The notes under the pieces: model-generated | What the model was told of the DNA's origin: nothing | Database searches by the model: none | What the model saw: only the letters and a program-made list of their open reading frames with translations | Made by a program: the position numbers and the translations under genes | Shown here: in pieces, positions 1 through 64,000 of the stretch | Layout of the letters: every line of letters starts with the position of its first letter | How positions within the stretch are numbered: the stretch's first letter is position 1 | Source of the DNA: Escherichia coli | GTDB taxonomy: Bacteria; Pseudomonadota; Gammaproteobacteria; Enterobacterales; Enterobacteriaceae | Strand: one strand, 5' to 3' | DNA: 64,000 nucleotides | Assembly: GCF_003991155.1 (NCBI RefSeq) | Contig: NZ_CP031293.1

Positions 1-224
1 GCGCCCGCTTTGCCGTTGATGACAATCATCAGGTCGCCGTTTTTCGCCTGCTCCAGTTCCGGCGTCAGCAGCCCTAAATTCTTCAGCACGCCTTTGTTCA
101 TTTCGGTCGCCATCGCCACAAATGCCTGCTCGACGCCGTCGAGTTTATTTGCACGCGTGGAGATAGACATCAGCGAGACAGAATCAAAATAGGTATTCGG
201 TTTAATGACTATTTTAACTGACAT
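1..224 (-). CDS. yahF: FdrA-like protein YahF, N-terminal part; gene continues beyond window start
   Basis: Reverse complement of 1-224 translates MSVKIVIKPNTYFDSVSLMSISTRANKLDGVEQAFVAMATEMNKGVL...; GGAGG SD upstream of ATG at 222-224; expected neighbour of yahE. Confidence 0.7.
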   Translation of the reverse strand, partial: MSVKIVIKPNTYFDSVSLMSISTRANKLDGVEQAFVAMATEMNKGVLKNLGLLTPELEQAKNGDLMIVINGKAG

Positions 225-1077
225 AATTCCCTCCGTAGGTTTGGCTCAGCGCACAACCATCGGCCATGCCATACAGCATGTCGCAGCCGGAACTGGAGCC
301 AATATGTTTAATTTTTTCTATTGCCTGAGTTGCGTTCCCAGGGATGTCATAAATAATGTTATGAATAAAACGATGAATATTTTCCCGGCAGCGTTGTTGT
401 AATGCGGCTTCCAGCGTTATGGCACTTAATAACGTGGTATTATTTCTGCCGCGTTGCAGACCGAGATAAAATTCCTCTTTGTATTTTTCCGCCGGATGTC
501 CGGAAATAAATAAAATAAGCGCCAGACCTGTTAAATAATCGTCGGCTGATGGCGTAAGGCCAATCCCTAAGCCCATCATACTGGCGACTGCTGAGGCGAT
601 ATTTTGTTTATCGTTTACGGCCTGAATAACTGCCCGTCGTTTAATATGTAATTCTTTATTTAACGCCTGATAAAACGGATTATCGCCGCAATAATTAAAC
701 AGGGTTTCATTTTCCCCCAGGTGCTGATGAATAATGTCATGCCACTGTTGCCAGACGATAAGGTGAAAATTCACAGCGGTCATTTGCAAGGTTGGGGACA
801 GCCAACGCTGGCAATGACTCATCTCTATATGAAGATGTTGACCAACCGTAATGCCTTGATCGTCAAACTGAACCTTATCACCATGATGGAACAGACCATT
901 AAAGTGAGTGAGTGCCAACCGACAACTGTTTGGCGCATTGTCGTACTCTTCACAAAGCAGCGTCAGCAACTGCTGGCGGGCCGGAAGTGCGATATTTACC
1001 GCTCTGGCAAAGACCTGTTCAACCTGTCCTTGCCCCCGCTGCGCCAGAAAATCCGCATCCGCAGTTAGCGCCCACAC
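214..1077 (-). CDS. yahE: YahE, conserved protein of unknown function
   Basis: 287-aa ORF; sequence and length match my recollection of E. coli YahE; synteny with yahD/yahF. Confidence 0.8.
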   Translation of the reverse strand: MWALTADADFLAQRGQGQVEQVFARAVNIALPARQQLLTLLCEEYDNAPNSCRLALTHFNGLFHHGDKVQFDDQGITVGQHLHIEMSHCQRWLSPTLQMTAVNFHLIVWQQWHDIIHQHLGENETLFNYCGDNPFYQALNKELHIKRRAVIQAVNDKQNIASAVASMMGLGIGLTPSADDYLTGLALILFISGHPAEKYKEEFYLGLQRGRNNTTLLSAITLEAALQQRCRENIHRFIHNIIYDIPGNATQAIEKIKHIGSSSGCDMLYGMADGCALSQTYGGNYVS

Positions 1078-1116
1078 ACACCGTCTTTCTGGTGTGTTGA
1101 TAGCAAGCCTCCCGGT

Positions 1117-1722
1117 TTATGCGCCTGCGGCAATCAGTAACTGCGCAATCTCTTCAAAGCCTCGTTCCCGCGCCAGTTCCAGCGGTGTTTTGCCATATTT
1201 ATCCGTCAGATGCGGGCTGGCACCGTGTTCCAGCAATAACTGGACAATCGCCTGCTGTTTAATCCCGCCATCATTAAGCACAATCGCTTCCAGTAGCGGC
1301 GTCCAGCCTACATGGTTGGTCTGGTTAACGTTAATCTCCGTATGCGCCAAAAGCTCTTTTACAATACTTAAATGGCCTTTTTCACAGGCAGGCGTCAGGC
1401 CGACACCGCCAAAACGGGTTACGCAATTAAGATCGGGTTTAGCCGGTAAAATAATTCGTAGTAGCGTTAAATCATCGTTCAGACAGCTAATTAAAAAAGG
1501 ATTTAAACAGGTATGATCTTGCTTATTAATATCCGCTCCAGCGTCAATTAATGCCTGAACGCAAGCATATTGCTGATATAAACTTGCCAGCGTAATTGCC
1601 GTTTTCCCCTGACGATCGCAGGTATTAATATCGACACCCAGCGCAAGGCAGGTTTTTACTTTATCGATATCACCCTGTTGCGCAGCCAATAAATAGTCGG
1701 CAGGTAGATTTTTTATAGTCAT
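1117..1722 (-). CDS. yahD: ankyrin-repeat protein YahD
   Basis: 201-aa ORF with repeated ankyrin-like motifs (TPL..A...GH...V..LL..GA); synteny. Confidence 0.85.
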   Translation of the reverse strand: MTIKNLPADYLLAAQQGDIDKVKTCLALGVDINTCDRQGKTAITLASLYQQYACVQALIDAGADINKQDHTCLNPFLISCLNDDLTLLRIILPAKPDLNCVTRFGGVGLTPACEKGHLSIVKELLAHTEINVNQTNHVGWTPLLEAIVLNDGGIKQQAIVQLLLEHGASPHLTDKYGKTPLELARERGFEEIAQLLIAAGA

Positions 1723-1979
1723 TCACATTCCCCTGGTTTTTGTGGCTGTTTTCGATGAATTGAGAATAGCAACGATAATCTGATAAAAGAACCCGCTTAA
1801 ATTTAATTCGCCGTATTTCGCCTTTTTGTTGAATGATGTTCAACAATCTTTTCGCAGTGTGCGGTAGTGCAATATTTGTTTCTTTGACCCGATACCCTTT
1901 CACTCAATCAGGTTTTATTTCTCTATAGTCTGCACATGTAAGAGTAGCTTTCGTCCATGTCTAACCAGAGGGGAACAAG

Positions 1980-2477
1980 ATGAACGGACTCACGGCAACG
2001 GGTGTCACCGTCGGTATTTGTGCAGGGCTTTGGCAGTTAGTGTCTTCACATGTCGGGCTCTCTCAGGGATGGGAATTATTAGGAACCATTGGCTTCGTCG
2101 CCTTTTGCAGTTTTTATGCCGCAGGCGGCGGTAAATCGGGGTTTATCAGAAGCCTGGCGGTTAATTATTCCGGGATGGTGTGGGCGTTTTTCGCCGCGCT
2201 GGCTGCCGGTTGGCTGGCCTCGGTGAGTGGATTGTCCACGTTCTGGGCGAGCGTGATTATGACTGTACCCTTCTCGGCGATGGTGGTCTGGCAAGGGCGT
2301 TTCTGGTTACTGTCTTTTATTCCTGGAGGCTTTCTCGGCATGACGCTATTTTTTGCCAGCGGGATGAACTGGACGGTGACATTACTGGGTTTTCTGGCGG
2401 GTAACTGCGTGGGGATAATTTCAGAATATGGCGGACAAAAATTAAGCGAAGCGACGACTAAACGCGACGGGTATTAA
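1980..2477 (+). CDS. yahC: inner-membrane protein YahC
   Basis: 165-aa highly hydrophobic ORF with multiple predicted TM segments; synteny between yahD and yahB. Confidence 0.8.
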   Translation: MNGLTATGVTVGICAGLWQLVSSHVGLSQGWELLGTIGFVAFCSFYAAGGGKSGFIRSLAVNYSGMVWAFFAALAAGWLASVSGLSTFWASVIMTVPFSAMVVWQGRFWLLSFIPGGFLGMTLFFASGMNWTVTLLGFLAGNCVGIISEYGGQKLSEATTKRDGY

Positions 2478-2568
2478 AAGTTATTCAAAAATGATTATCT
2501 ATCTTTAACCGATACCTCTACAGTCATGGCTGGAGAAATTCATATTCGATAATGGCGGGAATGGTTTA

Positions 2569-3501
2569 ATGAACTCAATTTTTACCGAAGAGAATCTGTT
2601 GGCATTTACTACCGCTGCGCGTTTTGGCAGTTTCAGTAAAGCCGCAGAAGAGTTGGGTTTAACCACTTCCGCCATTAGCTACACCATCAAGCGAATGGAA
2701 ACAGGGCTGGATGTGGTGCTGTTCACTCGCAGTACCCGAAGCATTGAGTTAACGGAGTCCGGGCGTTATTTTTTCCGCAAAGCTACCGACCTGCTGAATG
2801 ATTTTCACGCCATCAAACGCAGCATCGATACTATTTCGCAGGGTATAGAAGCACGGGTGCGCATTTGTATTAACCAACTGCTTTATACGCCCAAACACAC
2901 CGCACGCTTATTACAGGTACTGAAAAAGCAGTTTCCAACCTGCCAGATTACCGTGACGACCGAAGTGTATAACGGCGTCTGGGATGCGATTATTAATAAT
3001 CAGGCGAATATTGCTATCGGCGCGCCCGACACACTGCTGGACGGCGGCGGCATTGATTACACGGAGATTGGCGCGATTCGCTGGGCTTTTGCTATCGCCC
3101 CGGATCACCCGTTAGCCTTTGTGCCGGAACCCATCGCCGAAAGCCAGCTGCGTCTCTATCCTAATATCATGGTGGAAGACACCGCGCATACGATTAATAA
3201 AAAAGTGGGCTGGTTGCTGCATGGGCAGGAGTCGATTCTGGTGCCAGATTTCAACACCAAATGTCAGTGCCAGATTTTAGGCGAAGGAATTGGTTTTTTG
3301 CCGGATTACATGGTCCGTGAGGCGATGGCGCAATCCCTGCTGGTTACCCGACAAATCCATAATCCGCGCCAGGATTCACGCATGTTACTGGCGACCCAGC
3401 ACTCTGCCACCGGTCAGGTGACGCAGTGGATTAAAAAACAATTTGCGCCAAATGGCATATTAACGGGGATCTATCAGGATTTACTGCATCGGGAGAATTA
3501 A
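2569..3501 (+). CDS. yahB: LysR-family transcriptional regulator YahB
   Basis: 310-aa ORF; N-terminal LysR HTH signature (FSKAAEELGLTTSAISYTIKRME) plus substrate-binding domain. Confidence 0.85.
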   Translation: MNSIFTEENLLAFTTAARFGSFSKAAEELGLTTSAISYTIKRMETGLDVVLFTRSTRSIELTESGRYFFRKATDLLNDFHAIKRSIDTISQGIEARVRICINQLLYTPKHTARLLQVLKKQFPTCQITVTTEVYNGVWDAIINNQANIAIGAPDTLLDGGGIDYTEIGAIRWAFAIAPDHPLAFVPEPIAESQLRLYPNIMVEDTAHTINKKVGWLLHGQESILVPDFNTKCQCQILGEGIGFLPDYMVREAMAQSLLVTRQIHNPRQDSRMLLATQHSATGQVTQWIKKQFAPNGILTGIYQDLLHREN

Positions 3502-3542
3502 TCGCTGCCAACCTCCCGATGCGCTGTGAATAGCGGTTTACA

Positions 3543-4631
3543 TCAACCACCGGCTTTCATTACCCATTCAGAGATAAATTTATTACCCGGTACTGGCGGA
3601 GAGTACAAATAGCCCTGCAAAAAGTGAACGCCTTTGCCGATCATTAAATCCGCCTGCTCCTGGGTTTCTACCCCTTCCGCCACGATACTCAGACCAGGCT
3701 TACGCGCCAGTTCGACAATATTGTCCACAATATGACCGGATATTTCGTCCACGCTCGCCATTTGCACAAATGACTTATCGATCTTAATAAAATCGACCGG
3801 GAACGCCTGCAAGTAACGATAGGTTGCATAACCCGTACCAAAGTCATCCAGCGCAAAGGTAATGTTGTGCTGATGAAGGCTGTCAAATATCGCTCTGGCT
3901 TCTGGCGTTACCGGAATAGGGTTACGTTCCGTTAACTCGAGAACCAGTTTGATTTTATCGTTACCTAATTTCTTAACCAGGTTCAGACACTCTTTTTCAA
4001 ATCCTGCGGCCAAAAAACATCCTGCCGAGACGTTGATGCCAATATGGAAATTATCCGGCAGCAAATGTTTTACTGGCATCAGAATATCCGCAGTCTGTTT
4101 CATCAGCTGGCGAGTCATTATGACGATAAGACCAGATGACTCCGCCAGAGGAATAAACTGATCCGGTGGGATAATTCCCGTTTGCGGATGTTCCCAGCGA
4201 ACAAGCACCTCACAGCCCGTCAGTACCCCAGTCTGCGCGCAGAAAACCGGTTGGATCCACGGTTTAAATTCATGGTTTTCCAACGCCAGACTGATGGCTT
4301 CAGGCGTGACGATATGGTGATAGTGATTATCATTAATATATTTGTGACTATTATTACCCGTGGCGGATATGATCTCCGGATTGTACTGAAAGAAAATATC
4401 CCGCCAGAAAGTAATATCGCTCTGAATCCCCAGTTTCTCAAAGAGCTGTTTCTTTTGATGTGAAATGGTCTTTGCACTGCGATTTCTGTACTGTGATATT
4501 TCTGTTACAGACATTCCCTGCATCAGCAGCTTGAGTAGCAGTCGTTCTTTCTCGGATACGCTACCAGGCAATGACAAATGAACCGTTGTACCGAACTCTT
4601 GCAGAAAAACACGAAAATCACATGAATTCAT
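3543..4631 (-). CDS. pdeL: c-di-GMP phosphodiesterase PdeL (LuxR-type HTH + EAL domain)
   Basis: ORF 3543-4637; N-terminal LuxR-type HTH, C-terminal EAL-domain motifs (ELTE, DDFGTGY, KIDKSF); start placed at MNSCDF to give 362 aa. Confidence 0.85.
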   Translation of the reverse strand: MNSCDFRVFLQEFGTTVHLSLPGSVSEKERLLLKLLMQGMSVTEISQYRNRSAKTISHQKKQLFEKLGIQSDITFWRDIFFQYNPEIISATGNNSHKYINDNHYHHIVTPEAISLALENHEFKPWIQPVFCAQTGVLTGCEVLVRWEHPQTGIIPPDQFIPLAESSGLIVIMTRQLMKQTADILMPVKHLLPDNFHIGINVSAGCFLAAGFEKECLNLVKKLGNDKIKLVLELTERNPIPVTPEARAIFDSLHQHNITFALDDFGTGYATYRYLQAFPVDFIKIDKSFVQMASVDEISGHIVDNIVELARKPGLSIVAEGVETQEQADLMIGKGVHFLQGYLYSPPVPGNKFISEWVMKAGG

Positions 4632-5506
4632 GAACACACCTTTTATCTTTTATCGCTGTTCAGTATGAGTGATTACCTGTGGATTCCTGAGCACACATAA
4701 GGGGTAACCATAAACATTAGCGATGCCATACGTATAACATCCCACATCACTATCAAGAAGATTATCTTTACCTCTGATGCTCGCTCAAAAACAGTTACGC
4801 TAAATACCTTAAAAAGGTAATCACAAGTCAAACTCAGGAGATAATCACGCAAGAATGCAATATTAAAATTCAGATACTCATTTTTGGTAATAAAGAAGTA
4901 GTTGGACTATTTCGATATTTATAATTTCCCACTACGTATTGACGCCCATTCATGAGTAAAGGCGCATTATATGAATTTAACAATCCAGATCAACTGAAAA
5001 TACCTCAACCTCATAAACACATAGCGTCAACATTCAATGACATAATGAGTAAAGATGTTGGTTATGCATACACGTCATTACTCTATGCCTATCCCTTAAC
5101 AACCTGCTTTTTAAGACTGAATCCATTCAGCAATAGATAGCCAACATTATAACAATGACAATAAAAACAATATTTAAAACAATCAATAAAATATCAGGCA
5201 CAGACAATTAAACCTTAAACAACAAACGGTTACATTGATTTTAGTTGATTTGCGCTACGCGTTCCCCATGAATAAAGCGTCATTTCAAATTAGCACCAAT
5301 ATTTACATTAAATAAGACTAAGCTTATTGAACATTCACAACAGTCCAAACGTAGGTTTTGGGCTTCAATAGTTCTTTTCTTTTTTATTATCTGTTGCCTG
5401 GCAATCATCAATCGATACTAAGGGCTTAACTGTACAGATATAACGTATCAAGAGGTAAGAGAAACCGCGCCATATGCAGACATGGCGCGGTTTTATGCAA
5501 AAACAA

Positions 5507-7540
5507 TCACGCGTCCGGGAACATCACGCTATGGCCCGGCGCTTCACGATGGAGATGGATAAAGTTAAGATGCCGCTCGTACTGGTCAAGAATATCGGTG
5601 ATCACCTGCTCTTTGCTGTAGTCCATCAGGTCGTTGCCCTGGCTGCCTTCTAACAGGAAGGTTTCCAGCCGGTAGTAGGTCGATTTACCGCTACGTGCGC
5701 GGTAGGTAAAGCCCGGCACCGAATATTGCTGCGGCCAAATCTGATAGACAAAGTTTTGCTCTTCGCCCATATGCACCAACAAATCCAGATGCCCCAACTG
5801 TTGTCCCTCTTCCGGCGGCAGGCTTTTTAGCTCCACGTACGCGCCGCGCAACCGCAACTCCTGCGCCACTTCTTCCATTGCCGGGTAACAGACCGTCTCC
5901 ATCATCTGTTTAGTGTAACGCGTGCCCGGATAATTCATCAGGCGCGAGAGACGTTTTTTCCAGCTCAGGCGATCCTGAAGCCCCAGCGGTCGCGGTGCGG
6001 TATCGCGGTTGGCACTTTCACGGCGGTAATCTTCTACCTTCAGAGATTTATACAACCCCGCCATCACGAAGAAGATCACAAAGCTGAACGGCAGGCCCAT
6101 AATCACCGTGGTGTTTTGCAGCGCGGATATCCCGTTGGTCATCAGCATGCCGAGCGTCAGCAGGCCAATCGCCACCGACCAGAAGACGCGCAGCCAGCCG
6201 GGGGCGTCGCTGTTGATATCTTTAAGCTGCGAGGTGAAATTCCCCAGCACCAGCGCCCCGGAGTCCGCCGAGGTCACATAAAACAGCAGGCCAGTAATGG
6301 TGGCGACGGAGGCGCTAAAGGTAAACGCCGGATACTGCGCCAGCAGGCTGTAGAAGCCGCGCTCCGGATGGACCATCGCTTCCTCGGCAAATGCCGCGCC
6401 GCCGTGGATGATTTCATACAGCGCGCTATTGCCGAACACCGAGAGCCATAACAGCGTGAAGGTAAACGGAATAATCAACGTGCCCAGCACGAACTGGCGA
6501 ATGGTACGCCCACGCGAGATACGCGCCAGGAACAAGCCGACAAACGGCGACCATGCCACCCACCATGCCCAGAAGAAGAGCGTCCAGTTATTCATCCACT
6601 CAACCGGACGGTCGAAGGCAAAACTGTTGAGCGTCATGCCCATAAAGCGATTCACATAGTCGCCAACATTCAGCACCAGTGCATTAAGCAGGAACGAAGT
6701 GTCGCCCATAAACAACACGAAAAGGATCAATCCCAGCGCCAGCGCAACGTTAAGTTCCGATAACACGCGAATGCCCTTATCGACACCGGAGGTGACAGAG
6801 ATCGTTGCGATGATCACCGACAAGGCGATCAGTGCCGCTTTCGCCGCCATTGAATCGGGAATATCAAACAGTACGCTCAAGCCATAGTTAAGCTGCACCA
6901 CACCAATACCGAGCGTAGTGGCAATACCGAAGATGGTGCCGATCACCGCTGCAATATCCACTGAGTGACCTATCGGCCCGTTAATCCGTTTACCGAAGAT
7001 CGGGTACAGCGCTGAGCGGATGGTGAGCGGCAAATTATAACGATAGCTAAAGTATCCGAGCGCCATGCCCATCAGCGCATACATCGACCAGCCGGTTAAG
7101 CCGTAGTGAAACAGCGTCCAGACCATCGCCTGACGCGCGGCCTCAATCGTCTGACCCGCGCCTTCCGGCGGCTGCATATACTGCGTTACCGGTTCGGCTA
7201 CGGAAAAGAACATCAGGTCGATACCGATCCCGGCAGCAAACAGCATCGCCGCCCAACTCAGCAGACTGAATTCCGGTTTTGATTGTTCTGGCCCGAGCTT
7301 CACCGAACCAAAACGCGAACAAGCGATACAGACCACAAAGACAATATAGAGCGTTGCCGCCAGCAGATAGTACCAACCGAAGGTTTTAGAAACCCAGTCC
7401 AGCGTGCGGTCAATCCACAGGGCCGAGAAGTCGCGAAACAGGATCGTTGTCAGGGAAAACAACAAAATCAGTCCGGCGGAAGTGTAAAACACCACCGGAT
7501 TGATTTTGTCCTTTTCCCTGCTGTGTGAAAGGTCTGTCAT
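5507..7540 (-). CDS. betT: high-affinity choline transporter BetT (BCCT family)
   Basis: 677-aa polytopic membrane protein with BCCT-family signature region; divergent from betIBA. Confidence 0.95.
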   Translation of the reverse strand: MTDLSHSREKDKINPVVFYTSAGLILLFSLTTILFRDFSALWIDRTLDWVSKTFGWYYLLAATLYIVFVVCIACSRFGSVKLGPEQSKPEFSLLSWAAMLFAAGIGIDLMFFSVAEPVTQYMQPPEGAGQTIEAARQAMVWTLFHYGLTGWSMYALMGMALGYFSYRYNLPLTIRSALYPIFGKRINGPIGHSVDIAAVIGTIFGIATTLGIGVVQLNYGLSVLFDIPDSMAAKAALIALSVIIATISVTSGVDKGIRVLSELNVALALGLILFVLFMGDTSFLLNALVLNVGDYVNRFMGMTLNSFAFDRPVEWMNNWTLFFWAWWVAWSPFVGLFLARISRGRTIRQFVLGTLIIPFTFTLLWLSVFGNSALYEIIHGGAAFAEEAMVHPERGFYSLLAQYPAFTFSASVATITGLLFYVTSADSGALVLGNFTSQLKDINSDAPGWLRVFWSVAIGLLTLGMLMTNGISALQNTTVIMGLPFSFVIFFVMAGLYKSLKVEDYRRESANRDTAPRPLGLQDRLSWKKRLSRLMNYPGTRYTKQMMETVCYPAMEEVAQELRLRGAYVELKSLPPEEGQQLGHLDLLVHMGEEQNFVYQIWPQQYSVPGFTYRARSGKSTYYRLETFLLEGSQGNDLMDYSKEQVITDILDQYERHLNFIHLHREAPGHSVMFPDA

Positions 7541-7668
7541 CCAGTATCCCCACTGTTATTGTTACCATTTAAAATCAAATTAGTAACAATTAAGACACAT
7601 TTTATATTGAACGTCCAATCAATAACCGCTTTAATAGATAAACAACGCTGATGAATGGAGTGGCGAAA
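7541..7668. promoter_or_regulatory. betT/betI divergent promoter-operator region
   Basis: Short AT-rich intergenic region between divergent betT and betI; position inferred from known bet regulon organisation. Confidence 0.5.
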
Positions 7669-8256
7669 ATGCCCAAATTGGGGATGCAGTCGATCCGGCG
7701 CAGACAACTGATCGACGCCACGCTGGAAGCAATAAATGAAGTGGGCATGCACGATGCAACGATCGCGCAGATCGCCCGCCGTGCAGGCGTTTCTACGGGG
7801 ATCATCAGCCACTATTTCAGGGACAAAAATGGTCTGCTGGAAGCAACCATGCGCGATATCACCAGTCAGCTGCGTGACGCGGTTTTGAATCGATTACATG
7901 CACTTCCGCAGGGCAGTGCAGAGCAGCGATTACAGGCGATTGTTGGCGGAAACTTCGATGAAACGCAGGTGAGCAGTGCGGCGATGAAAGCCTGGCTGGC
8001 GTTCTGGGCCAGCAGTATGCATCAGCCGATGCTCTATCGTTTACAGCAGGTCAGCAGCCGTCGCTTGCTGTCGAACCTGGTGAGCGAGTTTCGCCGCGAA
8101 TTGCCGCGCCACCAGGCACAGGAAGCGGGCTACGGACTTGCCGCGCTGATTGACGGATTATGGCTGCGCGCGGCACTGAGCGACAAACCGCTGGATAAAC
8201 CTCTCGCACACTCGCTGACCCGTCACTTTATTACTCAGCATTTACCCACCGATTAA
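7669..8256 (+). CDS. betI: TetR-family repressor BetI
   Basis: ORF 7651-8256; start placed at [14 protein letters not shown] (195 aa); TetR HTH motif [20 protein letters not shown]. Confidence 0.9.
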
Positions 8257-8269
8257 CCGAGGAGACGTG

Positions 8270-9742
8270 ATGTCCCGAATGGCAGAACAGCAGCTTTATA
8301 TACATGGTGGTTATACCTCCGCCACCAGCGGTCGCACCTTCGAGACCATTAACCCGGCCAACGGTAACGTGCTGGCGACCGTGCAGGCCGCCGGGCGTGA
8401 GGATGTCGATCGCGCCGTGAAGAGTGCCCAACAGGGGCAAAAAATCTGGGCGGCGATGACCGCTATGGAACGCTCGCGTATTCTGCGTCGGGCCGTTGAT
8501 ATTCTACGTGAACGCAATGACGAACTCGCAAAACTGGAAACCCTCGACACCGGAAAAGCATATTCGGAAACCTCAACCGTCGATATCGTTACCGGTGCGG
8601 ACGTGCTGGAGTACTACGCCGGGCTGATCCCGGCGCTGGAAGGCAGCCAGATCCCGTTGCGTGAGACGTCATTTGTTTATACCCGCCGCGAACCGCTGGG
8701 CGTAGTGGCAGGGATTGGCGCATGGAACTACCCGATTCAGATTGCCCTGTGGAAATCCGCCCCCGCGCTGGCGGCAGGCAATGCAATGATTTTCAAACCG
8801 AGCGAAGTCACCCCGCTTACCGCGTTAAAGCTGGCCGAAATTTACAGCGAAGCGGGCCTGCCGGACGGCGTATTTAACGTGTTGCCGGGCGTGGGCGCGG
8901 AGACCGGGCAGTATCTGACCGAGCATCCGGGCATTGCCAAAGTGTCATTTACCGGCGGTGTCGCCAGCGGCAAAAAAGTGATGGCTAACTCGGCGGCCTC
9001 TTCCCTGAAAGAAGTGACCATGGAGCTGGGCGGTAAATCACCGCTGATCGTTTTTGACGATGCGGATCTCGATCTCGCCGCCGATATCGCCATGATGGCG
9101 AATTTCTTCAGCTCCGGTCAGGTGTGTACCAACGGCACTCGCGTCTTCGTTCCGACGAAATGCAAAGCCGCATTTGAACAAAAGATTCTGGCGCGCGTTG
9201 AGCGCATTCGCGCGGGCGACGTTTTCGATCCGCAAACTAACTTCGGCCCGCTGGTCAGCTTCCCGCATCGCGATAACGTGCTGCGCTATATCGCCAAAGG
9301 CAAAGAGGAAGGCGCGCGCGTACTGTGCGGCGGCGATGTACTGAAAGGCGATGGCTTCGATAACGGCGCATGGGTTGCACCGACCGTGTTCACCGATTGC
9401 CGCGACGAAATGACCATCGTGCGCGAAGAGATCTTCGGTCCGGTGATGTCGCTTCTCACTTATGAATCTGAGGACGAAGTGATTCGCCGCGCCAATGATA
9501 CCGACTACGGCCTGGCGGCGGGCATCGTGACGGCGGACCTGAACCGCGCGCATCGCGTCATTCATCAGCTGGAAGCGGGTATTTGCTGGCTCAACACCTG
9601 GGGCGAATCCCCTGCTGAGATGCCCGTTGGCGGCTACAAACACTCCGGCATTGGTCGCGAGAACGGCGTGATGACGCTCCAGAGTTACACCCAGGTGAAG
9701 TCCATCCAGGTTGAGATGGCTAAATTCCAGTCCATATTCTAA
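8270..9742 (+). CDS. betB: betaine aldehyde dehydrogenase BetB
   Basis: 490 aa from ATG at 8270 (ORF track begins at GTG 8267); aldehyde dehydrogenase motifs (ELGGKSP, catalytic-Cys region [13 protein letters not shown]). Confidence 0.95.
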
Positions 9743-9755
9743 CCAGGAGGTTTAT

Positions 9756-11444
9756 TTGCAATTTGACTACATCATTATTGGTGCCGGCTCAGCCGGCAAC
9801 GTTCTCGCTACCCGTCTGACTGAAGATCCGAACACAACCGTGCTGCTGCTTGAAGCAGGCGGCCCGGACTATCGCTTTGACTTCCGCACCCAGATGCCCG
9901 CTGCGCTGGCATTCCCGCTACAGGGTAAACGCTACAACTGGGCCTATGAAACGGAACCGGAACCGTTTATGAACAACCGTCGCATGGAGTGCGGACGCGG
10001 TAAGGGGCTTGGCGGGTCATCACTGATCAACGGCATGTGTTACATCCGTGGTAACGCGCTGGATCTCGATAACTGGGCGCAAGAACCCGGTCTGGAGAAC
10101 TGGAGCTACCTCGACTGTCTGCCCTACTATCGCAAGGCCGAGACTCGCGATGTGGGCGAGAACGATTACCACGGTGGCGATGGCCCGGTGAGCGTCACCA
10201 CCTCCAAACCCGGCGTCAATCCGCTGTTTGAAGCGATGATTGAAGCGGGCGTGCAGGCGGGCTACCCACGCACGGACGATCTCAACGGCTATCAGCAGGA
10301 AGGTTTTGGCCCGATGGATCGCACCGTCACGCCGCATGGCCGTCGCGCCAGCACCGCGCGTGGCTATCTCGCTCAGGCCAAATCGCGCCCTAACCTGACT
10401 ATTCGTACTCACGCCATGACCGATCACATCATTTTTGACAGCAAACGCGCGGTGGGCGTCGAGTGGCTGGAAGGCGACAGCACCATTCCGACCCGCGCGG
10501 CGGCGAATAAAGAAGTGCTGTTATGTGCAGGCGCGATTGCTTCACCGCAGATCCTGCAACGCTCCGGCGTCGGCAACGCTGAACTGCTGGCGGAGTTTGA
10601 TATTCCGCTGGTGCATGAATTACCTGGCGTCGGCGAAAATCTTCAGGATCACCTGGAGATGTATCTGCAATATGAGTGCAAAGAACCGGTTTCCCTCTAC
10701 CCTGCCCTGCAGTGGTGGAATCAGCCGAAAATCGGTGCGGAGTGGCTGTTTGGCGGCACCGGCGTTGGTGCCAGCAACCACTTTGAAGCAGGCGGATTTA
10801 TTCGCAGCCGTGAGGAATTTGCGTGGCCGAATATTCAGTACCATTTCCTGCCAGTGGCGATTAACTATAACGGCTCGAACGCAGTGAAAGAGCACGGCTT
10901 CCAGTGCCACGTCGGATCGATGCGCTCGCCAAGCCGTGGGCATGTGCGGATTAAATCCCGCGACCCGCACCAGCATCCAGCGATTCTGTTTAACTACATG
11001 TCGCACGAGCAGGACTGGCAGGAGTTCCGCGACGCAATTCGCATCACCCGGGAGATCATGCATCAACCGGCGCTGGATCAGTATCGTGGCCGCGAAATCA
11101 GCCCCGGTGTCGAATGCCAGACGGATGAGCAGCTCGATGAGTTTGTGCGTAATCACGCCGAAACCGCCTTCCACCCATGCGGTACGTGCAAAATGGGGTA
11201 CGACGAGATGTCCGTTGTGGATGGCGAAGGCCGCGTGCACGGGCTGGAAGGATTACGCGTAGTCGATGCGTCAATTATGCCGCAGATTATCACCGGCAAT
11301 CTGAACGCCACGACGATTATGATTGGCGAGAAAATGGCGGATATGATTCGCGGGAAGGATGCGTTGCCGAGGAGCACGGCGGGATATTATGTGGCAAATG
11401 GGATGCCGGTGAGAGCGAAAAAAATGAGTCGTGATGTGAACTGA
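9756..11444 (+). CDS. betA: choline dehydrogenase BetA (GMC oxidoreductase), apparent TTG start
   Basis: Product begins at [20 protein letters not shown] (FAD-binding GxGxxG); the codon at that position is TTG preceded by GGAGG; ORF track extends upstream to 9711. Confidence 0.9.
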
Positions 11445-11975
11445 CTCAGGAACCTATCAGATTGAGAGTTACCGTTCTACTATGAGGACCGAATCCTTAT
11501 ATAAAACACTGAGGTAACTCTCATGCTTCATATCCAGTATTCATGATGCTGGCTTTTTGCTGATATTTAACCCGAACATTCCTGATACAGACTATTAATT
11601 CATTTATCTGCGGCAGATTTTATTTTCTGGATATATTATGAGTGAACAAATCAAACAGGATATCGATCTGATTGAGATTTTATTTTATCTGAAGAAAAAG
11701 GTAGATGAATACCAACAAAACTCTGGGCAGTAATAAACAGCATTCTGATAGAGAGTGCCTGTATAAAGCTGAAGTGACAATGACCGGGAAGGGAACCCGT
11801 TTTCAGGAATGGATGCCTGTCTTTTTCAATTTAAATATCCTGGCATTAGTAATGCCAGGATATTTACAGAAGAGCAGCATAACCATGACGGAACGGGGTT
11901 AAGTCAGGTTGTCCTAAACGCTATTTTCAACCTCGTATGCCTTCTTCAGGTTTATGTCCAGACTTCATATCTCTC

Positions 11976-12671
11976 TCAACAATCCTCAATAATCAGATAC
12001 ACCGCTTTCACCGGGCCATGAACTCCGACGACTTTGATAAGCTCAATATCCGCCGTTGAACTGGGGCCGCTAATGATGTTAATGCAGGAAGGCATTCGTT
12101 CACCGGCCTGCGCTTTCTGATGCAATTTTTCTGCGAGTTGCGCTACACGCGGCAGGATAGTGCTTTTACGCAGGATAAAAAGAGAAGATTCCGGGAGCAG
12201 GCTCAATGAACGCCCGCGCCCGGCGGCGGAAAAAAGAACCACGCCTCCCGATTCGGTTAAACCATATTCAGCATACACTACGCCAACTTTAGCCTGCTCT
12301 GCTTGTGATATGTTCTCAATACCTTTCGCCGGATCCCAAACAACGGCATTGCATTCCTGCTGCAAACGTTCGCTAATCCCCAATTCCTCCAGCCTCGTGT
12401 CACCGCTAATCACGATCGACTGATCTCCCAGCTCTTTACACAGACGTATTGCAGCTTCTGCCGCCTTCGCCTCGCTGGTCAGTTCACAGCGCGTCAACAT
12501 AACATCGCTGGCAAACTGGATAAACGCGTCACAGCGCTGCTGTTGGGTAAGTTGGGTAAGCCGCTCGTTAGCATAGTTGTTTAGCGGCGCATCTTCTGCT
12601 TGCGGTTCAAGTCGCAGCGGGCGACCCAGTGCCTGAGCAACGTTATTCAAAAATTCGCTCCGATTATCCAT
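11976..12671 (-). CDS. ykgG: LutC-like protein YkgG
   Basis: ORF 11976-12824; start placed at MDNRSEFLNN to give 231 aa; 8-bp overlap with ykgF stop. Confidence 0.85.
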   Translation of the reverse strand: MDNRSEFLNNVAQALGRPLRLEPQAEDAPLNNYANERLTQLTQQQRCDAFIQFASDVMLTRCELTSEAKAAEAAIRLCKELGDQSIVISGDTRLEELGISERLQQECNAVVWDPAKGIENISQAEQAKVGVVYAEYGLTESGGVVLFSAAGRGRSLSLLPESSLFILRKSTILPRVAQLAEKLHQKAQAGERMPSCINIISGPSSTADIELIKVVGVHGPVKAVYLIIEDC

Positions 12672-14091
12672 TCTTTTTCTCCTGCGCCTGATGTTTCTTA
12701 AACCAACTACGGAAACTCTCTCCGTCAGCTTCAGGAAGATCGCGTGCTTCCATCCAGTCGCTAATCGCGCCAAATTTGAGTGGTGTTTTGCCGCCATTGA
12801 TAAACCAGCTTGCCGCATGAGCACCAGCCATCATCCCAACTTTCCACAATCCTGGATGACTATTGGCATAAGCGAACATTTTTATCGCCCGTTGCTCTGC
12901 TTTTGCGGTGATCCCTTTTTCAGCCATCACCCGACGATGACGCAAAATCAGTTTTGACAGCGGAATACGCACCGGACACACGCTGTCACAAGCGGTGCAT
13001 AAAGAGCAGGCGTAGGGTAAATCTTTAAAATCTTTATAGCCGCCAAGTAGCGGAGAAATCACCGCACCAATTGGCCCTGGATAAATAGAGCCATATCCAT
13101 GACCGCCAATATGGCGATATGCCGGACAAGTATTCATACAAGCCCCGCAGCGAATACAGCGCAGCACATCCCGAAATTCAGAGGCCAGCACCTCAGAACG
13201 CCCGTTATCGACAATAACCAGATGAAACTCTTCAGGACCATCAACGTGCCCCGCTTCGCGCGGTCCTGTCAGCCAGGTGTTGTATCCCGTCAAACGTGCA
13301 CCAACGGCACTGCGCGCCAGCATGGTGATCAATACATCTACCTCGGCAAACGTGGGGGCAATACGCTCCATTCCCATCACTGCAATATGCGTTTTAGGCA
13401 GCGTGGTACACATTCGCGCATTACCTTCATTGGTCACCAGGCATACCGAACCGGTCTCTGCCACCGCGAAATTACAGCCGGTAATACCTATTTCAGCACT
13501 GAGGAAATCTTCGCGGATTTTTTGCCGGATGAATAAGGTCATTGCTTCAGGCGTTTCCGACCCCTCATAGCCCAGACGTTCGTGTAGCACCCGACGGATC
13601 TGATGGCGATCTTTATGAATTGCCGGGACCACAACATGAGAGGGCGGATCTTGATCCAGCTGGAGAATGTATTCACCCAGATCGGTTTCAATCACCTGAA
13701 TGCCAGCATCCTGCAACACATGATTGACACCAATCTCTTCGGTCACCATCGATTTAGATTTCACCACCTTCCGGGCATTTTTGCGTTGGGCAACCTGTAA
13801 AATGTAGCGGGTAGCGTCTTCTTTGGTTTTTGCAAAATAGACGTGACCGCCGTTTTGCGTCACTTTTTCTGAGAGCTGGTACAGATAAGCGTCGAGATTA
13901 CTCAGAACATGATCACGTATCTGGGCGGCCCGATCGCGCCATTCCTCCCAGTGCCCCAATTCATCGACCATTTTTTGCCGATTTGCCCCGATACGCTGCT
14001 GCGCGTTTGCCACCGCTTTGCGCATGATCGGATCTTCAATTTGCTGACGGATGCGTGTCTTAAAATCTGTATTACTGGTTTTGATCGACAT
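12664..14091 (-). CDS. ykgF: LutB-like iron-sulfur protein YkgF (two 4Fe-4S ferredoxin-type motifs)
   Basis: 475 aa; cysteine motifs CIRCGACMNTCP and CSLCTACDSVCP. Confidence 0.9.
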   Translation of the reverse strand: MSIKTSNTDFKTRIRQQIEDPIMRKAVANAQQRIGANRQKMVDELGHWEEWRDRAAQIRDHVLSNLDAYLYQLSEKVTQNGGHVYFAKTKEDATRYILQVAQRKNARKVVKSKSMVTEEIGVNHVLQDAGIQVIETDLGEYILQLDQDPPSHVVVPAIHKDRHQIRRVLHERLGYEGSETPEAMTLFIRQKIREDFLSAEIGITGCNFAVAETGSVCLVTNEGNARMCTTLPKTHIAVMGMERIAPTFAEVDVLITMLARSAVGARLTGYNTWLTGPREAGHVDGPEEFHLVIVDNGRSEVLASEFRDVLRCIRCGACMNTCPAYRHIGGHGYGSIYPGPIGAVISPLLGGYKDFKDLPYACSLCTACDSVCPVRIPLSKLILRHRRVMAEKGITAKAEQRAIKMFAYANSHPGLWKVGMMAGAHAASWFINGGKTPLKFGAISDWMEARDLPEADGESFRSWFKKHQAQEKKNG

Positions 14092-14101
14092 CTTTATATC
14101 C

Positions 14102-14821
14102 TCAGCGACTCATCAGCACTTCAGCAATATGCATCACTTTGACTTTCTGCCCTTCCCGTTGTAATCGTCCACTGATGTTCAGCAGGCAACTCACGTCAGC
14201 ACCAATTAAATACTCAGGGCGGGCTTCCATCAGGTGCACAACCTTTTCTTTCACCATCTCGCCGGATATTTCGGCCATTTTGACCGAGAACGTGCCGCCA
14301 AATCCGCAGCAGGTATCCTGTTCAGCAAAGGTCAACAGCTCCAGTCCACGCACATTTTTCAGCAGCGTAAGTGGTTCGTCCTTCACCCCCAGCTTACGGG
14401 CCAGGCTACAAGATGGGTGATACACCGCTCTCCCTTGCAAACTGGCACCTACATCGACTACCCCTAATGTATTAACAATAAAAGAGGTGAGATCCTGCAT
14501 ACGCGCGGCAACCTTTTCGGCACGTGATGCCCATTCAGGTTCATCCGCCAGATACGTCGGGTAACTTTTTACGGCATAGGTGCAAGAGCCAGCCGGTGAA
14601 ATAATGGGATCGTCGTTATCCTCCAGTGCGGCGATCAGATTTTTCATCCCTGGAATCGCTTCTTTGATATAACCACTATTGATCGCAGGCTGACCGCAGC
14701 ATCCCTGTTTCTCCGGGAAATTTACGCGACAGCCGAGTTTTTCCAGTAGCAGCACGGAGTCTCGTGCCATTCTTGATTTCAGGGCGTCACCAATACAGGT
14801 GACAAAGAAATTGACATTCAC
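14102..14821 (-). CDS. ykgE: LutA-like cysteine-rich Fe-S oxidoreductase subunit YkgE
   Basis: 239 aa with repeated cysteine-rich CCG-type motifs (CCGQP, CCGFGG). Confidence 0.85.
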   Translation of the reverse strand: MNVNFFVTCIGDALKSRMARDSVLLLEKLGCRVNFPEKQGCCGQPAINSGYIKEAIPGMKNLIAALEDNDDPIISPAGSCTYAVKSYPTYLADEPEWASRAEKVAARMQDLTSFIVNTLGVVDVGASLQGRAVYHPSCSLARKLGVKDEPLTLLKNVRGLELLTFAEQDTCCGFGGTFSVKMAEISGEMVKEKVVHLMEARPEYLIGADVSCLLNISGRLQREGQKVKVMHIAEVLMSR

Positions 14822-15346
14822 AACTAATACTCCATTACTTCATGCCCATTTATGCCCGATGGTTCCCCCCTTCCGGGGGATCAATCATCAATAAATATGG
14901 CGTTCTTTTTTAATTGGCTAGCAACATACCACCCCTCATTTGTATGACAAATGATAATCTTTCATCTAAACTTCAAATGCAATAACTAATTTTATTTCTT
15001 TCGGCATCGCTCACATTTTATAGGGAAATCGACGATCATTTTTGGCATAAGAAATCCATTTAAAAAGGCTACACCCCTTATACCTATTCAGAGCTACTTA
15101 TTCAGGGGTTATTGAGATATACACTGATGGTGCACAAAAAAATCACCGACAATAATCACGCATCAAGTAATAGTCGGGATTTTATTTAATTGAAGCAATT
15201 TAGTTTGCATTTTTATTTAAAAACTGAGCTAGAGTCCATCAAAAAAATATATAAAGCCCAAAACCACCGTTGGAAATAGAAATAGTTGAAAGGCTCACAA
15301 CTCCCGGAATGCGGATTATCTTTGCCCTGATTTCTGGCGGTTTTAT

Positions 15347-16201
15347 TCAGGGTGCAAGCTGTCTGACCCTTTCCCGATATTCTCCCGGGGTACAACCAAA
15401 CTCGCGAACAAACGCCTTGTGAAAAGATGATTCACTGGCATAGCCTACTGACTCAGCGATCACCACAACAGGGAGCGTTTCCCGGGAAAACATCTGGGCC
15501 GCTATTTGTAGACGCAACTTTGTTAATACAGCCAGCGGCGTGGTTCCGGAAACATCACGGAAAAGCTGGGCAAAACTTGCCCGGGACATGTGGGCGATGC
15601 TGGCCAGCGATTCGACGGTCCAGGCGTGTCCTGGCATTTCCAGCATTTGCTGTATTACCGCACCAAGACGTGGATGTAGAAGCAAACTGAGAATGTTTTT
15701 CTCTGTATTAACCTGTGCAATCCACTCACGCACCGCGAGGGTAAAGAATGTAGCGCAGATCTGGCTACACAGAGCATCCACTCCCGGCATTGCCGATCTG
15801 GATTCCTGTTGTAAAAACGGGATCGCCTCCCTCAGCCAGTTATATTCCACGCTATGGTTCACTGGTGCTACAAACAGCGTTTCCGGCAAAGACGTTAAAA
15901 AATAACGCGCCGAATGTTGCAGCCGAAGAGTGCCACAGACAATACAGGTCGATTCATTATCGACATGACTCAGGCGATGAGCTGAATTTTGTGGTAGCAG
16001 GACCACATTTCCCGGGCGTAATGTAAAAATCTCTCCCGTCGGCATTTCCAGCTTCGCCGCTCCTTGCGTTAACGCATGCCAACGAATAACCGACAATTCC
16101 CCGGCACCATGTGGAAGTTGCCAGTCACTTCCTAACACGCAATTCTTATCGATCGTTCCTTGTGGAGCGTTAAGCATCAACAAACGGCTAAGAGCATCCA
16201 T
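15347..16201 (-). CDS. rclR: AraC-family reactive-chlorine-responsive regulator RclR
   Basis: ORF 15347-16252; start placed at MDALSRLLML (284 aa); C-terminal AraC HTH; divergent from rclABC. Confidence 0.85.
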   Translation of the reverse strand: MDALSRLLMLNAPQGTIDKNCVLGSDWQLPHGAGELSVIRWHALTQGAAKLEMPTGEIFTLRPGNVVLLPQNSAHRLSHVDNESTCIVCGTLRLQHSARYFLTSLPETLFVAPVNHSVEYNWLREAIPFLQQESRSAMPGVDALCSQICATFFTLAVREWIAQVNTEKNILSLLLHPRLGAVIQQMLEMPGHAWTVESLASIAHMSRASFAQLFRDVSGTTPLAVLTKLRLQIAAQMFSRETLPVVVIAESVGYASESSFHKAFVREFGCTPGEYRERVRQLAP

Positions 16202-16427
16202 ATCAGACTCCTGAGTGGTTTTTTGATTACAAACACCAACAATCTTAGTCAATAATTAATCTAATACCATCAAATAGTTAATCATGATTTTTGTTTTGTG
16301 ATTCTGATTAAGAAAAAGAAAATACCAGACGATAAGACAAAATATCAAGCGTTGTGAAGAAATGTTATTTGCTCTTTTGCGTCTATAGTCATGATGTCAA
16401 ATGAACGCGTTTCGACAGGAAATCATC

Positions 16428-17753
16428 ATGAATAAATATCAGGCAGTTATTATTGGTTTTGGCAAGGCTGGAAAAACATTAGCCGTCACGCTGGCAAAAG
16501 CAGGTTGGCGTGTGGCTCTCATCGAACAATCAAATGCAATGTATGGCGGGACCTGTATTAATATCGGCTGTATCCCAACCAAAACATTGGTTCATGACGC
16601 ACAGCAGCACACAGATTTTGTCCGTGCCATACAGCGTAAAAATGAAGTGGTTAATTTTTTACGTAATAAGAATTTTCATAATCTTGCGGATATGCCCAAT
16701 ATCGACGTGATCGACGGCCAGGCGGAGTTTATCAATAATCATAGCCTGCGTGTTCATCGGCCTGAGGGAAATCTGGAAATTCATGGCGAGAAAATTTTTA
16801 TTAATACCGGTGCAAAAACCGTGGTTCCGCCAATTCCTGGAATTACCACCACGCCTGGTGTATATGACAGCACCGGATTACTTCATCTAAAAGAATTGCC
16901 TGGGCATTTAGGTATTTTGGGCGGCGGATATATTGGCGTTGAGTTCGCCTCTATGTTCGCTAATTTTGGCAGCAAGGTAACCATTTTAGAAGCAGCTTCG
17001 CTGTTTTTGCCTCGGGAAGATCGGGATATTGCTGATAACATCGCGACGATTTTACGCGATCAGGGCGTCGATATTATCCTCAATGCCCATGTGGAGCGAA
17101 TCAGTCACCATGAAAATCAAGTGCAAGTGCATAGCGAGCACGCCCAACTGGCGGTGGATGCACTGTTAATAGCTTCCGGTCGTCAACCGGCTACCGCTTC
17201 TTTACATCCAGAAAATGCCGGTATCGCAGTAAACGAGCGCGGGGCAATTGTCGTTGACAAGCGATTACATACCACCGCAGACAATATTTGGGCGATGGGA
17301 GATGTTACCGGCGGGCTGCAATTTACTTACATATCACTAGATGATTACCGCATTGTACGTGATGAGTTACTGGGTGAAGGCAAACGTAGTACTGATGATC
17401 GGAAAAATGTGCCTTATTCCGTATTTATGACACCGCCACTGTCCAGGGTTGGTATGACAGAAGAACAAGCCAGAGAGAGTGGTGCTGATATTCAGGTGGT
17501 GACATTGCCTGTAGCTGCAATTCCGCGCGCCAGAGTGATGAACGATACCCGTGGGGTATTAAAAGCGATTGTTGATAATAAAACCCAACGTATATTAGGG
17601 GCATCACTGCTGTGTGTTGACTCCCACGAGATGATCAATATAGTGAAAATGGTGATGGATGCCGGGCTGCCTTATAGCATATTACGCGATCAGATATTTA
17701 CTCATCCGTCGATGAGCGAATCACTCAATGATCTATTTTCATTAGTCAAATAA
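16428..17753 (+). CDS. rclA: pyridine nucleotide-disulfide oxidoreductase RclA
   Basis: Start placed at MNKYQAVIIGFGKAGK (441 aa); FAD-binding GxGxxG and redox-active CINIGC motif. Confidence 0.9.
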   Translation: MNKYQAVIIGFGKAGKTLAVTLAKAGWRVALIEQSNAMYGGTCINIGCIPTKTLVHDAQQHTDFVRAIQRKNEVVNFLRNKNFHNLADMPNIDVIDGQAEFINNHSLRVHRPEGNLEIHGEKIFINTGAKTVVPPIPGITTTPGVYDSTGLLHLKELPGHLGILGGGYIGVEFASMFANFGSKVTILEAASLFLPREDRDIADNIATILRDQGVDIILNAHVERISHHENQVQVHSEHAQLAVDALLIASGRQPATASLHPENAGIAVNERGAIVVDKRLHTTADNIWAMGDVTGGLQFTYISLDDYRIVRDELLGEGKRSTDDRKNVPYSVFMTPPLSRVGMTEEQARESGADIQVVTLPVAAIPRARVMNDTRGVLKAIVDNKTQRILGASLLCVDSHEMINIVKMVMDAGLPYSILRDQIFTHPSMSESLNDLFSLVK

Positions 17754-17861
17754 ACTCAAAATCAGACGCCAGAACAAATATTCTGGCGTCTCAGAGAAAA
17801 TAATCTTATTAATTCCCTGTTATTATATAACTTCTTAATCACTTCATTGATGGTATTTTAT

Positions 17862-18098
17862 ATGTTTAAAAAACCTGTTTTATTTGCAACACTATTATCT
17901 GGCGTTATGGCATTTTCCACCAATGCAGATGATAAAATAATTCTGAAACATATCAGCGTCTCGTCAGTATCAGCATCACCGACAGTTCTGGAGGATGCCA
18001 TTGCTGATATGGCCAGAAAATATAATGCTTCATCCTGGAAAGTCACATCGATGCGAATTGATAATAATTCAACCGCAACAGCAGTATTGTATAAATAA
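17862..18098 (+). CDS. rclB: small periplasmic protein RclB
   Basis: 78 aa from MFKKPVLFATLLSGVMAFSTNA (signal peptide); synteny. Confidence 0.8.
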   Translation: MFKKPVLFATLLSGVMAFSTNADDKIILKHISVSSVSASPTVLEDAIADMARKYNASSWKVTSMRIDNNSTATAVLYK

Positions 18099-18109
18099 GG
18101 ATGTTTACA

Positions 18110-18703
18110 ATGGAGAAATACCTGCACCTGTTAAGTCGGGGAGATAAAATTGGCCTGACATTGATTCGTCTGAGTATTGCGATTGTTTTTATGTGGATTG
18201 GGTTATTAAAGTTTGTCCCTTACGAGGCAGACAGCATTACACCATTCGTCGCAAACAGTCCACTAATGTCGTTCTTTTATGAACACCCGGAAGACTATAA
18301 ACAGTATCTGACTCACGAAGGCGAATACAAACCAGAAGCAAGAGCATGGCAAACGGCTAATAATACCTATGGTTTTTCCAACGGTCTTGGCGTCGTGGAG
18401 GTGATTATTGCTCTGCTGGTTTTGGCTAATCCTGTCAATCGCTGGTTAGGTTTATTGGGTGGGCTGATGGCATTTACCACGCCGCTGGTAACACTCTCAT
18501 TTTTAATCACCACCCCGGAGGCATGGGTACCCGCATTGGGTGACGCTCATCATGGTTTCCCTTATTTATCCGGTGCTGGTCGCCTGGTATTGAAAGATAC
18601 TCTGATGCTGGCAGGTGCTGTCATGATAATGGCAGATTCGGCGCGGGACATTCTTAAACAACGCAGTAATGAATCCAGTTCAACGTTAAAAACTGAATAT
18701 TGA
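18110..18703 (+). CDS. rclC: DoxX-like inner-membrane protein RclC
   Basis: 197 aa from MEKYLHLL; multiple TM helices; synteny. Confidence 0.85.
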   Translation: MEKYLHLLSRGDKIGLTLIRLSIAIVFMWIGLLKFVPYEADSITPFVANSPLMSFFYEHPEDYKQYLTHEGEYKPEARAWQTANNTYGFSNGLGVVEVIIALLVLANPVNRWLGLLGGLMAFTTPLVTLSFLITTPEAWVPALGDAHHGFPYLSGAGRLVLKDTLMLAGAVMIMADSARDILKQRSNESSSTLKTEY

Positions 18704-18864
18704 TAATCCGAACACTGTCTGTTGTTCACTTTTTCAGGCGTCAGGCTTTCCTTGCTAATGGGTGAAGCCTGACGCCATATTACCTGAAACAGGACAATGT
18801 AAGGTTCAATATAACTCCCTTATTAAAACATTTATGTCGTCTCAGGTAAAATAAGTGATTAATA

Positions 18865-19749
18865 TCAATCATGTATTTTTACAGCAAGACAACCACGAAC
18901 AAACTCAGGATTAAAATGTTTTACCGATTCCCCAACATAACCCAAATCTAGCGAACTAATTTGCGCCATTTCTTTCTCTGTCAGTGAGAAATCCCAGATA
19001 GCAAAATTTTCTTCGATACGCTGTTGATGTGTTGATTTCGGAATAACGACCACTCCCCGTTGAATATTCCAACGCAGAATGACCTGAGAAATCGATTTTT
19101 GATGGGCATCTGCAATACTCTGAAGCAGATTATTTTCAAAGGGTTTATGTCGTCCACCACCTAACGGAGCCCATGCTTCAGGCTGCACGTTATAATACTT
19201 CATGATTGCCAGCGCCTCTGGTTGGGCAAAATAGGGATGCAACTCGACCTGATTGACCATCGGTTTAACTCTTACCGTTTCACAAAAGTTCGCCAGAACA
19301 TGAGGGTAGAAATTGGAAACCCCAATCGCTTTTAATTTGCCCTCCTCATAGGCATCTTCGAGTGCACGCCACGCACTAAAATAATCGCGCATGGCCTGGT
19401 GCAATAAATAGAGATCGAAGTATTCTAGCCCCGATTTTTTTAATGATGCTTCAATACCTGCTGCTGCAATATCCTGATTCAACATATCCTGCACCCACAA
19501 TTTAGACGTTATAAATAACTCTTCTCGGGTACATAAACCTTCAGATATGGCTTCACGAACGGCTTCACCGACGGCATCTTCATTACCGTATACCGCTGCA
19601 GTGTCGATGAGTCGATAACCCGTGCGGATAGCATTCAACACTGACTGTTTGCACACGTCTTTATCGGTAACCTGAAAAACACCAAATCCCATCATCGGCA
19701 TTTTCAGATTGTTACTTAATACGGAAAATTCCACTGTCAGTCCCTCCAT
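18865..19749 (-). CDS. aldo-keto reductase
   Basis: 294 aa; AKR signature (GFGVFQ, IDTAAVYGNE, LHQ, IPKS). Confidence 0.85.
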   Translation of the reverse strand: MEGLTVEFSVLSNNLKMPMMGFGVFQVTDKDVCKQSVLNAIRTGYRLIDTAAVYGNEDAVGEAVREAISEGLCTREELFITSKLWVQDMLNQDIAAAGIEASLKKSGLEYFDLYLLHQAMRDYFSAWRALEDAYEEGKLKAIGVSNFYPHVLANFCETVRVKPMVNQVELHPYFAQPEALAIMKYYNVQPEAWAPLGGGRHKPFENNLLQSIADAHQKSISQVILRWNIQRGVVVIPKSTHQQRIEENFAIWDFSLTEKEMAQISSLDLGYVGESVKHFNPEFVRGCLAVKIHD

Positions 19750-19981
19750 TAGGTATGAACAATGAGTCTACGTTAAAACGTAACCTCAAATTAGTATGTG
19801 GATTTTGATATCACTTATGCAAAAAATTCATTAATAATGTAGGACTGAAACCTCTCTATTTTTGGGGCAATGAAGCAGACGCTATCAGTGCTTTTGCCTT
19901 GGGACTTGCTGTTTTTGATACACTTAGGGCCCAGGACATAACGAAAATGTGCGATATGACAAAGAATTAACGGAGTATGTG

Positions 19982-20839
19982 ATGATCAGGCAGAAGATTC
20001 TACAGCAGCTCCTGGAGTGGATTGAGTGTAATCTTGAGCACCCTATTTCAATCGAAGATATCGCACAGAAATCTGGCTACAGCAGACGCAACATCCAGCT
20101 TCTGTTCCGAAATTTCATGCATGTGCCTTTGGGAGAATACATTCGCAAACGAAGGCTTTGTCGTGCCGCCATTCTTGTCCGGCTCTCCGCGAAATCTATG
20201 CTTGATATTGCACTCTCTTTGCATTTTGATTCACAGCAATCATTCAGCCGCGAATTTAAAAAGTTATTCGGCTGCTCTCCCCGTGAATACCGCCACCGTG
20301 ATTATTGGGATCTCGCAAATATCTTCCCTTCTTTTTTAATACGTCAACAGCAAAAGACGGAGTGTAGATTAGTCAACTTTCCTGAGACACCTATTTTTGG
20401 CAATTCATTTAAATATGATATTGAAGTGTCGAATAAATCACCGGATGAAGAAGTCAAACTGCGACGTCATCATTTAGCCAGATGTATGAAGAATTTTAAG
20501 ACGGATATCTATTTCGTCTCCACGTTCGAACCGTCAACAAAATCGGTCGATTTGCTCACAGTTGAAACTTTTGCCGGTACGGTATGCAAACAAACCGATT
20601 CAGAGATGTCGAAAGAGTGGACAATTAACCGAGGACTGTATGCCTCTTTCCGCTATGAAGGTGAGTGGGAGCACTACCCTGAATGGGCGCGAAACCTCTA
20701 TCTGATGGAATTACCCGCCAGGAGGTTAGCCAGAATGAACGGCAGTGATATTGAGCGGTTTTATTACAATGAAGATTTCGTAGAAAAGGATAGCAATGAT
20801 GTTGTTTGCGAAATATTTATCCCTGTTCGTCCGGTTTAG
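19982..20839 (+). CDS. ykgA: AraC-family regulator with GyrI-like C-terminal domain (YkgA/Rob-like)
   Basis: ORF 19949-20839; start placed at MIRQKILQQLLEWIE (GGAG SD 5-6 nt upstream); N-terminal AraC double HTH, Rob-like layout. Confidence 0.75.
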   Translation: MIRQKILQQLLEWIECNLEHPISIEDIAQKSGYSRRNIQLLFRNFMHVPLGEYIRKRRLCRAAILVRLSAKSMLDIALSLHFDSQQSFSREFKKLFGCSPREYRHRDYWDLANIFPSFLIRQQQKTECRLVNFPETPIFGNSFKYDIEVSNKSPDEEVKLRRHHLARCMKNFKTDIYFVSTFEPSTKSVDLLTVETFAGTVCKQTDSEMSKEWTINRGLYASFRYEGEWEHYPEWARNLYLMELPARRLARMNGSDIERFYYNEDFVEKDSNDVVCEIFIPVRPV

Positions 20840-20963
20840 CCTGTAAATCCATCACATAAGATTTACCCTACCCTGCCACCGTCTAATCGGTACCAGGGTA
20901 GGTATTCAGTAAATAATGGCGCTGCGCATGTCAACGCCATTATTATTTATTACATCATCGCTT

Positions 20964-23900
20964 TTATTTCTCCTCAGCGCCTTCAGTATCTGCAGGAACG
21001 GCGTTAATTGTCACAGTCACTGGTTTCATTTCATACCCTCCATATGTCAAAGAGTTGAATGTGAATGTGTATGTACCTGGCTTGTTGGTACTAAATGTAC
21101 GCGTGATTTTCCCGTTCGCGAAATGGTCATTTTTCGACGGCAGGAACTGATAATCCGCCTCTGTCACCCCTTCCGGAGCCTCAATGTCGACCCACATGGT
21201 TCCTCCTACGGGGTTGACACCCGACATCAGAGTAACCGTCAGTGTTGCAGTTGTCTTCCCGTCCGCCACCAGAAAATCTACACGCTCTGGAGATGCAGCG
21301 AGCTCCGCGTTTTTATCATCCGCGACGAATTTAGATTCGGCAGTTTTCGTCGATTCCTGACCATCGGCCTGTTCCACTTTCGCCGTGAGTGTATATGTCG
21401 CTGCGACAGTGGTCGTGGCGGTGAAAATAGCCTGCCCTTGCTCATTCGTTGTCGCCGTCCCATTGGGAGTCAGAACTAAATTTTCCGGGCTGGCAGTCAG
21501 CGTCACTTCGCTATCTTTCAGCAGGTTGTTATTGGCATCAGTCACCGTAACTTTATACGTCTGTTTGGTTTTGCCATCCGCCACTGCACGGTTGCCAATC
21601 ACCTCAATACTGGAGATGGTCGCCGTAGTGTTATCGGCCACAAACGTTACAGACTGCGCATTCGAAGGCTGGTCATTTCCTGCTGACGCCGTGATCTCAT
21701 AGGTTCCGGCAGTCACGGAAACCACTTTCAGTTCCGCTTTACCCTCCTTGTCGGCGTTCACCATGATATTACCGTCTGCAAGCGGTTTGACGCCCCGAGG
21801 CAGATTAAAGACGACCACAGCGCCAGGAAGAAGGTTGCCGTATTGATCCTTAACCGTTGCCGTCAGCGTAAAGGCATCTTTGCCGTTTGCCACTTTTTGA
21901 GCAGCGGCGTCTACCTCCAGGCTCGCCTGACCGGTACTGAAATCCGCCTTGAATTTCACCTTGACCGTCTTCTGAGAGTTTTTCACCGAGGCCTCGATCT
22001 CAAGTTCCCCGGCAACCGTTGACATCAGCTCAATGTCAGCTTTACCTGCCGTATTGGTTGTTACCGTATTCCCCGTCTTGCTGGTCACGCCCTGCGGTAA
22101 AGTCAGCGTAACTTCTTGCCCCTGCAACGGGTTACCATAGCTGTCCACGACGGTCAGGGTTATCTGGTTAGCAGACTGTCCATTAGCCAGTTGGTTATTA
22201 ACCTTCACTGTCATATCACGAATCTCAGCCTTAGATGCGTCACCTGCAACGTTCAGCACCAGTGGCTGAGCAACGGCATTTTGGCCATTCACTCGCGGCA
22301 TCACAGACAACTGACCCGCGGCAGATCCCAGCGTTAAGGTCGCCACGTAGACCCCATTACTTTGCTCTGTCCAGCTTCCTGCTGAAGGTCGCTCACTCCC
22401 CGTGCTGGCGGCACCGCTAAACACTGGTGCATCGAGCTTCAGGCCACTAACAGGGTTCCCATACGCATCCTTCGCGGTGAAGGTAAGTTCCGTCGTCGCT
22501 TTGACGGTCGGAGCCTTATTGTCAGCAACAAGCGTAGAGTTCGCTGATGACATCTCCCCCGCAACGACAGTCAACCGCGCAGCATCGGTGGCTGCTGGCT
22601 GACCGTTGAATAGCGGCATAACGAGAAGCTCACCCGTCTTTCCCCCTGTGGTCAGCGTAGCGACATAGGAACCATCGCCCTGCTCGGTCCAGTTGGATAC
22701 CGTCGCCCCTTCAGACGCAGCACCCGTCAGGCTTGCCGACAGGGAAAGGCCACTGATAGCGTTGCCATGCGCATCTTTTGCAATAAGCGTCACGGTTGTG
22801 CTTTCGCCTGCTTTTACGCGGTCTGCGGCTACAGAGACTGTCGACTGGCCTGAAGATAACGCATCAGCCACCACGGTCACTTTAGCCGCATTCGCTGCCG
22901 CGTCCTGCCCATTGAGCTTCGGCATAACCTCTAATTCCCCCGCCGTAGTGCCGAGAGTAATCTGCGCAGTCCAGGTCCCGTCGCCATTATCCGTCCAGCC
23001 TGATGCCATAGACCCCGCAGCGGCTGCGCCAGATAATGACGGTGCATCTGGATTGAGGCCAATTACAGGGTTGCCATTGGCATCTTTTGCCGTCCAGATT
23101 GCCGTAAGCGTACCACCAACCACCGGTTTATCCGGATTCAGGGCGATGGTCGAATGTGCTGCATCAAGCGGCCCGGCGACAAACTTCAGCGTTTGTTGTA
23201 ATGAGCCCAACTGATACTGCTCGCTAAAGGCACGCACAACAACGTTTCCGGCACGGGTCGAAGAAACCGTGGCGCTGTAAACCCCTGGTTTTATTTCCGA
23301 AATGGCACCAATGGTTACACCATTAGTGTCTTGCGGAACAAGTCGCAGGCGGCTGGCTTCTCCCGTCACCGGATTACCCTCGGAGTCCACCGCTGTCAGT
23401 GTCAGCGTGTAGACTTGCTGACCATCAGCAACCACATCACCTGACGGCTCGTTAGCGCTCAGGGTGGAGTTTGCCACATCCATCATCGTGGCCCGCAGTT
23501 CTGCAGTGACAGTTTTGCTCATGTCATCAACGCTAACAGTAATCGTTGCCTCTCCTGACTGCGTTCCGGTAGTAAAGACAGACTGATACACCCCTGCTTC
23601 AGTTTCGGTGAACTCACCCAGTGTTGGCTTTGCCTGTGATTTAGTGGCCTTCAGGGTACGAGTCACAATATTTCCAGCCGGTTTGAACGTCAGCTCAGTC
23701 TTGATCTGATCTTTCATGCCCGTGACTGGCTGCCCCTCGGCGTCGCGCAGAGAAAGCACCAGTGGCTTTTGCTCACTACCGTTAGCAAGCATTTGAATAC
23801 GGCTCTGACCGTCAAGCGTTAACGCCGTGCGCTCGGCACTCATACCTGCTCCGGTAATGACCACCTCTGTCTGCACGTGTTTTGAGGCATTGCCTTTGTT

Positions 23901-25214
23901 ATCGTAGGCAACCGCAGAAATCGCATAATAATTGTCTTTGCCTGCCTGGTAAGCCGGGAGCGTCACTTGCCACTGATTGCCCTGCCCCGTAATTTTTCCG
24001 CCTGCGGCCAGCAAAGACGGCGCTTCCCATTGCACATTTTTCAGACCGTGAGTTGCTTTGCTGACCACAAGCCCCAGGGAAACCGTCTGGCCGCCCTTGC
24101 CTTCAATACGCTCAGGCAGAGCAATACGGATCACTTCAGATTTGCGATACTCAAGAACGATATTGTTATTACGCTCAACCAGGTCATAGCGGCTGCCTGC
24201 CAGCATTCGACGCTCGCGAATACTGTCTGTATCGAGTTGTTTTTCCAGAGGTTCGCCAATCCGATAATTAACTTCCAGGCCAAAGCGAGTGTCATTCTCA
24301 CCACTCTTGCCCTGCTTATGCCCGGCACTCAGGGTCAGAAGAGGCACTGGCGTGTAATTCACTTCAGCGGTAATCGCATGTGGATCTTTCTGGCGTTTAT
24401 CTTTACCAAACAGCCCGACTTCATCGCCATAATACTGTTCATACATCAGGCTTGCGCCAAGCTGCGGCCAGGCAGGTAAATAGCCCTCAGCACGAATATC
24501 CCAGCCATTCGCCGGGCGTTCCTGATAATCCTCAACATCCGGCGATTTTTTCCAGCCAGAAGCCCGGATATAACCATTGGCGCTCAGTTTCAAATAATCA
24601 CGCCAGTATTCCGCACCAACACCAATGCGGGTATGACTACGGGATAAATCATGATCGATAAAAGTATTCACCCCCGCCATCCAGTCATTTCCTGAAAAAT
24701 GACGCCAGCCAAAACCAATATTTGACTGAGTACGATCGTCGGTACGATGTATTGTCCCCTGAGTGAACAACATATTTGTCGGTGTATCATAAATCGGATA
24801 AAGCATTTCCAGCGAAGAATCCTTCAGCGAGAAATCTTTATCGACATTCAGTTTGACGCGCGCAGTACCGTATTTCCCGAGCCACTCCTGTATTTCCTGG
24901 TTAGCTTTAGCGGTGGCCATTCCGGTAATAAAATTACGTGTCGCATCGCTATCTGGCTGACTGCTTAAAAATGTCCCGGCATTTGCGGCAAACGACGCGA
25001 CATTTTTCTCCACGTTATTATCAGCAGTTACCGTAGTATTTCCCATGCTCAACCGTGGCTGAACCGCATGCTGCGCACGTGCCGCCATTACTGGGGTAAA
25101 GGTGACAGCGAGTGGAAAAAGAACCTGAACAGAGATATTTGCCCACGCCACGCAGCGGGCCAGAACTGAATAACGAAATTGTGGTTGTTTATGACCTATT
25201 TTATAACGTGACAT
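20964..25214 (-). CDS. eaeH: intimin/invasin-family inverse-autotransporter adhesin EaeH/FdeC, full length
   Basis: 1416-aa ORF; N-terminal beta-barrel region with intimin-like motifs (NIGFGWR, YDLVERNNNIVLEYRK) followed by many Big-like repeats. Confidence 0.9.
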   Translation of the reverse strand: MSRYKIGHKQPQFRYSVLARCVAWANISVQVLFPLAVTFTPVMAARAQHAVQPRLSMGNTTVTADNNVEKNVASFAANAGTFLSSQPDSDATRNFITGMATAKANQEIQEWLGKYGTARVKLNVDKDFSLKDSSLEMLYPIYDTPTNMLFTQGTIHRTDDRTQSNIGFGWRHFSGNDWMAGVNTFIDHDLSRSHTRIGVGAEYWRDYLKLSANGYIRASGWKKSPDVEDYQERPANGWDIRAEGYLPAWPQLGASLMYEQYYGDEVGLFGKDKRQKDPHAITAEVNYTPVPLLTLSAGHKQGKSGENDTRFGLEVNYRIGEPLEKQLDTDSIRERRMLAGSRYDLVERNNNIVLEYRKSEVIRIALPERIEGKGGQTVSLGLVVSKATHGLKNVQWEAPSLLAAGGKITGQGNQWQVTLPAYQAGKDNYYAISAVAYDNKGNASKHVQTEVVITGAGMSAERTALTLDGQSRIQMLANGSEQKPLVLSLRDAEGQPVTGMKDQIKTELTFKPAGNIVTRTLKATKSQAKPTLGEFTETEAGVYQSVFTTGTQSGEATITVSVDDMSKTVTAELRATMMDVANSTLSANEPSGDVVADGQQVYTLTLTAVDSEGNPVTGEASRLRLVPQDTNGVTIGAISEIKPGVYSATVSSTRAGNVVVRAFSEQYQLGSLQQTLKFVAGPLDAAHSTIALNPDKPVVGGTLTAIWTAKDANGNPVIGLNPDAPSLSGAAAAGSMASGWTDNGDGTWTAQITLGTTAGELEVMPKLNGQDAAANAAKVTVVADALSSGQSTVSVAADRVKAGESTTVTLIAKDAHGNAISGLSLSASLTGAASEGATVSNWTEQGDGSYVATLTTGGKTGELLVMPLFNGQPAATDAARLTVVAGEMSSANSTLVADNKAPTVKATTELTFTAKDAYGNPVSGLKLDAPVFSGAASTGSERPSAGSWTEQSNGVYVATLTLGSAAGQLSVMPRVNGQNAVAQPLVLNVAGDASKAEIRDMTVKVNNQLANGQSANQITLTVVDSYGNPLQGQEVTLTLPQGVTSKTGNTVTTNTAGKADIELMSTVAGELEIEASVKNSQKTVKVKFKADFSTGQASLEVDAAAQKVANGKDAFTLTATVKDQYGNLLPGAVVVFNLPRGVKPLADGNIMVNADKEGKAELKVVSVTAGTYEITASAGNDQPSNAQSVTFVADNTTATISSIEVIGNRAVADGKTKQTYKVTVTDANNNLLKDSEVTLTASPENLVLTPNGTATTNEQGQAIFTATTTVAATYTLTAKVEQADGQESTKTAESKFVADDKNAELAASPERVDFLVADGKTTATLTVTLMSGVNPVGGTMWVDIEAPEGVTEADYQFLPSKNDHFANGKITRTFSTNKPGTYTFTFNSLTYGGYEMKPVTVTINAVPADTEGAEEK

Positions 25215-25764
25215 TGAGATAATTTCCTGATGAACGAATTAACGAACATAGGCAGACACAAATAATGGCGTCTGCTTGTCAGAAAAACCGGGGATTTCCC
25301 GGTTTCCTTTTCCGCAGAAAAGGAAATACCTTTATGTAAGAAAGTACACCGCCACCTAATATATCCAGTGCCTGTAGCCTCTCATCAGGTGGTTGGGCGC
25401 GGGATTATATTTTTATTTATGGGTGAAAATTTAGCTTTTTGTGCAAGTCATTAAATAGATACCTAAGTTATATTTCTTACTCTGCGGACAGTGAATAATT
25501 CATTATTCAGAGTGAATAATAATGACCTGCCTTTAATTAGCAACTATTGGAAATACGTCGAAGTAGGTATATACGCCAGGATAAACCGATATATTTTTTA
25601 TGGATATTCATTTTCCTTCATCAGACTGTGAATTGCAGGGATATCGAACTTGCACGACTCATCGCAACACTCAAACAGATTTATGAATTTCGTTCATAAC
25701 CCCTGACAAATCCTGCCGTCTAATCGAGCTTTTCCCTTTACGTTATGCTTCTCATGAACGATAA

Positions 25765-28688
<2,924 letters not shown>

Positions 28689-28770
28689 CTAAACTTTCAG
28701 GAGATTTATTATGAATAAACGTATCCTCACGATTGCGCCATTCTTCTTACCGATATTCTGACACACATCA

Positions 28771-29697
28771 TTAACTTTCTATTTTTACTCTTTTCTCCAC
28801 CATAAAATCAATAAAAGCACGAACTTTAGAGGGCATTCTCACCCGTGATGAAACATATATATAAAATCCAGGAAATGAAACGGCCCAATCCTCAAGAATC
28901 GGCTGTAACTTGCCCGCATTGATATGCTCAGCGATTGCAAAATCCAGATGTTGAATGATACCCGTTCCATTCAGCGCCATTCGTATCATGCTTTCGTCAT
29001 CATTAGAAATATACTTACCTGACACCTCTATTTCGAACTCTTCATTACCCCCCACAACATTCGAAAACTCCCATGCTGAGAGTGCACCGCTACTTTTATG
29101 CCGCAACCGAAGACAATTATGGTTACTCAATTCCTGAGGAGTTTCAGGAATACCGTGTTCTTTTAAATAATCTGGCGATGCCACAGTAACCAGTTTAATA
29201 AGCGGAGAAACAGGAACGGCAGTCATATGCTCATCCAGTCCTTGCTCAAGACGTATGCCCACATCACAGCCGTCCGCAATAATGTTAGATAAACCGTCAT
29301 CCATAATGAGTTCTATCTTTGTTTTGGGGTAACGAGTAAGAAACTCGCCAATATGAGGCTCAACAAGCATCCGTGCTGCAACACGGGAGGAATTTATTCT
29401 CAACAGGCCTGTAGGTTCAAGTTGGGTATCACCAACATCTTTCAAAGCATCATCAATTTGCCCCAAAGCCGACACCAGCACTTCATACAGACGCTGTCCT
29501 TCCTCAGTAAGCGACATATTGCGGGTCGTACGGTATATCAGCTTGGTGTTAAGACGTTCCTCAAGAGATTTTAAATTCTGGGACAATGCGGCCCGCGTAA
29601 TACCCATTTCAGAAGCGGCTCTGGAAAAACTGCCGGCACGAACAATAAGCGCAAACCAGGCAAGAGAAGGCAAAATTGAAGGCTCTATTTTCATCAT
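28771..29697 (-). CDS. LysR-family transcriptional regulator
   Basis: ORF 28771-29760; start placed at MMKIEPS; LysR HTH (FSRAASEMGITRAALSQNLKSLE); divergent from hydrolase gene. Confidence 0.8.
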   Translation of the reverse strand: MMKIEPSILPSLAWFALIVRAGSFSRAASEMGITRAALSQNLKSLEERLNTKLIYRTTRNMSLTEEGQRLYEVLVSALGQIDDALKDVGDTQLEPTGLLRINSSRVAARMLVEPHIGEFLTRYPKTKIELIMDDGLSNIIADGCDVGIRLEQGLDEHMTAVPVSPLIKLVTVASPDYLKEHGIPETPQELSNHNCLRLRHKSSGALSAWEFSNVVGGNEEFEIEVSGKYISNDDESMIRMALNGTGIIQHLDFAIAEHINAGKLQPILEDWAVSFPGFYIYVSSRVRMPSKVRAFIDFMVEKRVKIES

Positions 29698-29853
29698 TGT
29701 AAACCTTAACTTAACACTGTGATAGATATTAGACCATTGATGATAACCAATACAAGTCATACTATTACGCCGTTCTCGATATGAACACGAATGCCAGTTG
29801 CGGATAATAGAAATGATATTTAAATCTGTTTAGGCAAATCCCCGGAGCTTGAA

Positions 29854-30774
29854 ATGAAAACTGTTTCGATAAAACATACTTACTGGGATATAGCTGCTGA
29901 TATCTATTTCCCTGACGATTTTAATAGTGAAAAAAAGTATCCTGCCATTATCAGCGCCCATCCAATTGGAAGCTGCAAAGAACAGACATCGGGTAGTGTG
30001 TATGGTGCCGCCCTGGCAAAAGCTGGCTTTATCGTCATTGCTTTTGATGCCAGTTTTCAGGGAAGCAGCGGTGGAGAACCGCGTTATCTGGAAGATCCAA
30101 CAATGCGAGTAAAAGACTTCAGCATTGTCGTTGATTATCTTACCAGCTTACCTTACGTTGATGCCGGGCGTATTGGTGTACTGGGTATTTGTGGTGGAGG
30201 TGGATATGCCATTAATGCCGCAATGACAGAACGTCGAATTAAAGCTATTGGTACTGTCACGGGTGCAAACTACGGGCGTCTTATGCGTGAGGGATTTACA
30301 GCGTTTAATCCTATCGGAGCACTCGAAGCAATGGCGCAACAAAGAACAGACGAAGCTAACGGCGCAAAACTTCGCGTAGATGATTTGCTCCCTTCTTCTC
30401 CGGAAGCAGCTCTTGAAGCGGGATTAACAGAAATAGACCTTTTTGAAGCAACAGAATATTATCGTTCGCCACGAGGCTGTGCACCTAATGGGGTAAATCG
30501 TTCGCTATTCTCACATCAGACTGTTGCCGTGGGTTGGGATGCATTTCATCTTGCAGAAGTCCTGTTAACTCAACCAATAATGGTTGTGGTGGGCGATAGA
30601 GTGGGCGCATTTGGTGCCTACCGTGACGGCTGCGAAATTATTGGCCGCGCTGCCTCAAAACATAAAGAGCTGGTCGTGGTTGAAGGTTATTCACATTACG
30701 ACCTGTATGATAAGCCAGAACCTGTGAAACAGGCACTCGACAAATTAATTCCTTTTTATAAAACACATTTGTAA
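29854..30774 (+). CDS. alpha/beta hydrolase (dienelactone-hydrolase-like)
   Basis: 306 aa; nucleophile-elbow-like GICGGG motif and alpha/beta hydrolase-like layout. Confidence 0.7.
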   Translation: MKTVSIKHTYWDIAADIYFPDDFNSEKKYPAIISAHPIGSCKEQTSGSVYGAALAKAGFIVIAFDASFQGSSGGEPRYLEDPTMRVKDFSIVVDYLTSLPYVDAGRIGVLGICGGGGYAINAAMTERRIKAIGTVTGANYGRLMREGFTAFNPIGALEAMAQQRTDEANGAKLRVDDLLPSSPEAALEAGLTEIDLFEATEYYRSPRGCAPNGVNRSLFSHQTVAVGWDAFHLAEVLLTQPIMVVVGDRVGAFGAYRDGCEIIGRAASKHKELVVVEGYSHYDLYDKPEPVKQALDKLIPFYKTHL

Positions 30775-31018
30775 TAATCTTACAGGGAGATTCCTTATCT
30801 CCCTGACATTTATCCTTTATTGACTACACAACAATAATAAAATTACTCAAAAAGAAATTTCATTAAAGAAACAGAAAAGCAGCAACTCAATTATTAAGAT
30901 TATTAGAAACCCTTTGAAGGAATTATAAATAAAGCCATAATTCTTGGTTCCAAAGCTGGCAACAACTAACCAGTTAAAACATACGCATCAAAATCAGATA
31001 AACATTTGAGGTATTGTT

Positions 31019-32161
31019 ATGACAAATAAACACCCATCATTGTTTTCTCCTTTTATGCTGACAGAAAAAATAAAGCTACGTAATCGTATCGTTATGGCTC
31101 CTATGACGACCTGGTCAGCGAATCCTGATGGAACCATCTCTGAGCAAGAACTCGAATTTTATAAACGTCGCTCACAAAATGTTGGTTTAGTAATAACAGG
31201 ATGCACCTATGTCACGCCAAGCGGCATTGGGTTTACTCATGAATTTGCCGCGTATGACGACCGTTTCATTAACAGCCTTGAAAAGTTAGCAGCTGCAGCC
31301 AAAAGTGGCGGTGCTCCGGCTATTTTGCAGATTTTCCACGCCGGTAATAAAGCCATCCCGGAGCTTGTGCCAAATAACGATGTTATTAGTGCCAGCGCAT
31401 CAAGCGTAAAATCTGGTGACTTTATGAAGAGAGTGGTACAAAGCAGGGAAATGACTGAAAACGAAATTCAGGAAACCATTAGAGCATTCGGAGATGTCAC
31501 AAAAAGGGCGATTAAAGCAGGTTTTGATGGCGTTGAACTTCATGGTGCGCACGGATTCCTTCTGCAGAATTTCTTCTCCCCTCTATTTAACCAGCGTAAT
31601 GACCGATGGGGAGGAGATCTCGAAGGACGTATGCGCTTCCCGCTGGCCGTATTACAGGAAGTAAAAAATGTAGTCTATGAATATGCGACAAAGCCCTTTG
31701 CCATCGGTTACAGAATATCTCCTGAAGAATCTGCAACAGGGGGGCTGCGGATAGAGGATACTTATAAACTCCTTGATCGGCTCATTTCATCCGGTATTTC
31801 GTATATACATACCTCACTGGTCAGTATTAACGATAGCTACCCTGTTGAGTCGCCAAATGGCCCCCGAACTATTGAATTGATTTTAAATCATATTGCAGGC
31901 AGAGTGCCGGTAATCGCTGCAGGTAAAATACGCACACCGTCTCAGGCTCAAGAAGCAATTTCCACTGGCCTGCCACTTGTTGCGATCGGTAAAGGGCTGG
32001 TGATAAATCCAGAATGGGTGACTTTAGCTGAATCAGGTAGAGACCATGAAATTCAAACAACCCTTAATCCACAACTTGTTCATGAATTAACCATTCCGGA
32101 TAAACTATGGGATCAAATTCAGACATCGAAAGGAACTGGCTGGTTTCCGTTAATGGATTAA
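31019..32161 (+). CDS. NADH:flavin oxidoreductase, Old Yellow Enzyme family
   Basis: 380 aa; OYE-type TIM-barrel motifs (RIVMAPMTT, HGAHGFLLQNFFSP). Confidence 0.85.
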   Translation: MTNKHPSLFSPFMLTEKIKLRNRIVMAPMTTWSANPDGTISEQELEFYKRRSQNVGLVITGCTYVTPSGIGFTHEFAAYDDRFINSLEKLAAAAKSGGAPAILQIFHAGNKAIPELVPNNDVISASASSVKSGDFMKRVVQSREMTENEIQETIRAFGDVTKRAIKAGFDGVELHGAHGFLLQNFFSPLFNQRNDRWGGDLEGRMRFPLAVLQEVKNVVYEYATKPFAIGYRISPEESATGGLRIEDTYKLLDRLISSGISYIHTSLVSINDSYPVESPNGPRTIELILNHIAGRVPVIAAGKIRTPSQAQEAISTGLPLVAIGKGLVINPEWVTLAESGRDHEIQTTLNPQLVHELTIPDKLWDQIQTSKGTGWFPLMD

Positions 32162-32634
32162 ATATCTATTACTCTCCCGAGAGTAAAACTATCAAACCAA
32201 TGAGTAACCGATACAGCCTCACAAATTCTTTCAGATAATTAACCCGTCACTGCGGCACGTTCTCTCGTAAGGCGTGCCTGCAGTGTAATCCAGTATGTAT
32301 CCGGCATAGTTGACGGTTTAATAGAACTCAATTCCTCTCCCTGGTTACCTACAACGATATCTTGTATAACACCCCAGGAGATACGACATTACGATGAGAT
32401 GCGATATGCTCCTCAGCGCCAATCAACGCCAGGGCTGGGCCAATCTTGAGATCAGACTCATTCCCGGAACTGACTTCAGGCGACATATATCAATGACGTT
32501 GGTGCAATAAAAGATAGCCGATGTAATACATCTATTCAAATTTGTGATACATGTCAAAAAATTGGTTGACCAAACTCGTTATTTATATAAGGGCACTTAC
32601 GAAGTGCACTCTTTTTTAAAGCGAGGAAGTACCA

Positions 32635-32736
32635 ATGAAAGAGAATAAAGTACAGCAAATCAGTCATAAACTGATTAATATCGTTGTTTTTGTCGCAATT
32701 GTAGAATACGCCTATTTATTTCTCCATTTCTATTAA
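32635..32736 (+). CDS. ykgR: small hydrophobic protein, YkgR-like (33 aa)
   Basis: ATG preceded by GAGGAA; translates MKENKVQQISHKLINIVVFVAIVEYAYLFLHFY; identity to YkgR is from memory. Confidence 0.45.
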   Translation: MKENKVQQISHKLINIVVFVAIVEYAYLFLHFY

Positions 32737-33072
32737 TAACGGCAATAAACTGTTCACTTCAGTGATATTTAAAATATGCATCCTCTCCCTTTTTTGTAAG
32801 TAATTATTATATCCGTGGGAGAGGAATATACGCTGTCAGGTAATCAATCAAACTGCGATAAATCATCGGCCAGTAAAGTGGAGATAGCCTCCATTCTCGA
32901 AAAATCCATACTCTCAGCGAAACCATCATCAATCACTCATCCAGGCGTTTATGGGAGCGTAGCCAATGGCTGCTAACAATGCCAGACTTCCCCGTTGCGG
33001 AAATTCCACATCCCACAAATAGTCACAGGGATTGGGTGTTGAAATGATCCGGATGAGCATGTATCTTTATGG

Positions 33073-33088
33073 TTATGTTATAACATAA
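33073..33088. promoter_or_regulatory. Zur box (perfect 16-bp palindrome TTATGTTATAACATAA) upstream of ykgM
   Basis: Perfect palindrome about 12 bp upstream of ykgM start; resembles the Zur operator; ykgMO are known Zur targets. Confidence 0.7.
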
Positions 33089-33100
33089 CAGGTAAAAATG

Positions 33101-33364
33101 ATGAAACCCAATATCCATCCTGAGTATCGTACTGTGGTGTTCCACGACACCATTGTTGATGAGTACTTTAAAATCGGCTCGACTATCAAAACAGACCGTG
33201 AGATTGAGCTGGATGGCGTAACGTATCCGTACGTAACAATTGATGTCTCTTCGAAATCGCACCCGTTCTATACAGGGAAGCTGAGAACAGTGGCATCAGA
33301 AGGAAATGTTGCACGGTTCACCCAACGTTTTGGTCGTTTTGTTAGCACGAAAAAGGGGGCATGA
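33101..33364 (+). CDS. ykgM: ribosomal protein L31 paralog (type B, zinc-independent) YkgM
   Basis: 87 aa [17 protein letters not shown]...; L31 family without the zinc-ribbon cysteines. Confidence 0.9.
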
Positions 33365-33504
33365 TGAAAGTCCTTAACTCTCTGCGTACCGCAAAAGAAC
33401 GCCATCCAGACTGTCAGATTGTGAAGCGAAAAGGACGGCTGTATGTGATTTGTAAATCTAATCCACGTTTTAAGGCCGTTCAGGGTCGTAAGAAAAAACG
33501 TTGA
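33364..33504 (+). CDS. ykgO: ribosomal protein L36 paralog YkgO
   Basis: 46 aa [46 protein letters not shown]; start overlaps ykgM stop (ATGATG). Confidence 0.9.
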
Positions 33505-34519
33505 TTTAAAATTCGACGAATTAACGATATTTGTCTGATTAATAATCAGACCGGATTAATGTTGGTGTATTTATTACACCAGCATTAATTTTCCTGGGGA
33601 TGTATCTTCCTGTTCATTTAAGGTCAACTGCCTGACGTTTCTCTCCGAATATTCCATTATATTAATGTTGACTTGTTGACCAGCTTCGCCCTGTATGCTG
33701 GCATCAACTCTATTTTAGACTGAACACGTCACTCAGTTTCCTCCCTTTGCGACGCAGCCTGCATTTACACTCAAACTGTTAAGATGATAAATGTGGTAAA
33801 TCTGTTGGTACTGACATAAAAACGTTTACGCCACAGGAACGGCCAGATCCATCGGTAACCCCATCGCCGACGTTCGAGTGCCAGTTAGAGTAACGCGCAC
33901 AGATGACTGAATGCAGTGCCCTGGCAAAGAGGCCATCGTTCCTGTGACAACTGGCAGTCTTCGTTTAACTTCACTTAATTTGGCTCTTAGGGGGCTTACC
34001 GGACATGATGACGCACTTACACCTGTTTAATTTTTCATCACTTATTGGAGTGAACACCCATAACCATTTTGTGCGGCATGTTAACCCATTAAAACACCTT
34101 ACTGATTGGCAAATCATCTTTAATTATGACTCATGATAGTTTTATATTCTATTTCTTATCATTTAAACTTGTTTTTTTACTAGTCCATTACACAACACAT
34201 TAAGACTATTCCTAACACCTCAGGGCAAAGTTCCTGGCTAATATAAAATGCAAGTAAGAATTGAACGTTATATTGCCAATAACCTTATGAAACTGAATGT
34301 CTTTTTCTTCTTATCAAAAAAGCAATATTTTCATTTTTTGTAAATATTGACTTAACCATGGAATTCATTTTCTGTTCACATATTGACACTCATCAGGAAA
34401 AAAACATAAATTTAAACCTAATCGAAATAATTAAAACTTAATCTCGTTTAACCTATATTGATATGTGCTACGTATCTTATTTACTTCCGATTTACTAAAG
34501 AAACTGAATGTACCTGTAA

Positions 34520-35131
<612 letters not shown>

Positions 35132-35205
35132 ACTCCAGGCAAGTTAGTTTTAAAAAATGACTCACCGGGACTTCATGTCCTCAATTCAACTCGGGAAGAA
35201 AAGCA

Positions 35206-35793
35206 ATGAAAAAAAAGGTTCTGGCAATAGCTCTGGTAACGGTGTTTACCGGTACAGGTGTGGCGCAGGCTGCTGACGTAACAGCTCAGGCTGTAGCGAC
35301 CTGGTCAGCAACAGCCAAAAAAGACACCACCAGTAAGCTGGTTGTGACGCCACTCGGTAGCCTGGCGTTCCAGTATGCCGAAGGCATTAAAGGTTTTAAC
35401 TCACAGAAAGGTCTATTTGACGTGGCTATCGAGGGTGACTCAACGGCTACCGCCTTTAAACTGACCTCACGTCTTATCACCAACACCTTAACCCAGTTGG
35501 ATACCTCAGGTTCCACACTGAATGTGGGCGTGGATTATAACGGCGCGGCAGTCGAAAAAACTGGCGATACCGTGATGATCGATACCGCCAACGGCGTACT
35601 GGGCGGCAACCTTAGCCCGCTGGCTAACGGTTACAATGCCAGCAATCGTACCACCGCACAGGATGGTTTCACTTTCTCCATCATCAGCGGCACCACCAAT
35701 GGTACCACCGCAGTAACCGATTACAGCACTCTACCGGAAGGCATCTGGAGCGGCGACGTTAGCGTACAGTTCGACGCGACCTGGACCAGTTAA
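35206..35793 (+). CDS. ecpA: E. coli common pilus major subunit EcpA (MatB)
   Basis: 195 aa with signal peptide [22 protein letters not shown]; Thr/Gly-rich pilin. Confidence 0.95.
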
Positions 35794-35808
35794 TCTCTCT
35801 GATGTACC

Positions 35809-35834
35809 AGCAGGGGTAGCCCCCCTGCTTTATT
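35809..35834 (+). terminator. intrinsic terminator/attenuator after ecpA
   Basis: GC-rich hairpin AGCAGGGG-TAGC-CCCCTGCT followed by TTTATT. Confidence 0.55.
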
Positions 35835-35850
35835 CCTGGACGGAATTGTT

Positions 35851-36519
35851 ATGAAAAAGCACCTTCTGCCTCTCGCTTTGCTGTTATCCGGAATATCTCC
35901 GGCCCAGGCGCTGGATGTCGGCGATATATCATCGTTTATGAACAGTGACAGCAGCACGCTGAGCAAAACGATCAAAAACAGTACCGACAGTGGTCGCCTC
36001 ATCAATATCCGTCTCGAACGGCTCTCTTCACCGCTTGACGACGGGCAGGTTATCTCAATGGACAAGCCGGATGAGTTGCTACTCACTCCCGCTAGCTTGC
36101 TGCTACCCGCCCAAGCCAGCGAAGTGATCCGCTTCTTCTATAAGGGACCCGCAGATGAAAAAGAGCGCTACTACCGCATTGTCTGGTTTGATCAGGCCCT
36201 CAGTGATGCGCAGCGCGATAATGCCAACCGCAGCGCTGTGGCCACTGCTTCCGCCCGCATCGGCACCATTCTGGTCGTCGCACCCCGCCAGGCAAACTAC
36301 CACTTTCAGTACGCCAACGGCTCCCTGACAAATACAGGAAATGCGACGCTGCGGATCCTCGCCTACGGCCCCTGCCTGAAAGCCGCCAATGGTAAAGAGT
36401 GTAAAGAGAATTACTACCTGATGCCGGGCAAGTCGCGTCGTTTTACCCGCGTGGACACGGCGGATAACAAAGGACGGGTTGCACTTTGGCAGGGTGATAA
36501 GTTCATTCCCGTGAAATAG
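35851..36519 (+). CDS. ecpB: EcpB periplasmic pilus chaperone
   Basis: 222 aa with signal peptide; operon position. Confidence 0.9.
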
Positions 36520-36544
36520 ATAGCTGTGCAGATGGATAACGACA

Positions 36545-39070
36545 ATGCCTTTACGACGGTTCTCCCCAGGACTGAAAGCCCAGTTTGCCTTCGGCATGGT
36601 CTTTTTGTTCGTTCAGCCCGATGCCAGCGCTGCTGACATAAGTGCGCAGCAAATAGGTGGGGTGATTATTCCGCAGGCCTTCAGTCAGGCGCTCCAGGAC
36701 GGCATGAGCGTCCCGCTCTATATTCATCTCGCCGGTAGCCAGGGTCGCCAGGACGATCAGCGAATCGGCAGCGCTTTTATCTGGTTGGATGATGGACAGC
36801 TACGCATCCGGAAAATACAGCTGGAAGAGAGTGAAGATAACGCCAGTGTCAGCGAACAAACTCGACAGCAGCTGATGGCTCTGGCGAACGCCCCGTTCAA
36901 TGAGGCCCTTACCATCCCCCTGACTGACAACGCGCAGCTGGATCTCAGCTTGCGCCAACTGCTGCTGCAGCTGGTGGTCAAGCGCGAAGCGCTGGGCACT
37001 GTACTACGCTCACGTAGCGAAGACATCGGGCAGTCCAGTGTTAACACCCTCAGCAGTAATCTGAGCTATAACTTCGGCGTCTATAACAACCAGTTGCGTA
37101 ACGGCGGGAGCAACACATCCAGCTATCTGTCGCTGAATAACGTTACTGCACTGCGCGAACATCATGTGGTGCTCGACGGCTCACTGTACGGGATTGGTAG
37201 CGGTCAACAGGACAGTGAATTATATAAAGCGATGTATGAACGCGATTTTGCTGGTCACCGATTTGCCGGTGGAATGCTCGACACCTGGAACTTGCAGTCC
37301 TTAGGGCCGATGACCGCCATTTCAGCAGGGAAGATTTACGGCCTTTCCTGGGGAAACCAGGCCAGCTCCACCATCTTCGACAGCAGCCAATCGGCCACGC
37401 CAGTGATCGCCTTTTTACCGGCGGCGGGCGAAGTACATCTCACCCGTGATGGGCGACTACTAAGCGTTCAGAACTTCACCATGGGCAATCATGAAGTGGA
37501 TACCCGGGGTCTACCGTACGGTATTTACGATGTGGAAGTTGAGGTAATCGTTAACGGTCGCGTGATCAGCAAACGCACCCAGCGGGTCAATAAGCTGTTT
37601 AGCCGGGGGCGTGGTGTCGGTGCACCGCTGGCGTGGCAGATATGGGGCGGTAGCTTTCATATGGATCGCTGGTCGGAAAACGGGAAAAAGACGCGACCAG
37701 CCAAAGAGAGTTGGCTGGCAGGTGCCTCGACCTCCGGCTCACTGAGTACGTTTAGCTGGGCGGCAACGGGATATGGATACGATAATCAGGCGGTGGGTGA
37801 AACCCGTCTGACGCTGCCGCTTGGGGGGGCGATCAACGTTAACCTGCAAAACATGCTGGCCAGTGACAGCTCATGGAGCAACATCGCCAGCATCAGCGCC
37901 ACTCTACCTGGAGGCTTCAGTTCGCTGTGGGTTAACCAGGAAAAAACCCGCATTGGCAATCAATTGCGACGTAGCGATGCCGACAACCGTGCAATCGGCG
38001 GCACACTCAACCTGAACTCACTGTGGTCGAAGCTGGGTACGTTCAGCATCAGCTACAATGATGACCGCCGCTACAACAGCCATTATTACACGGCAGATTA
38101 CTATCAAAGTGTCTACAGCGGTACCTTTGGTTCGCTTGGCCTGCGGGCCGGTATTCAGCGCTATAACAACGGCGACAGCAGCGCCAATACAGGGAAATAT
38201 ATCGCTCTCGATCTCTCGCTACCACTGGGCAACTGGTTTAGCGCAGGGATGACCCATCAAAACGGCTACACCATGGCAAACCTGTCAGCACGCAAACAGT
38301 TTGATGAAGGAACCATTCGCACTGTTGGTGCCAATCTGTCACGAGCCATCTCCGGCGATACCGGTGATGACAAAACCCTCAGCGGTGGGGCGTATGCACA
38401 GTTCGACGCTCGTTACGCCAGCGGAACGCTGAACGTCAATAGCGCGGCGGACGGCTACATCAATACTAATTTGACCGCCAACGGCAGCGTCGGCTGGCAG
38501 GGTAAAAACATCGCTGCCAGCGGGCGGACCGATGGCAACGCTGGGGTGATATTCGACACTGGCCTGGAGAACGATGGTCAGATCAGCGCCAAAATCAACG
38601 GGCGGATTTTCCCGCTTAACGGCAAGCGTAACTATCTCCCGCTCTCTCCCTATGGAAGATATGAGGTGGAGTTGCAGAACAGCAAAAACTCACTCGACAG
38701 TTACGATATCGTCAGCGGTCGCAAAAGTCATCTGACTCTCTATCCAGGCAATGTCGCTGTCATTGAGCCAGAGGTGAAGCAGATGGTTACCGTCTCCGGT
38801 CGTATCCGTGCGGAAGACGGCACACTGCTGGCTAACGCACGGATTAACAACCATATCGGCCGAACCCGAACCGATGAAAACGGCGAGTTTGTCATGGACG
38901 TGGATAAGAAATACCCCACTATCGATTTTCGCTACAGTGGCAATAAAACCTGCGAAGTGGCACTGGAACTCAACCAGGCGCGCGGTGCCGTCTGGGTCGG
39001 TGATGTGGTCTGCAGCGGCCTCTCATCGTGGGCGGCGGTGACGCAGACAGGAGAAGAGAATGAGAGTTAA
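36545..39070 (+). CDS. ecpC: EcpC outer-membrane usher
   Basis: 841 aa; size and position typical of an usher. Confidence 0.9.
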
Positions 39071-40703
39071 CCTACTGATAGCGATGATAATCTTTGCGCT
39101 AATCTGGCCTGCAACCGCGCTCAGAGCGGCAGTGAGCAAAACAACCTGGGCGGATGCTCCGGCACGCGAGTTTGTGTTTGTCGAAAACAACTCAGACGAC
39201 AACTTTTTCGTCACTCCTGGCGGGGCGCTGGATCCGCGCCTGACCGGTGCCAACCGCTGGACCGGTTTAAAATACAATGGTTCAGGAACCATCTATCAGC
39301 AAAGCCTCGGCTACATTGATAACGGTTACAACACCGGCCTTTATACCAACTGGAAGTTTGATATGTGGCTGGAAAATTCACCAGTTTCATCTCCTTTAAC
39401 TGGCTTGCGCTGCATCAACTGGTACGCAGGGTGTAATATGACCACCAGTCTTATCCTGCCGCAAACCACCGACGCCAGTGGATTTTATGGCGCGACGGTG
39501 ACCAGCGGCGGCGCGAAATGGATGCACGGCATGTTGTCAGACGCGTTTTACCAGTATCTGCAACAAATGCCCGTCGGCAGCAGCTTTACAATGACCATCA
39601 ATGCCTGCCAGACCTCTGTGAACTATGACGCCAGCAGCGGCGCACGCTGTAAGGATCAGGCCTCCGGCAACTGGTATGTTCGCAACGTCACCCATACGAA
39701 AGCAGCAAATCTACGGTTGATAAATACCCACTCGCTGGCGGAAGTATTTATCAACAGCGACGGAGTACCGACTCTGGGCGAAGGGAACGCCGACTGCCGG
39801 ACGCAAACCATCGGCAGCCGTTCAGGATTAAGTTGTAAGATGGTTAACTATACCCTGCAAACAAACGGACTCAGCAACACCTCAATCCATATATTCCCTG
39901 CGATCGCCAACTCGTCGTTAGCCTCGGCCGTCGGGGCGTACGATATGCAGTTCAGTCTGAATGGCAGTTCATGGAAACCGGTGAGCAATACCGCCTATTA
40001 CTACACCTTCAACGAGATGAAGAGCGCAGACTCGATCTATGTTTTCTTCTCGAGCAATTTCTTTAAGCAGATGGTGAACCTCGGGATCAGCGATATCAAT
40101 ACCAAAGATCTGTTCAACTTTCGCTTTCAGAACACCACATCACCGGAGTCTGGCTGGTATGAATTTTCTACCTCCAACACGCTGATTATCAAACCCCGTG
40201 ATTTCAGCATCAGTATTATCTCCGATGAATATACTCAGACACCGTCGCGGGAGGGATATGTTGGCAGCGGCGAGTCGGCACTCGATTTCGGCTATATCGT
40301 AACCACCAGCGGTAAAACAGCTGCTGACGAAGTGCTGATCAAGGTGACCGGACCCGCGCAGGTGATTGGCGGGCGCTCCTATTGTGTCTTCAGCTCCGAT
40401 GACGGTAAGGCGAAAGTACCGTTCCCGGCGACGCTTTCCTTTATTACCCGCAACGGAGCTACAAAAACCTACGATGCCGGGTGCGATGATAGCTGGCGGG
40501 ATATGACCGATGCGCTGTGGCTGACTACACCGTGGACTGATATCTCTGGCGAAGTGGGGCAGATGGATAAGACCACAGTCAAATTTTCGATTCCAATGGA
40601 TAACGCCATTTCGCTGCGTACGGTAGATGATAACGGCTGGTTTGGCGAAGTCAGCGCTTCAGGAGAGATTCATGTTCAGGCGACGTGGCGTAACATTAAC
40701 TAA
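39060..40703 (+). CDS. ecpD: EcpD pilus tip adhesin
   Basis: 547 aa with signal peptide; start overlaps ecpC end. Confidence 0.9.
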
Positions 40704-41382
40704 GGCCCTGCTGACAGTGGTCTGTATGCTGGCGGCACCTTTGACACAGGCGATTTCGGTCGGCAATCTGACATTTTCGCTGCCGTCCGAGACTGACTTT
40801 GTCAGCAAACGTGTAGTGAATAACAACAAAAGCGCGCGGATATACCGTATTGCCATCAGTGCTATCGATAGCCCGGGCAGCAGTGAATTGCGCACTCGAC
40901 CGGTGGATGGTGAACTGCTTTTCGCCCCCCGCCAGCTGGCGTTGCAGGCTGGTGAGAGCGAGTATTTTAAATTTTACTATCATGGTCCACAGGATAACCG
41001 CGAGCGCTACTACCGGGTCTCATTTCGCGAGGTCCCCACTCGCAACCAGACAAGACGTAGCCCAACCGGCGGCGAGGTCAGCACAGAGCCGGTGGTGGTG
41101 ATGGATACCATTCTGGTAGTACGACCACGTCAGGTTCAGTTTAAATGGTCCTTCGACCAGGTGACAGGAACGGTAAGTAACACCGGCAACACGTGGTTTA
41201 AGCTACTGATTAAACCAGGATGTGATTCGACCGAAGAGGAAGGCGACGCCTGGTATCTACGTCCGGGAGACGTGGTTCATCAGCCTGAGTTACGTCAGCC
41301 GGGGAATCACTATCTGGTCTATAACGACAAATTCATTAAGATTAGCGATTCCTGTCCGGCTAAGCCCCCTTCGGCGGACTAA
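40672..41382 (+). CDS. ecpE: EcpE chaperone
   Basis: ORF 40627-41382; start placed at [15 protein letters not shown] (236 aa); overlaps ecpD 3' end. Confidence 0.85.
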
Positions 41383-41694
41383 GACTTATCCATCAGACGA
41401 GGGAAGAATTCCACCTCAGAGACTCAAAAATCGTTTAAATGATGTGGAAGCGATCGTCAATGTCACCTGTAACGATGAGCTTTCTCATATGCACACCACA
41501 GTGTTCAGGAGACACGGAAAGGTACCAGGCGGCCTGCTAACGAGTGGTTTCTTCACGAATTAGGACGTAAAATCGGTAACGGCTGGAAATCATTCAATAC
41601 TCACACTATCGAAAGTACACCAGCCAACCGCGATACGTCCCTGCATACGACGTACCGCAGTTCTCTTTACGATTTATAGCTGTACTGGTGAATT

Positions 41695-42024
41695 ATGAGC
41701 AATCTGAATCCATGCATGACGTGTGGTGCCTGTTGTGCATTTTTCCGCGTCTCTTTTTACTGGGCCGAAGCCGACGATGCTGGCGGTACCATTCCCGCCA
41801 GGCTCACTGAACAAATATCCCCTTTTCACCGATGCATGAGCGGTACCAATCAGAAAAACCCCCGATGTATTGCCCTTGCAGGAACACCGGGCAAAAATGC
41901 CTGCTGCACGATATATAAAAATCGATCTTCCACGTGCAGAGAATTCGCCATGTCTGGTGAGAACGGAGTCGTCAATGAGGCTTGCAATCGTGCAAGAGCT
42001 AAATACGGGCTGACACCGTTATAA
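41695..42024 (+). CDS. ykgJ: YkgJ, cysteine-rich zinc/iron-chelating domain protein
   Basis: 109 aa with CxxCxxCC and further Cys motifs; synteny between ecpE and yagU. Confidence 0.8.
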
Positions 42025-42231
42025 ATATGCAATAATTAATTGCACTGCCCCGCCAGCTATAATCGCGGGGCTTCGTTTTTCAGGGATAACAAAACCCGAA
42101 ACTTCTTCCATCTGCCAGCAACAATGCCTCTTCCTCTATAGTGTTCTCCGGATCTACAGCATCCTGAAGTAGCGCGATGTACTCACTGGCTATCTGCCAT
42201 CAGAAAGTTAAAAACAATGTTTTTAACCTAT

Positions 42232-42260
42232 AAAAATGGCGCTGTATTTGCGCCATTTTT
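42232..42260. terminator. bidirectional intrinsic terminator between convergent ykgJ and yagU
   Basis: AAAAATGGCGC-TGTATTT-GCGCCATTTTT: hairpin flanked by A-run and T-run, so it works on both strands. Confidence 0.6.
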
Positions 42261-42273
42261 ATCATTCAATGCA

Positions 42274-42888
42274 TTATCTGTTTGAGCCTAAAGGGATCTC
42301 AGGGTCTGGCTCATGAGTAATTCTGTTTCGTAAATCTCTGCGAATAATTTCAATGGACCAGAACCAGACTAAATGTCCAAAAATTTCAGAAACATTCTCA
42401 TACCACGGGAGATCAAACAGAGGTGGCGTCAGTCCCATGAGAGGGAATGAAATCATATGAACAAAAAGTTGGGCTAAAGCACCTGCCAGTAAGCCCTGCC
42501 AGAGTTTAATTTTTGGAAATACTTCAGCGACCACACAATAACCGACAGCAAACACTATCGAAAAGATAATGTGCGTAACACCAACCCAGTTAAAGACATG
42601 CCCGGCAAAGGTATAAACAGCCGCATTGGGATCTGTCAGCCCCAGCCAGTCTCGAAGAAAAATATACGGAGGATTGAGAAAATTACGGGAGCAATCAATT
42701 TGCCCAGCAGCCCTGATTAATGATTCCGGACCACACGCTGCATTAAACATATCCACCGGGCTACGTGGCGGCAATGGAACTTCAGCCCCCCACTTCACAA
42801 ATGCGGAAACAACGCCAGCAATCAGCCCAATGAATGCAGCAAGACCATAACGTCTGCGGTTCGGTGGAGTTTGTTCAAATATATTCAT
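42274..42888 (-). CDS. yagU: inner-membrane protein YagU (DUF1440)
   Basis: 204 aa with several TM helices; synteny. Confidence 0.85.
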
Positions 42889-43095
42889 ATTTACCCTGTT
42901 TGTTTAATTATGTTGTACACCTCTTCAGGAGTATTCATAAAACAAGACAAATGTAAAGAACTGTATTGTTTTGTATAACCACATGGTTACCTAATCGCCA
43001 ATTAATATAAGCTCCATTATTTCTCCATATTTTTATGTTAGAAGTGACAAGGAGAAATGTAATGTTTCTCTCAGAGAATATAAATCATTCCTTTT

Positions 43096-43121
43096 GCCCA
43101 CCTTAATGGTGGGCTTTTTTA
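43096..43121 (+). terminator. orphan terminator-like hairpin (GCCCACC-TTAAT-GGTGGGC + TTTTTT)
   Basis: Perfect 7-bp GC-rich stem followed by T6; no obvious upstream + strand gene, so possibly left over from lost DNA. Confidence 0.4.
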
Positions 43122-43276
43122 TGCAAAACCTGAACGTCCTGTGGTATTCCTCTGGCATAATGATTTTCGCGATTAACCAACAACCAGACCAGCAAAGACG
43201 CCACCACAAGCACAGCAACATCCTTCAGGCTTGCCACACCCCATACGTGCGGCTCAAAGCCGCCATGGCATATTAA

Positions 43277-43474
43277 TCCGCTTGCCATTTTCGAACAGCT
43301 GATTGGTTTAGTCCGGTGTTTCCCTGCTTGCACTTAAAAATGAGCGGATGGGAAACTCTCGAAATGGTTCGTCGATATGCTCACCTTTCAGTCAGGCATT
43401 TCACCGCGCACGCGAGCAAAATCAAAGGCACAAGAGGAGAACGTAGTTTACTGAAATGTGAGGTAACTTATTGA
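43277..43474 (+). pseudogene. possible C-terminal fragment of a tyrosine recombinase (integrase remnant)
   Basis: Frame translates ...GWETLEMVRRYAHLSVRHF..., resembling the catalytic-Tyr C-terminal motif (ERYAHL) of phage integrases; no N-terminal part present; ends 6 bp before the attR-like repeat. Confidence 0.3.
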
Positions 43475-43480
43475 TTTAAA

Positions 43481-43496
43481 TGGTGCGATAATAGGA
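43481..43496. repeat. attR-like imperfect direct repeat of the thrW 3' end (TGGTGCGATAATAGGA)
   Basis: Matches the tRNA 3' end at 63061-63077 (TGGTGCCGATAATAGGA) except for a 1-nt deletion; same orientation. Confidence 0.55.
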
Positions 43497-43557
43497 ACAA
43501 TACACATAGGCGATAAGCTTTGTTTTTGTTGCCTTTTTTATTGTTCATTTTTTATAG

Positions 43558-43580
43558 ATACCCCCAAAAGTACCCCCATA
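43558..43580. repeat. island-terminal 23-mer ATACCCCCAAAAGTACCCCCATA (putative arm-type integrase site)
   Basis: 22 of 23 identical to 62927-62949 at the other island end, same orientation. Confidence 0.5.
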
Positions 43581-43697
43581 TCTTTTTCCGCCCCTGAAAT
43601 TTGGTTGTTATTCATACAGCATATCAGGCGGTAACGCTCTCCCTTTAACCCACTTATTGTATGATAGTGCTATCCCACAATAAGGAATCAGCCAGCC

Positions 43698-44057
43698 ATG
43701 AGAATGACCAGTCGCAAAAAAGAGATACTTAGCTACTTTGAACCGGATAACCTCGAATGGGTGACTGGTGAGATTGGTGCGCCGCCGTTCGATGTGTCGG
43801 GTGTGGCCTACCTGCTTCATGGCATGGTGTCGTTCGATAAGCGTCACCAGCTCGAATCAACCCGGCGAACACTGGAAAGCATGGTTGCTGGTGGACTGCT
43901 TGAGCGGGTGACAGTGTATGAATCGCGCCAGATACGGCGCGGCGGTGATACTAACGCAACGGTCGTGCGCTACGGTTTACCCGGTCAGTGCGCTGTTATG
44001 CGCGATACTGGCGGCGCTGACAACGCAATATCAGGTGAATACATGCGGGTCAGTTAA
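43698..44057 (+). CDS. hypothetical protein (119 aa), first island gene at the attR side
   Basis: ORF with AAGGA SD; upstream inverted repeat CTTATTGT..ACAATAAG; 3' end overlaps the convergent gene by 8 bp. Confidence 0.5.
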   Translation: MRMTSRKKEILSYFEPDNLEWVTGEIGAPPFDVSGVAYLLHGMVSFDKRHQLESTRRTLESMVAGGLLERVTVYESRQIRRGGDTNATVVRYGLPGQCAVMRDTGGADNAISGEYMRVS

Positions 44058-44592
44058 TAGCCTGCAATCTGTCGTTGATGCGGCTCAGGTCGTAAACCCG
44101 GCGTTCAATATCCAGCATCAGGAAATTGTGGATCTCGGCCTGCTCAGGATTATCAGACTCTCTGGCCTGTAATAGCAATTCATTGTAACCATGCAAGCCG
44201 CCTGAGTTTTCCGCCGGGGTGGTGCCTTTCCCACGCAGGCAGCTAATGGGCTGATTACTCGTATCGTGTGTTTGCTTCTCCAGCACAATGACGCAATCCC
44301 ACCAGTCGCCAAAGTCATACGTGTAAACCAGCTTGTCACCCTCATTCTGGAGCGCCGCCCATAGTGGCGTGATTGCCGCGTTACCCATGCTTTCATCCTC
44401 ACCCCATACGCGATACTCGCTACCTGGATCACCTTTACGCCCTTTCTCGAACATATACAGGTGTTCGTCATTCCAGCCAAAAGCTAACTGGATCACGGCA
44501 TGAAGTTTACTAAAGGGGATTTGCTCTGGAACCAGCACACGCCGCCATATAGGTGGTTTGCTGTCTCGGATGGTTATCTTTAGCTGGTACAT
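44050..44592 (-). CDS. pRiA4b ORF-3-like family protein (180 aa)
   Basis: N-terminal motif YQLKITIRDSKPPIWRRVLVP as I recall for the PRiA4_ORF3 domain family; function unknown. Confidence 0.6.
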   Translation of the reverse strand: MYQLKITIRDSKPPIWRRVLVPEQIPFSKLHAVIQLAFGWNDEHLYMFEKGRKGDPGSEYRVWGEDESMGNAAITPLWAALQNEGDKLVYTYDFGDWWDCVIVLEKQTHDTSNQPISCLRGKGTTPAENSGGLHGYNELLLQARESDNPEQAEIHNFLMLDIERRVYDLSRINDRLQAIN

Positions 44593-44712
44593 GCAAATCC
44601 TGAATAAATGCGAATCGGAAGGATAACGATACTGACGTACTCACAATTCTGTAAAGGTGAATAAAGGAAATTTGCTTAATACGCATAAGTTACATGTGGA
44701 ATAATCCCATAT

Positions 44713-44898
44713 CTACCTGCGCGGCGCTGGCTTCTTCCACTGGTAGGCAGGTGCTCGCATCATTTCGCGGAACCTGTCGCGCCGGGCTATATCGGCATTA
44801 ACTGATCGTTCTATCTCCCGTTGATCTGCCTGTGTAAGCTGGTGGCCTCCGTGCTCAAGTTTGGCGATGGTCAATAAGGCTATTTCGCGTGGTGTCAT
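44713..44898 (-). CDS. hypothetical small protein (61 aa)
   Basis: ORF with AGAGGG SD-like sequence; no recognisable domain. Confidence 0.35.
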   Translation of the reverse strand: MTPREIALLTIAKLEHGGHQLTQADQREIERSVNADIARRDRFREMMRAPAYQWKKPAPRR

Positions 44899-45123
44899 AC
44901 GTCATACCCTCTGGAAGGATGAAACACGCCCGGATTAAATTTCATTTTTCGCGGGTATAAAAAAACGATGGGGCGGGCAGTCCCGGATAGTCAGGGCTGT
45001 AGAGATTTGACTACCCCCTCCCCACTGGATTCAGGTTACTGCTATTCCGTTAAGCGCTGCTTACGGGGATAGCTGCGTTGTGATTTTGACCATTCAGGTC
45101 GCCGCTATTTCCTCACCGATTGG

Positions 45124-45156
45124 GTGCTACGCGCGCGCGTACTTGTCCCGAAATAC
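45124..45156. repeat. copy 1 of repeat TGCTACGCGCGCGTACTTGTC..AAATA.CAG (contains palindrome ACGCGCGCGT)
   Basis: Near-identical to 46518-46550; related partial copies at 46755-46770 and 46807-46835. Confidence 0.6.
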
Positions 45157-45195
45157 CAGAAACCGCCAGCCAGAGGATGATTTCCCTCTGGTGGT

Positions 45196-45477
45196 CTACC
45201 TTTGCCTCTTGCCGCCATTTAACCGGAAGGCGTTACCGTTCGGTTGCGCTATCCCCATGCGGTGTTGCGTTTCGGTAACAGCTTTATGCAGGTCGCCAAA
45301 TTCCTCAACCTTCACGGGCGGGCGCTTCACGTTCTCCAGACACGTTTCACGGCGGCGCTTTATCCATTCCCGATCATCGTCCTCGGTGCATAACAGCATG
45401 ACTTCCATCCATCGTGCGGCAGCTCTCCGGTATAGCCCTTTTGACTCCAGCTCTTCAGCTTTCCTGTCCCTTATCAT
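45196..45477 (-). CDS. PerC-family transcriptional activator-like protein (93 aa)
   Basis: N-terminal motif MIRDRKAEELESKGLYRRAAARWMEVM resembles PerC/Pch family as I recall it; GAGG SD and TATAAT -10 upstream. Confidence 0.5.
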   Translation of the reverse strand: MIRDRKAEELESKGLYRRAAARWMEVMLLCTEDDDREWIKRRRETCLENVKRPPVKVEEFGDLHKAVTETQHRMGIAQPNGNAFRLNGGKRQR

Positions 45478-45513
45478 TTCTGCCTCTCAGATTATATAGA
45501 TAAGCAAAAAGGT

Positions 45514-45634
45514 GTTGGTTCAGTTGGTTCAGTTGGTTCAATTTGTAAAGATCGTTGTTTTTATTGTGTTTTTTCTGAAATGTTGAACCAACATCAACTC
45601 ATTTTGAACCAACACAGCCCAGCTCTGAACCAAC
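45514..45634. repeat. iteron module A: 3 tandem GTTGGTTCA, AT-rich spacer, 3 copies of the complementary TGAACCAAC
   Basis: Copies at 45514-22, 45523-31, 45532-40 and complementary copies at 45584-92, 45605-13, 45626-34. Confidence 0.7.
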
Positions 45635-45736
45635 AACACAGCGATAGCTTTGTGATTGGTCCGTTATTTTCTGGCTGATATTTGAGCGTATAACAGTGTT
45701 ATACAGTGGTATACTGTATGGATATTACTCACTGAT

Positions 45737-46192
45737 ATGGTCTTTGCAATGAGCAAATCTAATCTGATCGCGTTCCGCATCCCATCTGAATTGCAGGATG
45801 AGTTTAATCGGTCTGTTCTCGCTTCTGGAGGGGATAAAACCTCCTGGCTTGTTGATGCGATTCGCATGAAGCTGGGACAGCCGGAAAAGTCTATTGATTC
45901 ACGAATGCTTGGGCTGGTGGAGCGCATGGAAAAAGCCGCTGCGTCGCTTATTGCCGGAAAGCCGAACATCCCACCAAAGCCATATAACGAAACGGCAGTT
46001 ATAAAGATCATTGCCGATACCATCCAACAGGGATTTGATAATGGGCGTGTGATAGCTGAACGGATCAATGAAGCAGGCTATCAAACAAAAGCTGGTAAAG
46101 CGTGGGATAAAGATATTTACAGCGCGTGGAAGCGTCAGGGAAGCAATGCTGAAAAGTTAAAAGCGGTGATTGATTGTAAGGTCAGCGTATAA
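45737..46192 (+). CDS. putative ribbon-helix-helix (CopG/Arc-like) DNA-binding protein with extended C-terminus (151 aa)
   Basis: N-terminal IAFRIPSELQDEFNRSV...KTSWLVDAIRMKL resembles an RHH beta-strand plus helix; start may be the Met at 45749. Confidence 0.45.
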   Translation: MVFAMSKSNLIAFRIPSELQDEFNRSVLASGGDKTSWLVDAIRMKLGQPEKSIDSRMLGLVERMEKAAASLIAGKPNIPPKPYNETAVIKIIADTIQQGFDNGRVIAERINEAGYQTKAGKAWDKDIYSAWKRQGSNAEKLKAVIDCKVSV

Positions 46193-46271
46193 ACATGAGT
46201 GCCCATTGGAAAGCTGCTTGGGCCAATACCTTTATACACCAGCAGGTGGTGACGATAGGTGAGGATTAGGC

Positions 46272-46493
46272 ATGAAAGGCAGAACGCCACACATTGAACA
46301 TCAAGCCAACCACTTCTCGGATGTTCGCAATGAGATGATTGCCATTCGCGGTGATATGCACGGCTTGGAGCGTCGAATTATTGATAAGATTGATGAAAAT
46401 AGAGATAAGGCCAGTGAAAATCAAAAGTGGATCATCGGCCTGTTGATTTTATCAATTCTTATCCCGCTACTTATCGCATTGGTCACAAAATGA
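46272..46493 (+). CDS. small tail-anchored membrane protein (73 aa)
   Basis: GAGGA SD; charged coiled-coil-like N-terminus and single C-terminal TM helix (WIIGLLILSILIPLLIALV). Confidence 0.5.
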   Translation: MKGRTPHIEHQANHFSDVRNEMIAIRGDMHGLERRIIDKIDENRDKASENQKWIIGLLILSILIPLLIALVTK

Positions 46494-46517
46494 ATATCCA
46501 ATGTGTATGCTGTCGAT

Positions 46518-46550
46518 GCTACGCGCGCGTACTTGTCGCAAAATATCAGG
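46518..46550. repeat. copy 2 of the ACGCGCGCGT-ACTTGTC repeat
   Basis: TGCTACGCGCGCGTACTTGTCGCAAAATATCAG, near-identical to copy 1. Confidence 0.6.
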
Positions 46551-46754
46551 CAAAGGCCAGATTCAGAAATTCGTGATAACCACCAGCACAACATGAGAGG
46601 TCATGTAACGCGATTTATCACACCAGATACATGTGATTGGTGTACCCGCATAAAACATCGTCATAGCGCGTCCTGTGCGCATATACGCCGATAATCAACA
46701 CATCACCACCACTCTGTCTCATGTAGAGAACAGTTTTATGGTACTCCCCTCCAT

Positions 46755-46835
46755 CGTGCGCGTACTGGTCGGACGTAGTTGCAAAATTTTTTGCAACTGA
46801 TACCCCTCGCGCGCGTACTGGTCACGAAATTGGTG
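46755..46835. repeat. copies 3 and 4 (partial) of the GCGCGCGTACTGGTC repeat flanking palindrome GTTGCAAAATTTTTTGCAAC
   Basis: CGTGCGCGTACTGGTC at 46755-46770; CGCGCGCGTACTGGTCACGAAATTGGTG at 46807-46835; 20-bp perfect palindrome at 46777-46796. Confidence 0.5.
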
Positions 46836-47036
46836 TTTTGCTGTGGCAGTGATATCAGAAAAATCTTCCTGTTTCACATAAAGCGGATATGCGCGTAATG
46901 TAACGGCCCCATCAACTGGGAGCGGATTTGAGCCCGAATGTGTAGGCAATGTCACTTAACGTTTGTCGCATACCTTCCAGAAAAAGCGATTCATGAATAA
47001 TAGGGGCATGAATGCCCGGCGTACCGGGCTTATTAG

Positions 47037-47735
47037 TTAATTTGGTGCTTTAGGGTCAACATTAAAAGTTATATCACCTTCTGTATTTTTCCCGGCATAG
47101 CTAGCGGCTATTCTCGCCAACCCTTTGTAATCAGCAATTCCATCAGACTGTTGCGAGACGACTGAGCTACCAACTTTCCATAACATATTAATCTGCCGAT
47201 TATTGAGATAAGCCTTGGCATCAAACGACTGGAGTATCACCCCTGCGCCGTAGAACGTGTCCGTCACAGTTGTGTTATACGCGCCAGTAATTCCATAAGT
47301 AGGCGTATAAACTGTTGTTGCCGTTCCAGTGGTATTAGCTGTACCGTAGCCACCACCATAACTATTGAACGTGGTGTTCGAGTTTCCGTACGTTGTTGCT
47401 GAGCTCACACCAGTTTGCCCGTATATTGGGATGGTTACATTACGAGTATTTGAAATGGCCCCGCTTCTCAAAAAGTTCAAGAGAATTACCTGGTCAGCCA
47501 ATTTTTCATCTTTAACTTGTGTATATCCTTGGCTTGATAAACTGGCGGCTACTACCGTAGCTATTTGAGTGTATTCAATCTGTTTGGTGTTCCAAAGTTC
47601 TTGGCTTGCGGGGATGATCAAGAACTTCTTACCGACAGATTGCCCGGAAGATAAAGCATTGACCGTTACTAACGGTTTTTGTACGCATCCAGCCAATAAT
47701 GACAGGGATAATATTAAAAGAAGATTTTTAATCAT
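47037..47735 (-). CDS. lipoprotein (232 aa) with Gly/Thr/Tyr-rich central region
   Basis: Lipobox LLAGC in signal peptide MIKNLLLILSLSLLAGCVQ; low-complexity middle; tandem hairpins downstream of the stop. Confidence 0.7.
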   Translation of the reverse strand: MIKNLLLILSLSLLAGCVQKPLVTVNALSSGQSVGKKFLIIPASQELWNTKQIEYTQIATVVAASLSSQGYTQVKDEKLADQVILLNFLRSGAISNTRNVTIPIYGQTGVSSATTYGNSNTTFNSYGGGYGTANTTGTATTVYTPTYGITGAYNTTVTDTFYGAGVILQSFDAKAYLNNRQINMLWKVGSSVVSQQSDGIADYKGLARIAASYAGKNTEGDITFNVDPKAPN

Positions 47736-47885
47736 GATAATCTCACCTAAGAATTGCGTGGTTATAAATTATCATCACTGTAAGCGAATGTAAGCCACAG
47801 GCTCGTAATGTGATATGGAATTTTGATAGTTGGCTCAATATCAGTATGCCGTCCTTGGCTATTATGGTTTTGTTAGTTAGAGCGT

Positions 47886-50612
47886 CTATTCCCATTCGCT
47901 AACATCTTTCATGCCACTGAGGGTAGCTACAATCCCGGCCCTTGTCAGTTTCACGAATTCTTCAGCCCCAACGGCATCACGAATTGCTTTCATGGCAATT
48001 TTATTGGCCGAAAATCGTTTCTCTGCTGCGGCGATCGCTGCTGGTGATGCCCCTGCGCGCACTGCTTTTGTAGCTTCCTGAACGGCTTTCTCTATCGCAT
48101 ATCGACCACTTCTTGTCGCCCCAATCTTAGCCACAGCATTTCTTAGCGCGCCACCAGCAACCAAACCACTAATCGAACCAATTACACCACCGCCAAAGCC
48201 TCCAGCGATCGCACCTGACTGTTGAACTCCGTTCATAATCACGCCGACGATCTTTGGAAGGCCTGAATCGAGCGTTTTGAGAGCCTCAGTTGTTCTTCCC
48301 GTGCGCTCTACGTATCGCTGCGGTCTGGTACTGGCTTTAGCGAGTACACCGAACTCTTTCATCATTCTACCGAGATCTGGCGCATGACGACTGATGGCGT
48401 TTACATTCTGCTGGGTCATGAGCTTGGCAAAATACTGGATACCTGACTCTTCACCGATTCCTCCCTTCTCTCCCTGCGCCACAGCATGCTGAAGAATAGA
48501 TGCTATTGCAGGTTGGCGTTCTGCTTCCGGCAGCGCGGAGATAAGACGGTGAAAAGCTCCCGTTCCAGTGTTTGCGGATGCCTTAAGCGTATCGGCACCT
48601 TTTCTTACCATAGCGTCTGATGCGAGATCTCGACCAAAAACAGATTCGGCATTTTGTTTGGCGATAATGTAACTTTTAGAGAGATCGTTAGCTTTCTGCC
48701 ATTCTGTGAGGAAGTTTCCTTTTTCAGCCATGATGCGCATGTCATCAGTGATAGCTCTGCGCATTTCTCCGGCAATCCGGGCGGCATTGGCCTTACCTGC
48801 CCGGGTGTTTGCTTGTTCAGCATCAGCAAACTTAGCACGCCATGCCTTCATCCCGTCGAAGGTTATGCCGCCACCTTGGTTGTTGGCAGCCTGAAACTGT
48901 TTCATCTCCGGGCTGAGTGGAACATTGGCTGCTTTTTCTGCTTGGACGACAGCCATCCCATTACTCATTTTCATCCTTTCGCGTGGCATCGTGCTTCGCA
49001 GTTCTGCCCATGCCATATTCTCTGCTGTTTTCATATCACTGAGGCTCGCGATGATGCGCTCTTTAATTGCTGCGCTTTTTTCTGATGCGCTTCCAGACTC
49101 AGCACCGAAATCAGACAACTGCTTATTCAACTTTGAGGATATTTCATTGAAGGCCGTAAGGTGAGCATCCTGAACATTCCCAGGAGTTGATGCCAGAACA
49201 CCTTCTGCTTGGGCAATTCCACGACTACCTGAGCGCATTCCAGGCGTCAGGGTGTTGATATTAATACCAGTGATTTTCGCCGCCTTAGCGACATCATCTC
49301 TGACGTTTGATGCCTGCGATGCGATATGCTCTCGGCCTACGGCAGAACGCGCTGCTTTCGATACATCATTGGCGGTTTCCAGAGTATTTGCTGCCCCTAA
49401 CACATGGCCTGATTGATTTGTATTACTCCGCAATACATCTCGCATTACGTCACTGGCTGTCTGTCCGCTCTTTATTAAAGCGCGTGCTCCTAGCGATCCT
49501 GCTAGGCCAATACCTGTCTCTTTTGCTAGGTCTTCTGGGCTGATCTGCCCGTTCTTTTGGGCGTTCACCAATGTACCTGGCAGGTTTTCTGCCAACATAC
49601 TAGCCACCTTTGTGGCCGCACGTTCAGCACGTGGAGCGTTGGCAACTGAAGAAGCTGCGGTAGCTGCCTTTCCTGCACCTAATCCTGTAATAAGGTAAGG
49701 TGCTAGCTGCTCACCAGCCTGCGCGTATGGATCTGTAGGTTGGTCTACTGGGCGAAAGACAGGTGATATGGGCGTGTATGTGCCATCACCCACACCAAGC
49801 TTCTGAGCTGCCCATGCTCCGGCTGATTGCGCCGCATTGACTACCCCCACGCCTGCGTCCATTACATCAAACGGTATATTAGCAATCCCTCTGGCCATCT
49901 GCTCTGGCGCAGCTTTCAGTCCTGGCGAAAGATATTCCATCTCAGGATTAAGGTTAGACTTGGCTACTTGCTGCTGCGGTTCCCCGGCATTTTCATCGGC
50001 GAGAAACTGAGCTCTTTTCTGCTCCCATGAACTGGCTGTTGGTAGTCCTGCTTCTATGTTCTTAAATTGCTGACGTTTTGCTTCCCATGCAGAAATATCT
50101 CCCACCTGAGAGATTTCTTTATCAAGCTCTGAGTAGTCAGGCTGCTGAAGATTGCGATGTTGACTGGTTTGTGCAAACTGCAAGATTTCACTGTCATCAG
50201 GGATTATTCCGGCATCTGCAAATTTACTTACGTAATTAGCCGTTTCATCTGGCAGTGTAGATTTACCGTTTCTGACGGCATTAATACGAGCATAGCCAGA
50301 ATTATACCCAGCCAATGCCATACCTATATCACCAAATCGCTTCATTCCTTTATTGAGATGGTTTGCTGCGATATCCATTTGCTTTTCAAATGGCAGTGAG
50401 CGCGGATCTGTTCCACGATAACCAGCATCACTCATTACTGAGGGCATCAGTTGAGCAAATCCTCTAGCTCCTTTCGGTGACTCGGCACTTCCGTTACCAC
50501 TAGATTCATTGCCAACTAATGTTTCCATCGTCCCTGATGGGAAACCATATTTTTCATCGAGATGACGGGAATAGGCTTTCTGTTTTTCTGTCAGTTGTGC
50601 CATCATTGCCAT
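47886..50612 (-). CDS. large protein (908 aa) with N-terminal lytic transglycosylase (SLT) domain and long alpha-helical Ala/Lys-rich body
   Basis: SLT motifs near N-terminus (GNESSGN...ESPKGARGFAQLMP...ALAGYNSGYARI); start overlaps upstream gene stop. Confidence 0.8.
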   Translation of the reverse strand: MAMMAQLTEKQKAYSRHLDEKYGFPSGTMETLVGNESSGNGSAESPKGARGFAQLMPSVMSDAGYRGTDPRSLPFEKQMDIAANHLNKGMKRFGDIGMALAGYNSGYARINAVRNGKSTLPDETANYVSKFADAGIIPDDSEILQFAQTSQHRNLQQPDYSELDKEISQVGDISAWEAKRQQFKNIEAGLPTASSWEQKRAQFLADENAGEPQQQVAKSNLNPEMEYLSPGLKAAPEQMARGIANIPFDVMDAGVGVVNAAQSAGAWAAQKLGVGDGTYTPISPVFRPVDQPTDPYAQAGEQLAPYLITGLGAGKAATAASSVANAPRAERAATKVASMLAENLPGTLVNAQKNGQISPEDLAKETGIGLAGSLGARALIKSGQTASDVMRDVLRSNTNQSGHVLGAANTLETANDVSKAARSAVGREHIASQASNVRDDVAKAAKITGININTLTPGMRSGSRGIAQAEGVLASTPGNVQDAHLTAFNEISSKLNKQLSDFGAESGSASEKSAAIKERIIASLSDMKTAENMAWAELRSTMPRERMKMSNGMAVVQAEKAANVPLSPEMKQFQAANNQGGGITFDGMKAWRAKFADAEQANTRAGKANAARIAGEMRRAITDDMRIMAEKGNFLTEWQKANDLSKSYIIAKQNAESVFGRDLASDAMVRKGADTLKASANTGTGAFHRLISALPEAERQPAIASILQHAVAQGEKGGIGEESGIQYFAKLMTQQNVNAISRHAPDLGRMMKEFGVLAKASTRPQRYVERTGRTTEALKTLDSGLPKIVGVIMNGVQQSGAIAGGFGGGVIGSISGLVAGGALRNAVAKIGATRSGRYAIEKAVQEATKAVRAGASPAAIAAAEKRFSANKIAMKAIRDAVGAEEFVKLTRAGIVATLSGMKDVSEWE

Positions 50613-51922
50613 CCCTTAAGTTTTGCCTGATAGTAACTTTCCGGCAGATAGCCATGTGCGGTCACATAATCCTTAACCAGTGAAGGATCCTGCAACAGCA
50701 TTTTGGTATCAGTTTCTTCGTCCTTAGATTTGGTTACAGGAATACCGAGCCCGGCAATCTGTCGTTTCTGCATTCGAATAATTACGTCCTGCGCTTTATT
50801 CAACTCTCGCAAAAATGCCTCATTGCTGGTTGCTGACTTAATGCCATTTTGAGATTGCATAAGGGCAGCCCTTTCCCCTTCGGTTGGGTTAGAGCCAAAA
50901 GTCCCTTTGAGGCTAGGCAGAATAACCTTTAGGTTGTATTCATCAGCTTTGGCGCGTAGGCTTCGTGTGTCTTCTGCTACATCAGGAAGGAATCCAAACC
51001 CCAGCGTCAGGGGGTTATAGTTCTGCGAGCGGGTAACGGCCGAAGGATGTTTCCCTACAATTCCCGCCAGTTCATGACCCACTTCAAGCGCAGAGTTCAA
51101 GGAGTCGATGTTACCTACAACAGTATTAATTTTATCGTTCATCTTCTCCACTTTCGCCTGCTGTACCTTGCTCAGTTCAGCATTGAGCTTGTCTCTCTCG
51201 ATGTCATTTTGAGCACGTCCAAGTCGTGCTTTCAGAACCATTTCTCTCGTGCGTAGTTGGTTATCGGATAGGACTTTGAACTGCTCCATATCGAGACGTC
51301 GATTACCCTGTTCCGCATTAACCTGAGCATTATATGCGGATGTATCTGCGTTCTGCTGTGCAATGCTCTGCCCTTGCTGCTTCTCTTGAACACTAAAGTA
51401 ACTATTTGGATCAGCATGGAGGTGGATGAGGTCAGTGATTCTGTTGAATTCCTGTGGGTCATTCTGCCAAGACTGATAAACCTCTTCAGCAGGAAGACCA
51501 AATCGCTGTAATACTGGATTTGCCTGCTGAATGGCCTTCTGCATGGTCAGTGGATCTCCAGTTTGTGACGCAAGACGCAGATTCATGGCAGCGTCAGCGG
51601 TCTGTCGATTTTGCTCAGCATCAATGAATCCCATCTGTTTTTGAGAATCAGCCATAAACTGGGGATACTGGGCCATTAACTTCTGCACGCCAACACGATC
51701 ATTATTAGCTACCGCACTACCCAACCGTGCCTGATATTCTTTTAACTGCTGGGAAATTTGCGCCTGCTGATTAATCTCAGCAACGCCTCTTAGCCCCTGT
51801 AGCGCCATTAAACCTACGTTTGGCTGCTGCTGATACTGCACAGGCTGAGGAACGGAAGAACGAGGAGCATTATCATTTTGCGGTGCCATGCTAGGCAGCC
51901 CGCCAAGTTGCCATGTCGCCAT
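50603..51922 (-). CDS. Gln-rich coiled-coil protein (439 aa), co-transcribed with the SLT protein
   Basis: Long ORF, translationally coupled on both sides; Q/A/N-rich helical composition. Confidence 0.7.
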   Translation of the reverse strand: MATWQLGGLPSMAPQNDNAPRSSVPQPVQYQQQPNVGLMALQGLRGVAEINQQAQISQQLKEYQARLGSAVANNDRVGVQKLMAQYPQFMADSQKQMGFIDAEQNRQTADAAMNLRLASQTGDPLTMQKAIQQANPVLQRFGLPAEEVYQSWQNDPQEFNRITDLIHLHADPNSYFSVQEKQQGQSIAQQNADTSAYNAQVNAEQGNRRLDMEQFKVLSDNQLRTREMVLKARLGRAQNDIERDKLNAELSKVQQAKVEKMNDKINTVVGNIDSLNSALEVGHELAGIVGKHPSAVTRSQNYNPLTLGFGFLPDVAEDTRSLRAKADEYNLKVILPSLKGTFGSNPTEGERAALMQSQNGIKSATSNEAFLRELNKAQDVIIRMQKRQIAGLGIPVTKSKDEETDTKMLLQDPSLVKDYVTAHGYLPESYYQAKLKGWQ

Positions 51923-52599
51923 TAGAATCCAAGCCCCCCAACAAGACCAATAAGCCCACCACCAATAGCGCCGGCCGCAGTTCCTATTCCAGGAACAACG
52001 GAACCAAGTTGCGCACCCGCTAAAGCGCCTGATGCTGCCCCACCAATACCACGCGCAAGACTGGATGGCTGCTGCGCCTGACCTGCACGAATAGCGCCAA
52101 GCCCCTGCAAGAGTTGTCCGGTATTATTGGCGTAGTTTTGCCCTGCCGTTGCCTGCCCTGATGCCGCATTCATCCCGACATTTAGCAGGTTTCCATAATT
52201 TTGCATTTGCCCACTAAGCCAATTGTTATAAAGCATGGGCGCAATGGAAGATAACTGGTTACTGGTAGCTGTTGAGCCAAGCCCCCCGGTAGCTTCTGCT
52301 GAGACAAGGTTCTGATAACGGGCCTGATCTGCCTGTGTTTTATATAAACCAGAACCAAAGAAATCATTCGCGGCTTTATTCTGCCCTTCCAGAGTCATCA
52401 GTCCTTGCAGTTGTTGTAAAGCAGGCAATCCGACTTCTGCATACGGCTTGAGATTATTCATCACCGTATTCCACTGCTCGCGCTGCAAATCAATTGCCTG
52501 CTGCTGGGCCTTCGCCTGAGCTTTAGAGGCACCACCATCACCGCCTTTTTCGTATACGGCACGATTGAGATGTTTATGAGCTATATGGGTAATTAACAT
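51922..52599 (-). CDS. Gly-rich protein (225 aa) with C-terminal Gly/Ala hydrophobic tail
   Basis: C-terminus GIGGAASGALAGAQLGSVVPGIGTAAGAIGGGLIGLVGGLGF; coupled to neighbours. Confidence 0.65.
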   Translation of the reverse strand: MLITHIAHKHLNRAVYEKGGDGGASKAQAKAQQQAIDLQREQWNTVMNNLKPYAEVGLPALQQLQGLMTLEGQNKAANDFFGSGLYKTQADQARYQNLVSAEATGGLGSTATSNQLSSIAPMLYNNWLSGQMQNYGNLLNVGMNAASGQATAGQNYANNTGQLLQGLGAIRAGQAQQPSSLARGIGGAASGALAGAQLGSVVPGIGTAAGAIGGGLIGLVGGLGF

Positions 52600-53054
52600 T
52601 CGCTGAATTCCTTATATTGTTGCCGAGTTAACTGATAAAGCGTTACGCCGACGGGTTTACCACATCTGATATAAGCATCATCAAGGTGACCAACACGGGT
52701 AGCGCCAAGCAAACGGATAATTGCCCGTCCATATTTTGTGGTGTCAGGAACCATAGTGATGCTGTTAAGGAATGGTGAGTTTTCGAGAAGCCATTTGCAG
52801 AATAATCGATGCCCTTGCAGTGCATATTCACCACGGAATCCGGGGTCGTACACCGCATGGCATTCAACAACGCTATGCCAGAAGTTACGCACTTCATGAA
52901 CGCCAGCCAGCACTAATCCTTCGTAGATGCCGAGATATACCGCATCAGGCTTGATGTAGTACGTGTGCCCCGGCTCAACAATATTTTCGGTATTGCCTGG
53001 CTCGTTAAGAAAGGCCTGTAATCGCACAGGGTTATCAATAAATTTTAGTTCCAT
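52593..53054 (-). CDS. hypothetical protein (153 aa), first large gene of the SLT operon
   Basis: ORF overlapping the downstream gene start; no recognised motif. Confidence 0.6.
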   Translation of the reverse strand: MELKFIDNPVRLQAFLNEPGNTENIVEPGHTYYIKPDAVYLGIYEGLVLAGVHEVRNFWHSVVECHAVYDPGFRGEYALQGHRLFCKWLLENSPFLNSITMVPDTTKYGRAIIRLLGATRVGHLDDAYIRCGKPVGVTLYQLTRQQYKEFSEC

Positions 53055-53070
53055 GCGATGCCATCCATTT

Positions 53071-53232
53071 TCACATACAGCCTGCCAGCGCCTTATCTAT
53101 TAACCCTCGTGCAATTTCATGCAGAGTTGGCGCTACTCCAATTCCTGATTTTTTACGCTGCTCTTCCTGAATTTTCTTTATCGCTTCCATTTGCTTCTCA
53201 CTTATCAATACCGGCTTTACTGAAATAGCCAT
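53071..53232 (-). CDS. small putative DNA-binding protein (53 aa, possibly ribbon-helix-helix)
   Basis: ORF 53071-53361; start placed at MAISVKPVL with GGGGG SD 4-5 nt upstream; LexA-like box just upstream. Confidence 0.45.
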   Translation of the reverse strand: MAISVKPVLISEKQMEAIKKIQEEQRKKSGIGVAPTLHEIARGLIDKALAGCM

Positions 53233-53248
53233 AACGCCCCCCTTAGAA

Positions 53249-53264
53249 CTGTATAAAACAACAG
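53249..53264. promoter_or_regulatory. candidate LexA (SOS) box CTGTATAAAACAACAG
   Basis: CTGT-N8-ACAG with AT-rich centre; about 17 bp upstream of the 53-aa gene start; nearby TATAAT-like hexamer on the minus strand. Confidence 0.5.
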
Positions 53265-53681
53265 TTATTATAGTTTCACAAATCGCAATATTCATCATCG
53301 TAATTGCAAAATATGAAACAAATAGCACAAAAAAATGCCACCGCTCAGTAGCTGGTGGCATCGTTCTGTGTGTCAGGTTTTGACAGGTTTTTTATGGACT
53401 CTAAAAACTATATTTATGGTATCGCATTACTCTTCACGGCAGGTGCTTTTCAGTTCTGCCCTTGCTTCTGGCTCCATTGGTAATTTGATTCGCGATCAGC
53501 TATGCGGATGGTTTGCTGAACAGGCATAACAACTTCTCAGAGGCTGTTTTTTGAACTACGAAAATTTCGTAGTGCTCACTTTCAAAAACGTCACGCCCTT
53601 GTACACAGGATTTTACGAAAGTCTCGTAAAACACTCTCTGATGCCAGCCAGGTGTTGTGCGCATCAATTCAGTCACATTGT

Positions 53682-53792
53682 GTCGGTTCAAAATACCGTG
53701 TTGTTGGTTCAGTGTTGGTTCAATAAAAAGAATAAAATCCTTATAAAACAATACACTTTACAAATTGAACCAACTGAACCAACTGAACCAAC
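53682..53792. repeat. iteron module B: inverted, diverged copy of module A
   Basis: GTCGGTTCA 53682-90, GTTGGTTCA 53704-12 and 53714-22, then tandem TGAACCAAC at 53766-74, 53775-83, 53784-92; spacer begins with reverse complement of the module A spacer (ATTTGTAAAG). Confidence 0.7.
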
Positions 53793-53817
53793 ACCTTTTC
53801 TACGCACATGAAGAAGC

Positions 53818-56577
53818 TCATTCTTCAGATGAGTTATAATCTCCTGGCTGGTAATTGAGTACATAAACGTTTATTTGTCGTCCCTGAATACGTGGTGATT
53901 TTCTTTGGTATCCACGACCGCTGTTTGGTGGGGTTAGCATCCCGGCTTTTTTCAACACTTCAGCAAACTGTTTTGCGTTGAAACCACATGCGATCTCCTT
54001 TTCAAATGTGGCCGGGAATGTGTAGAAAATCATTGGGCTTTCGTCATGTTCTCCACGCTGACGGTATCCGGCTAAATCTTTGATGGGCAAATCTGCCGGG
54101 CTGTATGGAAATGGTGCAAAACGGCTAAGCCCATAGGCATTAAGAAATGCCTCCGTTTGTTCAATAATCTGCTGATGCTCTTTGTTACCTGTGCCGAACT
54201 CGCGCAACCATGCGTTATAGCTGTGCTGTATCGCATCACGGCATGTCTGAGCATCCCAGCCTGTTACAACCTCGCCTAACAACAATGCGGCCTCCAGAAT
54301 GGCAAATCGCGCGGCTACACGGTGAACCTGCTCACCATAATCGGATGGGATCAGGCTTCTCCATCTGCTTTCGCAATCACGAACGGTTTTAATAGCCTGT
54401 TGCTGGTGGTGTGCCAGCCATTTAATCCACTCACGCCCGGACGCGCCGTGGTGATGCTGGTAAGCGTCTTTCAGTGCGTCTGCGTGCTGTTTTCCGTTCT
54501 GGTAATCGTGAAAGCGTACTGCTTTACTCAACGGAATATTCAGCAGTCGCACCAGTTGCCCGGCTTTGGTTTTTCGCCCGGAAGTAGCGATAAATGTTTC
54601 TAAATCCATTTCTCCGGTGCTGATTGCCACTGTACGCCAGCGTTTTAGATCCCGGTTTCCACCATCTTTAGCGCCTTGCAGTTTCCCTACACCGTTAAAT
54701 AACGCATAGGCAGACTGTGAAACGCTGACAGGATCAGCGCCCTGACCAACTTCATCAAGCGGCATTAGTCCGTCATTGTGGGCGGCGGCCTCATTTGCCA
54801 GCCCCAGCGCGGTTCCGTACCACGTCAGCCGCAGTAAATCAGGGTTGCCGTATAAGCTGCTCGCCACGTTTGCCGTGGTGGTCTTACCTGCGCTCGACTG
54901 CTCATAGAAATGAATGCCGAACCCGTCAGCGCCCACCAGCCCAATCAATGGCGCTGCCAGTGCTGCGCCGATCCCGGTCATCATTGAATAGTTACCAAAG
55001 GCCAGACGCGCCACGTTATCACGCCAGCTTTTCGCGCTCCCTGAGACGGTATATCCGGCTGCGGCTGAGCTTCTCCCGCTGAACAGCACAGGATTTTCAG
55101 GTGTTCCGATGATTTCCCCATCAGGCATGATGTACGCTCCGCATTGCCAGCCAGTGGCATGAGCAACACGCCACAATTCACGAGAGCCACTGCGTTGTAG
55201 CCAGTCTGCCAGTATTGCTCTGAGGCTGCTTTTGGTCGTGACATTTACCCCACCAGCTTTAAGTGTGCGCCATCCTTCACGTTCACCAATATCAGCCAGT
55301 GGAATGGCAGCGGTTGTCGGCGTTTCAGAACCAAACGACAGCCAGCGAAGAATGAGATACTGGTCTTTATCGTCTCTGCCAGTACCGATAACGCTTAACG
55401 GAGAACATAACCAGCTTTCGTTATTGATGATTTCTCCACTCTGGCTGTCAGCTCTCGGAGATACCCAATAAATACCATCCTCGCGGCTTTCTATTCTTGG
55501 TTTCAGTGGGTCGGTATCCATAACCTTAAAATCGCTTCCCTCAATGGTCTGTGGCTCCTGTTTCACGCCATTACCCTGTGGTTGGTACATTGACTTATTG
55601 AACGCTTCTGTGGCGCATTTAATGCCGTGTTTTTGGTGGTAATCATTCCAGTCTGCTTTGTGATCTGTCGGGGGTAATGCCACCCATCCAGAAACAGATA
55701 AAGCTGCTTTTTCTGCTGCTATTCTCCCCGTGTTTTGTCTTCCTTCGCTGTGGTCGTTATCCGCAGCAATGATGATTTGTGCTGAAGGAAATTTATCCCG
55801 CAGTACCTGGGCGACATATAACAGGTTCCCGGCATCAATCGCCGCCACTGTCAGCGCCTCTGGACGAATTAAATGGGCAGATAATGCCGTTGCCAGACCT
55901 TCTGCGATTAAGATGCTCTGTGTTGTTTCTGGTGCGTTTATGGCGTGATATGCCCCCCGCTTTGCTGAACCTGTCAGGAGTCTTTTTTCACCATGTGAGG
56001 TAATAGTCTGTGCTGCTGTGACTGCGCCGGATTTATCCACCAGCGCCAGCAACAGAGATCCATCGGGCAACACGGGGAATGTAAAATCACCTACCCCTTT
56101 CGCAACCAGATAATCAGATTTGCCGTTTACAGCCTTTCTGCGCATGTCATCAAACTGACGGGAAAACGTATCCCGTCTTTGTTGTTCGTCCTTCTCTGCC
56201 CTTTTCAGGCGCTCCTGTTCGCGTCGCTGGCGCTCGGTTTCCAGTTGTTCCCGTTTCTGGCTGGTGGCTTCTGGTGTTTCCGTTGTCCGGTAATCAATAC
56301 CCAGAACATCAGCGGCAAGAAGCGCCGCCTCTGTTGTGTCGCAGTTATTTACGCGTTTAATTAAATCCAGCCCATCACCAGCGCCGCACTGATTACAGAT
56401 GAAGCTACCGCGCCCGTTGTCATCGAACCGGAATCGATCTTTGCCCCCACATGCAGGGCAGGGAGCATGACGGCGCGGAGAGTCAGGGACATTTATGTTC
56501 AGGCAGCCCAGCACATGAGGCCAGTTGTTTTCAGACGCACTGATAACCTGACGGATAAGATCAATGTTTCGCATCAC
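53818..56577 (-). CDS. primase-helicase (P4 alpha-like): N-terminal zinc-ribbon primase plus C-terminal P-loop helicase/NTPase
   Basis: 919 aa; zinc ribbon CPACGGKDRFRFDD...CNQCGAGDG; Walker A YEQSSAGKTTT. Confidence 0.85.
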   Translation of the reverse strand: MMRNIDLIRQVISASENNWPHVLGCLNINVPDSPRRHAPCPACGGKDRFRFDDNGRGSFICNQCGAGDGLDLIKRVNNCDTTEAALLAADVLGIDYRTTETPEATSQKREQLETERQRREQERLKRAEKDEQQRRDTFSRQFDDMRRKAVNGKSDYLVAKGVGDFTFPVLPDGSLLLALVDKSGAVTAAQTITSHGEKRLLTGSAKRGAYHAINAPETTQSILIAEGLATALSAHLIRPEALTVAAIDAGNLLYVAQVLRDKFPSAQIIIAADNDHSEGRQNTGRIAAEKAALSVSGWVALPPTDHKADWNDYHQKHGIKCATEAFNKSMYQPQGNGVKQEPQTIEGSDFKVMDTDPLKPRIESREDGIYWVSPRADSQSGEIINNESWLCSPLSVIGTGRDDKDQYLILRWLSFGSETPTTAAIPLADIGEREGWRTLKAGGVNVTTKSSLRAILADWLQRSGSRELWRVAHATGWQCGAYIMPDGEIIGTPENPVLFSGRSSAAAGYTVSGSAKSWRDNVARLAFGNYSMMTGIGAALAAPLIGLVGADGFGIHFYEQSSAGKTTTANVASSLYGNPDLLRLTWYGTALGLANEAAAHNDGLMPLDEVGQGADPVSVSQSAYALFNGVGKLQGAKDGGNRDLKRWRTVAISTGEMDLETFIATSGRKTKAGQLVRLLNIPLSKAVRFHDYQNGKQHADALKDAYQHHHGASGREWIKWLAHHQQQAIKTVRDCESRWRSLIPSDYGEQVHRVAARFAILEAALLLGEVVTGWDAQTCRDAIQHSYNAWLREFGTGNKEHQQIIEQTEAFLNAYGLSRFAPFPYSPADLPIKDLAGYRQRGEHDESPMIFYTFPATFEKEIACGFNAKQFAEVLKKAGMLTPPNSGRGYQRKSPRIQGRQINVYVLNYQPGDYNSSEE

Positions 56578-56932
56578 CGTACCCCACGTGGTCTATAGCG
56601 TTTGCGATATGGCTAACCAGCATCTGCCACTTGGTTATTCCGTAATCAGTCAGCATGCCATCATTGTTTAGCCACATATCAAATTCAGCGGTTGTCGCAA
56701 GTTTCCACTTATCGCCGTGGACAGTCCTCATTGCTGGGTACATGAATGCGCAAATCAGATCACAAACATCTGACGGCTTCAGAGATGTAGTAATGGTGCG
56801 TCCCTCTGGCGTCTGAATTGCCATTTTCTCTTCACCAGTAGAATGAAGGTTATGAATCCACACAGCACCAGCAATCTTTGCCACCTGCTCTCCGATTGCG
56901 GAGCTAAGCGCCATTTCTGCATTTTCACGCAT
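56561..56932 (-). CDS. hypothetical protein (123 aa), overlaps primase start
   Basis: ORF in coupled chain; 3' end overlaps primase start by 17 nt. Confidence 0.55.
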   Translation of the reverse strand: MRENAEMALSSAIGEQVAKIAGAVWIHNLHSTGEEKMAIQTPEGRTITTSLKPSDVCDLICAFMYPAMRTVHGDKWKLATTAEFDMWLNNDGMLTDYGITKWQMLVSHIANAIDHVGYGDAKH

Positions 56933-57266
56933 GAGAACCTCCCGCTACAGTTGCGCCCATGTCATTAACCATGCTTTGCCATATCTCACGCCCGACGTCA
57001 GTCAATCCGTCCTTAGTGACGCAACGTTCAAGAAGCTCGATCCCCACGGTTTCCCACTGCGGGTAGAACACTTTCATGGCTGCCAGTGTGTAGCTATCGA
57101 TCAGGCTGCGAACGCCTTTTACTCCATTGACGATTTCCACACGGACGGCCTCGCCGTCCGCATCAACCATGAAATAGTCCCCGCCGCTGGTGGAGGTAAT
57201 GTGGTTATACAGTGCCGACGCATACTTATTTGCCAGCGCATTCAGTCGGAAATTTTTAGTAATCAT
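56925..57266 (-). CDS. hypothetical protein (113 aa)
   Basis: ORF in coupled chain; 8-nt overlap with downstream gene. Confidence 0.55.
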   Translation of the reverse strand: MITKNFRLNALANKYASALYNHITSTSGGDYFMVDADGEAVRVEIVNGVKGVRSLIDSYTLAAMKVFYPQWETVGIELLERCVTKDGLTDVGREIWQSMVNDMGATVAGGSHA

Positions 57267-57276
57267 GGCTCCATCC

Positions 57277-57879
57277 TCAGTGCGTCACTGGTTCCGCTGG
57301 CATGCCGTTTTCATTCAGTTCAGCTATAAAGCTGTTGTGAAGTTCAGCAAGCGTTTCACGCCCAAATGGAGTCAGTGCTCCTTGTTCCACATCCATCATG
57401 GCTCTGTAGAAAATAATGGCGCGTTCTGTGCCAGACTCGATGCCAAAACGTTCTATCATCGCGCCCTCAATGTTGTTTGCCATAGCGAGGCGCTCTGCTA
57501 CTGGATACAGCGGCATGGCGACGATGCCGTTGGAATAAACAGCCACTTCGGAAGGATTGCCAGTATCATCAATGATGCTGACAGTGCCGTTTTCCTCTCT
57601 CATTTCCAGCATGAATACTGTTGCGATCAGCCATCTCCACATAATGACGTTATGCTGTGATGTGTAATCGAAATATCCCTGGTTACCGCCATCGGCAATA
57701 GCGAGATGTATTGACATACCTTCATCTGGTTTATCGTCATAATCCCCGGCATCCAGACGATTTACGGCATCAATATATGAGATGGCCTCAACGCGTTCTG
57801 TCATGCCATCGTTGCTGCGGTACATGATGTTTACGCCGTCAGGCGTTGCTTCTGCATGGAAAGTTAAGAAATTATTCAT
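57277..57879 (-). CDS. hypothetical protein (200 aa)
   Basis: ORF 57277-57984; start placed at MNNFLTFHAEA where ATG overlaps upstream stop (CATGAATAA). Confidence 0.55.
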   Translation of the reverse strand: MNNFLTFHAEATPDGVNIMYRSNDGMTERVEAISYIDAVNRLDAGDYDDKPDEGMSIHLAIADGGNQGYFDYTSQHNVIMWRWLIATVFMLEMREENGTVSIIDDTGNPSEVAVYSNGIVAMPLYPVAERLAMANNIEGAMIERFGIESGTERAIIFYRAMMDVEQGALTPFGRETLAELHNSFIAELNENGMPAEPVTH

Positions 57880-58093
57880 GTTTCGCCTCGCCTGAATGAT
57901 TCTGTAACTCATATTTGCCCAACAATTCGTCCGCTTCCTGAATAGCTTCTGGTACGCCATTGAGCAGTGACATAACCGCGCCAATCATTAACTTGTCTCT
58001 GTTGCTGGGGCTGGCCCCTTCAAGCCAGAACCCTAAAACAGTCTGAACCTGTTCGATGCGACATTGCGCTTCAATGAGCTGGATGTTGGTCAT
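57872..58093 (-). CDS. hypothetical small protein (73 aa)
   Basis: Start overlaps upstream stop (ATGA). Confidence 0.5.
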   Translation of the reverse strand: MTNIQLIEAQCRIEQVQTVLGFWLEGASPSNRDKLMIGAVMSLLNGVPEAIQEADELLGKYELQNHSGEAKHE

Positions 58094-58353
58094 TTCGCAC
58101 TCTCCACATCGATTAAACCGATATCTATCAGGGAGGTAACTTTTTGTAGCCAGCTATTGATTACTGTCGCCTGTTCCCCTCCCACCGAGGGAACAATCTC
58201 ATTCATCACATGAACCAGACCTGTGCGCGCTCTGGTAAGCCGTTCAGTCGCGCAATCTGCGGGAGTGAATGTGTCTGGATATGGCTCTTCACGCCCCAGC
58301 AATGATTCAATTTCCAGCTCACACGGATGACGATAAATTAAGTTGATATTCAT
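58090..58353 (-). CDS. hypothetical small protein (87 aa)
   Basis: Start overlaps upstream stop (ATGA). Confidence 0.5.
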   Translation of the reverse strand: MNINLIYRHPCELEIESLLGREEPYPDTFTPADCATERLTRARTGLVHVMNEIVPSVGGEQATVINSWLQKVTSLIDIGLIDVESAK

Positions 58354-58544
58354 TTTTCACCCCCAAGAATTACCAGCTCGGCACGGGCATCGTTAACCAA
58401 AGATGAGCACGCTTTAATCGCATCCACGACATCAGCAGCGTCCATTTCTTCAGCCGAAAGACTGACAGCAACCAGGACAGCCGCTGCTTGCTCGATTAAT
58501 TGAAGTGCGGACGTAAGTCGAGGGGCATTAATTGAGTTATTCAT
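58350..58544 (-). CDS. hypothetical small acidic protein (64 aa)
   Basis: ORF 58350-58601; start placed at [10 protein letters not shown] with G-rich SD; overlaps upstream stop by 8 nt. Confidence 0.5.
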   Translation of the reverse strand: MNNSINAPRLTSALQLIEQAAAVLVAVSLSAEEMDAADVVDAIKACSSLVNDARAELVILGGEK

Positions 58545-58755
58545 TGGTTGCCCCCGTTTTTCCTGGCATTTCGCCACCTTCCAGCAGGAAATGAACGTCA
58601 CGAACGGCGAGATCCAATATCGCGAGTAACGCCTTCAGTCTTTCGTCTCGTGAGGGAGAGTTGCTCACCAGAATGTCGTTAATCACTTCTGTCAGTGTGA
58701 TGATCTGGCTTGTGCGTTCGAGGGGATCCATATGCACATCGTAGGTTTTAATCAT
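58537..58755 (-). CDS. hypothetical small protein (72 aa)
   Basis: Start MIKTYDV preceded by GGAGG (6-nt spacer); ATG overlaps stop of the 58748-58942 ORF; in frame with the long 58537-59604 ORF. Confidence 0.5.
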   Translation of the reverse strand: MIKTYDVHMDPLERTSQIITLTEVINDILVSNSPSRDERLKALLAILDLAVRDVHFLLEGGEMPGKTGATNE

Positions 58756-59604
58756 GAGCCACCTCCATGCGGATACGACCAGCAAAAAAGCAGACGTGAT
58801 CGCGCACCAGAGAACGGCGAGCATCGCGTTCAGACTCGGCAGCAATATGATGAATTTTGGCGGTAATTGTCGAGCAATCGCGGCGAACTGCGGCGATAAT
58901 CCAGATAAATTGCGGTTTTTGGGTAGGGGTAGTAGCCAGCATGTGGCAGCCTCCATTCGATAGCATGTAACGCTACCACCGGAAACGCCAATTTCGCTGG
59001 TGGTAGCCCAGACAGGGTTGGCGTAACCGGCTCGAATGGATACCGGCGCTTCCGAAGAAGCCCCTGCCTGAGCCACCATTGATTGACAAAGGCGCTGGAT
59101 TATACACCAACGCCCAAAAAATGGGTGAGTCAGACCTACGACATAAAAAAAGACGCTCGGCGCGTCATATGTCGCCATTCGATTTACTAGGACGCCAATC
59201 CCGGCACCCGTTTTATGAGGTGCCTTATAACCATAAACCGTGTTGCCGCATAACGGCAAGCTCTTTTTTATGGACTCCGAAAACTCGCTATTGGAAGCAC
59301 CAGATGCACAGTACATCGCGCTCATTTCGTTAACGTCACGCGCGTGGACGAATGTTTTTGTGGAGTCACTACACGAGCGGAAGACATCATCTACGACCAG
59401 AAATTTTCTGGCGCAGCCGCTGACCTTCTCAATGCTAATATCATCGCCCGAGATTTCTGATATGGTTAAGGCATCCGTTCCGACCACCAGCAAATGATAA
59501 ACTTTGCTTGTATCTGCTGTATTAATGCCTGACTTTGCCGTCATATTGCTGGATTTTGGCGACATACCAGCCAGTGAAAATGTCTTCTTCTGGACGGTTA
59601 GCAT
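58537..59604 (-). CDS. long open frame (355 aa) from a GGAGG-preceded ATG at 59604; likely real only in its N-terminal about 210 aa, possibly frameshifted
   Basis: No in-frame stop until 58537 although two SD-preceded small genes lie inside or overlapping it; the middle of the translation is low-complexity. Confidence 0.3.
58748..58942 (-). CDS. hypothetical small protein (64 aa)
   Basis: Start MLATTPTQ preceded by GGAGG (7-nt spacer); alternative frame relative to the long ORF. Confidence 0.45.
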   Translation of the reverse strand: MLATTPTQKPQFIWIIAAVRRDCSTITAKIHHIAAESERDARRSLVRDHVCFFAGRIRMEVAHD

Positions 59605-59780
59605 TTGTTAACCTCCGCGAACTCCTTCATGAAACGCGCCAGCGGTTGTACGCATGGCGATTGATACCCGTCGCGATAAAACGTCACTCGGTTGTGAGAC
59701 ACGCTTTCGACAGTAACGAGTGCTCCGTGGGCATCTTTGTAGCGTTTTTGTGGTTGTGGTGTTCCTGTTGGCTTAGACAT
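59598..59780 (-). CDS. hypothetical small protein (60 aa)
   Basis: ORF 59598-59867; start placed at MSKPTGTPQ with GGAGG SD; overlaps antirepressor-like gene end and next gene start. Confidence 0.5.
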   Translation of the reverse strand: MSKPTGTPQPQKRYKDAHGALVTVESVSHNRVTFYRDGYQSPCVQPLARFMKEFAEVNKC

Positions 59781-60606
59781 TGACCACCTCCAGACGCTTG
59801 GCGAGCCAGCGTTGCGACAGGCGGGTGAGTTCTCCTTTGCGCTGCTCATATTCCATGCCCATATCAATTAACGTGATATTGGTGCTTTCGAGATATGAGA
59901 GGTGCTCAAGCTGTTCTGCGTTCATATGGTCGCGAGGTTCGCCAGAATAGCCATTTATCCGCGCCCACTGCTTAGCAGTTAGCCCACCAAGAACGATACG
60001 AGAAATCATATTGCTCTCGTTTGTGTAGTGGTGTTGCTGCGTCGTTTTACCCATCTCGGCACGGGCCATATTCAGCGCATCGCACATTGGCTTAAAGTTG
60101 TTTGCGGCACTGAGACGGGCTTTTAGCTGGCGACGATAGCGGGCGGCGATTTCAGGCACGCTACGCTGTAATTCTTCCTCGCACTGGATGAAATAACGGC
60201 GGATAGCGCGACCCTGATCATTGCGTTCGATCATTGCCAGTTCTTTCGCCATTCCGACACTTAACAGATAGTCTTTGCCGGGTCTGCCAGAGTGCTTTAT
60301 CTTGCTGTAAGCCGCGCCATTCGGGCTTTTCCCCAAATTTGGGGAAATTGTTTTATGGACTGAGTAATCGTGCCCAATGGTGAAGTCATATTCAGAGATG
60401 CGATCAGTGATCCATGTAGAGAAGTCTTTTCCCACGCCCAACGCTTTGTGTAACGCTTTTGCGCTAACAATATTGGTTTCACGCCCACCGATATGACCAG
60501 GAATAACCGGGACAATTGCGGCAAATTCATTACCGTTAATTGTGCTCAGAGAGGCGTTCAGATGAGGGGCGGCCTCAGAAATTAATCTGCTTTTTTCGAT
60601 GTTCAT
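59773..60606 (-). CDS. phage antirepressor-like protein (Rha/Ant-type N-terminus with KilA-C-like domain)
   Basis: 277 aa; KilAC-like motif DYLLSVGMAKELAMIERNDQGRAIRRYFIQCEEEL; GGAGA SD. Confidence 0.65.
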   Translation of the reverse strand: MNIEKSRLISEAAPHLNASLSTINGNEFAAIVPVIPGHIGGRETNIVSAKALHKALGVGKDFSTWITDRISEYDFTIGHDYSVHKTISPNLGKSPNGAAYSKIKHSGRPGKDYLLSVGMAKELAMIERNDQGRAIRRYFIQCEEELQRSVPEIAARYRRQLKARLSAANNFKPMCDALNMARAEMGKTTQQHHYTNESNMISRIVLGGLTAKQWARINGYSGEPRDHMNAEQLEHLSYLESTNITLIDMGMEYEQRKGELTRLSQRWLAKRLEVVNV

Positions 60607-60618
60607 TTTCAGTCTCCG

Positions 60619-61050
60619 TTAGGCGGCGTTAAACGCGTCCGGGTAGAGTTTCAGAATGTCGGCAATTTCCTGCTGAGAAAGTCCGTTGTGATCATTTATG
60701 TTCGCAAGATGGTTAATATGAGTGATCACTTTCAGAACATCACCACGGCAGGAGAAACGGTAGCGAAGGTGTGTTCCGATACCATCAGGATTCTTTTCGT
60801 CGATACGCTCCAGAGTGATTCCAAGCTGGCGTTCTAACTCTGTTGCATAGTTACGACCAGAAGACAGACGGCAGTAGCGAAGAATGTCATTTTCTGTCCA
60901 TCCCTCTATACCAGTACGCAGCATATAGACTCTGGCACGATGCTTTTTCGGTGTGCGCTTTGGTGCTTGAAGGGATTTTGTAAGGGGCGTAACATCAGAT
61001 ACACGAATATCTGAATTAGCCGCCTGTAATGGGCGGTTTTTCTTTTCCAT
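60619..61050 (-). CDS. hypothetical protein (143 aa) translationally coupled to alpA
   Basis: ATG overlaps alpA stop (TGATG); GAGGT SD. Confidence 0.55.
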   Translation of the reverse strand: MEKKNRPLQAANSDIRVSDVTPLTKSLQAPKRTPKKHRARVYMLRTGIEGWTENDILRYCRLSSGRNYATELERQLGITLERIDEKNPDGIGTHLRYRFSCRGDVLKVITHINHLANINDHNGLSQQEIADILKLYPDAFNAA

Positions 61051-61253
61051 CAGGCCACCTCGTCTCTAGATTCTAATATACACTTCTCAATCCATTCATC
61101 TATTTCAGACTCAACAAAAGCAATTGCCCGACTTCCAATTTTTACCTGTTTAGGGAACCTCCCCTGACTAATAAGACGATAAATCCATGCTTTGCTATAA
61201 CCAGTTCGCCTTTGAACTTCAGAGAGACGAATTAATGAATTGTAATTAGCCAT
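61050..61253 (-). CDS. alpA: AlpA-family phage regulatory protein / excisionase-like (67 aa)
   Basis: MANYNSLIRLSEVQRRTGYSKAWIYRLISQGRFPKQVKIGSRAIAFVESEIDEWI: typical AlpA/MerR-like HTH. Confidence 0.8.
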   Translation of the reverse strand: MANYNSLIRLSEVQRRTGYSKAWIYRLISQGRFPKQVKIGSRAIAFVESEIDEWIEKCILESRDEVA

Positions 61254-61680
61254 TTATTAATATCCTGTACTAATGACGCAATAACCCCCTCCTGCAACGA
61301 ATGGCGAGAGTTTTATTTGCGTCAAATGTCGAATACGCCAAAGACCACAATATGAAAAACATATTGCGGTCTTTTATAAAAGATAGTCAGATTGTTTTGG
61401 TTTGTTTGCTCCACAAGGGTAGAGCTACCCTGCATTTCGGCAGGATCACGCTATTAGGCGTGACATCCAGTAGTTTTAAAGAACAATTGCGCTTTGTCAG
61501 CGCCAAAGCCTGTTAAAGAACATTCCGCTTTTCAGCAGCGTAGAAGGCTCAATACACCTTCGTTTATAAAAGAGCGATTGCCCTTCTCCAGGGCTAACTG
61601 TTAAATAGCAATCCTCTGTGAGTTTTTATCAATCTACTCCCCTATACTTTAGTAAACCTCTGTATACTTGTCCAGTTGTT

Positions 61681-62895
61681 TCATGCGTGTTTTTCAAACA
61701 CCATATGCACCACATTTCCGCCATGCTCGAGAGAATCCATATAGTCGGCATACCATTGAAGCATCTCCCGCCGTCCATCCAGATATTGCGCATGGTTGTA
61801 TGTGCCACGAATTGAGTTCTTATCAACGTGAGCGAGCTGCGTTTCTATCCACGCGGTGTTATAGCCCTGCTCATGCAAAATCGTGCTCATAGTGTGTCGG
61901 AACCCATGACCAGTTACACGTCCAGCGTAGCCAATGCGCTTAAACACTTGGTTTATGCTGGCCTCACTCATTGTTTTCCTTGGATCATTGCGCCCGGGAA
62001 ACATAAGAGGGTAATTGCCTGTTATTTCTCTAATCTTCCCAATAAGCGAAAGAGCCTGCTCAGACAATGGCACAATATGAGGCCGCCGCATTTTCATACG
62101 TGAAGCGGGTATCTCCCATATAGCCTTGTTGAAATCAATTTCATCCCATAATGCGCCACGTAGTTCGCCAGTTCGCAAGCCGGTGATAATCAGTAGACGA
62201 GCCGCCATAACAACCAATGCGCTTCCTGAGTAACTGGACAATGCCTTGAAAAAATCAGGTAATTCTTTGGTCGTAAGGAAAGGGTAATGATTAGATTCAT
62301 GGCCTTGCATCGCGCTAGTAAGGTCTGGTGCAGGGTTATACTCTGCGCGACCAGTGACTATTGCATAGCGGAAAACTTCCCCGCACCGCTGCCTCACTTT
62401 TTTGGCTTTTTCTGTCGCACCGCGCCCCTCGATGCGCCGCAGCACATTCAGAAGTTCAAGTGGTTTGATTTCGGCGATTGGTTTTTTGCCAATGTAAGGG
62501 AACACATCTTTGTTGAAGGCTTCGAGGATGTCTGAAGCATAACCAGCAGACCATTTTTTTAATTTGCTGCTGTGCCACTCAAGGGCAATATCTTTGAAGG
62601 TGTTGTTTAACTGCGTTTCCCGGGCAATCTTTTCCTCTCGTTTCGCTTCCATCGGATCGATACCACCAGCGATACCTCTTTTCGCATCTTCACGTTTTGC
62701 CCGAGCATCGGCTAGAGTAACCTCAGGATACACACCTAGTGCCAATAGCTTCTCTTTACCAGCTACACGATATTTAAGTCGCCAGTATTTACCTCCATTA
62801 GGTTTTACCAAGAGATACAAACCGCCACCATCGGCCAGCTTGTAAGCCTTCTCTTTTGGCTTGGCTGTGTCTATTTGACGGGCATTGAGTTTCAC
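61681..62895 (-). CDS. int: P4-type tyrosine integrase
   Basis: 404 aa; N-terminal P4-integrase arm-binding signature (GLYLLVKPNGGKYWRLKYR) and C-terminal catalytic region (HGFRHTMST...RGTYNHAQY); 165 bp from tRNA 3' end. Confidence 0.95.
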   Translation of the reverse strand: MKLNARQIDTAKPKEKAYKLADGGGLYLLVKPNGGKYWRLKYRVAGKEKLLALGVYPEVTLADARAKREDAKRGIAGGIDPMEAKREEKIARETQLNNTFKDIALEWHSSKLKKWSAGYASDILEAFNKDVFPYIGKKPIAEIKPLELLNVLRRIEGRGATEKAKKVRQRCGEVFRYAIVTGRAEYNPAPDLTSAMQGHESNHYPFLTTKELPDFFKALSSYSGSALVVMAARLLIITGLRTGELRGALWDEIDFNKAIWEIPASRMKMRRPHIVPLSEQALSLIGKIREITGNYPLMFPGRNDPRKTMSEASINQVFKRIGYAGRVTGHGFRHTMSTILHEQGYNTAWIETQLAHVDKNSIRGTYNHAQYLDGRREMLQWYADYMDSLEHGGNVVHMVFEKHA

Positions 62896-62926
62896 TTGGG
62901 GGTACCTCCACTAAACCGAACAGCAA

Positions 62927-62949
62927 ATACCCCCATAAGTACCCCCATC
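62927..62949. repeat. island-terminal 23-mer ATACCCCCATAAGTACCCCCATC (putative arm-type site), partner of 43558-43580
   Basis: 22 of 23 identity with the distal copy, same orientation. Confidence 0.5.
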
Positions 62950-62967
62950 TGACCGTAGATTTTGAGG

Positions 62968-63043
62968 GACTTTAGTAGACGTCAAAAGACGAACGGGGCT
63001 TTAATACGCGGATTATAAGGGGTTTTGAAAGACTTTAGTAGAC
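62968..63043. repeat. two direct copies of GACTTTAGTAGAC between int and thrW
   Basis: Copies at 62968-62980 and 63031-63043, each preceded by TTTGAR. Confidence 0.45.
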
Positions 63044-63060
63044 TTGGGGAGATGTTTGAA

Positions 63061-63136
63061 TGGTGCCGATAATAGGAGTCGAACCTACGACCTTCGCATT
63101 ACGAATGCGCTGCTCTACCAACTGAGCTATATCGGC
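63061..63136 (-). tRNA. thrW: tRNA-Thr (anticodon CGU)
   Basis: Reverse complement is GCCGATATAGCTCAGTTGGTAGAGCAGCGCATTCGTAATGCGAAGGTCGTAGGTTCGACTCCTATTATCGGCACCA: 7-bp acceptor stem, D, anticodon and T arms fold; anticodon CGT; encoded CCA. Confidence 0.95.
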
Positions 63137-63250
63137 CCTGAAAGGACATATTCACGAACGTGAATCACGGTGGACAAGGTTAAAACTAACCGGGCGATGC
63201 GTCAATGGCCTTGTGAATCAAATGGCTACTTTTGCATCACCCGGTTTTAT

Positions 63251-64000
63251 TTACGCACGAATGGTGTAATCACCGATGCCGATCCACTTGTAAGTGGTCA
63301 GTGCTTCCAGGCCCATCGGGCCACGCGCGTGGAGTTTTTGTGTGCTTACCGCCACTTCCGCTCCCAGACCAAACTGGCCGCCGTCGGTAAAACGCGTAGA
63401 GGCGTTAACGTAAACAGCGGACGAATCCACTTCGTTAACAAAACGCTGGGCGTTGCGCATATCGCGGGTCAGGATCGCATCGGAGTGTTGCGTGCCGTGT
63501 TCACGAATATGGGCGATGGCATCGTCAAGATCGCTGACGATTTTGACGTTCAAATCTAATGACAGAAACTCATCGTCATACTCTTCGGCTTTAACCGCCA
63601 CCACCTTCGCGGGGCCTGTCTGCAACTGCGCCAGCGCAGCAGCATCTGCGTGTAACGTCACGCCGCTTTCCGCCATTTGCTTGCTTAATGCGGGCAGGAA
63701 GCTATCGGCGATGTTTTTATTTACCAGCAAGGTTTCTACCGTATTACATGTGCTCGGTCGCTGAGTTTTCGCGTTGACGATCACTTTTAATGCTTCAGCG
63801 ATCTCTGCGCTTTCATCAACGTAAATATGGCATACGCCTATACCACCAGTGATCACCGGGATTGTCGACTGTTCGCGGCACAGTTTATGCAAACCAGCCC
63901 CGCCGCGCGGGATCAGCATGTCGATGTATTTATCCATACGCAGCATTTCACTGACCAGCGCACGGTCAGGATTATCAATCGCCTGCACGGCACCCGCCGG
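63251..64000 (-). CDS. proA: gamma-glutamyl phosphate reductase ProA, C-terminal part; gene continues beyond window end
   Basis: Translation ends ...[23 protein letters not shown], the ProA C-terminus; proA-thrW adjacency is the known E. coli arrangement. Confidence 0.9.

Follow-up and report, generated by a model that had tools for sequence, protein, structure and literature searches.

The distal end of an EcCIMP1-like PICI in Escherichia coli: a PerC-type regulator, a second origin-like iteron array and an exchangeable cargo slot

Genes and DNA elements at the locus

Three small open reading frames lie close together in the window, the 64,000-nucleotide stretch of Escherichia coli DNA analysed here, and all three are present where an earlier note on this DNA had placed them. 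They encode a PerC homologue, a predicted DNA-binding protein (RHH147) and a small membrane protein (TA73), and they are accompanied by several repeated DNA elements (Table 1). RHH147 lies in an ORF of 151 codons, 45737-46192(+), but the start at 45749, which gives 147 aa, is the one used in RefSeq and conserved in every homologue. The motif GCGCGTACTKGTC occurs exactly at 45135, 46525, 46758 and 46811, always on the + strand, against 0.12 occurrences expected by chance. Copies A and B of this CG-palindrome repeat flank the three genes, which agrees with the earlier description of the repeats as their boundaries. The repeat is read in different frames within an overlapping ORF and is therefore regarded as a DNA-level element; it fitted neither a promoter of the sigma-54 or sigma-70 type nor an intrinsic terminator convincingly. 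A consensus promoter and terminator scan returned no site for perC, RHH147 or TA73, so that the promoters named here were called by eye only.

Table 1. Positions of the genes and DNA elements within the window
Feature	Position	Strand	Description and basis
Distal att core	43487-43496		TCCTATTATC, 10 bp; exact repeat of the copy inside tRNA-Thr, 63068-63077
CG motif copy A	45125-45160	+	consensus GCGCGTACTKGTCNCGAAAY; about 40 bp past the perC stop codon
perC homologue	45196-45477	-	EcCIMP1_025 (WP_000617443.1); 93 aa; Pfam PerC
Site 1, tandem arm	45514-45540		3 x GTTGGTTCA, 9-bp spacing; homologue of the site 2 tandem arm
Site 1, AT-rich spacer	45541-45583		from sequence
Site 1, spaced arm	45584-45634		3 x TGAACCAAC, 21-bp spacing; also left edge of the cassette
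Exchangeable cassette	45636-46512		holds RHH147 and TA73 here; blastn junctions, annotations
Palindromic operator	45688-45704		GTATAACAGTGTTATAC; directly upstream of extended -10 TGG TATACT, 45707-45715
RHH147	45749-46192	+	147-aa predicted DNA-binding protein, RHH-like N-terminus and possible HTH C-terminus; probable autorepressor; hotspot flank
TA73	46272-46493	+	73-aa tail-anchored membrane protein; hotspot cargo
CG motif copy B	46517-46550	+	right junction of the cassette
CG motif copies C and D	46758-46770, 46811-46823	+	hairpin between them
Site 2, primase-proximal origin	53703-53792		same TGAACCAAC iterons; inverted relative to site 1
TOPRIM/DUF927 primase-helicase	53818-56577	-	presumed iteron-binding initiator; annotation, Pfam on orthologue
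tRNA-Thr(cgt)	63061-63136	-	integration site; ARAGORN, Rfam tRNA match

An EcCIMP1-like island

The interval 43487-63077 is an EcCIMP1-like PICI of 19.6 kb, and the PerC, RHH and 73-aa genes occupy its distal end. The att cores and the tRNA-Thr gene bear out the placement of these genes in a thrW island. The element has the features expected of a PICI, namely an integrase, AlpA, a pri-rep gene with an adjoining iteron origin, att repeats and a size within 10-20 kb, and it is without a capsid, tail or lysis gene set. Rfam identified an antisense RNA of the C4/CI type on the island, and at E <= 1 it found nothing within the PerC/RHH147/TA73 region.

EcCIMP1 (Pick, Stadel & Raivio, ISME J 2025, PMC11773190) shares with this island the integration site, a similar size (its own is 20.0 kb), the reported att core TCCTATTATC and a backbone that comprises int, alpA, antA, ash, the TOPRIM/DUF927 primase, DUF2824, P22-type ejection-protein homologues, the lipoprotein, perC, p61 and PRiA4_ORF3. 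It also has an identical PerC protein and both iteron arrays, and DNA identity is about 98% on both sides of the cassette (blastn). The difference lies in the interval between site 1 and CG copy B, where EcCIMP1 carries a p61 paralogue and alpA_1 and not RHH147 and TA73. Helper-dependent excision, replication and transfer have been demonstrated for EcCIMP1 only, in which the helper is the P22-like phage Kapi1 and the host is E. coli MP1 (PMC11773190). The iterons, the second origin, the hotspot, RHH147 and TA73 go unmentioned in that paper.

Comparison with EcCIMP1 and three further E. coli islands does not support the view of the three genes as one cluster: perC belongs to the conserved backbone, and the other two form an exchangeable cassette. 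The region is instead three separate things, a PerC-type regulator, a second copy of the origin and a swappable cargo slot.

The PerC homologue

The Pfam search that the earlier note had called for matched PerC (PF06069) with an E value of 3.7e-30 and 104.5 bits, far above the cut-off of 22.6, over residues 1-85 of 93; the product also matches phrog_994 (E 1e-37) and is identical to EcCIMP1_025 at 93/93 residues. Its residues 5-50 reach 31.1 bits against the NCBIfam ANR model (NF033650, ANR_neg_reg), just under the cut-off of 32. Like PerC/Pch regulators it thus has a full-length Pfam PerC match; the likeness of its N-terminal 50 residues to ANR (Aar) regulators stays slightly below the profile cut-off. 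In C. rodentium, EcCIMP1_025 silenced LEE1-lux in a dose-dependent manner, whereas EPEC perC activated it; the authors suggest that EcCIMP1_025 is an ANR-type repressor, and PerC homologues from other PICIs were reported to lack a LEE effect (PMC11773190). The designation PerC-like activator therefore holds as regards the family and not as regards activation, since the identical protein represses LEE1, in contrast to PerC/Pch.

Sequence comparison identifies perC as a backbone gene of the island family, conserved in the compared E. coli islands, and this allele is present in 629/5426 complete E. coli genomes. Its neighbour is the primase-side origin in most genera and site 1 in E. coli. An inversion between the two inverted arrays was considered as the cause of the E. 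coli position, and the predicted gene order did not match. The gene would encode a small PerC/ANR-type modulator, probably acting through protein-protein contacts with host regulators and not as a classical activator. The iterons extend over the -35 position of the perC promoter, so that perC expression may be coupled to initiator occupancy at site 1.

A second, inverted iteron array

The iteron TGAACCAAC matches the window 12 times against 0.63 expected, and the matches fall in two clusters, so that one iteron forms two clusters on one replicon, the pattern of a P4-type bipartite origin. One cluster lies beside the primase gene (site 2). The other fills the perC/RHH147 intergenic region, where 3+3 inverted iterons flank an AT-rich core at 45514-45634 (site 1). 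Each arm of site 1 aligns with its counterpart in site 2 in E. coli, Rosenbergiella, Cedecea and Chimaeribacter, and both arrays were found in L001, L012, L015, L024, L030, L035, L036 and L045, loci of the island survey. The proven mobile EcCIMP1 has full 3+3 arrays at both sites; its site 2 spacing is 21/21, like site 1, and the spacing difference between the sites is thus not universal. The geometry of three tandem iterons followed by three at 21-bp spacing is intact in E. coli, Rosenbergiella, Cedecea, Pantoea, Mixta, Erwinia and Chimaeribacter, genera separated by protein identities of 62-68%, and the iteron region is present in 562/5426 complete E. coli genomes. On this homology, site 1, which recurs across several genera, is a second, inverted and previously unremarked homologue of the island replication origin.

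The iteron follows the replication gene. TGAACCAAC iterons are paired with the primase C-terminal segment GRGYQRKSPRxxGRQxNV even where the central domains share only 58-62% identity, and other iteron types accompany other C-terminal segments. In Buttiauxella izardii, TGGGATAA replaces the iteron at both arrays (9 matches against 0.57 expected), with RHH147 and its operator unchanged. Where an island has no distal array, the one next to the primase is present twice, and both copies use one iteron. The distribution is not uniform: at about half of its loci RHH147 has no adjoining array, and many islands are without a distal array. A Serratia copy keeps the iterons in a rearranged layout, and in Morganella (L031) the repeats upstream of RHH147 are GGTACGCA, unlike its GTGTGTCA origin. 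A + strand ORF at 45080-45499 was considered as the remains of a primase gene with its end at site 1, but it shows no similarity to primase C-termini.

Satellite P4 reportedly has a bipartite origin in which ori and crr are both bound by its alpha primase-helicase. Since the iteron type of site 1 follows that of the primase-side origin and the primase C-terminus, site 1 resembles this ori/crr arrangement. The island and P4 are both small replicons that encode a primase-helicase, carry two separated clusters of one short iteron and have a C4/CI-type antisense RNA, and in the island the primase C-terminal segment covaries with the iteron. The likeness is one of layout. In some island relatives both arrays are adjacent; the island is also without psu, delta and sid, and the helper is P22-like, not P2-like. 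In the part of the Gram-negative PICI study considered here, two iteron sets flank an AT-rich region right after pri-rep, and the P4 alpha protein and its cognate site are referred to (Fillol-Salom 2018, ISME J, PMC6092414). Site 2 agrees exactly with this arrangement, and site 1 shares its internal layout, whereas a second, distal and inverted copy does not appear in that part of the description. The C-terminal domain of the primase-helicase would bind site 1, whose most likely role is that of an auxiliary site for replication, acting in cis as crr does in P4. Gene conversion between the two arrays could also keep them alike without function.

RHH147 and its operator

RHH147 belongs to a strongly conserved, narrow Enterobacterales family of 365 homologues with 61-78% identity, an invariant C-terminal motif and many different neighbours. 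Its pN/pS ratio of 0.21-0.26 (uncorrected) indicates purifying selection. In the AF2 model residues 1-12 are unstructured and two helices follow, 13-25 and 30-42, together with a confident helical C-domain; confidence is low in the N-terminus, where a monomer cannot form the ribbon. The RHH profile search proposed earlier gave no family match at E <= 1 for RHH147 itself. Distant homologues scored below threshold at the N-terminus against RHH_1 (19.1 versus 20.5), a NikA-like family (20.5 versus 27) and TacA1 (16.7 versus 21), and their C-termini gave Recombinase and HTH_62 hints. Foldseek against the PDB and a PDB sequence profile search returned nothing significant for RHH147, tblastn against 50,697 phage records gave no match to it, and PADLOC matched none of the three proteins and four neighbours, RHH147 and TA73 included.

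The operator provides a further line of evidence. The full GTATAACAGTGTTATAC palindrome is present once in the window and conserved in 24 loci, and a second operator type in the family consists of TGTCTTAC-N2-TGTCTTAC repeats. Operator type and N-terminal strand sequence switch together, in 24/24 and 17/17 loci respectively. This co-switch may be one evolutionary event separating two clades, in which case the 41 loci are not 41 independent observations. Together with the AF2 helices and the hints from distant homologues, the co-switch supports the proposed RHH-type DNA-binding protein indirectly. Because the promoter operator switches with the N-terminal strand, RHH147 is most likely an autorepressor: it would bind the palindrome over its own promoter and thereby may keep low, steady transcription of itself and of the downstream TA73.

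Other roles for these sequences were considered. By inspection, the palindrome reads CAG-N7-CTG and not CTG-N10-CAG, and is thus not a LexA box. RHH147 does not fit as the iteron binder either, since iterons change in Buttiauxella and the strand and operator do not, and iterons track the primase C-terminus. An exact-pattern scan of IMG/VR for RHH147 operators in helper phages gave 16 stretches and no helper target. Half of these (8/16) lie directly upstream of RHH147 homologues and one is a truncated island fragment; the remaining stretches are on unrelated contigs, one of them with at least 6 copies.

The exchangeable cassette and TA73

At the left junction of the cassette, homology to EcCIMP1, L002 and L004 ends at 45614-45635; at the right junction, all four other E. 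coli islands match again from 46513 onwards. The slot is occupied by alpA_1 (EcCIMP1_023) and the p61 paralogue in EcCIMP1, by two hypothetical proteins in L004, and by a 147-aa gene with AbiD in L003. A survey of 67 ORFs, each of at least 140 aa and within about 2.7 kb downstream of RHH147 (PADLOC, Pfam), matched AbiD five times, Shosta three times, and PsyrA, PDC-M18A/B, SoFic, PDC-S04/S24, LmuA, PtuA, RnlA and SocA. Fixed flanks with variable, defence-rich cargo are the mark of satellite defence hotspots, and on the content of these ORFs the slot after RHH147 is identified as a defence/accessory hotspot of which RHH147 is a conserved flank. P4-like defence hotspots (Rousset et al. 2022, PMC9122126) likewise have conserved flanks and variable cargo with known defence systems, but they belong to another satellite family; here the flanks are RHH147 with site 1 and the CG motif with the lipoprotein gene.

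TA73 has a hydrophilic N-terminus (mean Kyte-Doolittle -1.2) and one strongly hydrophobic C-terminal segment at residues 54-72, with a 19-residue maximum of 2.95 and only K73 after it. This bears out the description of a tail-anchored small membrane protein, whose C-terminal helix would place it in the inner membrane. TA73 has 24 homologues, almost all of them from E. coli, and matches PHROG 6324 (E 3e-11) and, weakly, the holin family phrog_689 (E 0.0037); no endolysin or spanin gene, as would accompany a holin, is nearby. A match in a Klebsiella phage (44% identity) has an uninformative context.

A copy of TA73 with 83% identity is found in a P22-like prophage of E. coli E200086, between the gene-16 homologue and the tailspike gene and behind a Mnt-like Arc-family RHH gene whose product has no detectable sequence similarity to RHH147. 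In P22 the immI/sieA region, with mnt, orf59a and sieA, lies between genes 16 and 9, and this interval is the sieA position in P22-like phages (Leavitt et al., mBio 2024, PMC10883804). The island repeats the order: an RHH repressor-like gene is followed by a co-directional gene for a small inner-membrane protein, which converges on a gene-16 homologue with one lipoprotein gene between. Because the 83% copy occupies the sieA slot of a P22-like prophage, TA73 is a candidate exclusion factor, and the exclusion-like role suggested in the earlier note gains positional support. Most likely TA73 would act in the prophage state, as an exclusion or abortive factor against P22-like phages. EcCIMP1 shows superinfection immunity (PMC11773190) and carries no TA73.

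SieA proteins are about 160-200 aa long (about 162 in P22), with 3-4 TM segments and the motif FxRYPxEAxxFNK (PMC10883804), whereas TA73 has 73 aa, one TM segment and no such motif. This difference in size and topology was counted against the exclusion reading.

Alternative explanations

The reading that we consider probable is that the distal end of this EcCIMP1-like PICI joins a perC modulator, a crr-like second origin and a hotspot cassette in which RHH147 drives TA73. A bolder form of it would make the origin P4-like and bipartite, with the distal half between perC and RHH147 needed in cis; TA73 would be a new exclusion protein of minimal size that spans the inner membrane once, is exchanged between P22-like prophages and their satellites, and blocks DNA entry through interference with ejection proteins of the gp16/gp20 type (the island has genes for homologues of these), and RHH147 would be the autoregulated driver of any cargo in the slot. 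This stronger version seems unlikely. Lower still stands the idea that RHH147 and TA73 are a dedicated regulator/effector or toxin-antitoxin-like module and that PerC is a virulence activator cross-regulating chromosomal loci. In its favour, RHH147 and TA73 point the same way, 79 bp apart, with a Shine-Dalgarno sequence ahead of TA73 and no intervening terminator; among distant relatives of RHH147 there are faint hints of TacA, VapB-like and FitA-type antitoxins, the weak holin PHROG match of TA73 (E about 0.004) fits, and PerC family membership and LEE cross-regulation by the identical protein are real. The pair, although adjacent and probably co-transcribed, is not conserved, with 365 homologues against 24 and different neighbours in 38 loci, so that the earlier picture of a regulator and its effector is not supported and the constant two-gene pairing of type II toxin-antitoxin systems is missing. 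At other loci AbiD, Shosta, SoFic and further systems stand behind RHH147; RHH147 occurs in 360 E. coli genomes against 168 for TA73, which in the prophage accompanies an unrelated RHH protein. In addition, the PerC effect as tested is silencing, not activation, and neither PADLOC nor toxin families gave a match.

Two further proposals concern replication. RHH147 might assist replication or packaging in connection with the auxiliary origin, for instance by regulating copy number, by association with crr or, in the manner of a small terminase, by recognising pac for headful packaging by the P22-like helper; it would then not be an autoregulator at the flank of a hotspot. Array, CG motif, operator and RHH147 follow one another with fixed geometry in many genera; in Photorhabdus and Xenorhabdus the RHH147 gene directly adjoins the 3' end of the primase gene, conservation is higher in the RHH147 family than in the primase, and for EcCIMP1 no terS was identified and the transduction rate was reported as low (PMC11773190). 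EcCIMP1 nevertheless excises, circularises and is transduced (PMC11773190) without RHH147; site 1 occurs without RHH147 in EcCIMP1, L002 and L004, RHH147 occurs without an adjoining array in L022, L039, L029 and Providencia, and its operator stays constant while the iteron type changes, all of which makes such a role improbable. The least credible proposal, which we regard as very doubtful, takes site 1 as a functionless recombination scar between tandem islands, with RHH147 and TA73 as passenger morons and the arrays kept alike by gene conversion only. A rearrangement is indicated by the position of perC beside the primase-side origin in most genera and beside site 1 in E. coli; in L003, which has a different primase type and different iterons, site 1 no longer has its tandem arm and spacer, and the absence of the distal array from many islands points the same way. 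Against a scar, the geometry of site 1 is kept over the protein distances between the seven genera named above, and the Serratia copy retains its iterons. In Buttiauxella both sites have moved to the other iteron type together, a second array persists next to the first in islands that lack the distal one, and the selection acting on RHH147 does not suit a passenger.

Significance for the island family

For annotation, the perC gene of this island should not be described as a virulence activator, as the identical protein is a published LEE silencer, and the satellite that bears it occurs in commensals as well as pathogens. RHH147, its operator and the CG motif offer precise landmarks for mining anti-phage genes across Enterobacterales, and TA73 is one small, tractable defence candidate from the hotspot. 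A conserved second origin array, if real, would change the view of replication in a widespread island family and would link these islands mechanistically to P4.

Identity of the island

The region lies in an island adjoining tRNA-Thr that occurs in RefSeq genomes with identical sequence, where its annotated genes include an integrase, AlpA, AntA/Ash, a TOPRIM/DUF927 primase, DUF2824 and homologues of P22-type ejection proteins. The closest published match is EcCIMP1, a PICI of E. coli MP1 mobilised by the P22-like phage Kapi1 (PMC11773190). In pairwise comparison, EcCIMP1 is about 98% identical to the island on either side of one replaced segment. Two copies of the att core TCCTATTATC, an exact match to the EcCIMP1 core, delimit an island of 19.6 kb that encloses all three small genes described here, whose reading frames were confirmed.

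The three P22 ejection proteins (gp7, gp20, and gp16 with an SLT domain) each have a homologue in the island, which also carries DUF2824, and the Buttiauxella orthologues match the Pfam families P22_gp7, Inj_translocase and Phage_P22_gp16; a satellite with its own DNA-delivery proteins is unusual. Beside the ash/antA genes of the early region, Rfam matches a C4 antisense RNA at 79.5 bits, above its gathering score of 45, and an isrK at 60.5 bits, above its gathering score of 50; the two suggest a putative P1/P4-type antisense-RNA immunity module in this PICI. A further product, 232 aa long, is a lipoprotein (lipobox LAGC) that weakly resembles TraT/DUF4136 (E 0.06-0.09); it is kept in EcCIMP1 and is a candidate for the published superinfection-immunity phenotype of that element. 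Another gene, between those for 119-aa and 61-aa proteins, belongs to the PRiA4_ORF3 family (E 1e-42) and, among the loci compared, is restricted to E. coli islands.

Features of the island end and related loci (window positions unless a locus is named)
Feature	Position	Strand	Remark
att core	43487-43496		exact
att core	63068-63077		exact; within tRNA
PRiA4_ORF3-family gene	44050-44592	-	
CG motif, copies A-D	45135, 46525, 46758, 46811	+	
CG motif, other islands	L009 9861, L023 9885, L039 10445		
perC	45196-45477	-	
TATAAT	45491-45496	-	by eye
Site 1 (iteron array)	45514-45634		
Left cassette junction	45614-45635		
RHH147 operator	45688-45704		only copy in window
RHH147	45749-46192	+	
TA73	46272-46493	+	
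Right cassette junction	46513		
Lipoprotein gene	47037-47735	-	
Ejection genes, DUF2824	47886-53054	-	
Site 2 (iteron array)	53703-53792		
C4 antisense RNA	58996-59083	-	
isrK	59146-59223	-	
TGGATACC repeats	L055 5290-5335		EcCIMP1
GGTATCCA repeats	L049 9609-9636		Morganella

The PerC-family protein

A profile search placed the 93-aa perC product in the PerC family, as had been proposed (Pfam E 3.7e-30), and its residues 1-50 score 31.1 bits against the ANR profile (cut-off 32). It is identical to EcCIMP1_025 at 93 of 93 positions. In Citrobacter rodentium, EcCIMP1_025 silences LEE1-lux in a dose-dependent manner and EPEC perC activated the same reporter; EcCIMP1_025 was proposed by its authors to be an ANR-like repressor (PMC11773190). 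The label of activator in the earlier note is thus contradicted for this exact protein, while its suggestion of cross-regulation of chromosomal loci gains support from the same effect.

Locus comparison shows that in most genera perC lies directly 3' of the primase-side origin, in the order primase, origin, perC, p96 and onward, and that the gene for the 147-aa protein (RHH147) stands at the island end, often immediately after the 119-aa gene. In E. coli, PRiA4_ORF3, p61, perC and site 1 intervene between the 119-aa gene and RHH147. Whichever the order, perC comes after an origin array. Its consensus TATAAT, found by eye but not detected by a consensus promoter scan, would make the first iteron of site 1 coincide with the -35 position.

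A putative second origin array

In site 1, GTTGGTTCA stands three times in tandem and, beyond an AT-rich stretch, TGAACCAAC follows three times at 21-bp spacing. Elsewhere in the window this 9-mer forms a single further cluster, at site 2, directly 3' of the primase stop codon. Site 1 is homologous to site 2 in inverted orientation, each arm matching its counterpart. Site 2 has the layout that PMC6092414 gives for Gram-negative PICI origins, namely an AT-rich region beside pri-rep with a set of iterons on either side. The same pair of arrays is found in islands of Rosenbergiella, Cedecea, Chimaeribacter, Pantoea, Erwinia and Klebsiella, and EcCIMP1, which is proven to be mobile, has full 3+3 arrays at both sites. 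Islands lacking the distal array carry a doubled array of the same iteron beside the primase.

The iterons at the primase-side origin vary between islands (TGAACCAAC, TGAACCGAC, TGAGACAAC, GTGTGTCA or TGGGATAA), which allowed a covariation test of the iteron binder. Since TGGGATAA lies upstream of the RHH147 gene in Buttiauxella izardii, the primase-side origin there was predicted to carry it as well; the extended locus holds nine copies (0.57 expected) in two clusters, as predicted. RHH147 and its operator are of the usual type in this species despite the TGGGATAA iterons. The extreme C-terminus of the primase, in turn, tracks iteron type: GRGYQRKSPRxxGRQxNV is present in all TGAACCAAC islands, including those of Morganella and Proteus, though their central domain is only 58-62% identical, and other iteron types have other C-terminal segments. 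Satellite P4 has a bipartite origin, ori/crr, and the simplest reading of the two arrays is a putative bipartite origin of this kind.

A related island in E. coli CUPS04 (L003) occupies another chromosomal site, adjoining dinD/yicG. Its primase is of the DUF5906 type, its iterons are of the GGTATAGGTGGTACAGGT type, and just two TGAACCAAC iterons of site 1 are left, which is evidence for module exchange between island lineages. Three TGGATACC repeats upstream of alpA_1 in the EcCIMP1 cassette, and three similar GGTATCCA repeats upstream of RHH147 in Morganella, may be the binding site of another regulator.

RHH147 and its operator

The annotated start gives RHH147 147 aa, in agreement with RefSeq, and every homologue opens MSKS. 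The family is small (365 clusters at 90% identity; 80 representatives in a set of 1.84 billion) and confined to Enterobacterales, but conservation within it is strong: identity is 61-78% over the span from E. coli to Providencia and Xenorhabdus, the C-terminal motif is invariant, and uncorrected pN/pS is near 0.2. The RHH-like assignment of the earlier note is supported indirectly: no Pfam RHH model scores above threshold, but the AF2 model shows a short N-terminal segment followed by two helices, then a long helix, and a helical C-domain modelled with confidence; distant relatives give sub-threshold N-terminal matches to RHH_1, NikA and TacA; and one of them passes recombinase-like HTH models at its C-terminus. 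Together with the operator switch described next, several lines point to a predicted RHH plus HTH protein.

The comparative evidence is the strongest. At 24 loci the palindrome GTATAAC-N3-GTTATAC lies directly 5' of a putative extended -10, and all of these proteins have the N-terminal strand S(N/T)L(V/I)AF. At 17 others, a direct repeat TGTCTTAC-N2-TGTCTTAC accompanies S(L/I)SVTF throughout. Because operator type tracks the strand, RHH147 is read here as a putative autorepressor whose ribbon would recognise the operator of its own promoter, although a single change between two clades may account for the whole switch.

In a 175-aa relative (P0192), an RHH147-type N-terminus is fused to a C-terminal part that has two hydrophobic segments; the protein would effectively combine an RHH domain with a membrane anchor. 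On the 106-kb metagenomic viral contig 3300009788_000091 of IMG/VR (L073-L075), the RHH147-type palindrome TGTATAACANNGTTATACA is present in six or more exact copies, and there is no RHH147 homologue.

An exchangeable cassette

When the island was compared pairwise with EcCIMP1 and with three further E. coli islands, the left cassette junction fell inside the spaced arm of site 1 and the right one four bases 5' of CG copy B. The cargo between them is RHH147 and TA73 (the 73-aa protein) here, RHH147 and AbiD in L003, two hypothetical proteins in a further island (L004), and a p61 paralogue with alpA_1 in EcCIMP1 and L002. Among 67 ORFs of at least 140 aa within about 2.7 kb downstream of RHH147, at 38 loci surveyed, matches were obtained to AbiD (5), Shosta (3), PsyrA, PDC-M18A/B, SoFic, PDC-S04/S24, LmuA, PtuA, RnlA toxin and SocA antitoxin. 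RHH147 is the conserved flank of this slot, a defence hotspot.

The CG-palindrome repeats said to bound the cluster were confirmed: GCGCGTACTKGTC occurs in four exact plus-strand copies (0.12 expected), two of which flank the genes. In this island family the CG-rich 20-bp consensus GCGCGTACTKGTCNCGAAAY is conserved, and several genera show it at module junctions. In Serratia and Buttiauxella it stands between the RHH147 promoter and site 1, in Erwinia it closely follows RHH147, and Rosenbergiella and Providencia islands have it elsewhere. By the pairwise comparison with the E. coli islands, copy B is a real module junction. The motif may serve to bind a protein or to anchor recombination.

The small membrane protein TA73

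TA73 has the tail-anchored form that had been described, with a hydrophilic N-terminus and one very hydrophobic segment at the C-terminal end (residues 54-72), after which only K73 follows. Its family comprises 24 clusters, nearly all from E. coli, and of 5426 complete E. coli genomes 168 have TA73 and 360 have RHH147; TA73 is not a conserved partner of RHH147, contrary to the proposed regulator and membrane protein pair. It matches PHROG 6324 (E 3e-11), and a holin PHROG weakly. A copy with 83% identity is located in a P22-like prophage of E. coli E200086, in the interval from the gene-16 homologue to the tailspike, where it follows a Mnt-like Arc-family gene in the same orientation. In P22-like prophages the same slot is occupied by sieA (PMC10883804).

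Given this common slot, its membrane anchor and its place in the hotspot, TA73 is a candidate exclusion or abortive factor, a best guess of low confidence. With a single TM and 73 aa it is not a SieA homologue, and the published superinfection immunity of EcCIMP1 cannot be credited to it, as EcCIMP1 lacks the gene.

Implications

At this island end, perC is already known and characterised, and the rest belongs to known kinds: a PICI accessory hotspot, a small membrane protein as cargo and an RHH-type flank gene that is probably autoregulated. Neither the putative second origin array nor the prophage link of TA73 is described in the papers cited here, and both are directly testable in the EcCIMP1/Kapi1 system.

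Follow-up and report, generated by a model that had tools for sequence, protein, structure and literature searches.

Two clusters of short repeats, mirror images of each other and about 8 kb apart, enclose a set of accessory genes in the window (the whole 64-kb stretch of Escherichia coli DNA analysed here), raising the question of whether they are replication origins, control sites of an origin, or the ends of a mobile or invertible segment. The iteron GTTGGTTCA is present in the window in 12 exact copies, compared to 0.59 expected by chance, and 12 or more copies were reached in 0 of 100 shuffles. The two inverted iteron modules named in the original prediction were recovered: 11 of the 12 copies fall within two mirror-image modules, Module A (45514-45634) and Module B (53682-53792), and the outer 55 nt of the modules (45507-45561 and 53745-53799) form a 93% inverted repeat. 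The coordinates of these and all other features are collected in Table 1.

The two modules are built on one plan. The outer triple of Module A consists of GTTGGTTCA on the plus strand at 45514, 45523 and 45532, followed by a 43-bp spacer (77% AT) and an inner triple of inverted iterons at 45584, 45605 and 45626. Read in the orientation of the primase gene, Module B consists of AAAAGGT, 3 tandem copies of GTTGGTTCA in a 9-bp phase (the outer set, inverted copies at 53766, 53775 and 53784), a 43-bp spacer (84% AT) and 3 inverted iterons. This inner set comprises GTCGGTTCA at 53682, the innermost, with 1 mismatch, and GTTGGTTCA at 53703 and 53714. The spacing of the inner iterons is unequal, 21/21 bp in Module A versus 21/11 bp in Module B, and the two spacers are related yet diverged. 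With 3+3 opposed iterons and 43-bp spacers in both, Module B is the plan of Module A in reverse complement, as had been proposed. The proposed neighbours were also found. Measured from the stop codon of the primase-helicase gene (53818-53820), the outer arm of Module B is 18 nt away and its nearest iteron 25 nt, placing the module directly 3' of the gene. From the perC start codon (45477), Module A is 36 nt upstream; a TATAAT is situated between the two, so that the promoter of perC and the outer iteron triple overlap.

At tRNA-Thr, the window contains a phage satellite of 19.6 kb, an EcCIMP1-like phage-inducible chromosomal island (PICI). An integrase, an AlpA-type regulator, a pri-rep gene, an att site of its own and a length in the range of about 10-20 kb are all present, and phage capsid, tail and lysis genes are absent, with the caveat on gene content that the same island encodes P22-like ejection proteins. 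EcCIMP1, the PICI of E. coli MP1, has the same attachment site and the same core TCCTATTATC, is 98-99% identical in nucleotide sequence across 18.7 kb, and carries its own copies of both modules, 8.4 kb apart. It differs in having the alpA_1 region where the window has 45615-46512 (147-aa and 73-aa genes). EcCIMP1 can excise and circularise, and the P22-like phage Kapi1 transduces it (Pick, Stadel and Raivio 2025, PMC11773190); that paper makes no mention of iterons or of an origin and leaves replication unexamined. A precise, predicted origin can now be assigned to this island, for which none had been described. The lineage is widespread in enterobacteria: the E. coli genomes that carry it number in the hundreds, and it occurs in no fewer than 8 genera besides.

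Table 1. Features of the island and of the two iteron modules (positions in the window)
Feature	Position	Strand	Remarks
Whole island, EcCIMP1-like PICI	43487..63077	.	att core TCCTATTATC at both ends (43487-43496 and 63068-63077)
PerC-family regulator gene	45196..45477	-	start codon 36 nt from Module A
Module A (M2), mirror-image second unit	45507..45634	.	outer tandem triple faces perC, inverted triple faces cargo
Variable accessory cargo between the two putative origin units	45635..53681	.	
147-aa gene adjoining Module A, transcribed inward	45749..46192	+	
Cargo operon, P22-like ejection proteins	47886..53232	-	
gp16-like gene, N-terminal lytic transglycosylase domain	47886-50612	-	cargo operon
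gp20-like gene	50603-51922	-	cargo operon
gp7-like gene	51922-52599	-	cargo operon
gp14-like DUF2824 gene	52593-53054	-	cargo operon
53-aa protein gene	53071-53232	-	cargo operon
LexA-box-like CTGT-N8-ACAG, CTGTATAAAACAACAG	53249-53264	.	at cargo operon promoter
Junction motif CCTGGCTGGCA	53642..53652	-	inner edge of Module B
Module B (M1), unit directly 3' of primase-helicase gene	53682..53799	.	iteron layout; recurs in about 45 loci of other Enterobacterales
Pri-Rep gene, 919 aa: primase Zn-ribbon, Toprim_3, DUF927 helicase	53818..56577	-	
Pri-Rep C-terminal ~130 aa, candidate iteron-recognition domain	53821..54210	-	motif changes with iteron type
Integrase gene of the island	61681-62895	-	
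tRNA-Thr, island attachment site	63064-63136		

The published PICI origin is located 3' of pri-rep and has two oppositely oriented sets of iterons separated by an AT-rich gap (PMC6092414). The layout is found in both modules, each with 3+3 iterons; the position directly 3' of pri-rep is that of Module B and not of Module A. By this comparison, Module B would be a canonical PICI-type origin and Module A a second complete unit of the same system, and we consider it likely that the modules represent two mirror-image origin units of the PICI with accessory genes between them. Autonomous replication driven by a segment with pri-rep and ori has been shown for EcCICFT073 only (PMC6092414). Apart from position and opposed short iterons around an AT-rich region, the likeness to the PICI and SaPI origins (SaPIbov1, SaPI1 and EcCICFT073) would extend to the initiator, here by homology a putative self-loading helicase, whose C-terminal part varies with the iteron type. 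The arrangement differs, however, since EcCICFT073 has a single compact 226-bp cluster without a distant second one, whereas the window has two complete mirror units 8 kb apart; in the tested EcCICFT073 origin the inverted outer tandem iterons are 190 bp apart and the units abut. While the origin type itself is already known, the putative split, mirrored origin with cargo inside appears to be new: no description of a duplicated or split PICI origin, or of DUF927 with iterons, was found in the open-access literature searched.

The initiator and the iterons change together. The helicase part of Pri-Rep matches PDB 8tch, deposited as 'Pathogenicity island protein' (E = 1.8e-11), and is also related to PDB 5dgk, the Cch 'Active helicase'. 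Near the C-terminus, at roughly residues 885-905, the motif RGYQRKSPRIQGRQ varies among relatives according to the iteron type, with RKSPRI accompanying GTTGGTTCA, IRTPRL accompanying TGGGATAAG, and GRV-RE present in 6/6 GTTGTCTCA loci. The covariation of motif and iteron class is perfect, with linkage as a confounder: the C-terminus and module 1 (the unit corresponding to Module B) are separated by less than 30 bp, so part of it could be due to linkage alone. Among pairs with 65-75% helicase identity, C-terminal identity is 0.70 where the iteron is the same and 0.47 where it is different. Each iteron variant occurs in both units of its own locus, and all split loci use one and the same iteron. 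In one Rep the same primase N-terminus is combined with a DUF5906 helicase, and the iterons there are different, CCTGTACCAC, again in two clusters about 1 kb apart. Iteron variant and short primase C-terminal motif may thus constitute a natural specificity code, one that is directly testable. A 'winged helix' fold for the C-terminus was considered and dropped, as the AlphaFold2 model of the last 130 aa (25-sequence alignment) was unusable at pLDDT 47 and a profile search against PDB sequences gave no match.

In a survey of relatives, about 45 loci have module 1 directly 3' of the primase gene. About 19 of them have the second unit next to it, forming one origin of 230-290 bp, and in 9 relatives of other genera it is split from module 1 by 1.1-8.8 kb of differing cargo. 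Both spacers of the split loci are 43 bp long, except in two loci with 53 or 52 bp, and their AT content is 67-88%. Another 8 relatives have module 1 alone within 10 kb, and for this reason a single unit is probably enough. Across 8 genera, the majority frequency in both units is 0.96-0.98 for iteron columns, compared to 0.71-0.72 for spacers and 0.65-0.66 for flanks, and 37/54 iteron columns of Module A are invariant. One 12,152-bp circular record deposited as a plasmid consists of such an island only, with both units 1.9 kb apart, an indirect hint at autonomous replication. Together with the PICI-like position and layout and the covariation of the motif, the retention of the iterons across 8 genera supports the predicted identification of the modules as candidate origins bound by the primase-helicase.

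Single-unit islands, and copies of Module A that have outlived their own replication system, would be expected if Module A were a neutral relic of an old duplication or of recombination between islands, without present function. Two orphan copies of this kind were found, both intact and beside perC, one in an island with a non-cognate Rep and one in a degraded remnant; they imply that replication may not need Module A, or that its retention may have some other cause. The conservation is difficult to reconcile with a relic, as the iterons of Module A are near-invariant in the 8 genera and the intervening sequence is drifting (0.96 versus 0.72), the spacer of the module keeps its length, and iteron variants change in both units at once. 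There is only a slight chance that Module A is functionless.

If both modules are origin units, we infer that the C-terminal domain of Pri-Rep would bind the iterons of each, the AT-rich stretch would melt, and the helicase would load itself there, as PICI and SaPI initiator-helicases do on origins of this layout. Module A may then either fire as an origin or merely assist or control Module B. Under the second alternative, Module A would serve as a control locus and would consist of the same iterons: an enhancer looping to Module B, a negative copy-number element that titrates or handcuffs Pri-Rep, or an operator at which bound Pri-Rep would gate the outward-facing perC promoter. Models for such a locus exist in P4 crr, a looping enhancer, and in P1 incA and F incC, which act by titration or handcuffing of the initiator. 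Several observations are in agreement with it. Module 1 alone is present in some relatives, the orphan Module A survives beside a non-cognate Rep, and a TATAAT/TATATA-like flank, conserved behind the outer triple, is aimed at the downstream gene. The second unit of compact class-I relatives contains a GC-rich spacer of 34 bp (AT 0.32-0.38), which should resist melting and points to an auxiliary role there. Against this stands the completeness of Module A, a full mirror copy with opposed iterons and, in every split locus, an AT-rich spacer, which exceeds the needs of a titration site. A control locus is possible, but we regard it as the less likely role.

The satellite P4, from whose annotated record the comparison was made, was named in the original prediction for its resemblance to this locus and also bears on the control reading, since its distant second iteron cluster is annotated as required in cis. 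As in the window, two separated clusters of one iteron are present (crr at 4291-4590 and ori at 9086-9809), and one of them, crr, is directly 3' of the primase-helicase gene alpha. Each crr repeat likewise contains a pair of tandem iterons in 9-bp phase, with inverted iterons beyond an AT-rich gap, and the primase N-terminal domain of alpha is homologous to that of Pri-Rep (33% identity, E = 2e-41). The resemblance holds for repeat layout and for position 3' of alpha, and it ends there. The type-1 iteron of P4, to which the C-terminal domain of alpha binds, is TGTTCACC rather than GTTGGTTCA, the helicase and C-terminal parts of alpha are unrelated to the DUF927 protein, and crr is composed of two direct 120-bp repeats instead of two inverted single units. 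The P4 ori, of another layout, lies on the far side of the replication operon at a distance of about 4.7 kb, while the copies in the window bracket cargo and not replication genes. Replication of P4 requires both elements in cis; a strict need of this kind is opposed here by the relatives with module 1 alone.

Initiator-binding repeats at the initiation site together with a second, separate array are also known from P1 incA, F incC and the DS and FR elements of EBV oriP, and a control role of the second array has been tested in these systems. Their arrays differ from Module A in that they are not mirror copies of a whole origin and are without an AT-rich melting region of their own.

Since the original prediction also offered inverted repeats of about 120 bp delimiting an inserted or invertible 8-kb cassette, the modules were considered as recombination sites or terminal inverted repeats. 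Such a reading would predict what is seen, a segment of strain-variable content enclosed by an inverted repeat (55 nt, 93%). Yet no recombinase or transposase is present among the annotated and family-searched genes at 45.2-56.6 kb, and a synthetic inverted junction (counted as present at 80% coverage or more) was found in 0 of 656 matching assembled E. coli genomes, whereas the native one was present in 360. The frame genes keep one orientation in every split locus in which they were detected. Additionally, modules remain and abut in loci without cargo, and module sequence follows the primase and not the cargo, which is swapped between identical modules. A Hin/Gin/Fim-type segment was rejected on the missing recombinase and inverted junction, and a transposon on the missing transposase and the persistence of modules without cargo. 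We find it extremely improbable that the modules are such ends. What stands of the cassette is its 8 kb of swappable cargo; the modules are not its ends, and no inverted isomer was seen in the genomes examined.

The origin-unit reading is compatible with this exchange of cargo. Cargo varies from island to island, its breakpoints coincide with the inner edges of the two units, and compact relatives have the CCTGGCTGGCA motif between two abutting units, cargo homology beginning about 10 bp past it. In the lineage of the window, the units would thus bracket a swappable cargo bay, exchanged at the inner edges. The inverted orientation of the units means that the cargo cannot be lost through recombination between them. 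Virulence and anti-phage genes are disseminated by PICIs, in which accessory genes are usually located just beyond the origin; the position of the accessory region inside a putative split, mirrored origin would suggest a reason for the turnover of cargo at this spot. A further step, that the split origin is a functional device in which the units fire independently, the cargo is replicated first and most, and the inner edges are preferred recombination junctions, is speculative and in our estimation rather improbable. If true, induction would raise the dosage of ejection-protein or defence genes, and initiator-bound inner edges would make the replication origin the cargo-exchange hotspot of the satellite.

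The genes bracketed in the window had been described as an SOS operon. They are instead a gp14/gp7/gp20/gp16 operon with small genes, in which no umuDC-type operon could be recognised, so that P22-type DNA-ejection proteins are carried aboard a satellite of a P22-like helper phage. One element of the SOS label remains, the LexA-like box CTGTATAAAACAACAG at the operon promoter, which follows closely on a TATAAT and precedes the 53-aa gene by 16 nt. The box is single and only partly conserved. The core CTGT-N8-ACAG has one match in the whole window versus 0.55 expected by chance, and the full LexA consensus gave no match with up to 3 mismatches. Relatives retain the TATAAT-ACTGTATA leader, two of them with 9-nt rather than 10-nt spacing. 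Known defence systems were not detected in the cargo of the window, and its 147-aa, 73-aa, 232-aa and 53-aa proteins gave nothing significant in Pfam, NCBIfam, PHROG or PADLOC. The N-terminus of the 147-aa protein may be that of a ribbon-helix-helix regulator, and a homologue of its gene is found at the same position and in the same orientation in split loci of other genera.

The 64-kb window contains 12 copies of the 9-mer GTTGGTTCA, compared with 0.59 expected, and 0 of 100 shuffles reached 12. Eleven of these copies, together with a single-mismatch copy, are located in two modules: module A on the perC side, and module B on the 3' side of the gene for Pri-Rep, a TOPRIM-DUF927 primase-helicase of 919 aa. 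The tandem triples point outward and the spaced triples point toward the 8-kb interior, and the outer 55 nt of the modules form an inverted repeat of 93%. The original prediction of two inverted iteron modules about 8 kb apart was accurate. The modules lie in a 19.6-kb island at tRNA-Thr beside proA. In order of transcription, the island carries an integrase, an AlpA-like HTH regulator, an AntA/B antirepressor, ash, an icd-like gene with C4/isrK RNAs, Pri-Rep, module B, cargo, module A, and perC.

Coordinates of features in the window and in related records
Feature	Coordinates	Strand	Content
Island ends	43487-43496, 63068-63077		direct repeat TCCTATTATC
Module A	45514-45634		tandem GTTGGTTCA 45514/45523/45532; 43-bp spacer; inverted copies 45584/45605/45626
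Region differing from EcCIMP1 (L075 2837-4098)	45615-46512		147-aa and 73-aa genes; alpA_1 region in EcCIMP1
Adjacent palindromes	45690-45719		ATAACAGTGTTAT and ATACAGT-N5-ACTGTAT
Cargo	47886-53232 (ejection-protein operon)	-	53-aa protein; gp14-like (DUF2824); gp7-like; gp20-like; 908-aa gp16-like
LexA-like site	53249-53264		CTGT-N8-ACAG
306-nt stretch	53335-53640	-	strong terminator at its end (53337-53352)
Module B	53682-53792		copies 53682 (GTCGGTTCA, one mismatch)/53703/53714; 43-bp spacer; tandem inverted copies 53766/53775/53784
Pri-Rep gene	53818-56577	-	primase-helicase
C4 and isrK RNAs	58996-59223	-	Rfam, 79.5 and 60.5 bits
EcCICFT073 origin	L077 14011-14236		every TGTCTACC iteron
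Chimeric island	L071 8299-12000, 22780-22892

Module B begins 25 nt past the primase stop codon, its spacer is 84% AT, and its layout is exactly that of the published origin of phage-inducible chromosomal islands (PICIs), for which a pri-ori segment of EcCICFT073 sustains plasmid replication (PMC6092414). The helicase part of Pri-Rep matches PDB chain 8tch, deposited as 'Pathogenicity island protein' (E = 1.8e-11), and also the Cch 'Active helicase' chain 5dgk. Judged from sequence, module B would be a canonical PICI origin. The island is 98-99% identical to EcCIMP1, a PICI for which excision, circularisation and transduction by the P22-like phage Kapi1 were demonstrated (PMC11773190). EcCIMP1 carries both modules, spaced 8.4 kb apart; its description makes no mention of an origin or iterons (PMC11773190).

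Iterons were mapped in 64 loci encoding primase relatives, with one genome per species. Module 1, the counterpart of module B, was present at +27 to +150 after the primase gene in about 45 loci. The second unit abuts it in about 19 loci, giving one origin of about 290 bp with inverted outer tandem triples, and lies 1.1-8.8 kb away in 9 loci, from Lonsdalea, Rosenbergiella, Chimaeribacter, Cedecea, Serratia, Enterobacter, Leclercia and Erwinia. Module 1 stood alone in 8 loci, with no second unit seen within 10 kb, and in 3 the contig was too short to judge. Both spacers of the split loci measure 43 bp, except in two loci with 53 or 52 bp, and their AT content is 67-88%; one class of compact origins has a GC-rich second spacer of 34 bp. 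Module A appears to be another complete unit of this kind, and the occurrence of two units a family trait. The tested EcCICFT073 origin is the compact form, with inverted tandem pairs at both ends; in the window, this known origin of Gram-negative PICIs would therefore have been separated into two mirror halves, each self-sufficient.

Across 8 genera the iteron columns are near-invariant, with majority frequencies of 0.98 in module 1 and 0.96 in the second unit, while drift is seen in inter-iteron and spacer columns (0.71-0.72) and in the flanks (0.65-0.66). Iteron variants (GTTGTCTCA, GTCGGTTCA, GTGGGTTAT, TGGGATAAG, TTGGGCTAA and GTAACCCGT) always change in concert, in every copy within both units of a given locus. 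They are also accompanied by changes in the C-terminus of Pri-Rep: GTTGGTTCA is found with the motif RGYQRKSPRIxGRQ, GTTGTCTCA with RGYQGRV-REDGRQ (6/6 loci), and TGGGATAAG and TTGGGCTAA with KGWQIRTPRLNNAR. At 65-75% helicase identity, C-terminal identity is 0.70 in same-iteron pairs versus 0.47 in different-iteron pairs; linkage contributes to this covariation, because the C-terminus is encoded right next to module 1, and a single iteron type is common to all split loci. Fold prediction gave no usable fold for the C-terminal domain. Conservation, concerted change, covariation and the modularity seen in the island L071 support the view that both units are functional and read by Pri-Rep. The candidate-origin reading of the modules is likewise supported by layout, the position of module B 3' of the primase gene, conservation and covariation.

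As an alternative, the modules had been proposed as inverted repeats delimiting an invertible or inserted cassette. None of 656 matching genomes contained a synthetic inverted junction; the native junction was present in 360. The frame genes, where detected, have one orientation in every split locus, and annotation and family searches recovered neither a recombinase nor a transposase from the interior. Both the invertible-cassette and the transposon reading were therefore rejected. The origin interpretation, a split, mirrored PICI origin framing an accessory region, is supported. No description of such an arrangement of this known origin type was found in the literature that could be searched.

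The likeness to P4 ori/crr holds in part. In the annotated P4 record, alpha is followed directly on its 3' side by crr, a pair of direct 120-bp repeats, with ori 4.7 kb away. Within each repeat, two tandem TGTTCAC(A/C) copies in 9-bp phase are followed by an AT-rich gap and then by inverted copies. Layout and position are alike, and homology extends to the primase N-terminal domains (33% identity, E = 2e-41); however, the helicase and C-terminal parts and the iteron differ, and the P4 repeats are direct. In outline the window resembles P4 ori/crr, but it does not belong to that system.

Single-module relatives, the GC-rich second spacer of some compact origins, and orphan modules argue that module A is not indispensable. 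In the chimeric E. coli island L071 (NZ_CP022164), whose Rep is non-cognate, an intact GTTGGTTCA module A adjoins perC, and another lies beside perC in the degraded remnant L072. The N-terminal primase domain of the L071 Rep is apparently near-identical to that of Pri-Rep, as judged via parallel alignments of both to P4 alpha. This Rep has a DUF5906-type helicase and different iterons (CCTGTACCAC), which form two clusters about 1 kb apart surrounding two small genes. A regulatory role of module A is plausible, since the outer triple of the module and the promoter region of perC overlap, with a TATAAT between triple and start codon, and a TATATA-like flank after the second unit is conserved in other genera.

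The gp14/gp7/gp20/gp16-like cargo genes are a P22 ejection-protein set carried by a satellite; the EcCIMP1 study treated such genes as possible packaging genes (PMC11773190). The gp16-like protein has a lytic transglycosylase domain fused at its N-terminus, and the interior also holds a gene for a 232-aa protein and two small genes that face inward. Of the ejection genes, the gp14-like region alone is about 90% identical in DNA sequence to the helper Kapi1. Other E. coli islands, with other integrases and insertion sites, carry truncated cargo versions together with Abi, ImmA/IrrE or IS elements, and in other genera the units enclose large, unrelated ORFs. Cargo breakpoints fall at the inner edges of the units: the sole large difference from EcCIMP1 starts at 45614/45615, between inner iterons 2 and 3 of module A, and homology with L071 begins about 10 bp inside the CCTGGCTGGCA motif adjoining module B. 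For the "SOS operon" said to be bracketed, one LexA-like site, the single one in the window, lies between a TATAAT and the ejection operon start. Close relatives share the site unchanged and one other genus has a similar one, but the spacing is 9 nt in two genera; 0.55 such sites are expected by chance. LexA control of the operon is possible.

Several further observations were made. The 147-aa protein has an RHH-like N-terminus (by-eye reading), and the palindromes between its gene and module A, kept in L071, are candidate operators. The 306-nt stretch between module B and the cargo promoter outfolds 100/100 shuffles (z = -3.58), contains two perfect palindromes (TTTTACGAGACTTTCGTAAAA and CTACGAAATTTTCGTAG), and is 95-98% conserved, even in islands with different Rep; candidate identities are a small RNA, an operator pair and a packaging signal. 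The C4 antisense RNA and isrK lie beside the icd-like and ant genes, and this region is a P1/P7-type c4-icd-ant immunity module within a PICI. In Lelliottia (L045), a GTTGGTTCA-type cluster about 9.1 kb upstream of the primase stop, rather than downstream of the gene, may be a second unit on the island's other side or part of an adjoining element. A circular 12,152-bp record deposited as an E. coli plasmid (L002, NZ_CP148430) consists of a related island only, with integrase, AntA/B, primase, perC and both modules 1.9 kb apart, and probably represents a PICI that was excised and episomal when the assembly captured it.

Follow-up and report, generated by a model that had tools for sequence, protein, structure and literature searches.

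A small lipoprotein gene that lies directly behind a block of phage-type DNA-ejection genes in an Escherichia coli genomic island raises the question of what its product might do at the cell envelope. The gene is the single 232-residue ORF that spans positions 47037-47735, on the minus strand, of the window (the whole 64,000-nucleotide stretch of DNA analyzed here). Its RefSeq entry, WP_000594596.1, is named 'hypothetical protein' and its UniRef name is 'Lipoprotein'; the exact protein sequence occurs on at least 1000 contigs, where it carries only one or the other of these names. Literature searches with the accession, for prophage lipoproteins at this locus and for satellites with ejection proteins, recovered no description of it. 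The first-pass annotation had read it as an island-encoded lipobox protein with a low-complexity core, lying immediately downstream of an SLT operon, and had suggested a role in superinfection exclusion or receptor masking. The features of the gene are as follows:

47037..47735, minus strand: lipoprotein CDS, 232 aa (ORF list and RefSeq annotation)
47685..47735, minus strand: signal peptide and lipobox, residues 1-17, MIKNLLLILSLSLLAG/C (sequence reading)
47256..47438, minus strand: uncharged Gly/Thr/Tyr-rich conserved core, residues 100-160 (alignment, AF2 model and dN)
47742..47748, minus strand: Shine-Dalgarno-like AGGTGAG, 6 nt upstream of the lipoprotein ATG (sequence reading)
46981..47029, minus strand: two hairpins and a U5 run 3' of the lipoprotein stop codon, terminator-like, modest (MFE -16.4 kcal/mol, z -1.74)

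Direct reading of residues 1-17 (MIKNLLLILSLSLLAGC) revealed that they satisfy the PROSITE lipobox rule PS51257, which calls for an N-terminal Met, a Lys or Arg among the first 7 residues, an uncharged h-region and the motif [LVI][ASTVI][GAS]-C with the Cys at position 15-35: K3 supplies the Lys, residues 7 to 12 carry no charge, and these lead into L13-L14-A15-G16-C17. The earlier claim of a lipobox protein is thus upheld, and a lipobox is present in 148 of the 184 family members that were scanned. Cys17 is followed by Val at +2 and Gln at +3; since the +2 residue is not Asp, the E. coli Lol rule predicts sorting to the outer membrane. The protein has one cleavable signal peptide and no transmembrane helices in its mature part. 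From these sequence signals we infer that it is lipid-anchored via Cys17 and located in the outer membrane.

The gene lies 150 nt downstream of that for a 908-residue SLT-domain protein, and upstream of it there is one promoter-like match that is no better than chance. Past its stop codon the first hairpin has a 6-bp all-GC stem (47014-47029) and is followed by an AU-rich stem and the U5 run; the terminator hairpins with which the gene had been credited are therefore present, but as a modest signal, and the count of terminator-like elements around the gene does not exceed that in shuffles. The flank of about 140 nt past the stop codon (46900-47036), which includes the hairpins, appears to be far more variable among E. 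coli carriers than either neighboring gene, as judged from search identity bands: the segment 46900-47900 matched 50 genomes at 95-99% identity, and the lipoprotein CDS alone and the gene-16 segment matched at ≥99% in nearly all. We rejected allelic variation within E. coli as a sign of diversifying selection, since all carriers agree in the CDS at ≥99% and it is the downstream flank that gave rise to the 95-99% band. Just past the 3' end of the gene, among small ORFs, are three copies of a 28-nt direct repeat, CGCGCGCGTACTTGTC.CGAAATA.CAG (45132-45159, 46522-46549 and 46808-46835; 79-100% identity), with a partial copy near 46754-46770; these may be regulator-binding sites or a small mobile repeat. 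Homologs in islands of the Kluyvera/Citrobacter type (P0002-P0004; L005-L009 10001-10819) have annotated lengths of 271-272 aa and begin 40 residues ahead of the signal peptide. These longer starts are probably mis-called, as an internal Met before the signal peptide gives a protein of 232 aa that is colinear with the E. coli one.

The island itself is about 19.5 kb in length (window 43558-63060) and is inserted at tRNA-Thr (thrW), beside proA. Read from the integrase end, it codes for the integrase, an HTH protein, an AntA/B antirepressor, ash, an Icd-like protein, a TOPRIM/DUF927 primase, homologs of P22 gp14 (DUF2824), gp7, gp20 and gp16, the lipoprotein, a regulator of the PerC family and a member of the pRiA4b ORF-3 family. 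The genes that matter to what follows are:

61681..62895, minus strand: tyrosine integrase at the island end, adjoining tRNA-Thr (63061-63136, minus strand)
53818..56577, minus strand: TOPRIM/DUF927 primase (RefSeq; Zn_Ribbon_Prim/Toprim_3/DUF927 on related islands)
52593..53054, minus strand: gp14-like DUF2824 protein, first gene of the conserved block (RefSeq name; PF11039 on homologous contigs)
51922..52599, minus strand: gp7-type ejection protein (PF25688 P22_gp7 on homologous contigs; 56% identical to the gp7 of a Serratia prophage)
50603..51922, minus strand: gp20-type ejection protein, Inj_translocase (RefSeq 'phage DNA ejection protein'; PF16928 on homologous contigs)
47886..50612, minus strand: P22 gp16-type ejection ('DNA transfer') protein, 908 aa, with an N-terminal SLT lytic transglycosylase domain (Pfam, PHROG)
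44050-44592 and 45196-45477, both minus strand: far-end island genes, pRiA4b ORF-3 and PerC-family, respectively (Pfam/annotation)

The 908-residue protein matches the Pfam SLT domain (E 1.1e-12) and phrog_770, 'DNA transfer protein' (E 5e-121), and its homologs on related contigs carry PF26808 Phage_P22_gp16. The lipoprotein is thus encoded, as first supposed, on a mobile element and directly after the ejection-protein/SLT operon. The RefSeq annotation of the island contains no capsid, portal, terminase or tail genes, and no tailspike gene. The integrase/primase backbone of the island is P4-like, and its ejection genes are of the P22 type. In primase-bearing islands of several Enterobacteriaceae genera and on one IMG/VR contig the order primase-SSB-ProQ ... 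gp14-gp7-gp20-gp16-lipoprotein recurs at other integration sites. The islands with this gene order look like a family of satellite-like elements with their own ejection proteins; we found no paper on such islands in the literature.

Several other features of the island merit mention. Rfam matches above the gathering score to C4 antisense RNA (79.5 bits) and IsrK (60.5 bits), at 58996-59083 and 59146-59223 on the minus strand, lie beside the Icd-like and AntA/B antirepressor genes, and together they form an immunity module of the P1/P7 c4-icd-ant type. A 22-nt direct repeat, ATACCCCCA(A/T)AAGTACCCCCAT, is found near the island ends at 43558-43579 and 62927-62948, 19,369 nt apart, with one copy between the integrase gene and tRNA-Thr; the repeats are candidates for integrase arm sites or att-associated sites. 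At the far end of the island are the pRiA4b ORF-3 family protein (Pfam E 1.1e-42) and the PerC-family regulator, a homolog of which precedes the ejection block in the IMG/VR contig L014.

The most distinctive part of the lipoprotein is its central segment. Residues 100-160 include 19 Thr, 10 Gly and 7 Tyr, with D159 as the sole charged residue, leaving residues 100-158 entirely uncharged. A pseudo-repeat of the form P-x-[YWF]-G-x-T-G occurs in this core at residues 103-109 and 145-151. When 29 homologs with identities between 90% and 23% were aligned, every invariant column lay within the core, namely P103, G106, Q107, T108, G109, T115, G117 and G127, along with T141, P145, T146, Y147, G148, T150 and G151. 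The same positions are nearly invariant across 158 family members, and the charged fraction between the two motifs is, family-wide, 1.3% as against 17.8% for the whole proteins. Between the E. coli and Serratia homologs the core also has the lowest dN of the gene, 0.11 versus 0.35-0.44 in the flanking domains. An AF2 model of the lipoprotein (mean pLDDT 86) displays a compact alpha/beta domain from which a very long beta-hairpin projects, with strands at 82-124 and 132-172 and confidence dropping to 64-73 only near the tip; the core is predicted to form the protruding part of this hairpin, about 60 residues in length. The hairpin is the functional core and the most constrained element of the lipoprotein. 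The Gly/Thr/Tyr composition noticed at first pass is hence borne out, but the label 'low-complexity' does not do justice to this segment, which is better conserved and under stronger selective constraint than the rest of the protein. A per-column profile of the 158 members revealed no clean period-2 hydrophobic pattern in the hairpin, the hydrophobic positions being irregular, and a lipid-facing beta-barrel is therefore not evident from its sequence. A linked-trimer AF2 model for inter-subunit pairing of hairpins attained a pLDDT of 56, with the hairpins below 50.

With regard to family affiliation, the lipoprotein does not pass any curated threshold in Pfam, NCBIfam, PHROGs or PADLOC. Its only Pfam matches, both sub-threshold, are to DUF4136 (PF13590; 14.2 bits, E 0.062, against a gathering cut-off of 32.8 bits) and TraT (PF05818; 12.9 bits, E 0.091, against a cut-off of 31 bits). 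No NCBIfam family matches it, no PHROG does so at E<=0.1, no defense model of PADLOC-DB v2 matches it or two distant homologs, and a BFVD viral fold search gave no match at E<=0.001. Nevertheless, PF13590 is matched by 14 of the 29 homologs in the alignment, at E 1.3e-15 in the best case; through these intermediates, and with a shared fold, homology to DUF4136 is established. A profile-profile comparison with TraT using hhalign gave a probability of 86%, confined to the N-terminal 86 columns and including the signal peptide. The TraT-type core alpha/beta fold, a beta-sandwich flanked by helices, is present in the AF2 model, which places the domain in the PelC/TraT/DUF4136/CsgG/LptE class. Sequence matches in the PDB to transthyretin and a glucanase, obtained with the single sequence and the profile, were at chance level and were rejected; a mention of DUF4136 in a preprint on UG5 RT-nitrilase proteins concerns a connector-domain annotation and is irrelevant to the lipoprotein.

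With an exhaustive profile search, 3840 cluster representatives were recovered at E<=1e-3, of which 648 reach E<=1e-30. Almost every match is full-length, about 220-250 aa, indicating that the hairpin-bearing architecture defines a large family. At E<=1e-3 the family extends over many phyla and includes environmental lineages without an animal host, such as Nitrospirae, Desulfobulbus, methanotrophs and Planctomycetes; no functional annotation was found on any member. Isolated phage and plasmid records were searched at the DNA level and with tblastn, and no homolog was recovered; the core may be hidden by the low-complexity filter of BLAST, but matches in the flanking domains would still be expected. 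The first-pass annotation held that homology to a housekeeping lipoprotein family would speak against exclusion; the protein is indeed a divergent relative of DUF4136, but DUF4136 is uncharacterised and the distant members show no conserved housekeeping operon.

We then examined the gene contexts of the homologs. A complete P22-like prophage of Serratia has a homolog of 62% identity, placed between gene 16 and arc/tailspike. The slot between gene 16 and the tailspike gene is that occupied by sieA in all cases examined in detail (PMC10883804); the Serratia homolog sits in this slot, and the lipoprotein gene of the window follows gene 16 only. In epsilon15-like prophages, homologs with 34-43% identity are found in an equivalent place, directly after large injection/virion proteins and before the tailspike, and in one of these prophages the start of the lipoprotein gene abuts the end of the upstream virion gene. 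These contexts support the initial supposition that the position is meaningful. More distant homologs occur as cargo in P4-like int/AlpA/primase elements. In Vibrio fluvialis (JAHUCC010000032.1, 8536-9816) a distant homolog lies immediately downstream of the defense reverse transcriptase DRT2 (PADLOC E 3.5e-207); the island concerned is integrase-bounded and also contains KilA-N, RNase H and resolvase genes. Another, in a Nitrospirae MAG, is beside AbiU2 and DUF2971, and a further one is beside a Tn3 transposase. In Enterobacterales every context examined is a prophage or integrative island, with a fixed position. The family is not confined to mobile elements: the surroundings of some distant members are ordinary chromosomal genes, as with one found between secA and addB, and the distant chromosomal homologs examined had no conserved operon partner. 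The best explanation of these contexts is that the lipoprotein is an accessory ('moron') gene of mobile elements, and it is very probable that it represents a functional outer-membrane-type lipoprotein with a fold of the TraT/PelC/LptE class, carried as mobile-element cargo.

The pattern of conservation speaks to its function. Of 5426 complete E. coli genomes, 75 carry the CDS at ≥99% identity, and in 73 of these it is full-length; the number of carriers equals that of the window's gene-16 allele, and in all of them the gene is chromosomal, present in one copy and within the thrW-island type. Against Citrobacter-type alleles the dN/dS of the gene is about 0.04, with synonymous sites near saturation. 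In two pairwise comparisons the lipoprotein is the best-conserved gene of the gp14-to-lipoprotein block: E. coli and Serratia share 62% identity in the lipoprotein and 26-56% in the ejection proteins, and E. coli and Citrobacter share 89% in the lipoprotein and 73-84% in the ejection proteins. The lipoprotein gene is functional and under purifying selection.

Comparison with characterized envelope proteins helps to place it. Like TraT, it is a mobile-element lipoprotein of outer-membrane type and about 230 aa, with a Gly-rich, almost charge-free insertion in the middle of the domain, at an equivalent topological position, and the two are joined by the weak profile signal noted above (hhalign 86% over the N-terminal 86 columns; Pfam E 0.09). 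The established role of TraT is the exclusion of incoming DNA at the cell surface. Decameric cryo-EM structures are available for TraT of F-like plasmids (9e2v, 9fs5 and 9fsm), in which the insertion consists of amphipathic transmembrane alpha-helices that form an alpha-helical barrel (PMC11733297). In contrast, the insertion of the lipoprotein is predicted as a long beta-hairpin with its own invariant motifs; moreover, its gene lies outside a tra operon, with phage ejection genes as neighbors, and its Pfam score of 12.9 bits is far below the 31-bit cut-off. With DUF4136 (PF13590; crystal structure of BT2437, 4f54) it shares the lipoprotein architecture and a transitive sequence homology, but the model and 4f54 (173 residues) align over no more than 114 residues, and the hairpin probably lacks a counterpart there; nor does DUF4136 offer a known function to transfer.

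SieA of P22 is likewise an envelope protein of a P22-like prophage, but it is a three-transmembrane inner-membrane protein of about 160 aa that acts on the gp16/gp20 conduit. The features that define SieA are an inner-membrane location, a length of about 160 aa, 3-4 transmembrane helices and the motif FxRYPxEAxxFNK (PMC10883804). Neither this motif nor mature transmembrane helices were found in the lipoprotein, and we detected no sequence or structural similarity between the two. A different precedent is offered by Cor (phi80/N15/HK022) and Llp (T5), which are phage outer-membrane lipoproteins that block FhuA and prevent superinfection. Homology to proteins of this type, raised as a possibility at first pass, was not found (PHROGs at E<=0.1, Pfam, PADLOC, BFVD at E<=0.001); Cor and Llp are also much smaller than the 232-residue lipoprotein and come from siphoviruses that use FhuA. 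PelC, CsgG and LptE are outer-membrane lipoproteins of the common fold class; PelC forms a dodecamer ring and CsgG a nonamer ring, and CsgG inserts beta-hairpins from the PelC/CsgG-class fold into the membrane to form a barrel. They differ in being encoded in dedicated export/assembly operons (pel, csg, lptD), none of which is beside the lipoprotein gene, and sequence similarity to the lipoprotein was not detected. With the defining feature of each tested and lacking, the lipoprotein does not belong to the TraT, SieA, Cor or Llp families. It is nearest to TraT in architecture and plausibly in role, a member of the DUF4136 superfamily by homology, and an analogue of SieA by position; it would be a mobile-element envelope lipoprotein of the kind that mediates exclusion, set apart by a conserved beta-hairpin of its own.

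We therefore consider the lipoprotein a good candidate for blocking phage entry. A possible mechanism is that the protein, anchored through the lipidated Cys17 and with its charge-free hairpin of about 60 residues projecting from the alpha/beta domain, would oligomerize in the outer membrane via the conserved hairpin, as do its ring-forming structural relatives. The assembly might then serve as a surface or entry exclusion factor in one of two ways: it could cover up a secondary receptor in the outer membrane, or it could hinder short-tailed phages when they deploy the needle and the ejection-protein conduit at the outer membrane. Lysogens and cells with the island would thereby be protected, and the protein would be to the outer membrane what SieA is to the inner one. 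The oligomerization, the effect on phages and the step affected are all suggested by analogy and context. In favor of exclusion we count the placement beside ejection genes in prophages and islands, the DRT2 and AbiU2 neighbors, and the fact that TraT, the closest functionally characterized structural relative, is itself a mobile-element surface exclusion lipoprotein (PMC11733297). Against it we count the lack of a match in PADLOC, PHROG and NCBIfam, the occurrence of some distant members in ordinary chromosomal settings, the absence of a homolog in isolated phage and plasmid records, the lack of a clean alternating hydrophobic pattern in the hairpin, and the low confidence of the linked-trimer model. 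The selection is purifying and not diversifying, unlike the most obvious expectation for an arms-race interface. Further, with no above-chance promoter and with the gene abutting a virion gene in one epsilon15-like prophage, expression might be late and lytic rather than lysogenic. On balance we assign a probability of roughly 40% to the reading that the lipoprotein acts as an exclusion factor against phages at the outer membrane.

A late function in the element's own lytic cycle is one alternative: the protein, made late along with the virion genes, might modify the outer membrane of the dying cell so that released particles are not wasted on debris, a role proposed for Llp of T5, or it might assist release. 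The lipoprotein gene is on the same strand as, and directly downstream of, the ejection genes in every podovirus context, its start abuts the end of the upstream gene in one epsilon15-like prophage, and the window offers no above-chance independent promoter. However, the lipoprotein occurs as lone cargo in islands without virion genes, its gene lies outside the holin/lysozyme cassette, and the upstream gaps of 150 nt in the window and 78 nt in the Serratia prophage indicate that translational coupling is not general, which leaves such a function decidedly unlikely. We give a little more credence, though still small, to the view that the protein is a general DUF4136-class envelope lipoprotein, a passenger without a dedicated phage or mobile-element role, as the breadth of the family (3840 representatives at E<=1e-3 in many phyla), the members among housekeeping genes and the absence of a defense-family match would allow. 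What tells against a passenger is that the Enterobacterales contexts examined are all prophages or integrative islands with a fixed position, that the lipoprotein is better conserved than the adjacent ejection genes, and that its restriction to 75 of 5426 E. coli genomes, all in the thrW-island type, means that it is not a core gene.

Another explanation is that the lipoprotein is a lysogenic-conversion factor that benefits host fitness, through serum/complement resistance or envelope robustness, rather than excluding phages. TraT and the small prophage lipoproteins Bor/Iss are reported to have such effects, and in Pfam and the PDB TraT goes by the name 'complement resistance protein'. The TraT-like fold and outer-membrane lipoprotein architecture, the strong purifying selection and the origin of the E. 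coli carriers, which come from humans, poultry, pigs and cattle and include APEC, ETEC and STEC strains and NC101, with MP1 as a further carrier of the island, all fit this proposal. Yet the lipoprotein has no sequence similarity to Bor/Iss, the family reaches lineages without an animal host (Nitrospirae, Desulfobulbus, methanotrophs and Planctomycetes), and its steady placement by ejection/tailspike genes, DRT2 and AbiU2 points to phage biology; we hold the fitness role to be improbable while deserving some weight. Finally, the lack of capsid, portal, terminase and tail genes in the island might suggest a cryptic element in which the gene is a decaying remnant or non-functional ORF. This is effectively refuted by the selection analysis (dN/dS ~0.04 with synonymous sites near saturation), and the CDS that is intact in 73 of 75 genomes, the exact protein on at least 1000 contigs and the confident AF2 fold make it scarcely credible.

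The exclusion reading bears on a poorly charted part of P22-like phage genomes, the slot between gene 16 and gene 9. At the time of the SieA paper, only 22 of 66 sequenced P22-like phages carried sieA (PMC10883804). The lipoprotein is one occupant of this slot, and it is also found at the equivalent junction in the unrelated epsilon15-like prophages. A broader generalization, which we regard as doubtful, is that there exists a widespread class of outer-membrane exclusion proteins with the TraT/PelC/CsgG fold and a charge-free beta-hairpin in place of the TraT helices, which would block genome delivery by short-tailed phages at the outer membrane and travel with the ejection module, including in capsid-less satellite-like islands. 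If the lipoprotein, whose gene is small and self-contained, excludes phages, it would represent a new outer-membrane exclusion family, and, through its structural kinship with TraT, which excludes conjugation, surface exclusion by plasmids and by phages would be linked. It would likewise be relevant to the host range of phages used in therapy against E. coli, Citrobacter and Serratia, and would provide the first function for a large DUF4136-related family with hundreds of clusters across the diderm phyla.

Follow-up and report, generated by a model that had tools for sequence, protein, structure and literature searches.

A P22-type ejection-protein operon in an EcCIMP1-type phage satellite of Escherichia coli

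Why would a phage satellite, which travels in particles hijacked from a helper, carry behind a LexA-type box a set of ejection proteins of its own? The question is raised by an operon of five contiguous genes on the minus strand (53232 to 47886; 53, 153, 225, 439 and 908 aa) in a 64,000-nucleotide stretch of E. coli DNA (NZ_CP031293.1), hereafter the window. Our analysis points to a satellite that puts an injection channel of its own into the particles that it hijacks, in place of the helper's.

The operon and its products

53071-53232, minus: 53-aa leader protein "p53", island-specific, with an extended N-terminus and two helices
52593-53054, minus: P22 gp14-like protein (DUF2824), 153 aa (phrog_651, 1e-66; BLASTP)
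51922-52599, minus: P22 gp7-like ejection protein, 225 aa, its C-terminus Gly-rich and hydrophobic (phrog_598, 3e-70)
50603-51922, minus: P22 gp20-like ejection protein of the Inj_translocase family, 439 aa (phrog_917, 1e-44; phrog_2534, 1e-42)
47886-50612, minus: SLT lytic transglycosylase domain (residues 17-119) joined to a P22 gp16-like ejection protein (residues ~189-864), 908 aa (Pfam; phrog_770, 5e-121)
47037-47735, minus: outer-membrane lipoprotein (lipobox LLAGC) with a predicted DUF4136/TraT/PelC-like fold and a long beta-hairpin

By their profile matches, four of the products are the gene 14-7-20-16 module of phage P22, an assembly factor and three ejection proteins, contiguous on a single strand and in the same order. 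Pfam gave PF11039 (DUF2824), PF25688, PF16928 and PF26808 on relatives 73-84% identical, and the family names on close relatives are DUF2824, P22_gp7, Inj_translocase and SLT+Phage_P22_gp16. In BLASTP comparisons the gp14-like protein is 84% identical to Kapi1_055 of the P22-like phage Kapi1 and 23% identical to P22 gp14, the gp7-like protein 58% identical to its Kapi1 and 56% to its P22 counterpart, the gp20-like protein 26% and 28%, respectively, and the gp16-like protein 25% identical to Kapi1 gp16.

The original prediction had read these genes as internal virion proteins of a podovirus, in a layout of the T7 gp13-16 type. PHROG and Pfam bear out that they are true ejection proteins, but of the P22 14-7-20-16 type. 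T7-type core proteins (gp14/15/16) were considered and rejected, as the protein bodies are without homology and phrog_342 matches only residues 9-217, where the SLT domain lies. Several other features of the prediction were recovered, namely the N-terminal SLT domain of the 908-aa product (PF01464, E=3.8e-12), with its motifs ES (E36), GFAQLM and AGYNSG, the Gly-rich hydrophobic tail of the 225-aa product and the Gln-rich composition of the 439-aa product (11.6% Gln). A tape-measure or conjugation family, named there as the contrary assignment, did not appear, no tape-measure match being returned for the four proteins by PHROG or by NCBIfam. Phages Dewey and Huey and a Serratia prophage also have SLT fused to gp16, and P22 gp16 lacks the SLT domain.

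Translational coupling had been claimed for all five genes. All five ORFs are present, and the last four overlap by 1-10 nt, which implies that they are coupled, but a gap of 16 nt separates the 53-aa ORF from the 153-aa one. The leader protein has no match in Pfam, PHROG or NCBIfam, and its reading as a ribbon-helix-helix protein was tried and found no support. At the other end of the module, the lipoprotein gene takes the place after gp16 that sieA takes after gene 16 in P22-like phages, and the modelled fold of its product resembles TraT of the F plasmid, PelC and DUF4136 outer-membrane lipoproteins. P22 SieA and F-plasmid TraT are entry-exclusion proteins.

The island and its promoter

The operon lies in an island of ~19.6 kb (window ~43479-63077) at tRNA-Thr, the main features of which are as follows.

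63059-63077, unstranded: attL core repeat AATGGTGCCGATAATAGGA, in the 3′ end of tRNA-Thr (63061-63136, minus)
62927-62948, unstranded: repeat ATACCCCCATAAGTACCCCCAT, with a second copy at 43558-43579, so that it stands near both island ends
61681-62895, minus: tyrosine integrase
61050-61253, minus: AlpA-type HTH regulator/excisionase (phrog_66, 3e-11; phrog_2790, 5e-11), the master activator in EcCIMP1
59146-59223, minus: isrK sRNA (60.5 bits, above the gathering score)
58996-59083, minus: C4 antisense RNA (79.5 bits, above the gathering score)
53818-56577, minus: TOPRIM/DUF927 primase-helicase, the island replicase (phrog_1139, 2.4e-178)
45196-45477, minus: PerC-family regulator, island cargo homologous to EcCIMP1_025
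43479-43496, unstranded: attR core repeat AATGGTGC-GATAATAGGA, at the far island end

Judged by gene content and attachment site, the island is a capsid-less phage satellite and a near-identical copy or variant of EcCIMP1, the phage-inducible chromosomal island (PICI) of E. coli MP1 that is mobilised by the P22-like phage vB_EcoP_Kapi1 (Pick, Stadel & Raivio, ISME J 2025; PMC11773190). Both share the tRNA-Thr site between proA and yagU, the att core (attL contains GATAATAGGA, the reverse complement of the EcCIMP1 core TCCTATTATC), the gene order from int to pRiA4b-ORF3, and the five-gene operon with its lipoprotein; the ejection genes differ from the MP1 copy at 44 positions in 5.2 kb. Unlike MP1, the window's copy has no adjacent vat/MarR island and no second alpA_1 gene. 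The ATACCCCCATAAGTACCCCCAT repeats are probably arm-type sites of the integrase, to go by their sequence and placement.

The island has the traits of a Gram-negative PICI (an integrase at the att site, alpA beside int, a primase/replicase, a size within ~10-20 kb and direct repeats) except for the lack of phage structural and lysis genes that defines such islands, given that gp14 and three ejection proteins are present. Capsid, portal, terminase and tail genes were found nowhere in the island by RefSeq annotation and PHROG scans of its ORFs, in agreement with the original description of a capsid-less element, and lysis genes are likewise absent from it. The suggestion of a satellite with its own ejection proteins also proved apt, in that an EcCIMP1-type satellite carries the P22-type set. 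Features reminiscent of P4 and P1 (C4 RNA, an icd-like gene and ash) were noticed, with C4 and isrK together (58996-59223) forming a P1/P4-type RNA immunity region that adjoins the icd-like gene. A P4-like satellite was rejected, as psu, delta and sid are absent by RefSeq annotation and PHROG scans.

Upstream of the operon lie a terminator, a -10 hexamer and a good LexA box, in that order.

53337-53359, minus: intrinsic terminator, hairpin GCCACCAGCTACTGAGCGGTGGC followed by a T-run, which insulates the ejection operon from primase transcription
53273-53319, minus: conserved motif TTTCA-N5/6-TGCAA in two copies, at 53303-53319 and, inverted, at 53273-53291
53267-53272, minus: perfect -10 hexamer TATAAT, kept in most sister loci
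53247-53266, unstranded: predicted LexA box AACTGTTGTTTTATACAGTT, over the expected transcription start

The position of the terminator is kept in islands L072, L075-L077, L080 and L087. A -35 consensus is absent, which is why a generic promoter scan missed the TATAAT, and the proximal copy of the TTTCA motif adjoins the -10 hexamer. Since two conserved repeats stand where the -35 element would be expected, the promoter is probably activator-dependent and the repeats are probably its activator or operator region.

As to the box itself, CTGT-N8-ACAG occurs only once in the window (53249-53264), yet as a bare pattern it is not significant, with 0.55 occurrences expected and at least one found in 40 of 100 shuffles. 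The full 20-mer AACTGTTGTTTTATACAGTT is another matter. Scored on a matrix of 26 E. coli LexA sites, it reaches 19.9 bits, the best value in the window, compared with a median of 20.3 for true sites and a maximum of 16.8 in 50 shuffles. It directly abuts TATAAT, lies 2 nt from the Shine-Dalgarno sequence, and is kept, with changed spacers, in all ejection-type islands examined, including L049 and L075-L077/L087. The predicted LexA-type box upstream of the operon thus gains support from its score, its position and its retention in diverged islands, and LexA control of the operon is probable. Among 25 species sister loci, a LexA-like site of at least 14.9 bits is present in 11, a variant 1 bp too short in nine and none in three, so SOS control does not extend to every member of the family. 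In the EcCIMP1 study, which took alpA as its readout, alpA responded when the helper was present, and mitomycin C by itself had no such effect (PMC11773190).

A proposed delivery conduit encoded by the satellite

All parts of the module are present, and purifying selection on it is strong. Against the MP1 copy pN/pS is 0.11; against three diverged islands pN is 0.07-0.13 with saturated synonymous sites, dN/dS is below 0.1, and the ORFs are all intact. Apart from gp14 its protein sequences are unlike the helper's set (gp20 and gp16 ~25% identical), and its closest relatives in the collections searched all appear to lie in islands: the best sequenced phages are only 47-52% identical in gp16, all 10 gp20 relatives in IMG/VR are in islands, the top 15 and others sampled from 71 full-length E. 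coli matches all have island-type annotation, and one examined match of 83% coverage is an island deletion derivative. E. coli islands hold at least four gp20/gp16 types, mutually ~20-30% identical, behind a common leader gene and promoter, and a search of 5426 genomes found the ejection-promoter region in 502. Conservation of the slot extends across genera. Behind an equivalent small leader gene, it is mostly filled by tape-measure or other tail/DNA-injection proteins when the sister islands are from other Enterobacterales; the contents recorded are a tape-measure protein together with a partner of 108 aa, a tail or injection protein that bears SLT, or a baseplate hub. It is thus in sister islands that tape-measure proteins do fill the equivalent position.

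EcCIMP1 excises only in the presence of Kapi1 and is transduced by it, at a very low ~5e3 per ml, and a Kapi1-like prophage is present in only 2 of 21 carrier strains (PMC11773190). Kapi1 may not be the natural helper. The ejection genes were labelled there vaguely as "DNA transfer/packaging candidates", and no structural genes were identified (PMC11773190). What is new here is the completeness of the module, the purifying selection on it, its helper-unlike alleles, its island-only closest relatives, the kept LexA box and the pattern of the slot across the family.

We favour, at a probability of roughly 0.55, the reading that the operon serves an EcCIMP1-type PICI, a parasite of P22-like podoviruses, as its virion-protein module, and that it encodes the satellite's own DNA-delivery conduit. 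In the resting island, LexA over the transcription start would keep the promoter shut, and an activator is probably needed as well. DNA damage would induce the helper prophage, and cleavage of LexA would open the operon in time for procapsid assembly. The island proteins would then enter helper procapsids by the scaffold-dependent route of P22, where incorporation of ejection proteins needs the scaffolding protein and not the portal (PMC8402733), and particles with island DNA would consequently build a satellite-encoded conduit across the envelope of the next cell. When highly diverged ejection-protein sets take the place of those of P22, they are incorporated and they function (PMC10461980), and PLE satellites place their own tape-measure protein, which is required for transfer, in ICP1-derived virions (PMC11838301).

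The same proteins could instead spoil helper virions through mixed, non-cognate gp16 and gp20, so that the helper spreads less and the host population is protected. This is unlikely. Even though gp16 and gp20 of different types fail together in P22 hybrids, the island's two proteins are only ~25% identical to those of Kapi1, and satellites commonly hinder their helpers (Tai and PLE Rta being examples), Kapi1 titres after induction are the same with or without EcCIMP1 (PMC11773190), and a poison would hardly need four intact genes at dN/dS below 0.1 with an SLT domain that looks catalytically intact.

Somewhat less probable is a cell-autonomous role, in which SOS-induced decoys block the conduit of incoming P22-like phages or the proteins breach the envelope at lysis. 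With a promoter of its own, the operon does not depend on late transcription from the helper, and decoys would account for the superinfection immunity against Kapi1 that EcCIMP1 adds in lysogens, no known defence system having been found in it (PMC11773190). Nevertheless, an operon repressed by LexA would be off in the unstressed lysogens where that immunity was measured, the adjacent TraT-like lipoprotein is a better exclusion candidate, and the ejection proteins lack signal peptides, while in established P22 biology it is normally the virion alone that brings such proteins to the envelope.

To the same low degree we would credit an insurance role, by which the island could use defective or heterologous P22-like prophages that have no functional ejection genes. 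There is a parallel in the second AlpA-like protein that replaces Kapi1 Xis, since alpA_1 complements a Kapi1 xis mutant (PMC11773190), and the absence of a Kapi1-like prophage from most carrier strains would agree with it. The niche is narrow, however, as a prophage would have to lose its ejection genes yet keep its capsid, terminase and tail genes, and both the tape-measure genes in the sister-island slot and the diversity of types would be left unexplained. That the operon is an inert piece of a P22-like prophage captured by recombination is very improbable, for although a Serratia P22-like prophage has a matching SLT::gp16-lipoprotein block and some copies have decayed (E686 with frameshifts, TW10690 with an IS disruption, PK8276 with a deletion), it is largely refuted by the selection on intact ORFs in diverged islands, by a terminator, promoter, LexA box and leader gene that phages do not have, and by conservation of the slot across genera.

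If the operon does encode a delivery conduit, the benefit would most likely be that entry of the satellite's DNA is freed from the helper's own gp20/gp16 type. In P22, gp16 needs a cognate gp20, and both are targets of SieA (PMC10461980). Satellite particles could then get past blocks to entry that are aimed at the helper's type, for example SieA-like exclusion in lysogens of the helper or the TraT-like lipoprotein of the island itself.

Comparison with known systems

There is a close likeness to genes 14, 7, 20 and 16 of P22, an assembly factor and the ejection proteins of the trans-envelope conduit, with which the island shares all four families and their order. The two gp7 proteins are 56% identical and have the Gly-rich C-terminus in common, the N-terminal part of gp20 is 28% identical, and gp16 shows a local match of 46% over 76 aa besides the match to the DNA-transfer-protein PHROG. 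In P22 the module belongs to the late operon, downstream of the tail-needle gene, and the genome also encodes coat, portal and terminase, whereas the island's module follows the primase and, unlike its P22 counterpart, has its own terminator, promoter, predicted LexA box, 53-aa leader gene and an SLT domain on gp16.

The T7 internal core proteins gp14-gp15-gp16 do an equal job with a similar size gradient, and the catalytic Glu of SLT is conserved (E36 in the island protein, E37 in T7 gp16), but the sequence relationship is limited to that domain. As for regulation, operon I of the staphylococcal SaPIs, a morphogenesis and packaging operon, is LexA-controlled in the account of Ubeda et al. 2007 cited in PMC6092414. 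By that account it likewise has an SOS-controlled promoter apart from the master regulator, which for the island is a prediction, and it codes for capsid-size and terminase functions where the island operon codes for ejection proteins.

A further parallel is the tape-measure/tail-assembly-chaperone/baseplate-hub cluster of the Vibrio cholerae PLE, by which ICP1 particles receive chimeric tails (PMC11838301). The two satellites belong to unrelated families, and the helper of the island is a podovirus and its proteins are internal ejection proteins rather than proteins of the tail lumen. For PLE, incorporation and requirement for transfer are shown; for the island we infer both. Each satellite has its own highly diverged (~20% identical) version of a helper delivery component with a chaperone-like partner, and sister islands of the window's own family also have the slot filled by a tape-measure protein, a partner of 108 aa or a baseplate hub.

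The island, its operon and the P22 gene order

The 5.5-kb operon region that we queried is 100% identical to STEC383, whose annotation was applied to the whole window. The operon lies in an island of 19.6 kb flanked by copies of an 18/19-bp repeat, at 43479-43496 and, within tRNA-Thr, at 63059-63077; its gene order is int, alpA, antirepressor, icd-like, TOPRIM/DUF927 primase, operon, lipoprotein, PerC and pRiA4b-ORF3 protein. As originally predicted, no capsid, portal, terminase or tail genes were found in the island by annotation and PHROG scans, nor were lysis genes. The island is almost identical to EcCIMP1, the PICI of E. coli MP1, and shares its site, att core and gene order. EcCIMP1 excision requires the P22-like helper phage Kapi1 plus alpA and int, and Kapi1 transduces EcCIMP1 at low frequency; the element was described as having "no phage-like structural genes" (PMC11773190). 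The island and its helper dependence are, in fact, already published.

Operon genes and the gene that follows them
53232..53071, minus strand: 53-aa ORF (the leader)
53054..52593, minus strand: 153-aa ORF, phrog_651 (P22 gp14, DUF2824), E 1e-66
52599..51922, minus strand: 225-aa ORF, phrog_598 (gp7, DNA ejection), E 3e-70
51922..50603, minus strand: 439-aa ORF, phrog_917/2534 (gp20), E ~1e-44
50612..47886, minus strand: 908-aa ORF, phrog_770 (gp16, DNA transfer protein; residues 189-864), E 5e-121
47037-47735, minus strand: 232-aa lipoprotein, 150 nt past gp16, DUF4136-like family

All five ORFs have the predicted sizes, and overlaps of 1-10 nt join the four larger ones. Their order is that of P22 genes 14-7-20-16, and precomputed Pfam assignments on relatives of 73-84% identity gave DUF2824, P22_gp7, Inj_translocase and SLT+Phage_P22_gp16. 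No operon protein had a family-level match in NCBIfam, and a PDB sequence search with the gp7-, gp20- and gp16-like proteins returned nothing. The predicted N-terminal transglycosylase domain of the 908-aa protein was confirmed (SLT PF01464, E=3.8e-12), with intact ES, GFAQLM and AGYNSG motifs. The proposed T7-type assignment, on the other hand, is rejected: with PHROG profiles, likeness to T7-like internal virion proteins is confined to the SLT domain. According to a 2022 review, gp16 of P22-like phages lacks a transglycosylase. This is contradicted by the SLT-gp16 fusions that we found in genuine phages and prophages, namely Escherichia phages Dewey and Huey (47% identity over 97% of the protein; PQ850600/PQ850609) and a Serratia P22-like prophage (44% identical; locus L090, 4449-6923).

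AF2 models the lipoprotein (pLDDT 83) as an alpha/beta domain with a beta-hairpin of ~40 residues, in a TraT/PelC/DUF4136-like fold. Homologues of ~88% identity follow the SLT-bearing gp16 in other islands, and the Serratia prophage carries a 62%-identical lipoprotein between gene 16 and arc/tailspike (L090 7001-7699), the place of sieA in P22. The lipoprotein is a candidate entry-exclusion factor, and may be a candidate explanation for EcCIMP1-dependent superinfection immunity. For the 53-aa leader, AF2 predicted an extended N-terminus and two helices (pLDDT 85); Pfam was empty, Foldseek found nothing and a PDB profile search gave noise only. A ribbon-helix-helix fold is not supported for it: matched by hhalign to an alignment of Arc/Mnt/CopG/NikR/ParD, the leader reached a probability of 1.5%.

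It is worth adding that the island is almost exactly half the size of the Kapi1 genome (39.4 kb), so that a dimer concatemer would roughly fill one P22-like T=7 headful with no capsid-size redirection; no size-redirection gene was found in the island. DNA similarity between island and Kapi1 is confined to gp14/gp7 (596 bp at 81%) and a short segment of the integrase, and their comparison offered no candidate for a pac-site mimic. Two RNA features fall within an annotated "ash family pseudogene" adjoining the icd-like gene:

58996-59083, minus strand: C4 antisense RNA (Rfam, 79.5 bits)
59146-59223, minus strand: isrK (Rfam, 60.5 bits)

The two make up an RNA immunity module of P1/P4 type; the master regulator of this PICI is AlpA. 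Just beyond attR lies a tyrosine-recombinase C-terminal remnant (…SGWETLEMVRRYAHLS, 43340-43400), probably left behind by an earlier element at thrW, the CP4-6 site of K-12; a LysR-type gene near it is truncated. In STEC383 (NZ_CP091026.1) two places match the leader/promoter region, the second outside the window, and this strain may therefore carry a second island of the family.

The operon promoter and its predicted LexA box

Features upstream of the operon
53337-53359: terminator hairpin and T-run
53267-53272: perfect -10 TATAAT, downstream of two conserved motif copies
53247-53266: LexA box 20-mer AACTGTTGTTTTATACAGTT, abutting TATAAT, with a strong Shine-Dalgarno 2 nt beyond

The bare CTGT-N8-ACAG pattern, by which a LexA box had been proposed, occurs once in the window against 0.55 copies expected by chance and is no signal in itself, but the full box stood when scored. 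With a matrix of 26 E. coli LexA sites it reached 19.9 bits, where the median of true sites is 20.3 and the top of 50 shuffles 16.8. The box is unchanged among E. coli variants. Diverged islands of the ejection type keep it with another spacer (CTGTATCGTTATACAG for L075-L077 and L087; TGCTGTATGTTTAATCAGTA for the Lelliottia island L049). At the same position, 11 of 25 species-level sister loci have a LexA-like site of at least 14.9 bits, one of them with half-sites CTGG/CCAG rather than CTGT/ACAG that still satisfy the CTG-N10-CAG core; a variant 1 bp too short is found in 9/25, and the site is absent in 3/25.

Sister-locus promoters have a TATAAT-like -10 throughout and are missing the -35 consensus. 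A generic sigma-70 scan did not call the operon promoter owing to its poor -35, and our call rests on the conserved TATAAT and the architecture shared across loci. The motif TTTCA-N5/6-TGCAA occurs twice upstream of the -10 (53273-53319), the proximal copy directly against it, and the pair recurs in nearly all family promoters (L009-L060, L072, L075-L077, L087). It is probably bound by an activator or repressor, which may be AlpA, the 53-aa protein or a factor from the helper. Paired GATC-containing repeats were seen farther upstream in many family loci. From this layout we infer a promoter that would depend on an activator and on which LexA would act as a second lock. SaPI operon I (cited in PMC6092414) sets a precedent for LexA control of a morphogenesis operon in a satellite. 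A second LexA-like site between int and alpA (CTCTGTATACTTGTCCAGTT, 61658-61677, 14.5 bits) was dismissed, as its score is within the shuffle range and EcCIMP1 alpA is reported not to respond to SOS alone (PMC11773190).

Contents of the slot behind the leader and selection on the ejection genes

A primase-based scan with one genome per species gave 64 loci. About 54 belong to Enterobacterales, and 25 of these have the 53-aa leader.

Genes after the leader in the 25 loci
108-aa protein and tape-measure protein of 857-1188 aa: 7 loci
Tape-measure protein without the 108-aa partner: 2 loci
109-aa partner and tape-measure fragment: 1 locus
SLT-bearing "lytic tail" or "tail injection transglycosylase" proteins: 7 loci (L017, L021, L023, L029, L030, L039, L041)
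Baseplate hub: 1 locus (L016 15380-16420)
P22-type ejection set: 2 loci (Escherichia sp., Lelliottia)
Contents without assignment: 5 loci

The tape-measure islands are L009, L013, L015, L018, L020, L024, L025, L032 and L040, and a slot with tail or DNA-injection genes is present in Klebsiella, Pantoea, Erwinia, Lonsdalea, Chimaeribacter, Cedecea, Rosenbergiella, Pectobacterium and others. In the Chimaeribacter island, int, the primase and the leader are accompanied by the 108-aa and tape-measure genes and by no other structural genes, while that of Klebsiella michiganensis (L009) also has two further ORFs:

L009 13472-13819: 115-aa portal-fragment-like ORF, matching only the C-terminal part of the portal protein (phrog_68, 3e-51)
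L009 21279-21650: 123-aa tail-completion/Neck1-like protein

The 108-aa partner has no Pfam match, hence its label of "tail assembly chaperone" is positional only. From the tabulated contents, the slot gathers DNA-delivery and tail-lumen proteins fitted to different helper types. Tape-measure genes in PICI-type satellites appear to be undescribed; a preprint of December 2025 knew satellite tape-measure genes only from one other proposal. The leader gene is missing from the Serratia prophage with the related block.

Amino-acid identity of the island's four P22-type proteins to Kapi1 and P22
gp14: Kapi1 84%, P22 23%
gp7: Kapi1 58%, P22 56%
gp20: Kapi1 26%, P22 28%
gp16: Kapi1 25%, P22 short local match only

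For gp16 the closest sequenced phages have 47-52% identity. The 5426 E. coli genomes gave 71 full-length matches, of which the 15 best and the others that we sampled had island-type annotation; the one match of 83% coverage that we examined derives from the island by deletion. Relatives of gp20 in IMG/VR lie in islands in 10/10 cases: upstream are the 53-aa gene and either the primase or a DUF5906 replicase, and coat, portal and terminase genes are lacking. No phage with the same ejection alleles was found in INPHARED, IMG/VR or the E. coli matches examined.

Compared with the MP1 copy, the ejection genes carry 32 synonymous and 12 non-synonymous changes (pN/pS 0.11). Against three islands of 78-87% amino-acid identity, pS is 0.59-0.87 and thus saturated, pN is 0.07-0.13 and dN/dS is below 0.1, with all ORFs intact, which indicates that the module is kept by selection within satellites. 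These figures speak against the weakest rival explanation of the operon, an inert remnant. Other E. coli islands with the same leader and promoter carry 14-7-20-16 without SLT or gp20 and gp16 only, in at least four gp20/gp16 types that are mutually ~20-30% identical, and the leader/promoter region is present in 502/5426 complete E. coli genomes (about 9%).

A proposed satellite-encoded channel in helper particles

The usual view of phage satellites is that they take over complete virions, altering capsid size or packaging specificity only. A recent exception is the Vibrio satellite PLE, which swaps its helper's tape-measure protein (PMC11838301). P22 ejection proteins are taken into procapsids by way of their N-terminal parts, whose binding depends on the scaffold (PMC8402733). 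Entire sets from Sf6, L, HK620 or CUS-3 can substitute for those of P22 and still function, although gp16 and gp20 must be cognate, and SieA exclusion targets gp20/gp16 with an effect that varies with their type (PMC10461980). In view of this work and the PLE precedent, the best-supported reading is that SOS and helper induction would lead to loading of the island's own ejection set into helper procapsids, and that the satellite particles would inject through a satellite-encoded conduit. The satellite would gain by not being tied to the conduit type of its helper and, possibly, by escaping entry exclusion. Interference, a cell-autonomous role and helper complementation are the other rivals to own-set loading.

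Extended to the family, own-set loading would make the slot a mostly LexA-gated "conduit slot" in a widespread enterobacterial PICI lineage. Behind the conserved 53-aa leader it would recruit the delivery proteins of whichever helper type is exploited (P22 ejection proteins, a siphovirus tape-measure protein and partner, SLT-bearing injection proteins or a baseplate hub), giving chimeric particles with a satellite-encoded channel. We hold this tentatively, at a probability of about 0.3. Such particles could bypass exclusion aimed at the helper channel, as by SieA-like systems of helper lysogens, and in the window's island the conduit may be paired with its own TraT-like exclusion lipoprotein.

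In the literature searchable, we found no account of the operon as a complete P22 ejection set that is under selection and diverges from the helper's, of its predicted LexA-gated promoter, or of the family-wide slot with tape-measure proteins elsewhere, and no paper on satellite-encoded podovirus ejection proteins was found, a brief EcCIMP1 remark excepted. If the island's own ejection proteins do enter P22-like capsids, channel replacement would hold for short-tailed phages and the PICI class as well, and swapping of the DNA-entry channel, with a slot seen in many Enterobacterales, would become a general satellite strategy. This would also give EcCIMP1's unexplained "packaging module" a concrete function and tie satellite spread to the SOS response. 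Moreover, E. coli genetics and a known helper would offer a tractable system for the purpose of ejection-protein diversity. Does this diversity decide which lysogens a particle enters? The question bears on the horizontal transfer of regulators and defence genes carried on these islands. Tai systems, considered as a link, are unrelated. The proposed pairing of conduit and lipoprotein follows the same logic as in PLE11, where Rta goes together with a resistant tape-measure protein.

Follow-up and report, generated by a model that had tools for sequence, protein, structure and literature searches.

A site at positions 53247–53266 of a 64-kb stretch of E. coli DNA (64,000 nucleotides, referred to below as the window) is probably a functional LexA operator of the E. 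coli type, judging from its sequence, and lies in the promoter of the second operon of a phage-inducible chromosomal island (PICI) of the EcCIMP1 type. A preliminary description of this DNA had pointed out a fit to the core of the E. coli LexA consensus, CTGT-N8-ACAG, and the core is present at 53249–53264 as the 16-mer CTGTATAAAACAACAG, the sole CTGT-N8-ACAG in the window. The results presented here cover the sequence and heterology index (HI) of the site, where it lies, and how it recurs in relatives.

53247–53266, no strand assigned: LexA (SOS) box, 20-mer AACTGTATAAAACAACAGTT, identified by its sequence, its HI, an identical copy in EcCIMP1, and boxes at the same position in other genera

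The 20-mer is palindromic, with the architecture CTG-N10-CAG (CTGT-N8-ACAG), and resembles TACTG(TA)5CAGTA, the E. coli LexA operator consensus taken from PMC6590174. The core pattern by itself was weak evidence, with 0.55 matches expected per window and at least one match in 40 of 100 shuffles. Because this statistic was not significant alone, HI statistics of the full site were used instead, and heterology-index scoring was also one of the checks proposed in the preliminary description. The HI weight matrix was recovered by exact regression from 140 sequence/HI pairs (position-additive model, rmse 1e-5) of Table S1 of PMC12527982, which gives the HI of CTG-N10-CAG 20-mers of E. coli K-12 with 368 entries in all. 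With the regressed matrix, the HI of AACTGTATAAAACAACAGTT was 8.19, and the site belonged to the binding cluster by all seven clustering methods in the table of PMC12527982. Mean Shift clustering separated low from high HI at a boundary between 13.60 and 13.95, the low-HI group peaked at 7.34, and four comparison sequences in Table S1 had HI values of 8.32, 8.80, 9.19, and 12.09 (PMC12527982).

The number of sites with an HI of 8.19 or lower expected by chance is 0.013 for 64 kb, 0.004 for the 19.6-kb island, and 0.0002 for the 584-nt intergenic region that contains the box, and 4 of 300 window shuffles had such a site. We take the four comparison sequences to be the operators of lexA (box 2; 8.32), uvrD (8.80), ruvA (9.19), and polB (12.09), and the core of the presumed polB operator, CTGTATAAAACCACAG, is nearly identical to that of the island box. 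The lexA box 2, uvrD, and ruvA operators likewise consist of CTG-N10-CAG with an AT-rich spacer and fall in a similar HI range; these chromosomal operators control host repair genes, whereas the island box sits on virion genes of a mobile element. An HI of 8.19 is within the range of sites that bind LexA, and by this measure the 20-mer is a good-quality predicted operator of the E. coli type.

The high expectation for the core alone would fit a chance occurrence of CTGT-N8-ACAG in AT-rich intergenic DNA. This reading, to which we give hardly any credence, is effectively refuted by the HI statistics of the full site, above all the expectation in the intergenic region, and by the comparative data described below, in which six or more further genera or lineages have a box at this promoter position, with different spacers. 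A weak LexA-like 20-mer, CTCTGTATACTTGTCCAGTT, was also seen at 61658–61677 (HI 12.9), at the 3′ end of the integrase gene and upstream of alpA. It was rejected as a second LexA site and attributed to chance, with about 0.38 such sites expected per window and none at this place in EcCIMP1 of strain MP1; furthermore, an alpA reporter spanning the equivalent region was not damage-inducible without the helper (PMC11773190).

The island that carries the box occupies 43487–63077 (19.6 kb), is inserted at the tRNA-Thr gene adjoining proA, and is bounded by the att core TCCTATTATC. Its gene order, taken from the annotation of identical E. coli genomes, is integrase, AlpA-type regulator, AntA/AntB, Ash/Icd-like protein, TOPRIM-DUF927 primase, ejection operon, and PerC-family regulator. 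The following features define its ends and its replication region.

43487–43496, no strand assigned: att core TCCTATTATC at the distal end of the island, the same core as in EcCIMP1
63068–63077, no strand assigned: att core TCCTATTATC inside tRNA-Thr (63061–63136)
53818–56577, minus strand: TOPRIM/DUF927 primase-helicase gene
53680–53795, no strand assigned: origin-like iterons, GTTGGTTCA three times and TGAACCAAC three times, inverted, around an AT-rich core directly downstream of the primase gene

This is the layout of Gram-negative PICIs, with the integrase/AlpA/primase order, a tRNA site, a length of about 20 kb, and att repeats, and without capsid, terminase, or lysis genes. EcCIMP1 is a PICI in E. 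coli MP1 whose excision and transfer are brought about by the P22-like phage Kapi1 (PMC11773190). Like the island, it is integrated at tRNA-Thr beside proA and has this att core; the annotations of the two agree gene for gene and in order, and the small protein (WP_001018524.1) and the 20-mer box of EcCIMP1 do not differ from those of the island. Judged by its ends and gene content, the island is an EcCIMP1-type PICI. The iteron region is probably the replication origin of the island. Rfam matches to C4 antisense RNA (58996–59083, 79.5 bits) and isrK RNA (59146–59223, 60.5 bits) were observed on the minus strand inside the ‘ash family’ ORF; these matches suggest that RNA immunity of the P4/P1 type may control the early island operon, from alpA to the primase gene.

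The preliminary description had placed the box just upstream of a small gene that is preceded by a Shine–Dalgarno sequence and heads the operon. This was correct: the gene is real and lies on the minus strand, where the order of elements is the end of the primase gene, iterons, a terminator-like hairpin, two quasi-palindromes (M1 and M2), TATAAT, the box, the ribosome-binding site, and ATG.

53327–53370, minus strand: intrinsic-terminator-like hairpin and T-run (stem 53352–53337, followed by ATTTTTTTGT; inverted repeat I1)
53303–53319, minus strand: quasi-palindrome M1, GTTTCATATTTTGCAAT, an exact TTKCA-N5-TGMAA located 30 bp upstream of M2, centre to centre
53273–53289, minus strand: quasi-palindrome M2, ATTGCGATTTGTGAAAC, TTKCA-N5-TGMAA with one mismatch, abutting the -10 hexamer
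53267–53272, minus strand: -10 hexamer, a perfect TATAAT read from the sequence, with an exact or near match in nearly all related promoters
53237–53244, minus strand: Shine–Dalgarno sequence AAGGGGGG, read from the sequence
53071–53232, minus strand: 53-aa gene heading the operon, WP_001018524.1, with homologues across Enterobacterales

The box begins 2 nt downstream of TATAAT and covers the expected start site, the transcription start being predicted from sequence. The 20-mer ends 14 nt before the ATG at 53232, a distance within the range of 13–21 nt given for a set of SOS genes under strong regulation in Salmonella (nlhH, umuD, dinP, yebG, dinI, and sulA). The -35 region is poor (ATGAAT at 17-nt spacing), and because of this weakness a sigma-70 consensus promoter scan of 52900–53950 called no promoter; promoter activity is therefore predicted from the perfect, conserved -10 hexamer. 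The terminator-like hairpin is located between the primase/ori region and the operon promoter. Two copies of a 15-nt palindrome (TACGAAAATTTCGTA at 53557–53571 and TACGAAAGTCTCGTA at 53614–53628) were also noted between the iterons and the terminator.

M1 and M2 are 15–17 bp in length and have the form TTKCA-N5-TGMAA, a motif that was found in the promoter of every related lineage, including those without a LexA box. The combination of a poor -35 region and a conserved palindrome pair suggests that an additional regulator may act on this promoter; M2 is a candidate operator for such a second regulator, and the pair of M1 and M2 is its likely operator. The motif was also considered as an island-wide AlpA site. 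Other exact copies were sought in the 64-kb window, and M1 was the only one, indicating a local operator and not an island-wide AlpA site.

Loci encoding homologues of the 53-aa protein were fetched from Enterobacterales, and their upstream DNA was scanned for boxes. The following canonical boxes were found.

E. coli and Escherichia sp.: AACTGTTGTTTTATACAGTT in the gene direction (reverse complement of the plus-strand 20-mer), HI 8.19, and 9.53 in one variant
Serratia nevei type: TACTGTGTCTATATACAGTT, HI 6.32
Citrobacter type: AGCTGTATCGTTATACAGTG, HI 11.02
Loci L149 and L150: TACTGTATCGTTATCCAGTG, HI 10.38
Lonsdalea and Pantoea sp. 1.19: TACTGTATAAAATAACAGGA, HI 7.37
P. agglomerans: TACTGTGTAAAATAACAGGA, HI 8.95
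P. coffeiphila: AGCTGTATAAATAAACAGGG, HI 8.21

These CTG-N10-CAG boxes directly follow the -10 region, and the CTG/CAG triplets and their spacing are constant, whereas the spacer and flanks vary (HI 6.3–11.0). The chance of such a box per 40-nt window is 1e-6 to 8e-5. Constant triplets with a changing spacer are the pattern that would be expected for selection on LexA binding. In total, there were nine distinct canonical box sequences, compared with nine CTG-N9-CAG lineages and two with degenerate versions. All five lineages with P22-type ejection cargo had the canonical box; the cargo of one of them, Escherichia sp. L016, was assigned from ORF layout only. The 16-bp core was intact in 13 of the 13 E. 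coli-type copies examined, with variation in the flanking bases. When viral contigs were scanned for TGAAACTATAATNNCTG, 120 stretches were obtained, and nine of them, one apparently spurious, passed a crude peptide filter; the scan yielded eight E. coli-type or Citrobacter-type cassettes and no new box variants.

In nine lineages, CTGTATAAATATCAG or close variants of it occupied the position of the canonical box with the form CTG-N9-CAG, which is one base shorter. These lineages were two from Klebsiella, together with one each from Raoultella, Cedecea, Chimaeribacter, Serratia silvae, Pantoea septica, and Rahnella, and the lineage of L152 (loci L008–L012, L017–L019, L023, L026, L027, and L152), and the form is exemplified by AACTGTATAAATATCAGGAG from Klebsiella. 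Degenerate versions were found in Pectobacterium and L151. The remainder of the N9 promoters was searched as well and contained no canonical box. To our knowledge, all validated E. coli LexA operators have N10 spacing, and the N9 forms are therefore expected to bind LexA poorly. The N9 and N10 states were interspersed among close relatives: Chimaeribacter has N9 and P. agglomerans N10, and their small proteins are 86% identical. This interspersion indicates that the state was switched more than once. Since about half of the lineages have no canonical box, LexA control would not be universal and would be dispensable for the cassette. In the N9 forms, the retained CAG overlaps the ribosome-binding site (CAGGAGG) and the retained CTGTAT is located at the expected transcription start; owing to such an overlap with the ribosome-binding site or the start site, these bases may be kept for other reasons.

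Retention of CTGTAT and CAG at a spacing unfit for LexA is also what would be seen if the palindrome were mainly the operator of an island-encoded regulator, such as the 53-aa protein acting as an autorepressor, with its likeness to a LexA site incidental or secondary. All lineages encode a conserved version of the 53-aa protein in which the N-terminal segment is invariant (K6, V8, and L9), and the predicted fold of the protein consists of an extended N-terminus followed by two helices (AlphaFold2, pLDDT 84), a topology that we would guess to be compatible with a ribbon-helix-helix DNA binder. On the other hand, no match to a DNA-binding family supports such a role: searches of Pfam, PHROGs, NCBIfam, PDB sequences, and PDB folds returned no match for this protein, and tblastn against phage genomes found nothing. 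Moreover, the operator of the small protein should be constant across lineages, whereas both spacing and sequence of the box differ, and the N10 lineages conserve exactly the bases contacted by LexA (CTG/CAG, mostly CTGT/ACAG), with free variation in the 8-nt spacer. The CAG of the short variants overlaps CAGGAGG, which alone could explain its retention, and the TTKCA-N5-TGMAA palindromes present in every lineage are better operator candidates; on the predicted fold, the 53-aa protein is a candidate binder of these palindromes. We consider an operator of an island protein unlikely, and less likely than a LexA operator.

The 53-aa protein might be a co-regulator that acts with or beside LexA. 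A small protein of this kind is gp7 of phage GIL01, a LexA co-repressor of about 50 aa (PMC4551915), and the likeness is that of a very small mobile-element protein encoded beside a LexA-controlled promoter, LexA control being predicted in the present case. No resemblance in sequence or fold turned up between the two proteins, and we regard the parallel as a lead only.

If the box were instead a weak or relic LexA site without consequence, the operon would be transcribed by read-through from the alpA-driven early operon or by means of an activator bound at the upstream palindromes. The poor -35 region, from which the scan called no promoter, and the related lineages that manage without a canonical box, half of the total, are in line with this explanation, as is the dependence of the reported EcCIMP1 functions on alpA and the helper (PMC11773190). 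However, the HI of 8.19 lies inside the range of validated operators, the canonical box is kept in the five P22-cargo lineages even as their spacers have diverged, and no E. coli-type copy seen had lost it. In addition, the terminator-like hairpin stands between the operon and upstream transcription. A site without consequence thus appears improbable to us, and the operon downstream of the box is described below as one under predicted LexA control.

Downstream of the 53-aa gene, the operon encodes four proteins related to virion proteins of phage P22.

52593–53054, minus strand: P22 gp14-like gene (DUF2824, head morphogenesis), phrog_651, E 1e-66
51922–52599, minus strand: P22 gp7-like ejection protein gene, phrog_598, E 3e-70, with Pfam P22_gp7 on orthologues
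50603–51922, minus strand: P22 gp20-like ejection protein (Inj_translocase) gene, phrog_917 and phrog_2534, with Pfam PF16928 on orthologues
47886–50612, minus strand: gene for a P22 gp16-like ejection protein of 908 aa with an N-terminal lytic transglycosylase (SLT) domain, phrog_770, E 5e-121, and transglycosylase families

Orthologues of the gp16-like protein matched Pfam SLT and Phage_P22_gp16. The identity to the homologues of Kapi1 falls along the operon, from 84% for the gp14-like and 58% for the gp7-like protein to 26% for the gp20-like and 25% for the gp16-like protein, and in the pairwise alignment of the gp16-like protein with that of Kapi1 the match starts at island residue 399, well past the transglycosylase domain. 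In P22, gp16 and gp20 must match, as mismatched pairs result in non-infectious particles, and SieA exclusion acts through these two proteins (PMC10461980). In the island copies of E. coli Ec-050 and PK8241 (loci L002 and L003, 5400–9149), the promoter and box are the same and the small gene is present as a 57-aa variant, but the ejection genes number two (488 and 701 aa) and not four. The occurrence of a two-gene cargo behind the same promoter indicates that the cargo was exchanged as a module within one species.

From these observations we infer LexA binding, repression, damage inducibility, and an argument on timing, as follows. In an undamaged cell, a LexA dimer would occupy 53247–53266, cover the expected transcription start, and prevent transcription of the 53-aa gene and the gp14-, gp7-, gp20-, and gp16-like genes. 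Upon DNA damage, activated RecA would promote self-cleavage of LexA, and the operon would be released. The same damage signal would induce a P22-like helper prophage, so that the ejection proteins of the island would be present when helper procapsids are assembled. The box would gate the ejection operon only, and excision and replication would stay under helper-dependent alpA.

The preliminary description had gone further, proposing that direct LexA control couples the island genes to the signal that induces lambdoid helper phages and that no phage-encoded inducer is needed. The coupling is supported for one operon by the HI, the position next to the -10 hexamer, and the retention of the box in relatives, and it does not extend to the whole island. 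A helper of the assumed lambdoid, SOS-inducible type does exist in Kapi1, whose regulatory region has a lambda-like layout and whose induction by mitomycin C is recA-dependent. The independence from an inducer has to be given up. EcCIMP1 was seen to excise and circularize in helper-containing cells only, and this required alpA; a reporter of the alpA promoter gave no response to mitomycin C unless the helper was there, and mitomycin C by itself is not enough to set off the EcCIMP1 cycle (PMC11773190). Since both excision and alpA induction occur only with the helper, a phage-encoded inducer is still needed for the life cycle of the island. The same report (PMC11773190) makes no mention of LexA, treats the post-primase genes only as candidate packaging genes, and does not describe their regulation.

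Among known satellites, the closest regulatory parallel concerns operon I of the S. aureus pathogenicity islands (SaPIs), which is LexA-controlled (Ubeda et al. 2007, as cited in PMC5052747 and PMC3152322). The island has a layout of the same type, namely a separate virion-related operon with its own promoter and a predicted LexA site, located downstream of the replication genes, and in both systems it is the helper phage, not SOS, that operates the master switch. The LexA motif of SaPIs differs from that of the E. coli type. SaPIs are Gram-positive elements, and terS together with genes for capsid size and interference is found in their operon I, whereas the cargo of the island operon matches the gp14, gp7, gp20, and gp16 families of P22-type proteins and not terS, cpmA/B, or pti. 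The likeness is thus one of regulatory logic only, and LexA control is experimental for SaPI operon I, whereas here it is deduced from sequence. For S. aureus, a satellite virion operon under LexA control is established knowledge, and what would be new here is such control in a family of Gram-negative PICIs.

Mobile elements commonly carry LexA boxes. The tum gene of phage 186, the corresponding genes of Gifsy phages, and antC of N15 are LexA-repressed antirepressor genes of temperate phages. They resemble the island operon, with its predicted LexA control, in having a single LexA box in a mobile-element promoter and a tie to SOS that does not involve a cleavable repressor. Their products are antirepressors that trigger induction, whereas the island operon encodes DNA-delivery proteins and the induction of the island is not LexA-gated.

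The arrangement of primase gene, promoter, and small gene was found in front of different cargo in different genera (loci L005–L027 and L149–L152), as listed below.

Pantoea, Chimaeribacter, Lonsdalea, and S. silvae: tape measure proteins
Rahnella and Klebsiella: baseplate hub
Cedecea, Raoultella, and Pectobacterium: injection transglycosylases
Locus L151: T7 gp14-like internal virion protein

As the cargo varies behind the same arrangement, the cassette seems to drive a DNA-delivery component that fits the local helper, which suggests a satellite family that may bring its own injection apparatus matched to the type of helper. More tentatively, and with more doubt than confidence on our part, the promoter and the 53-aa gene can be read as a portable cassette by which satellites with a DUF927 primase supply helper-matched delivery proteins, LexA-gated in about half of them including all of the P22 type, and thereby re-equip helper particles. 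The island carries a full alternative injection set, in which the gp20- and gp16-like proteins, the counterparts of the P22 superinfection-exclusion targets, are 25–26% identical to those of the helper. If the portable-cassette reading is true, satellite DNA could enter cells that exclude the helper, given that P22 SieA acts on gp16 and gp20; the alternative outcome would be spoiled helper virions. The variable DNA-delivery cargo behind the cassette is a more unusual lead than the box itself. A literature search found no paper on satellites carrying tape measure or ejection proteins, and no paper on LexA boxes in Gram-negative PICIs.

In the literature searched, the described switch of Gram-negative PICIs is AlpA induced by the helper. 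If the LexA operator proposed here is functional, the island would have two inputs, with the helper acting via alpA on excision and replication and the host SOS response acting via LexA on the ejection proteins. EcCIMP1 also has the box, and as its helper is known and genetic tools exist for it, the prediction is directly testable there. If it is true, SOS induced by antibiotics would directly trigger satellite gene expression, even in helper-free cells.
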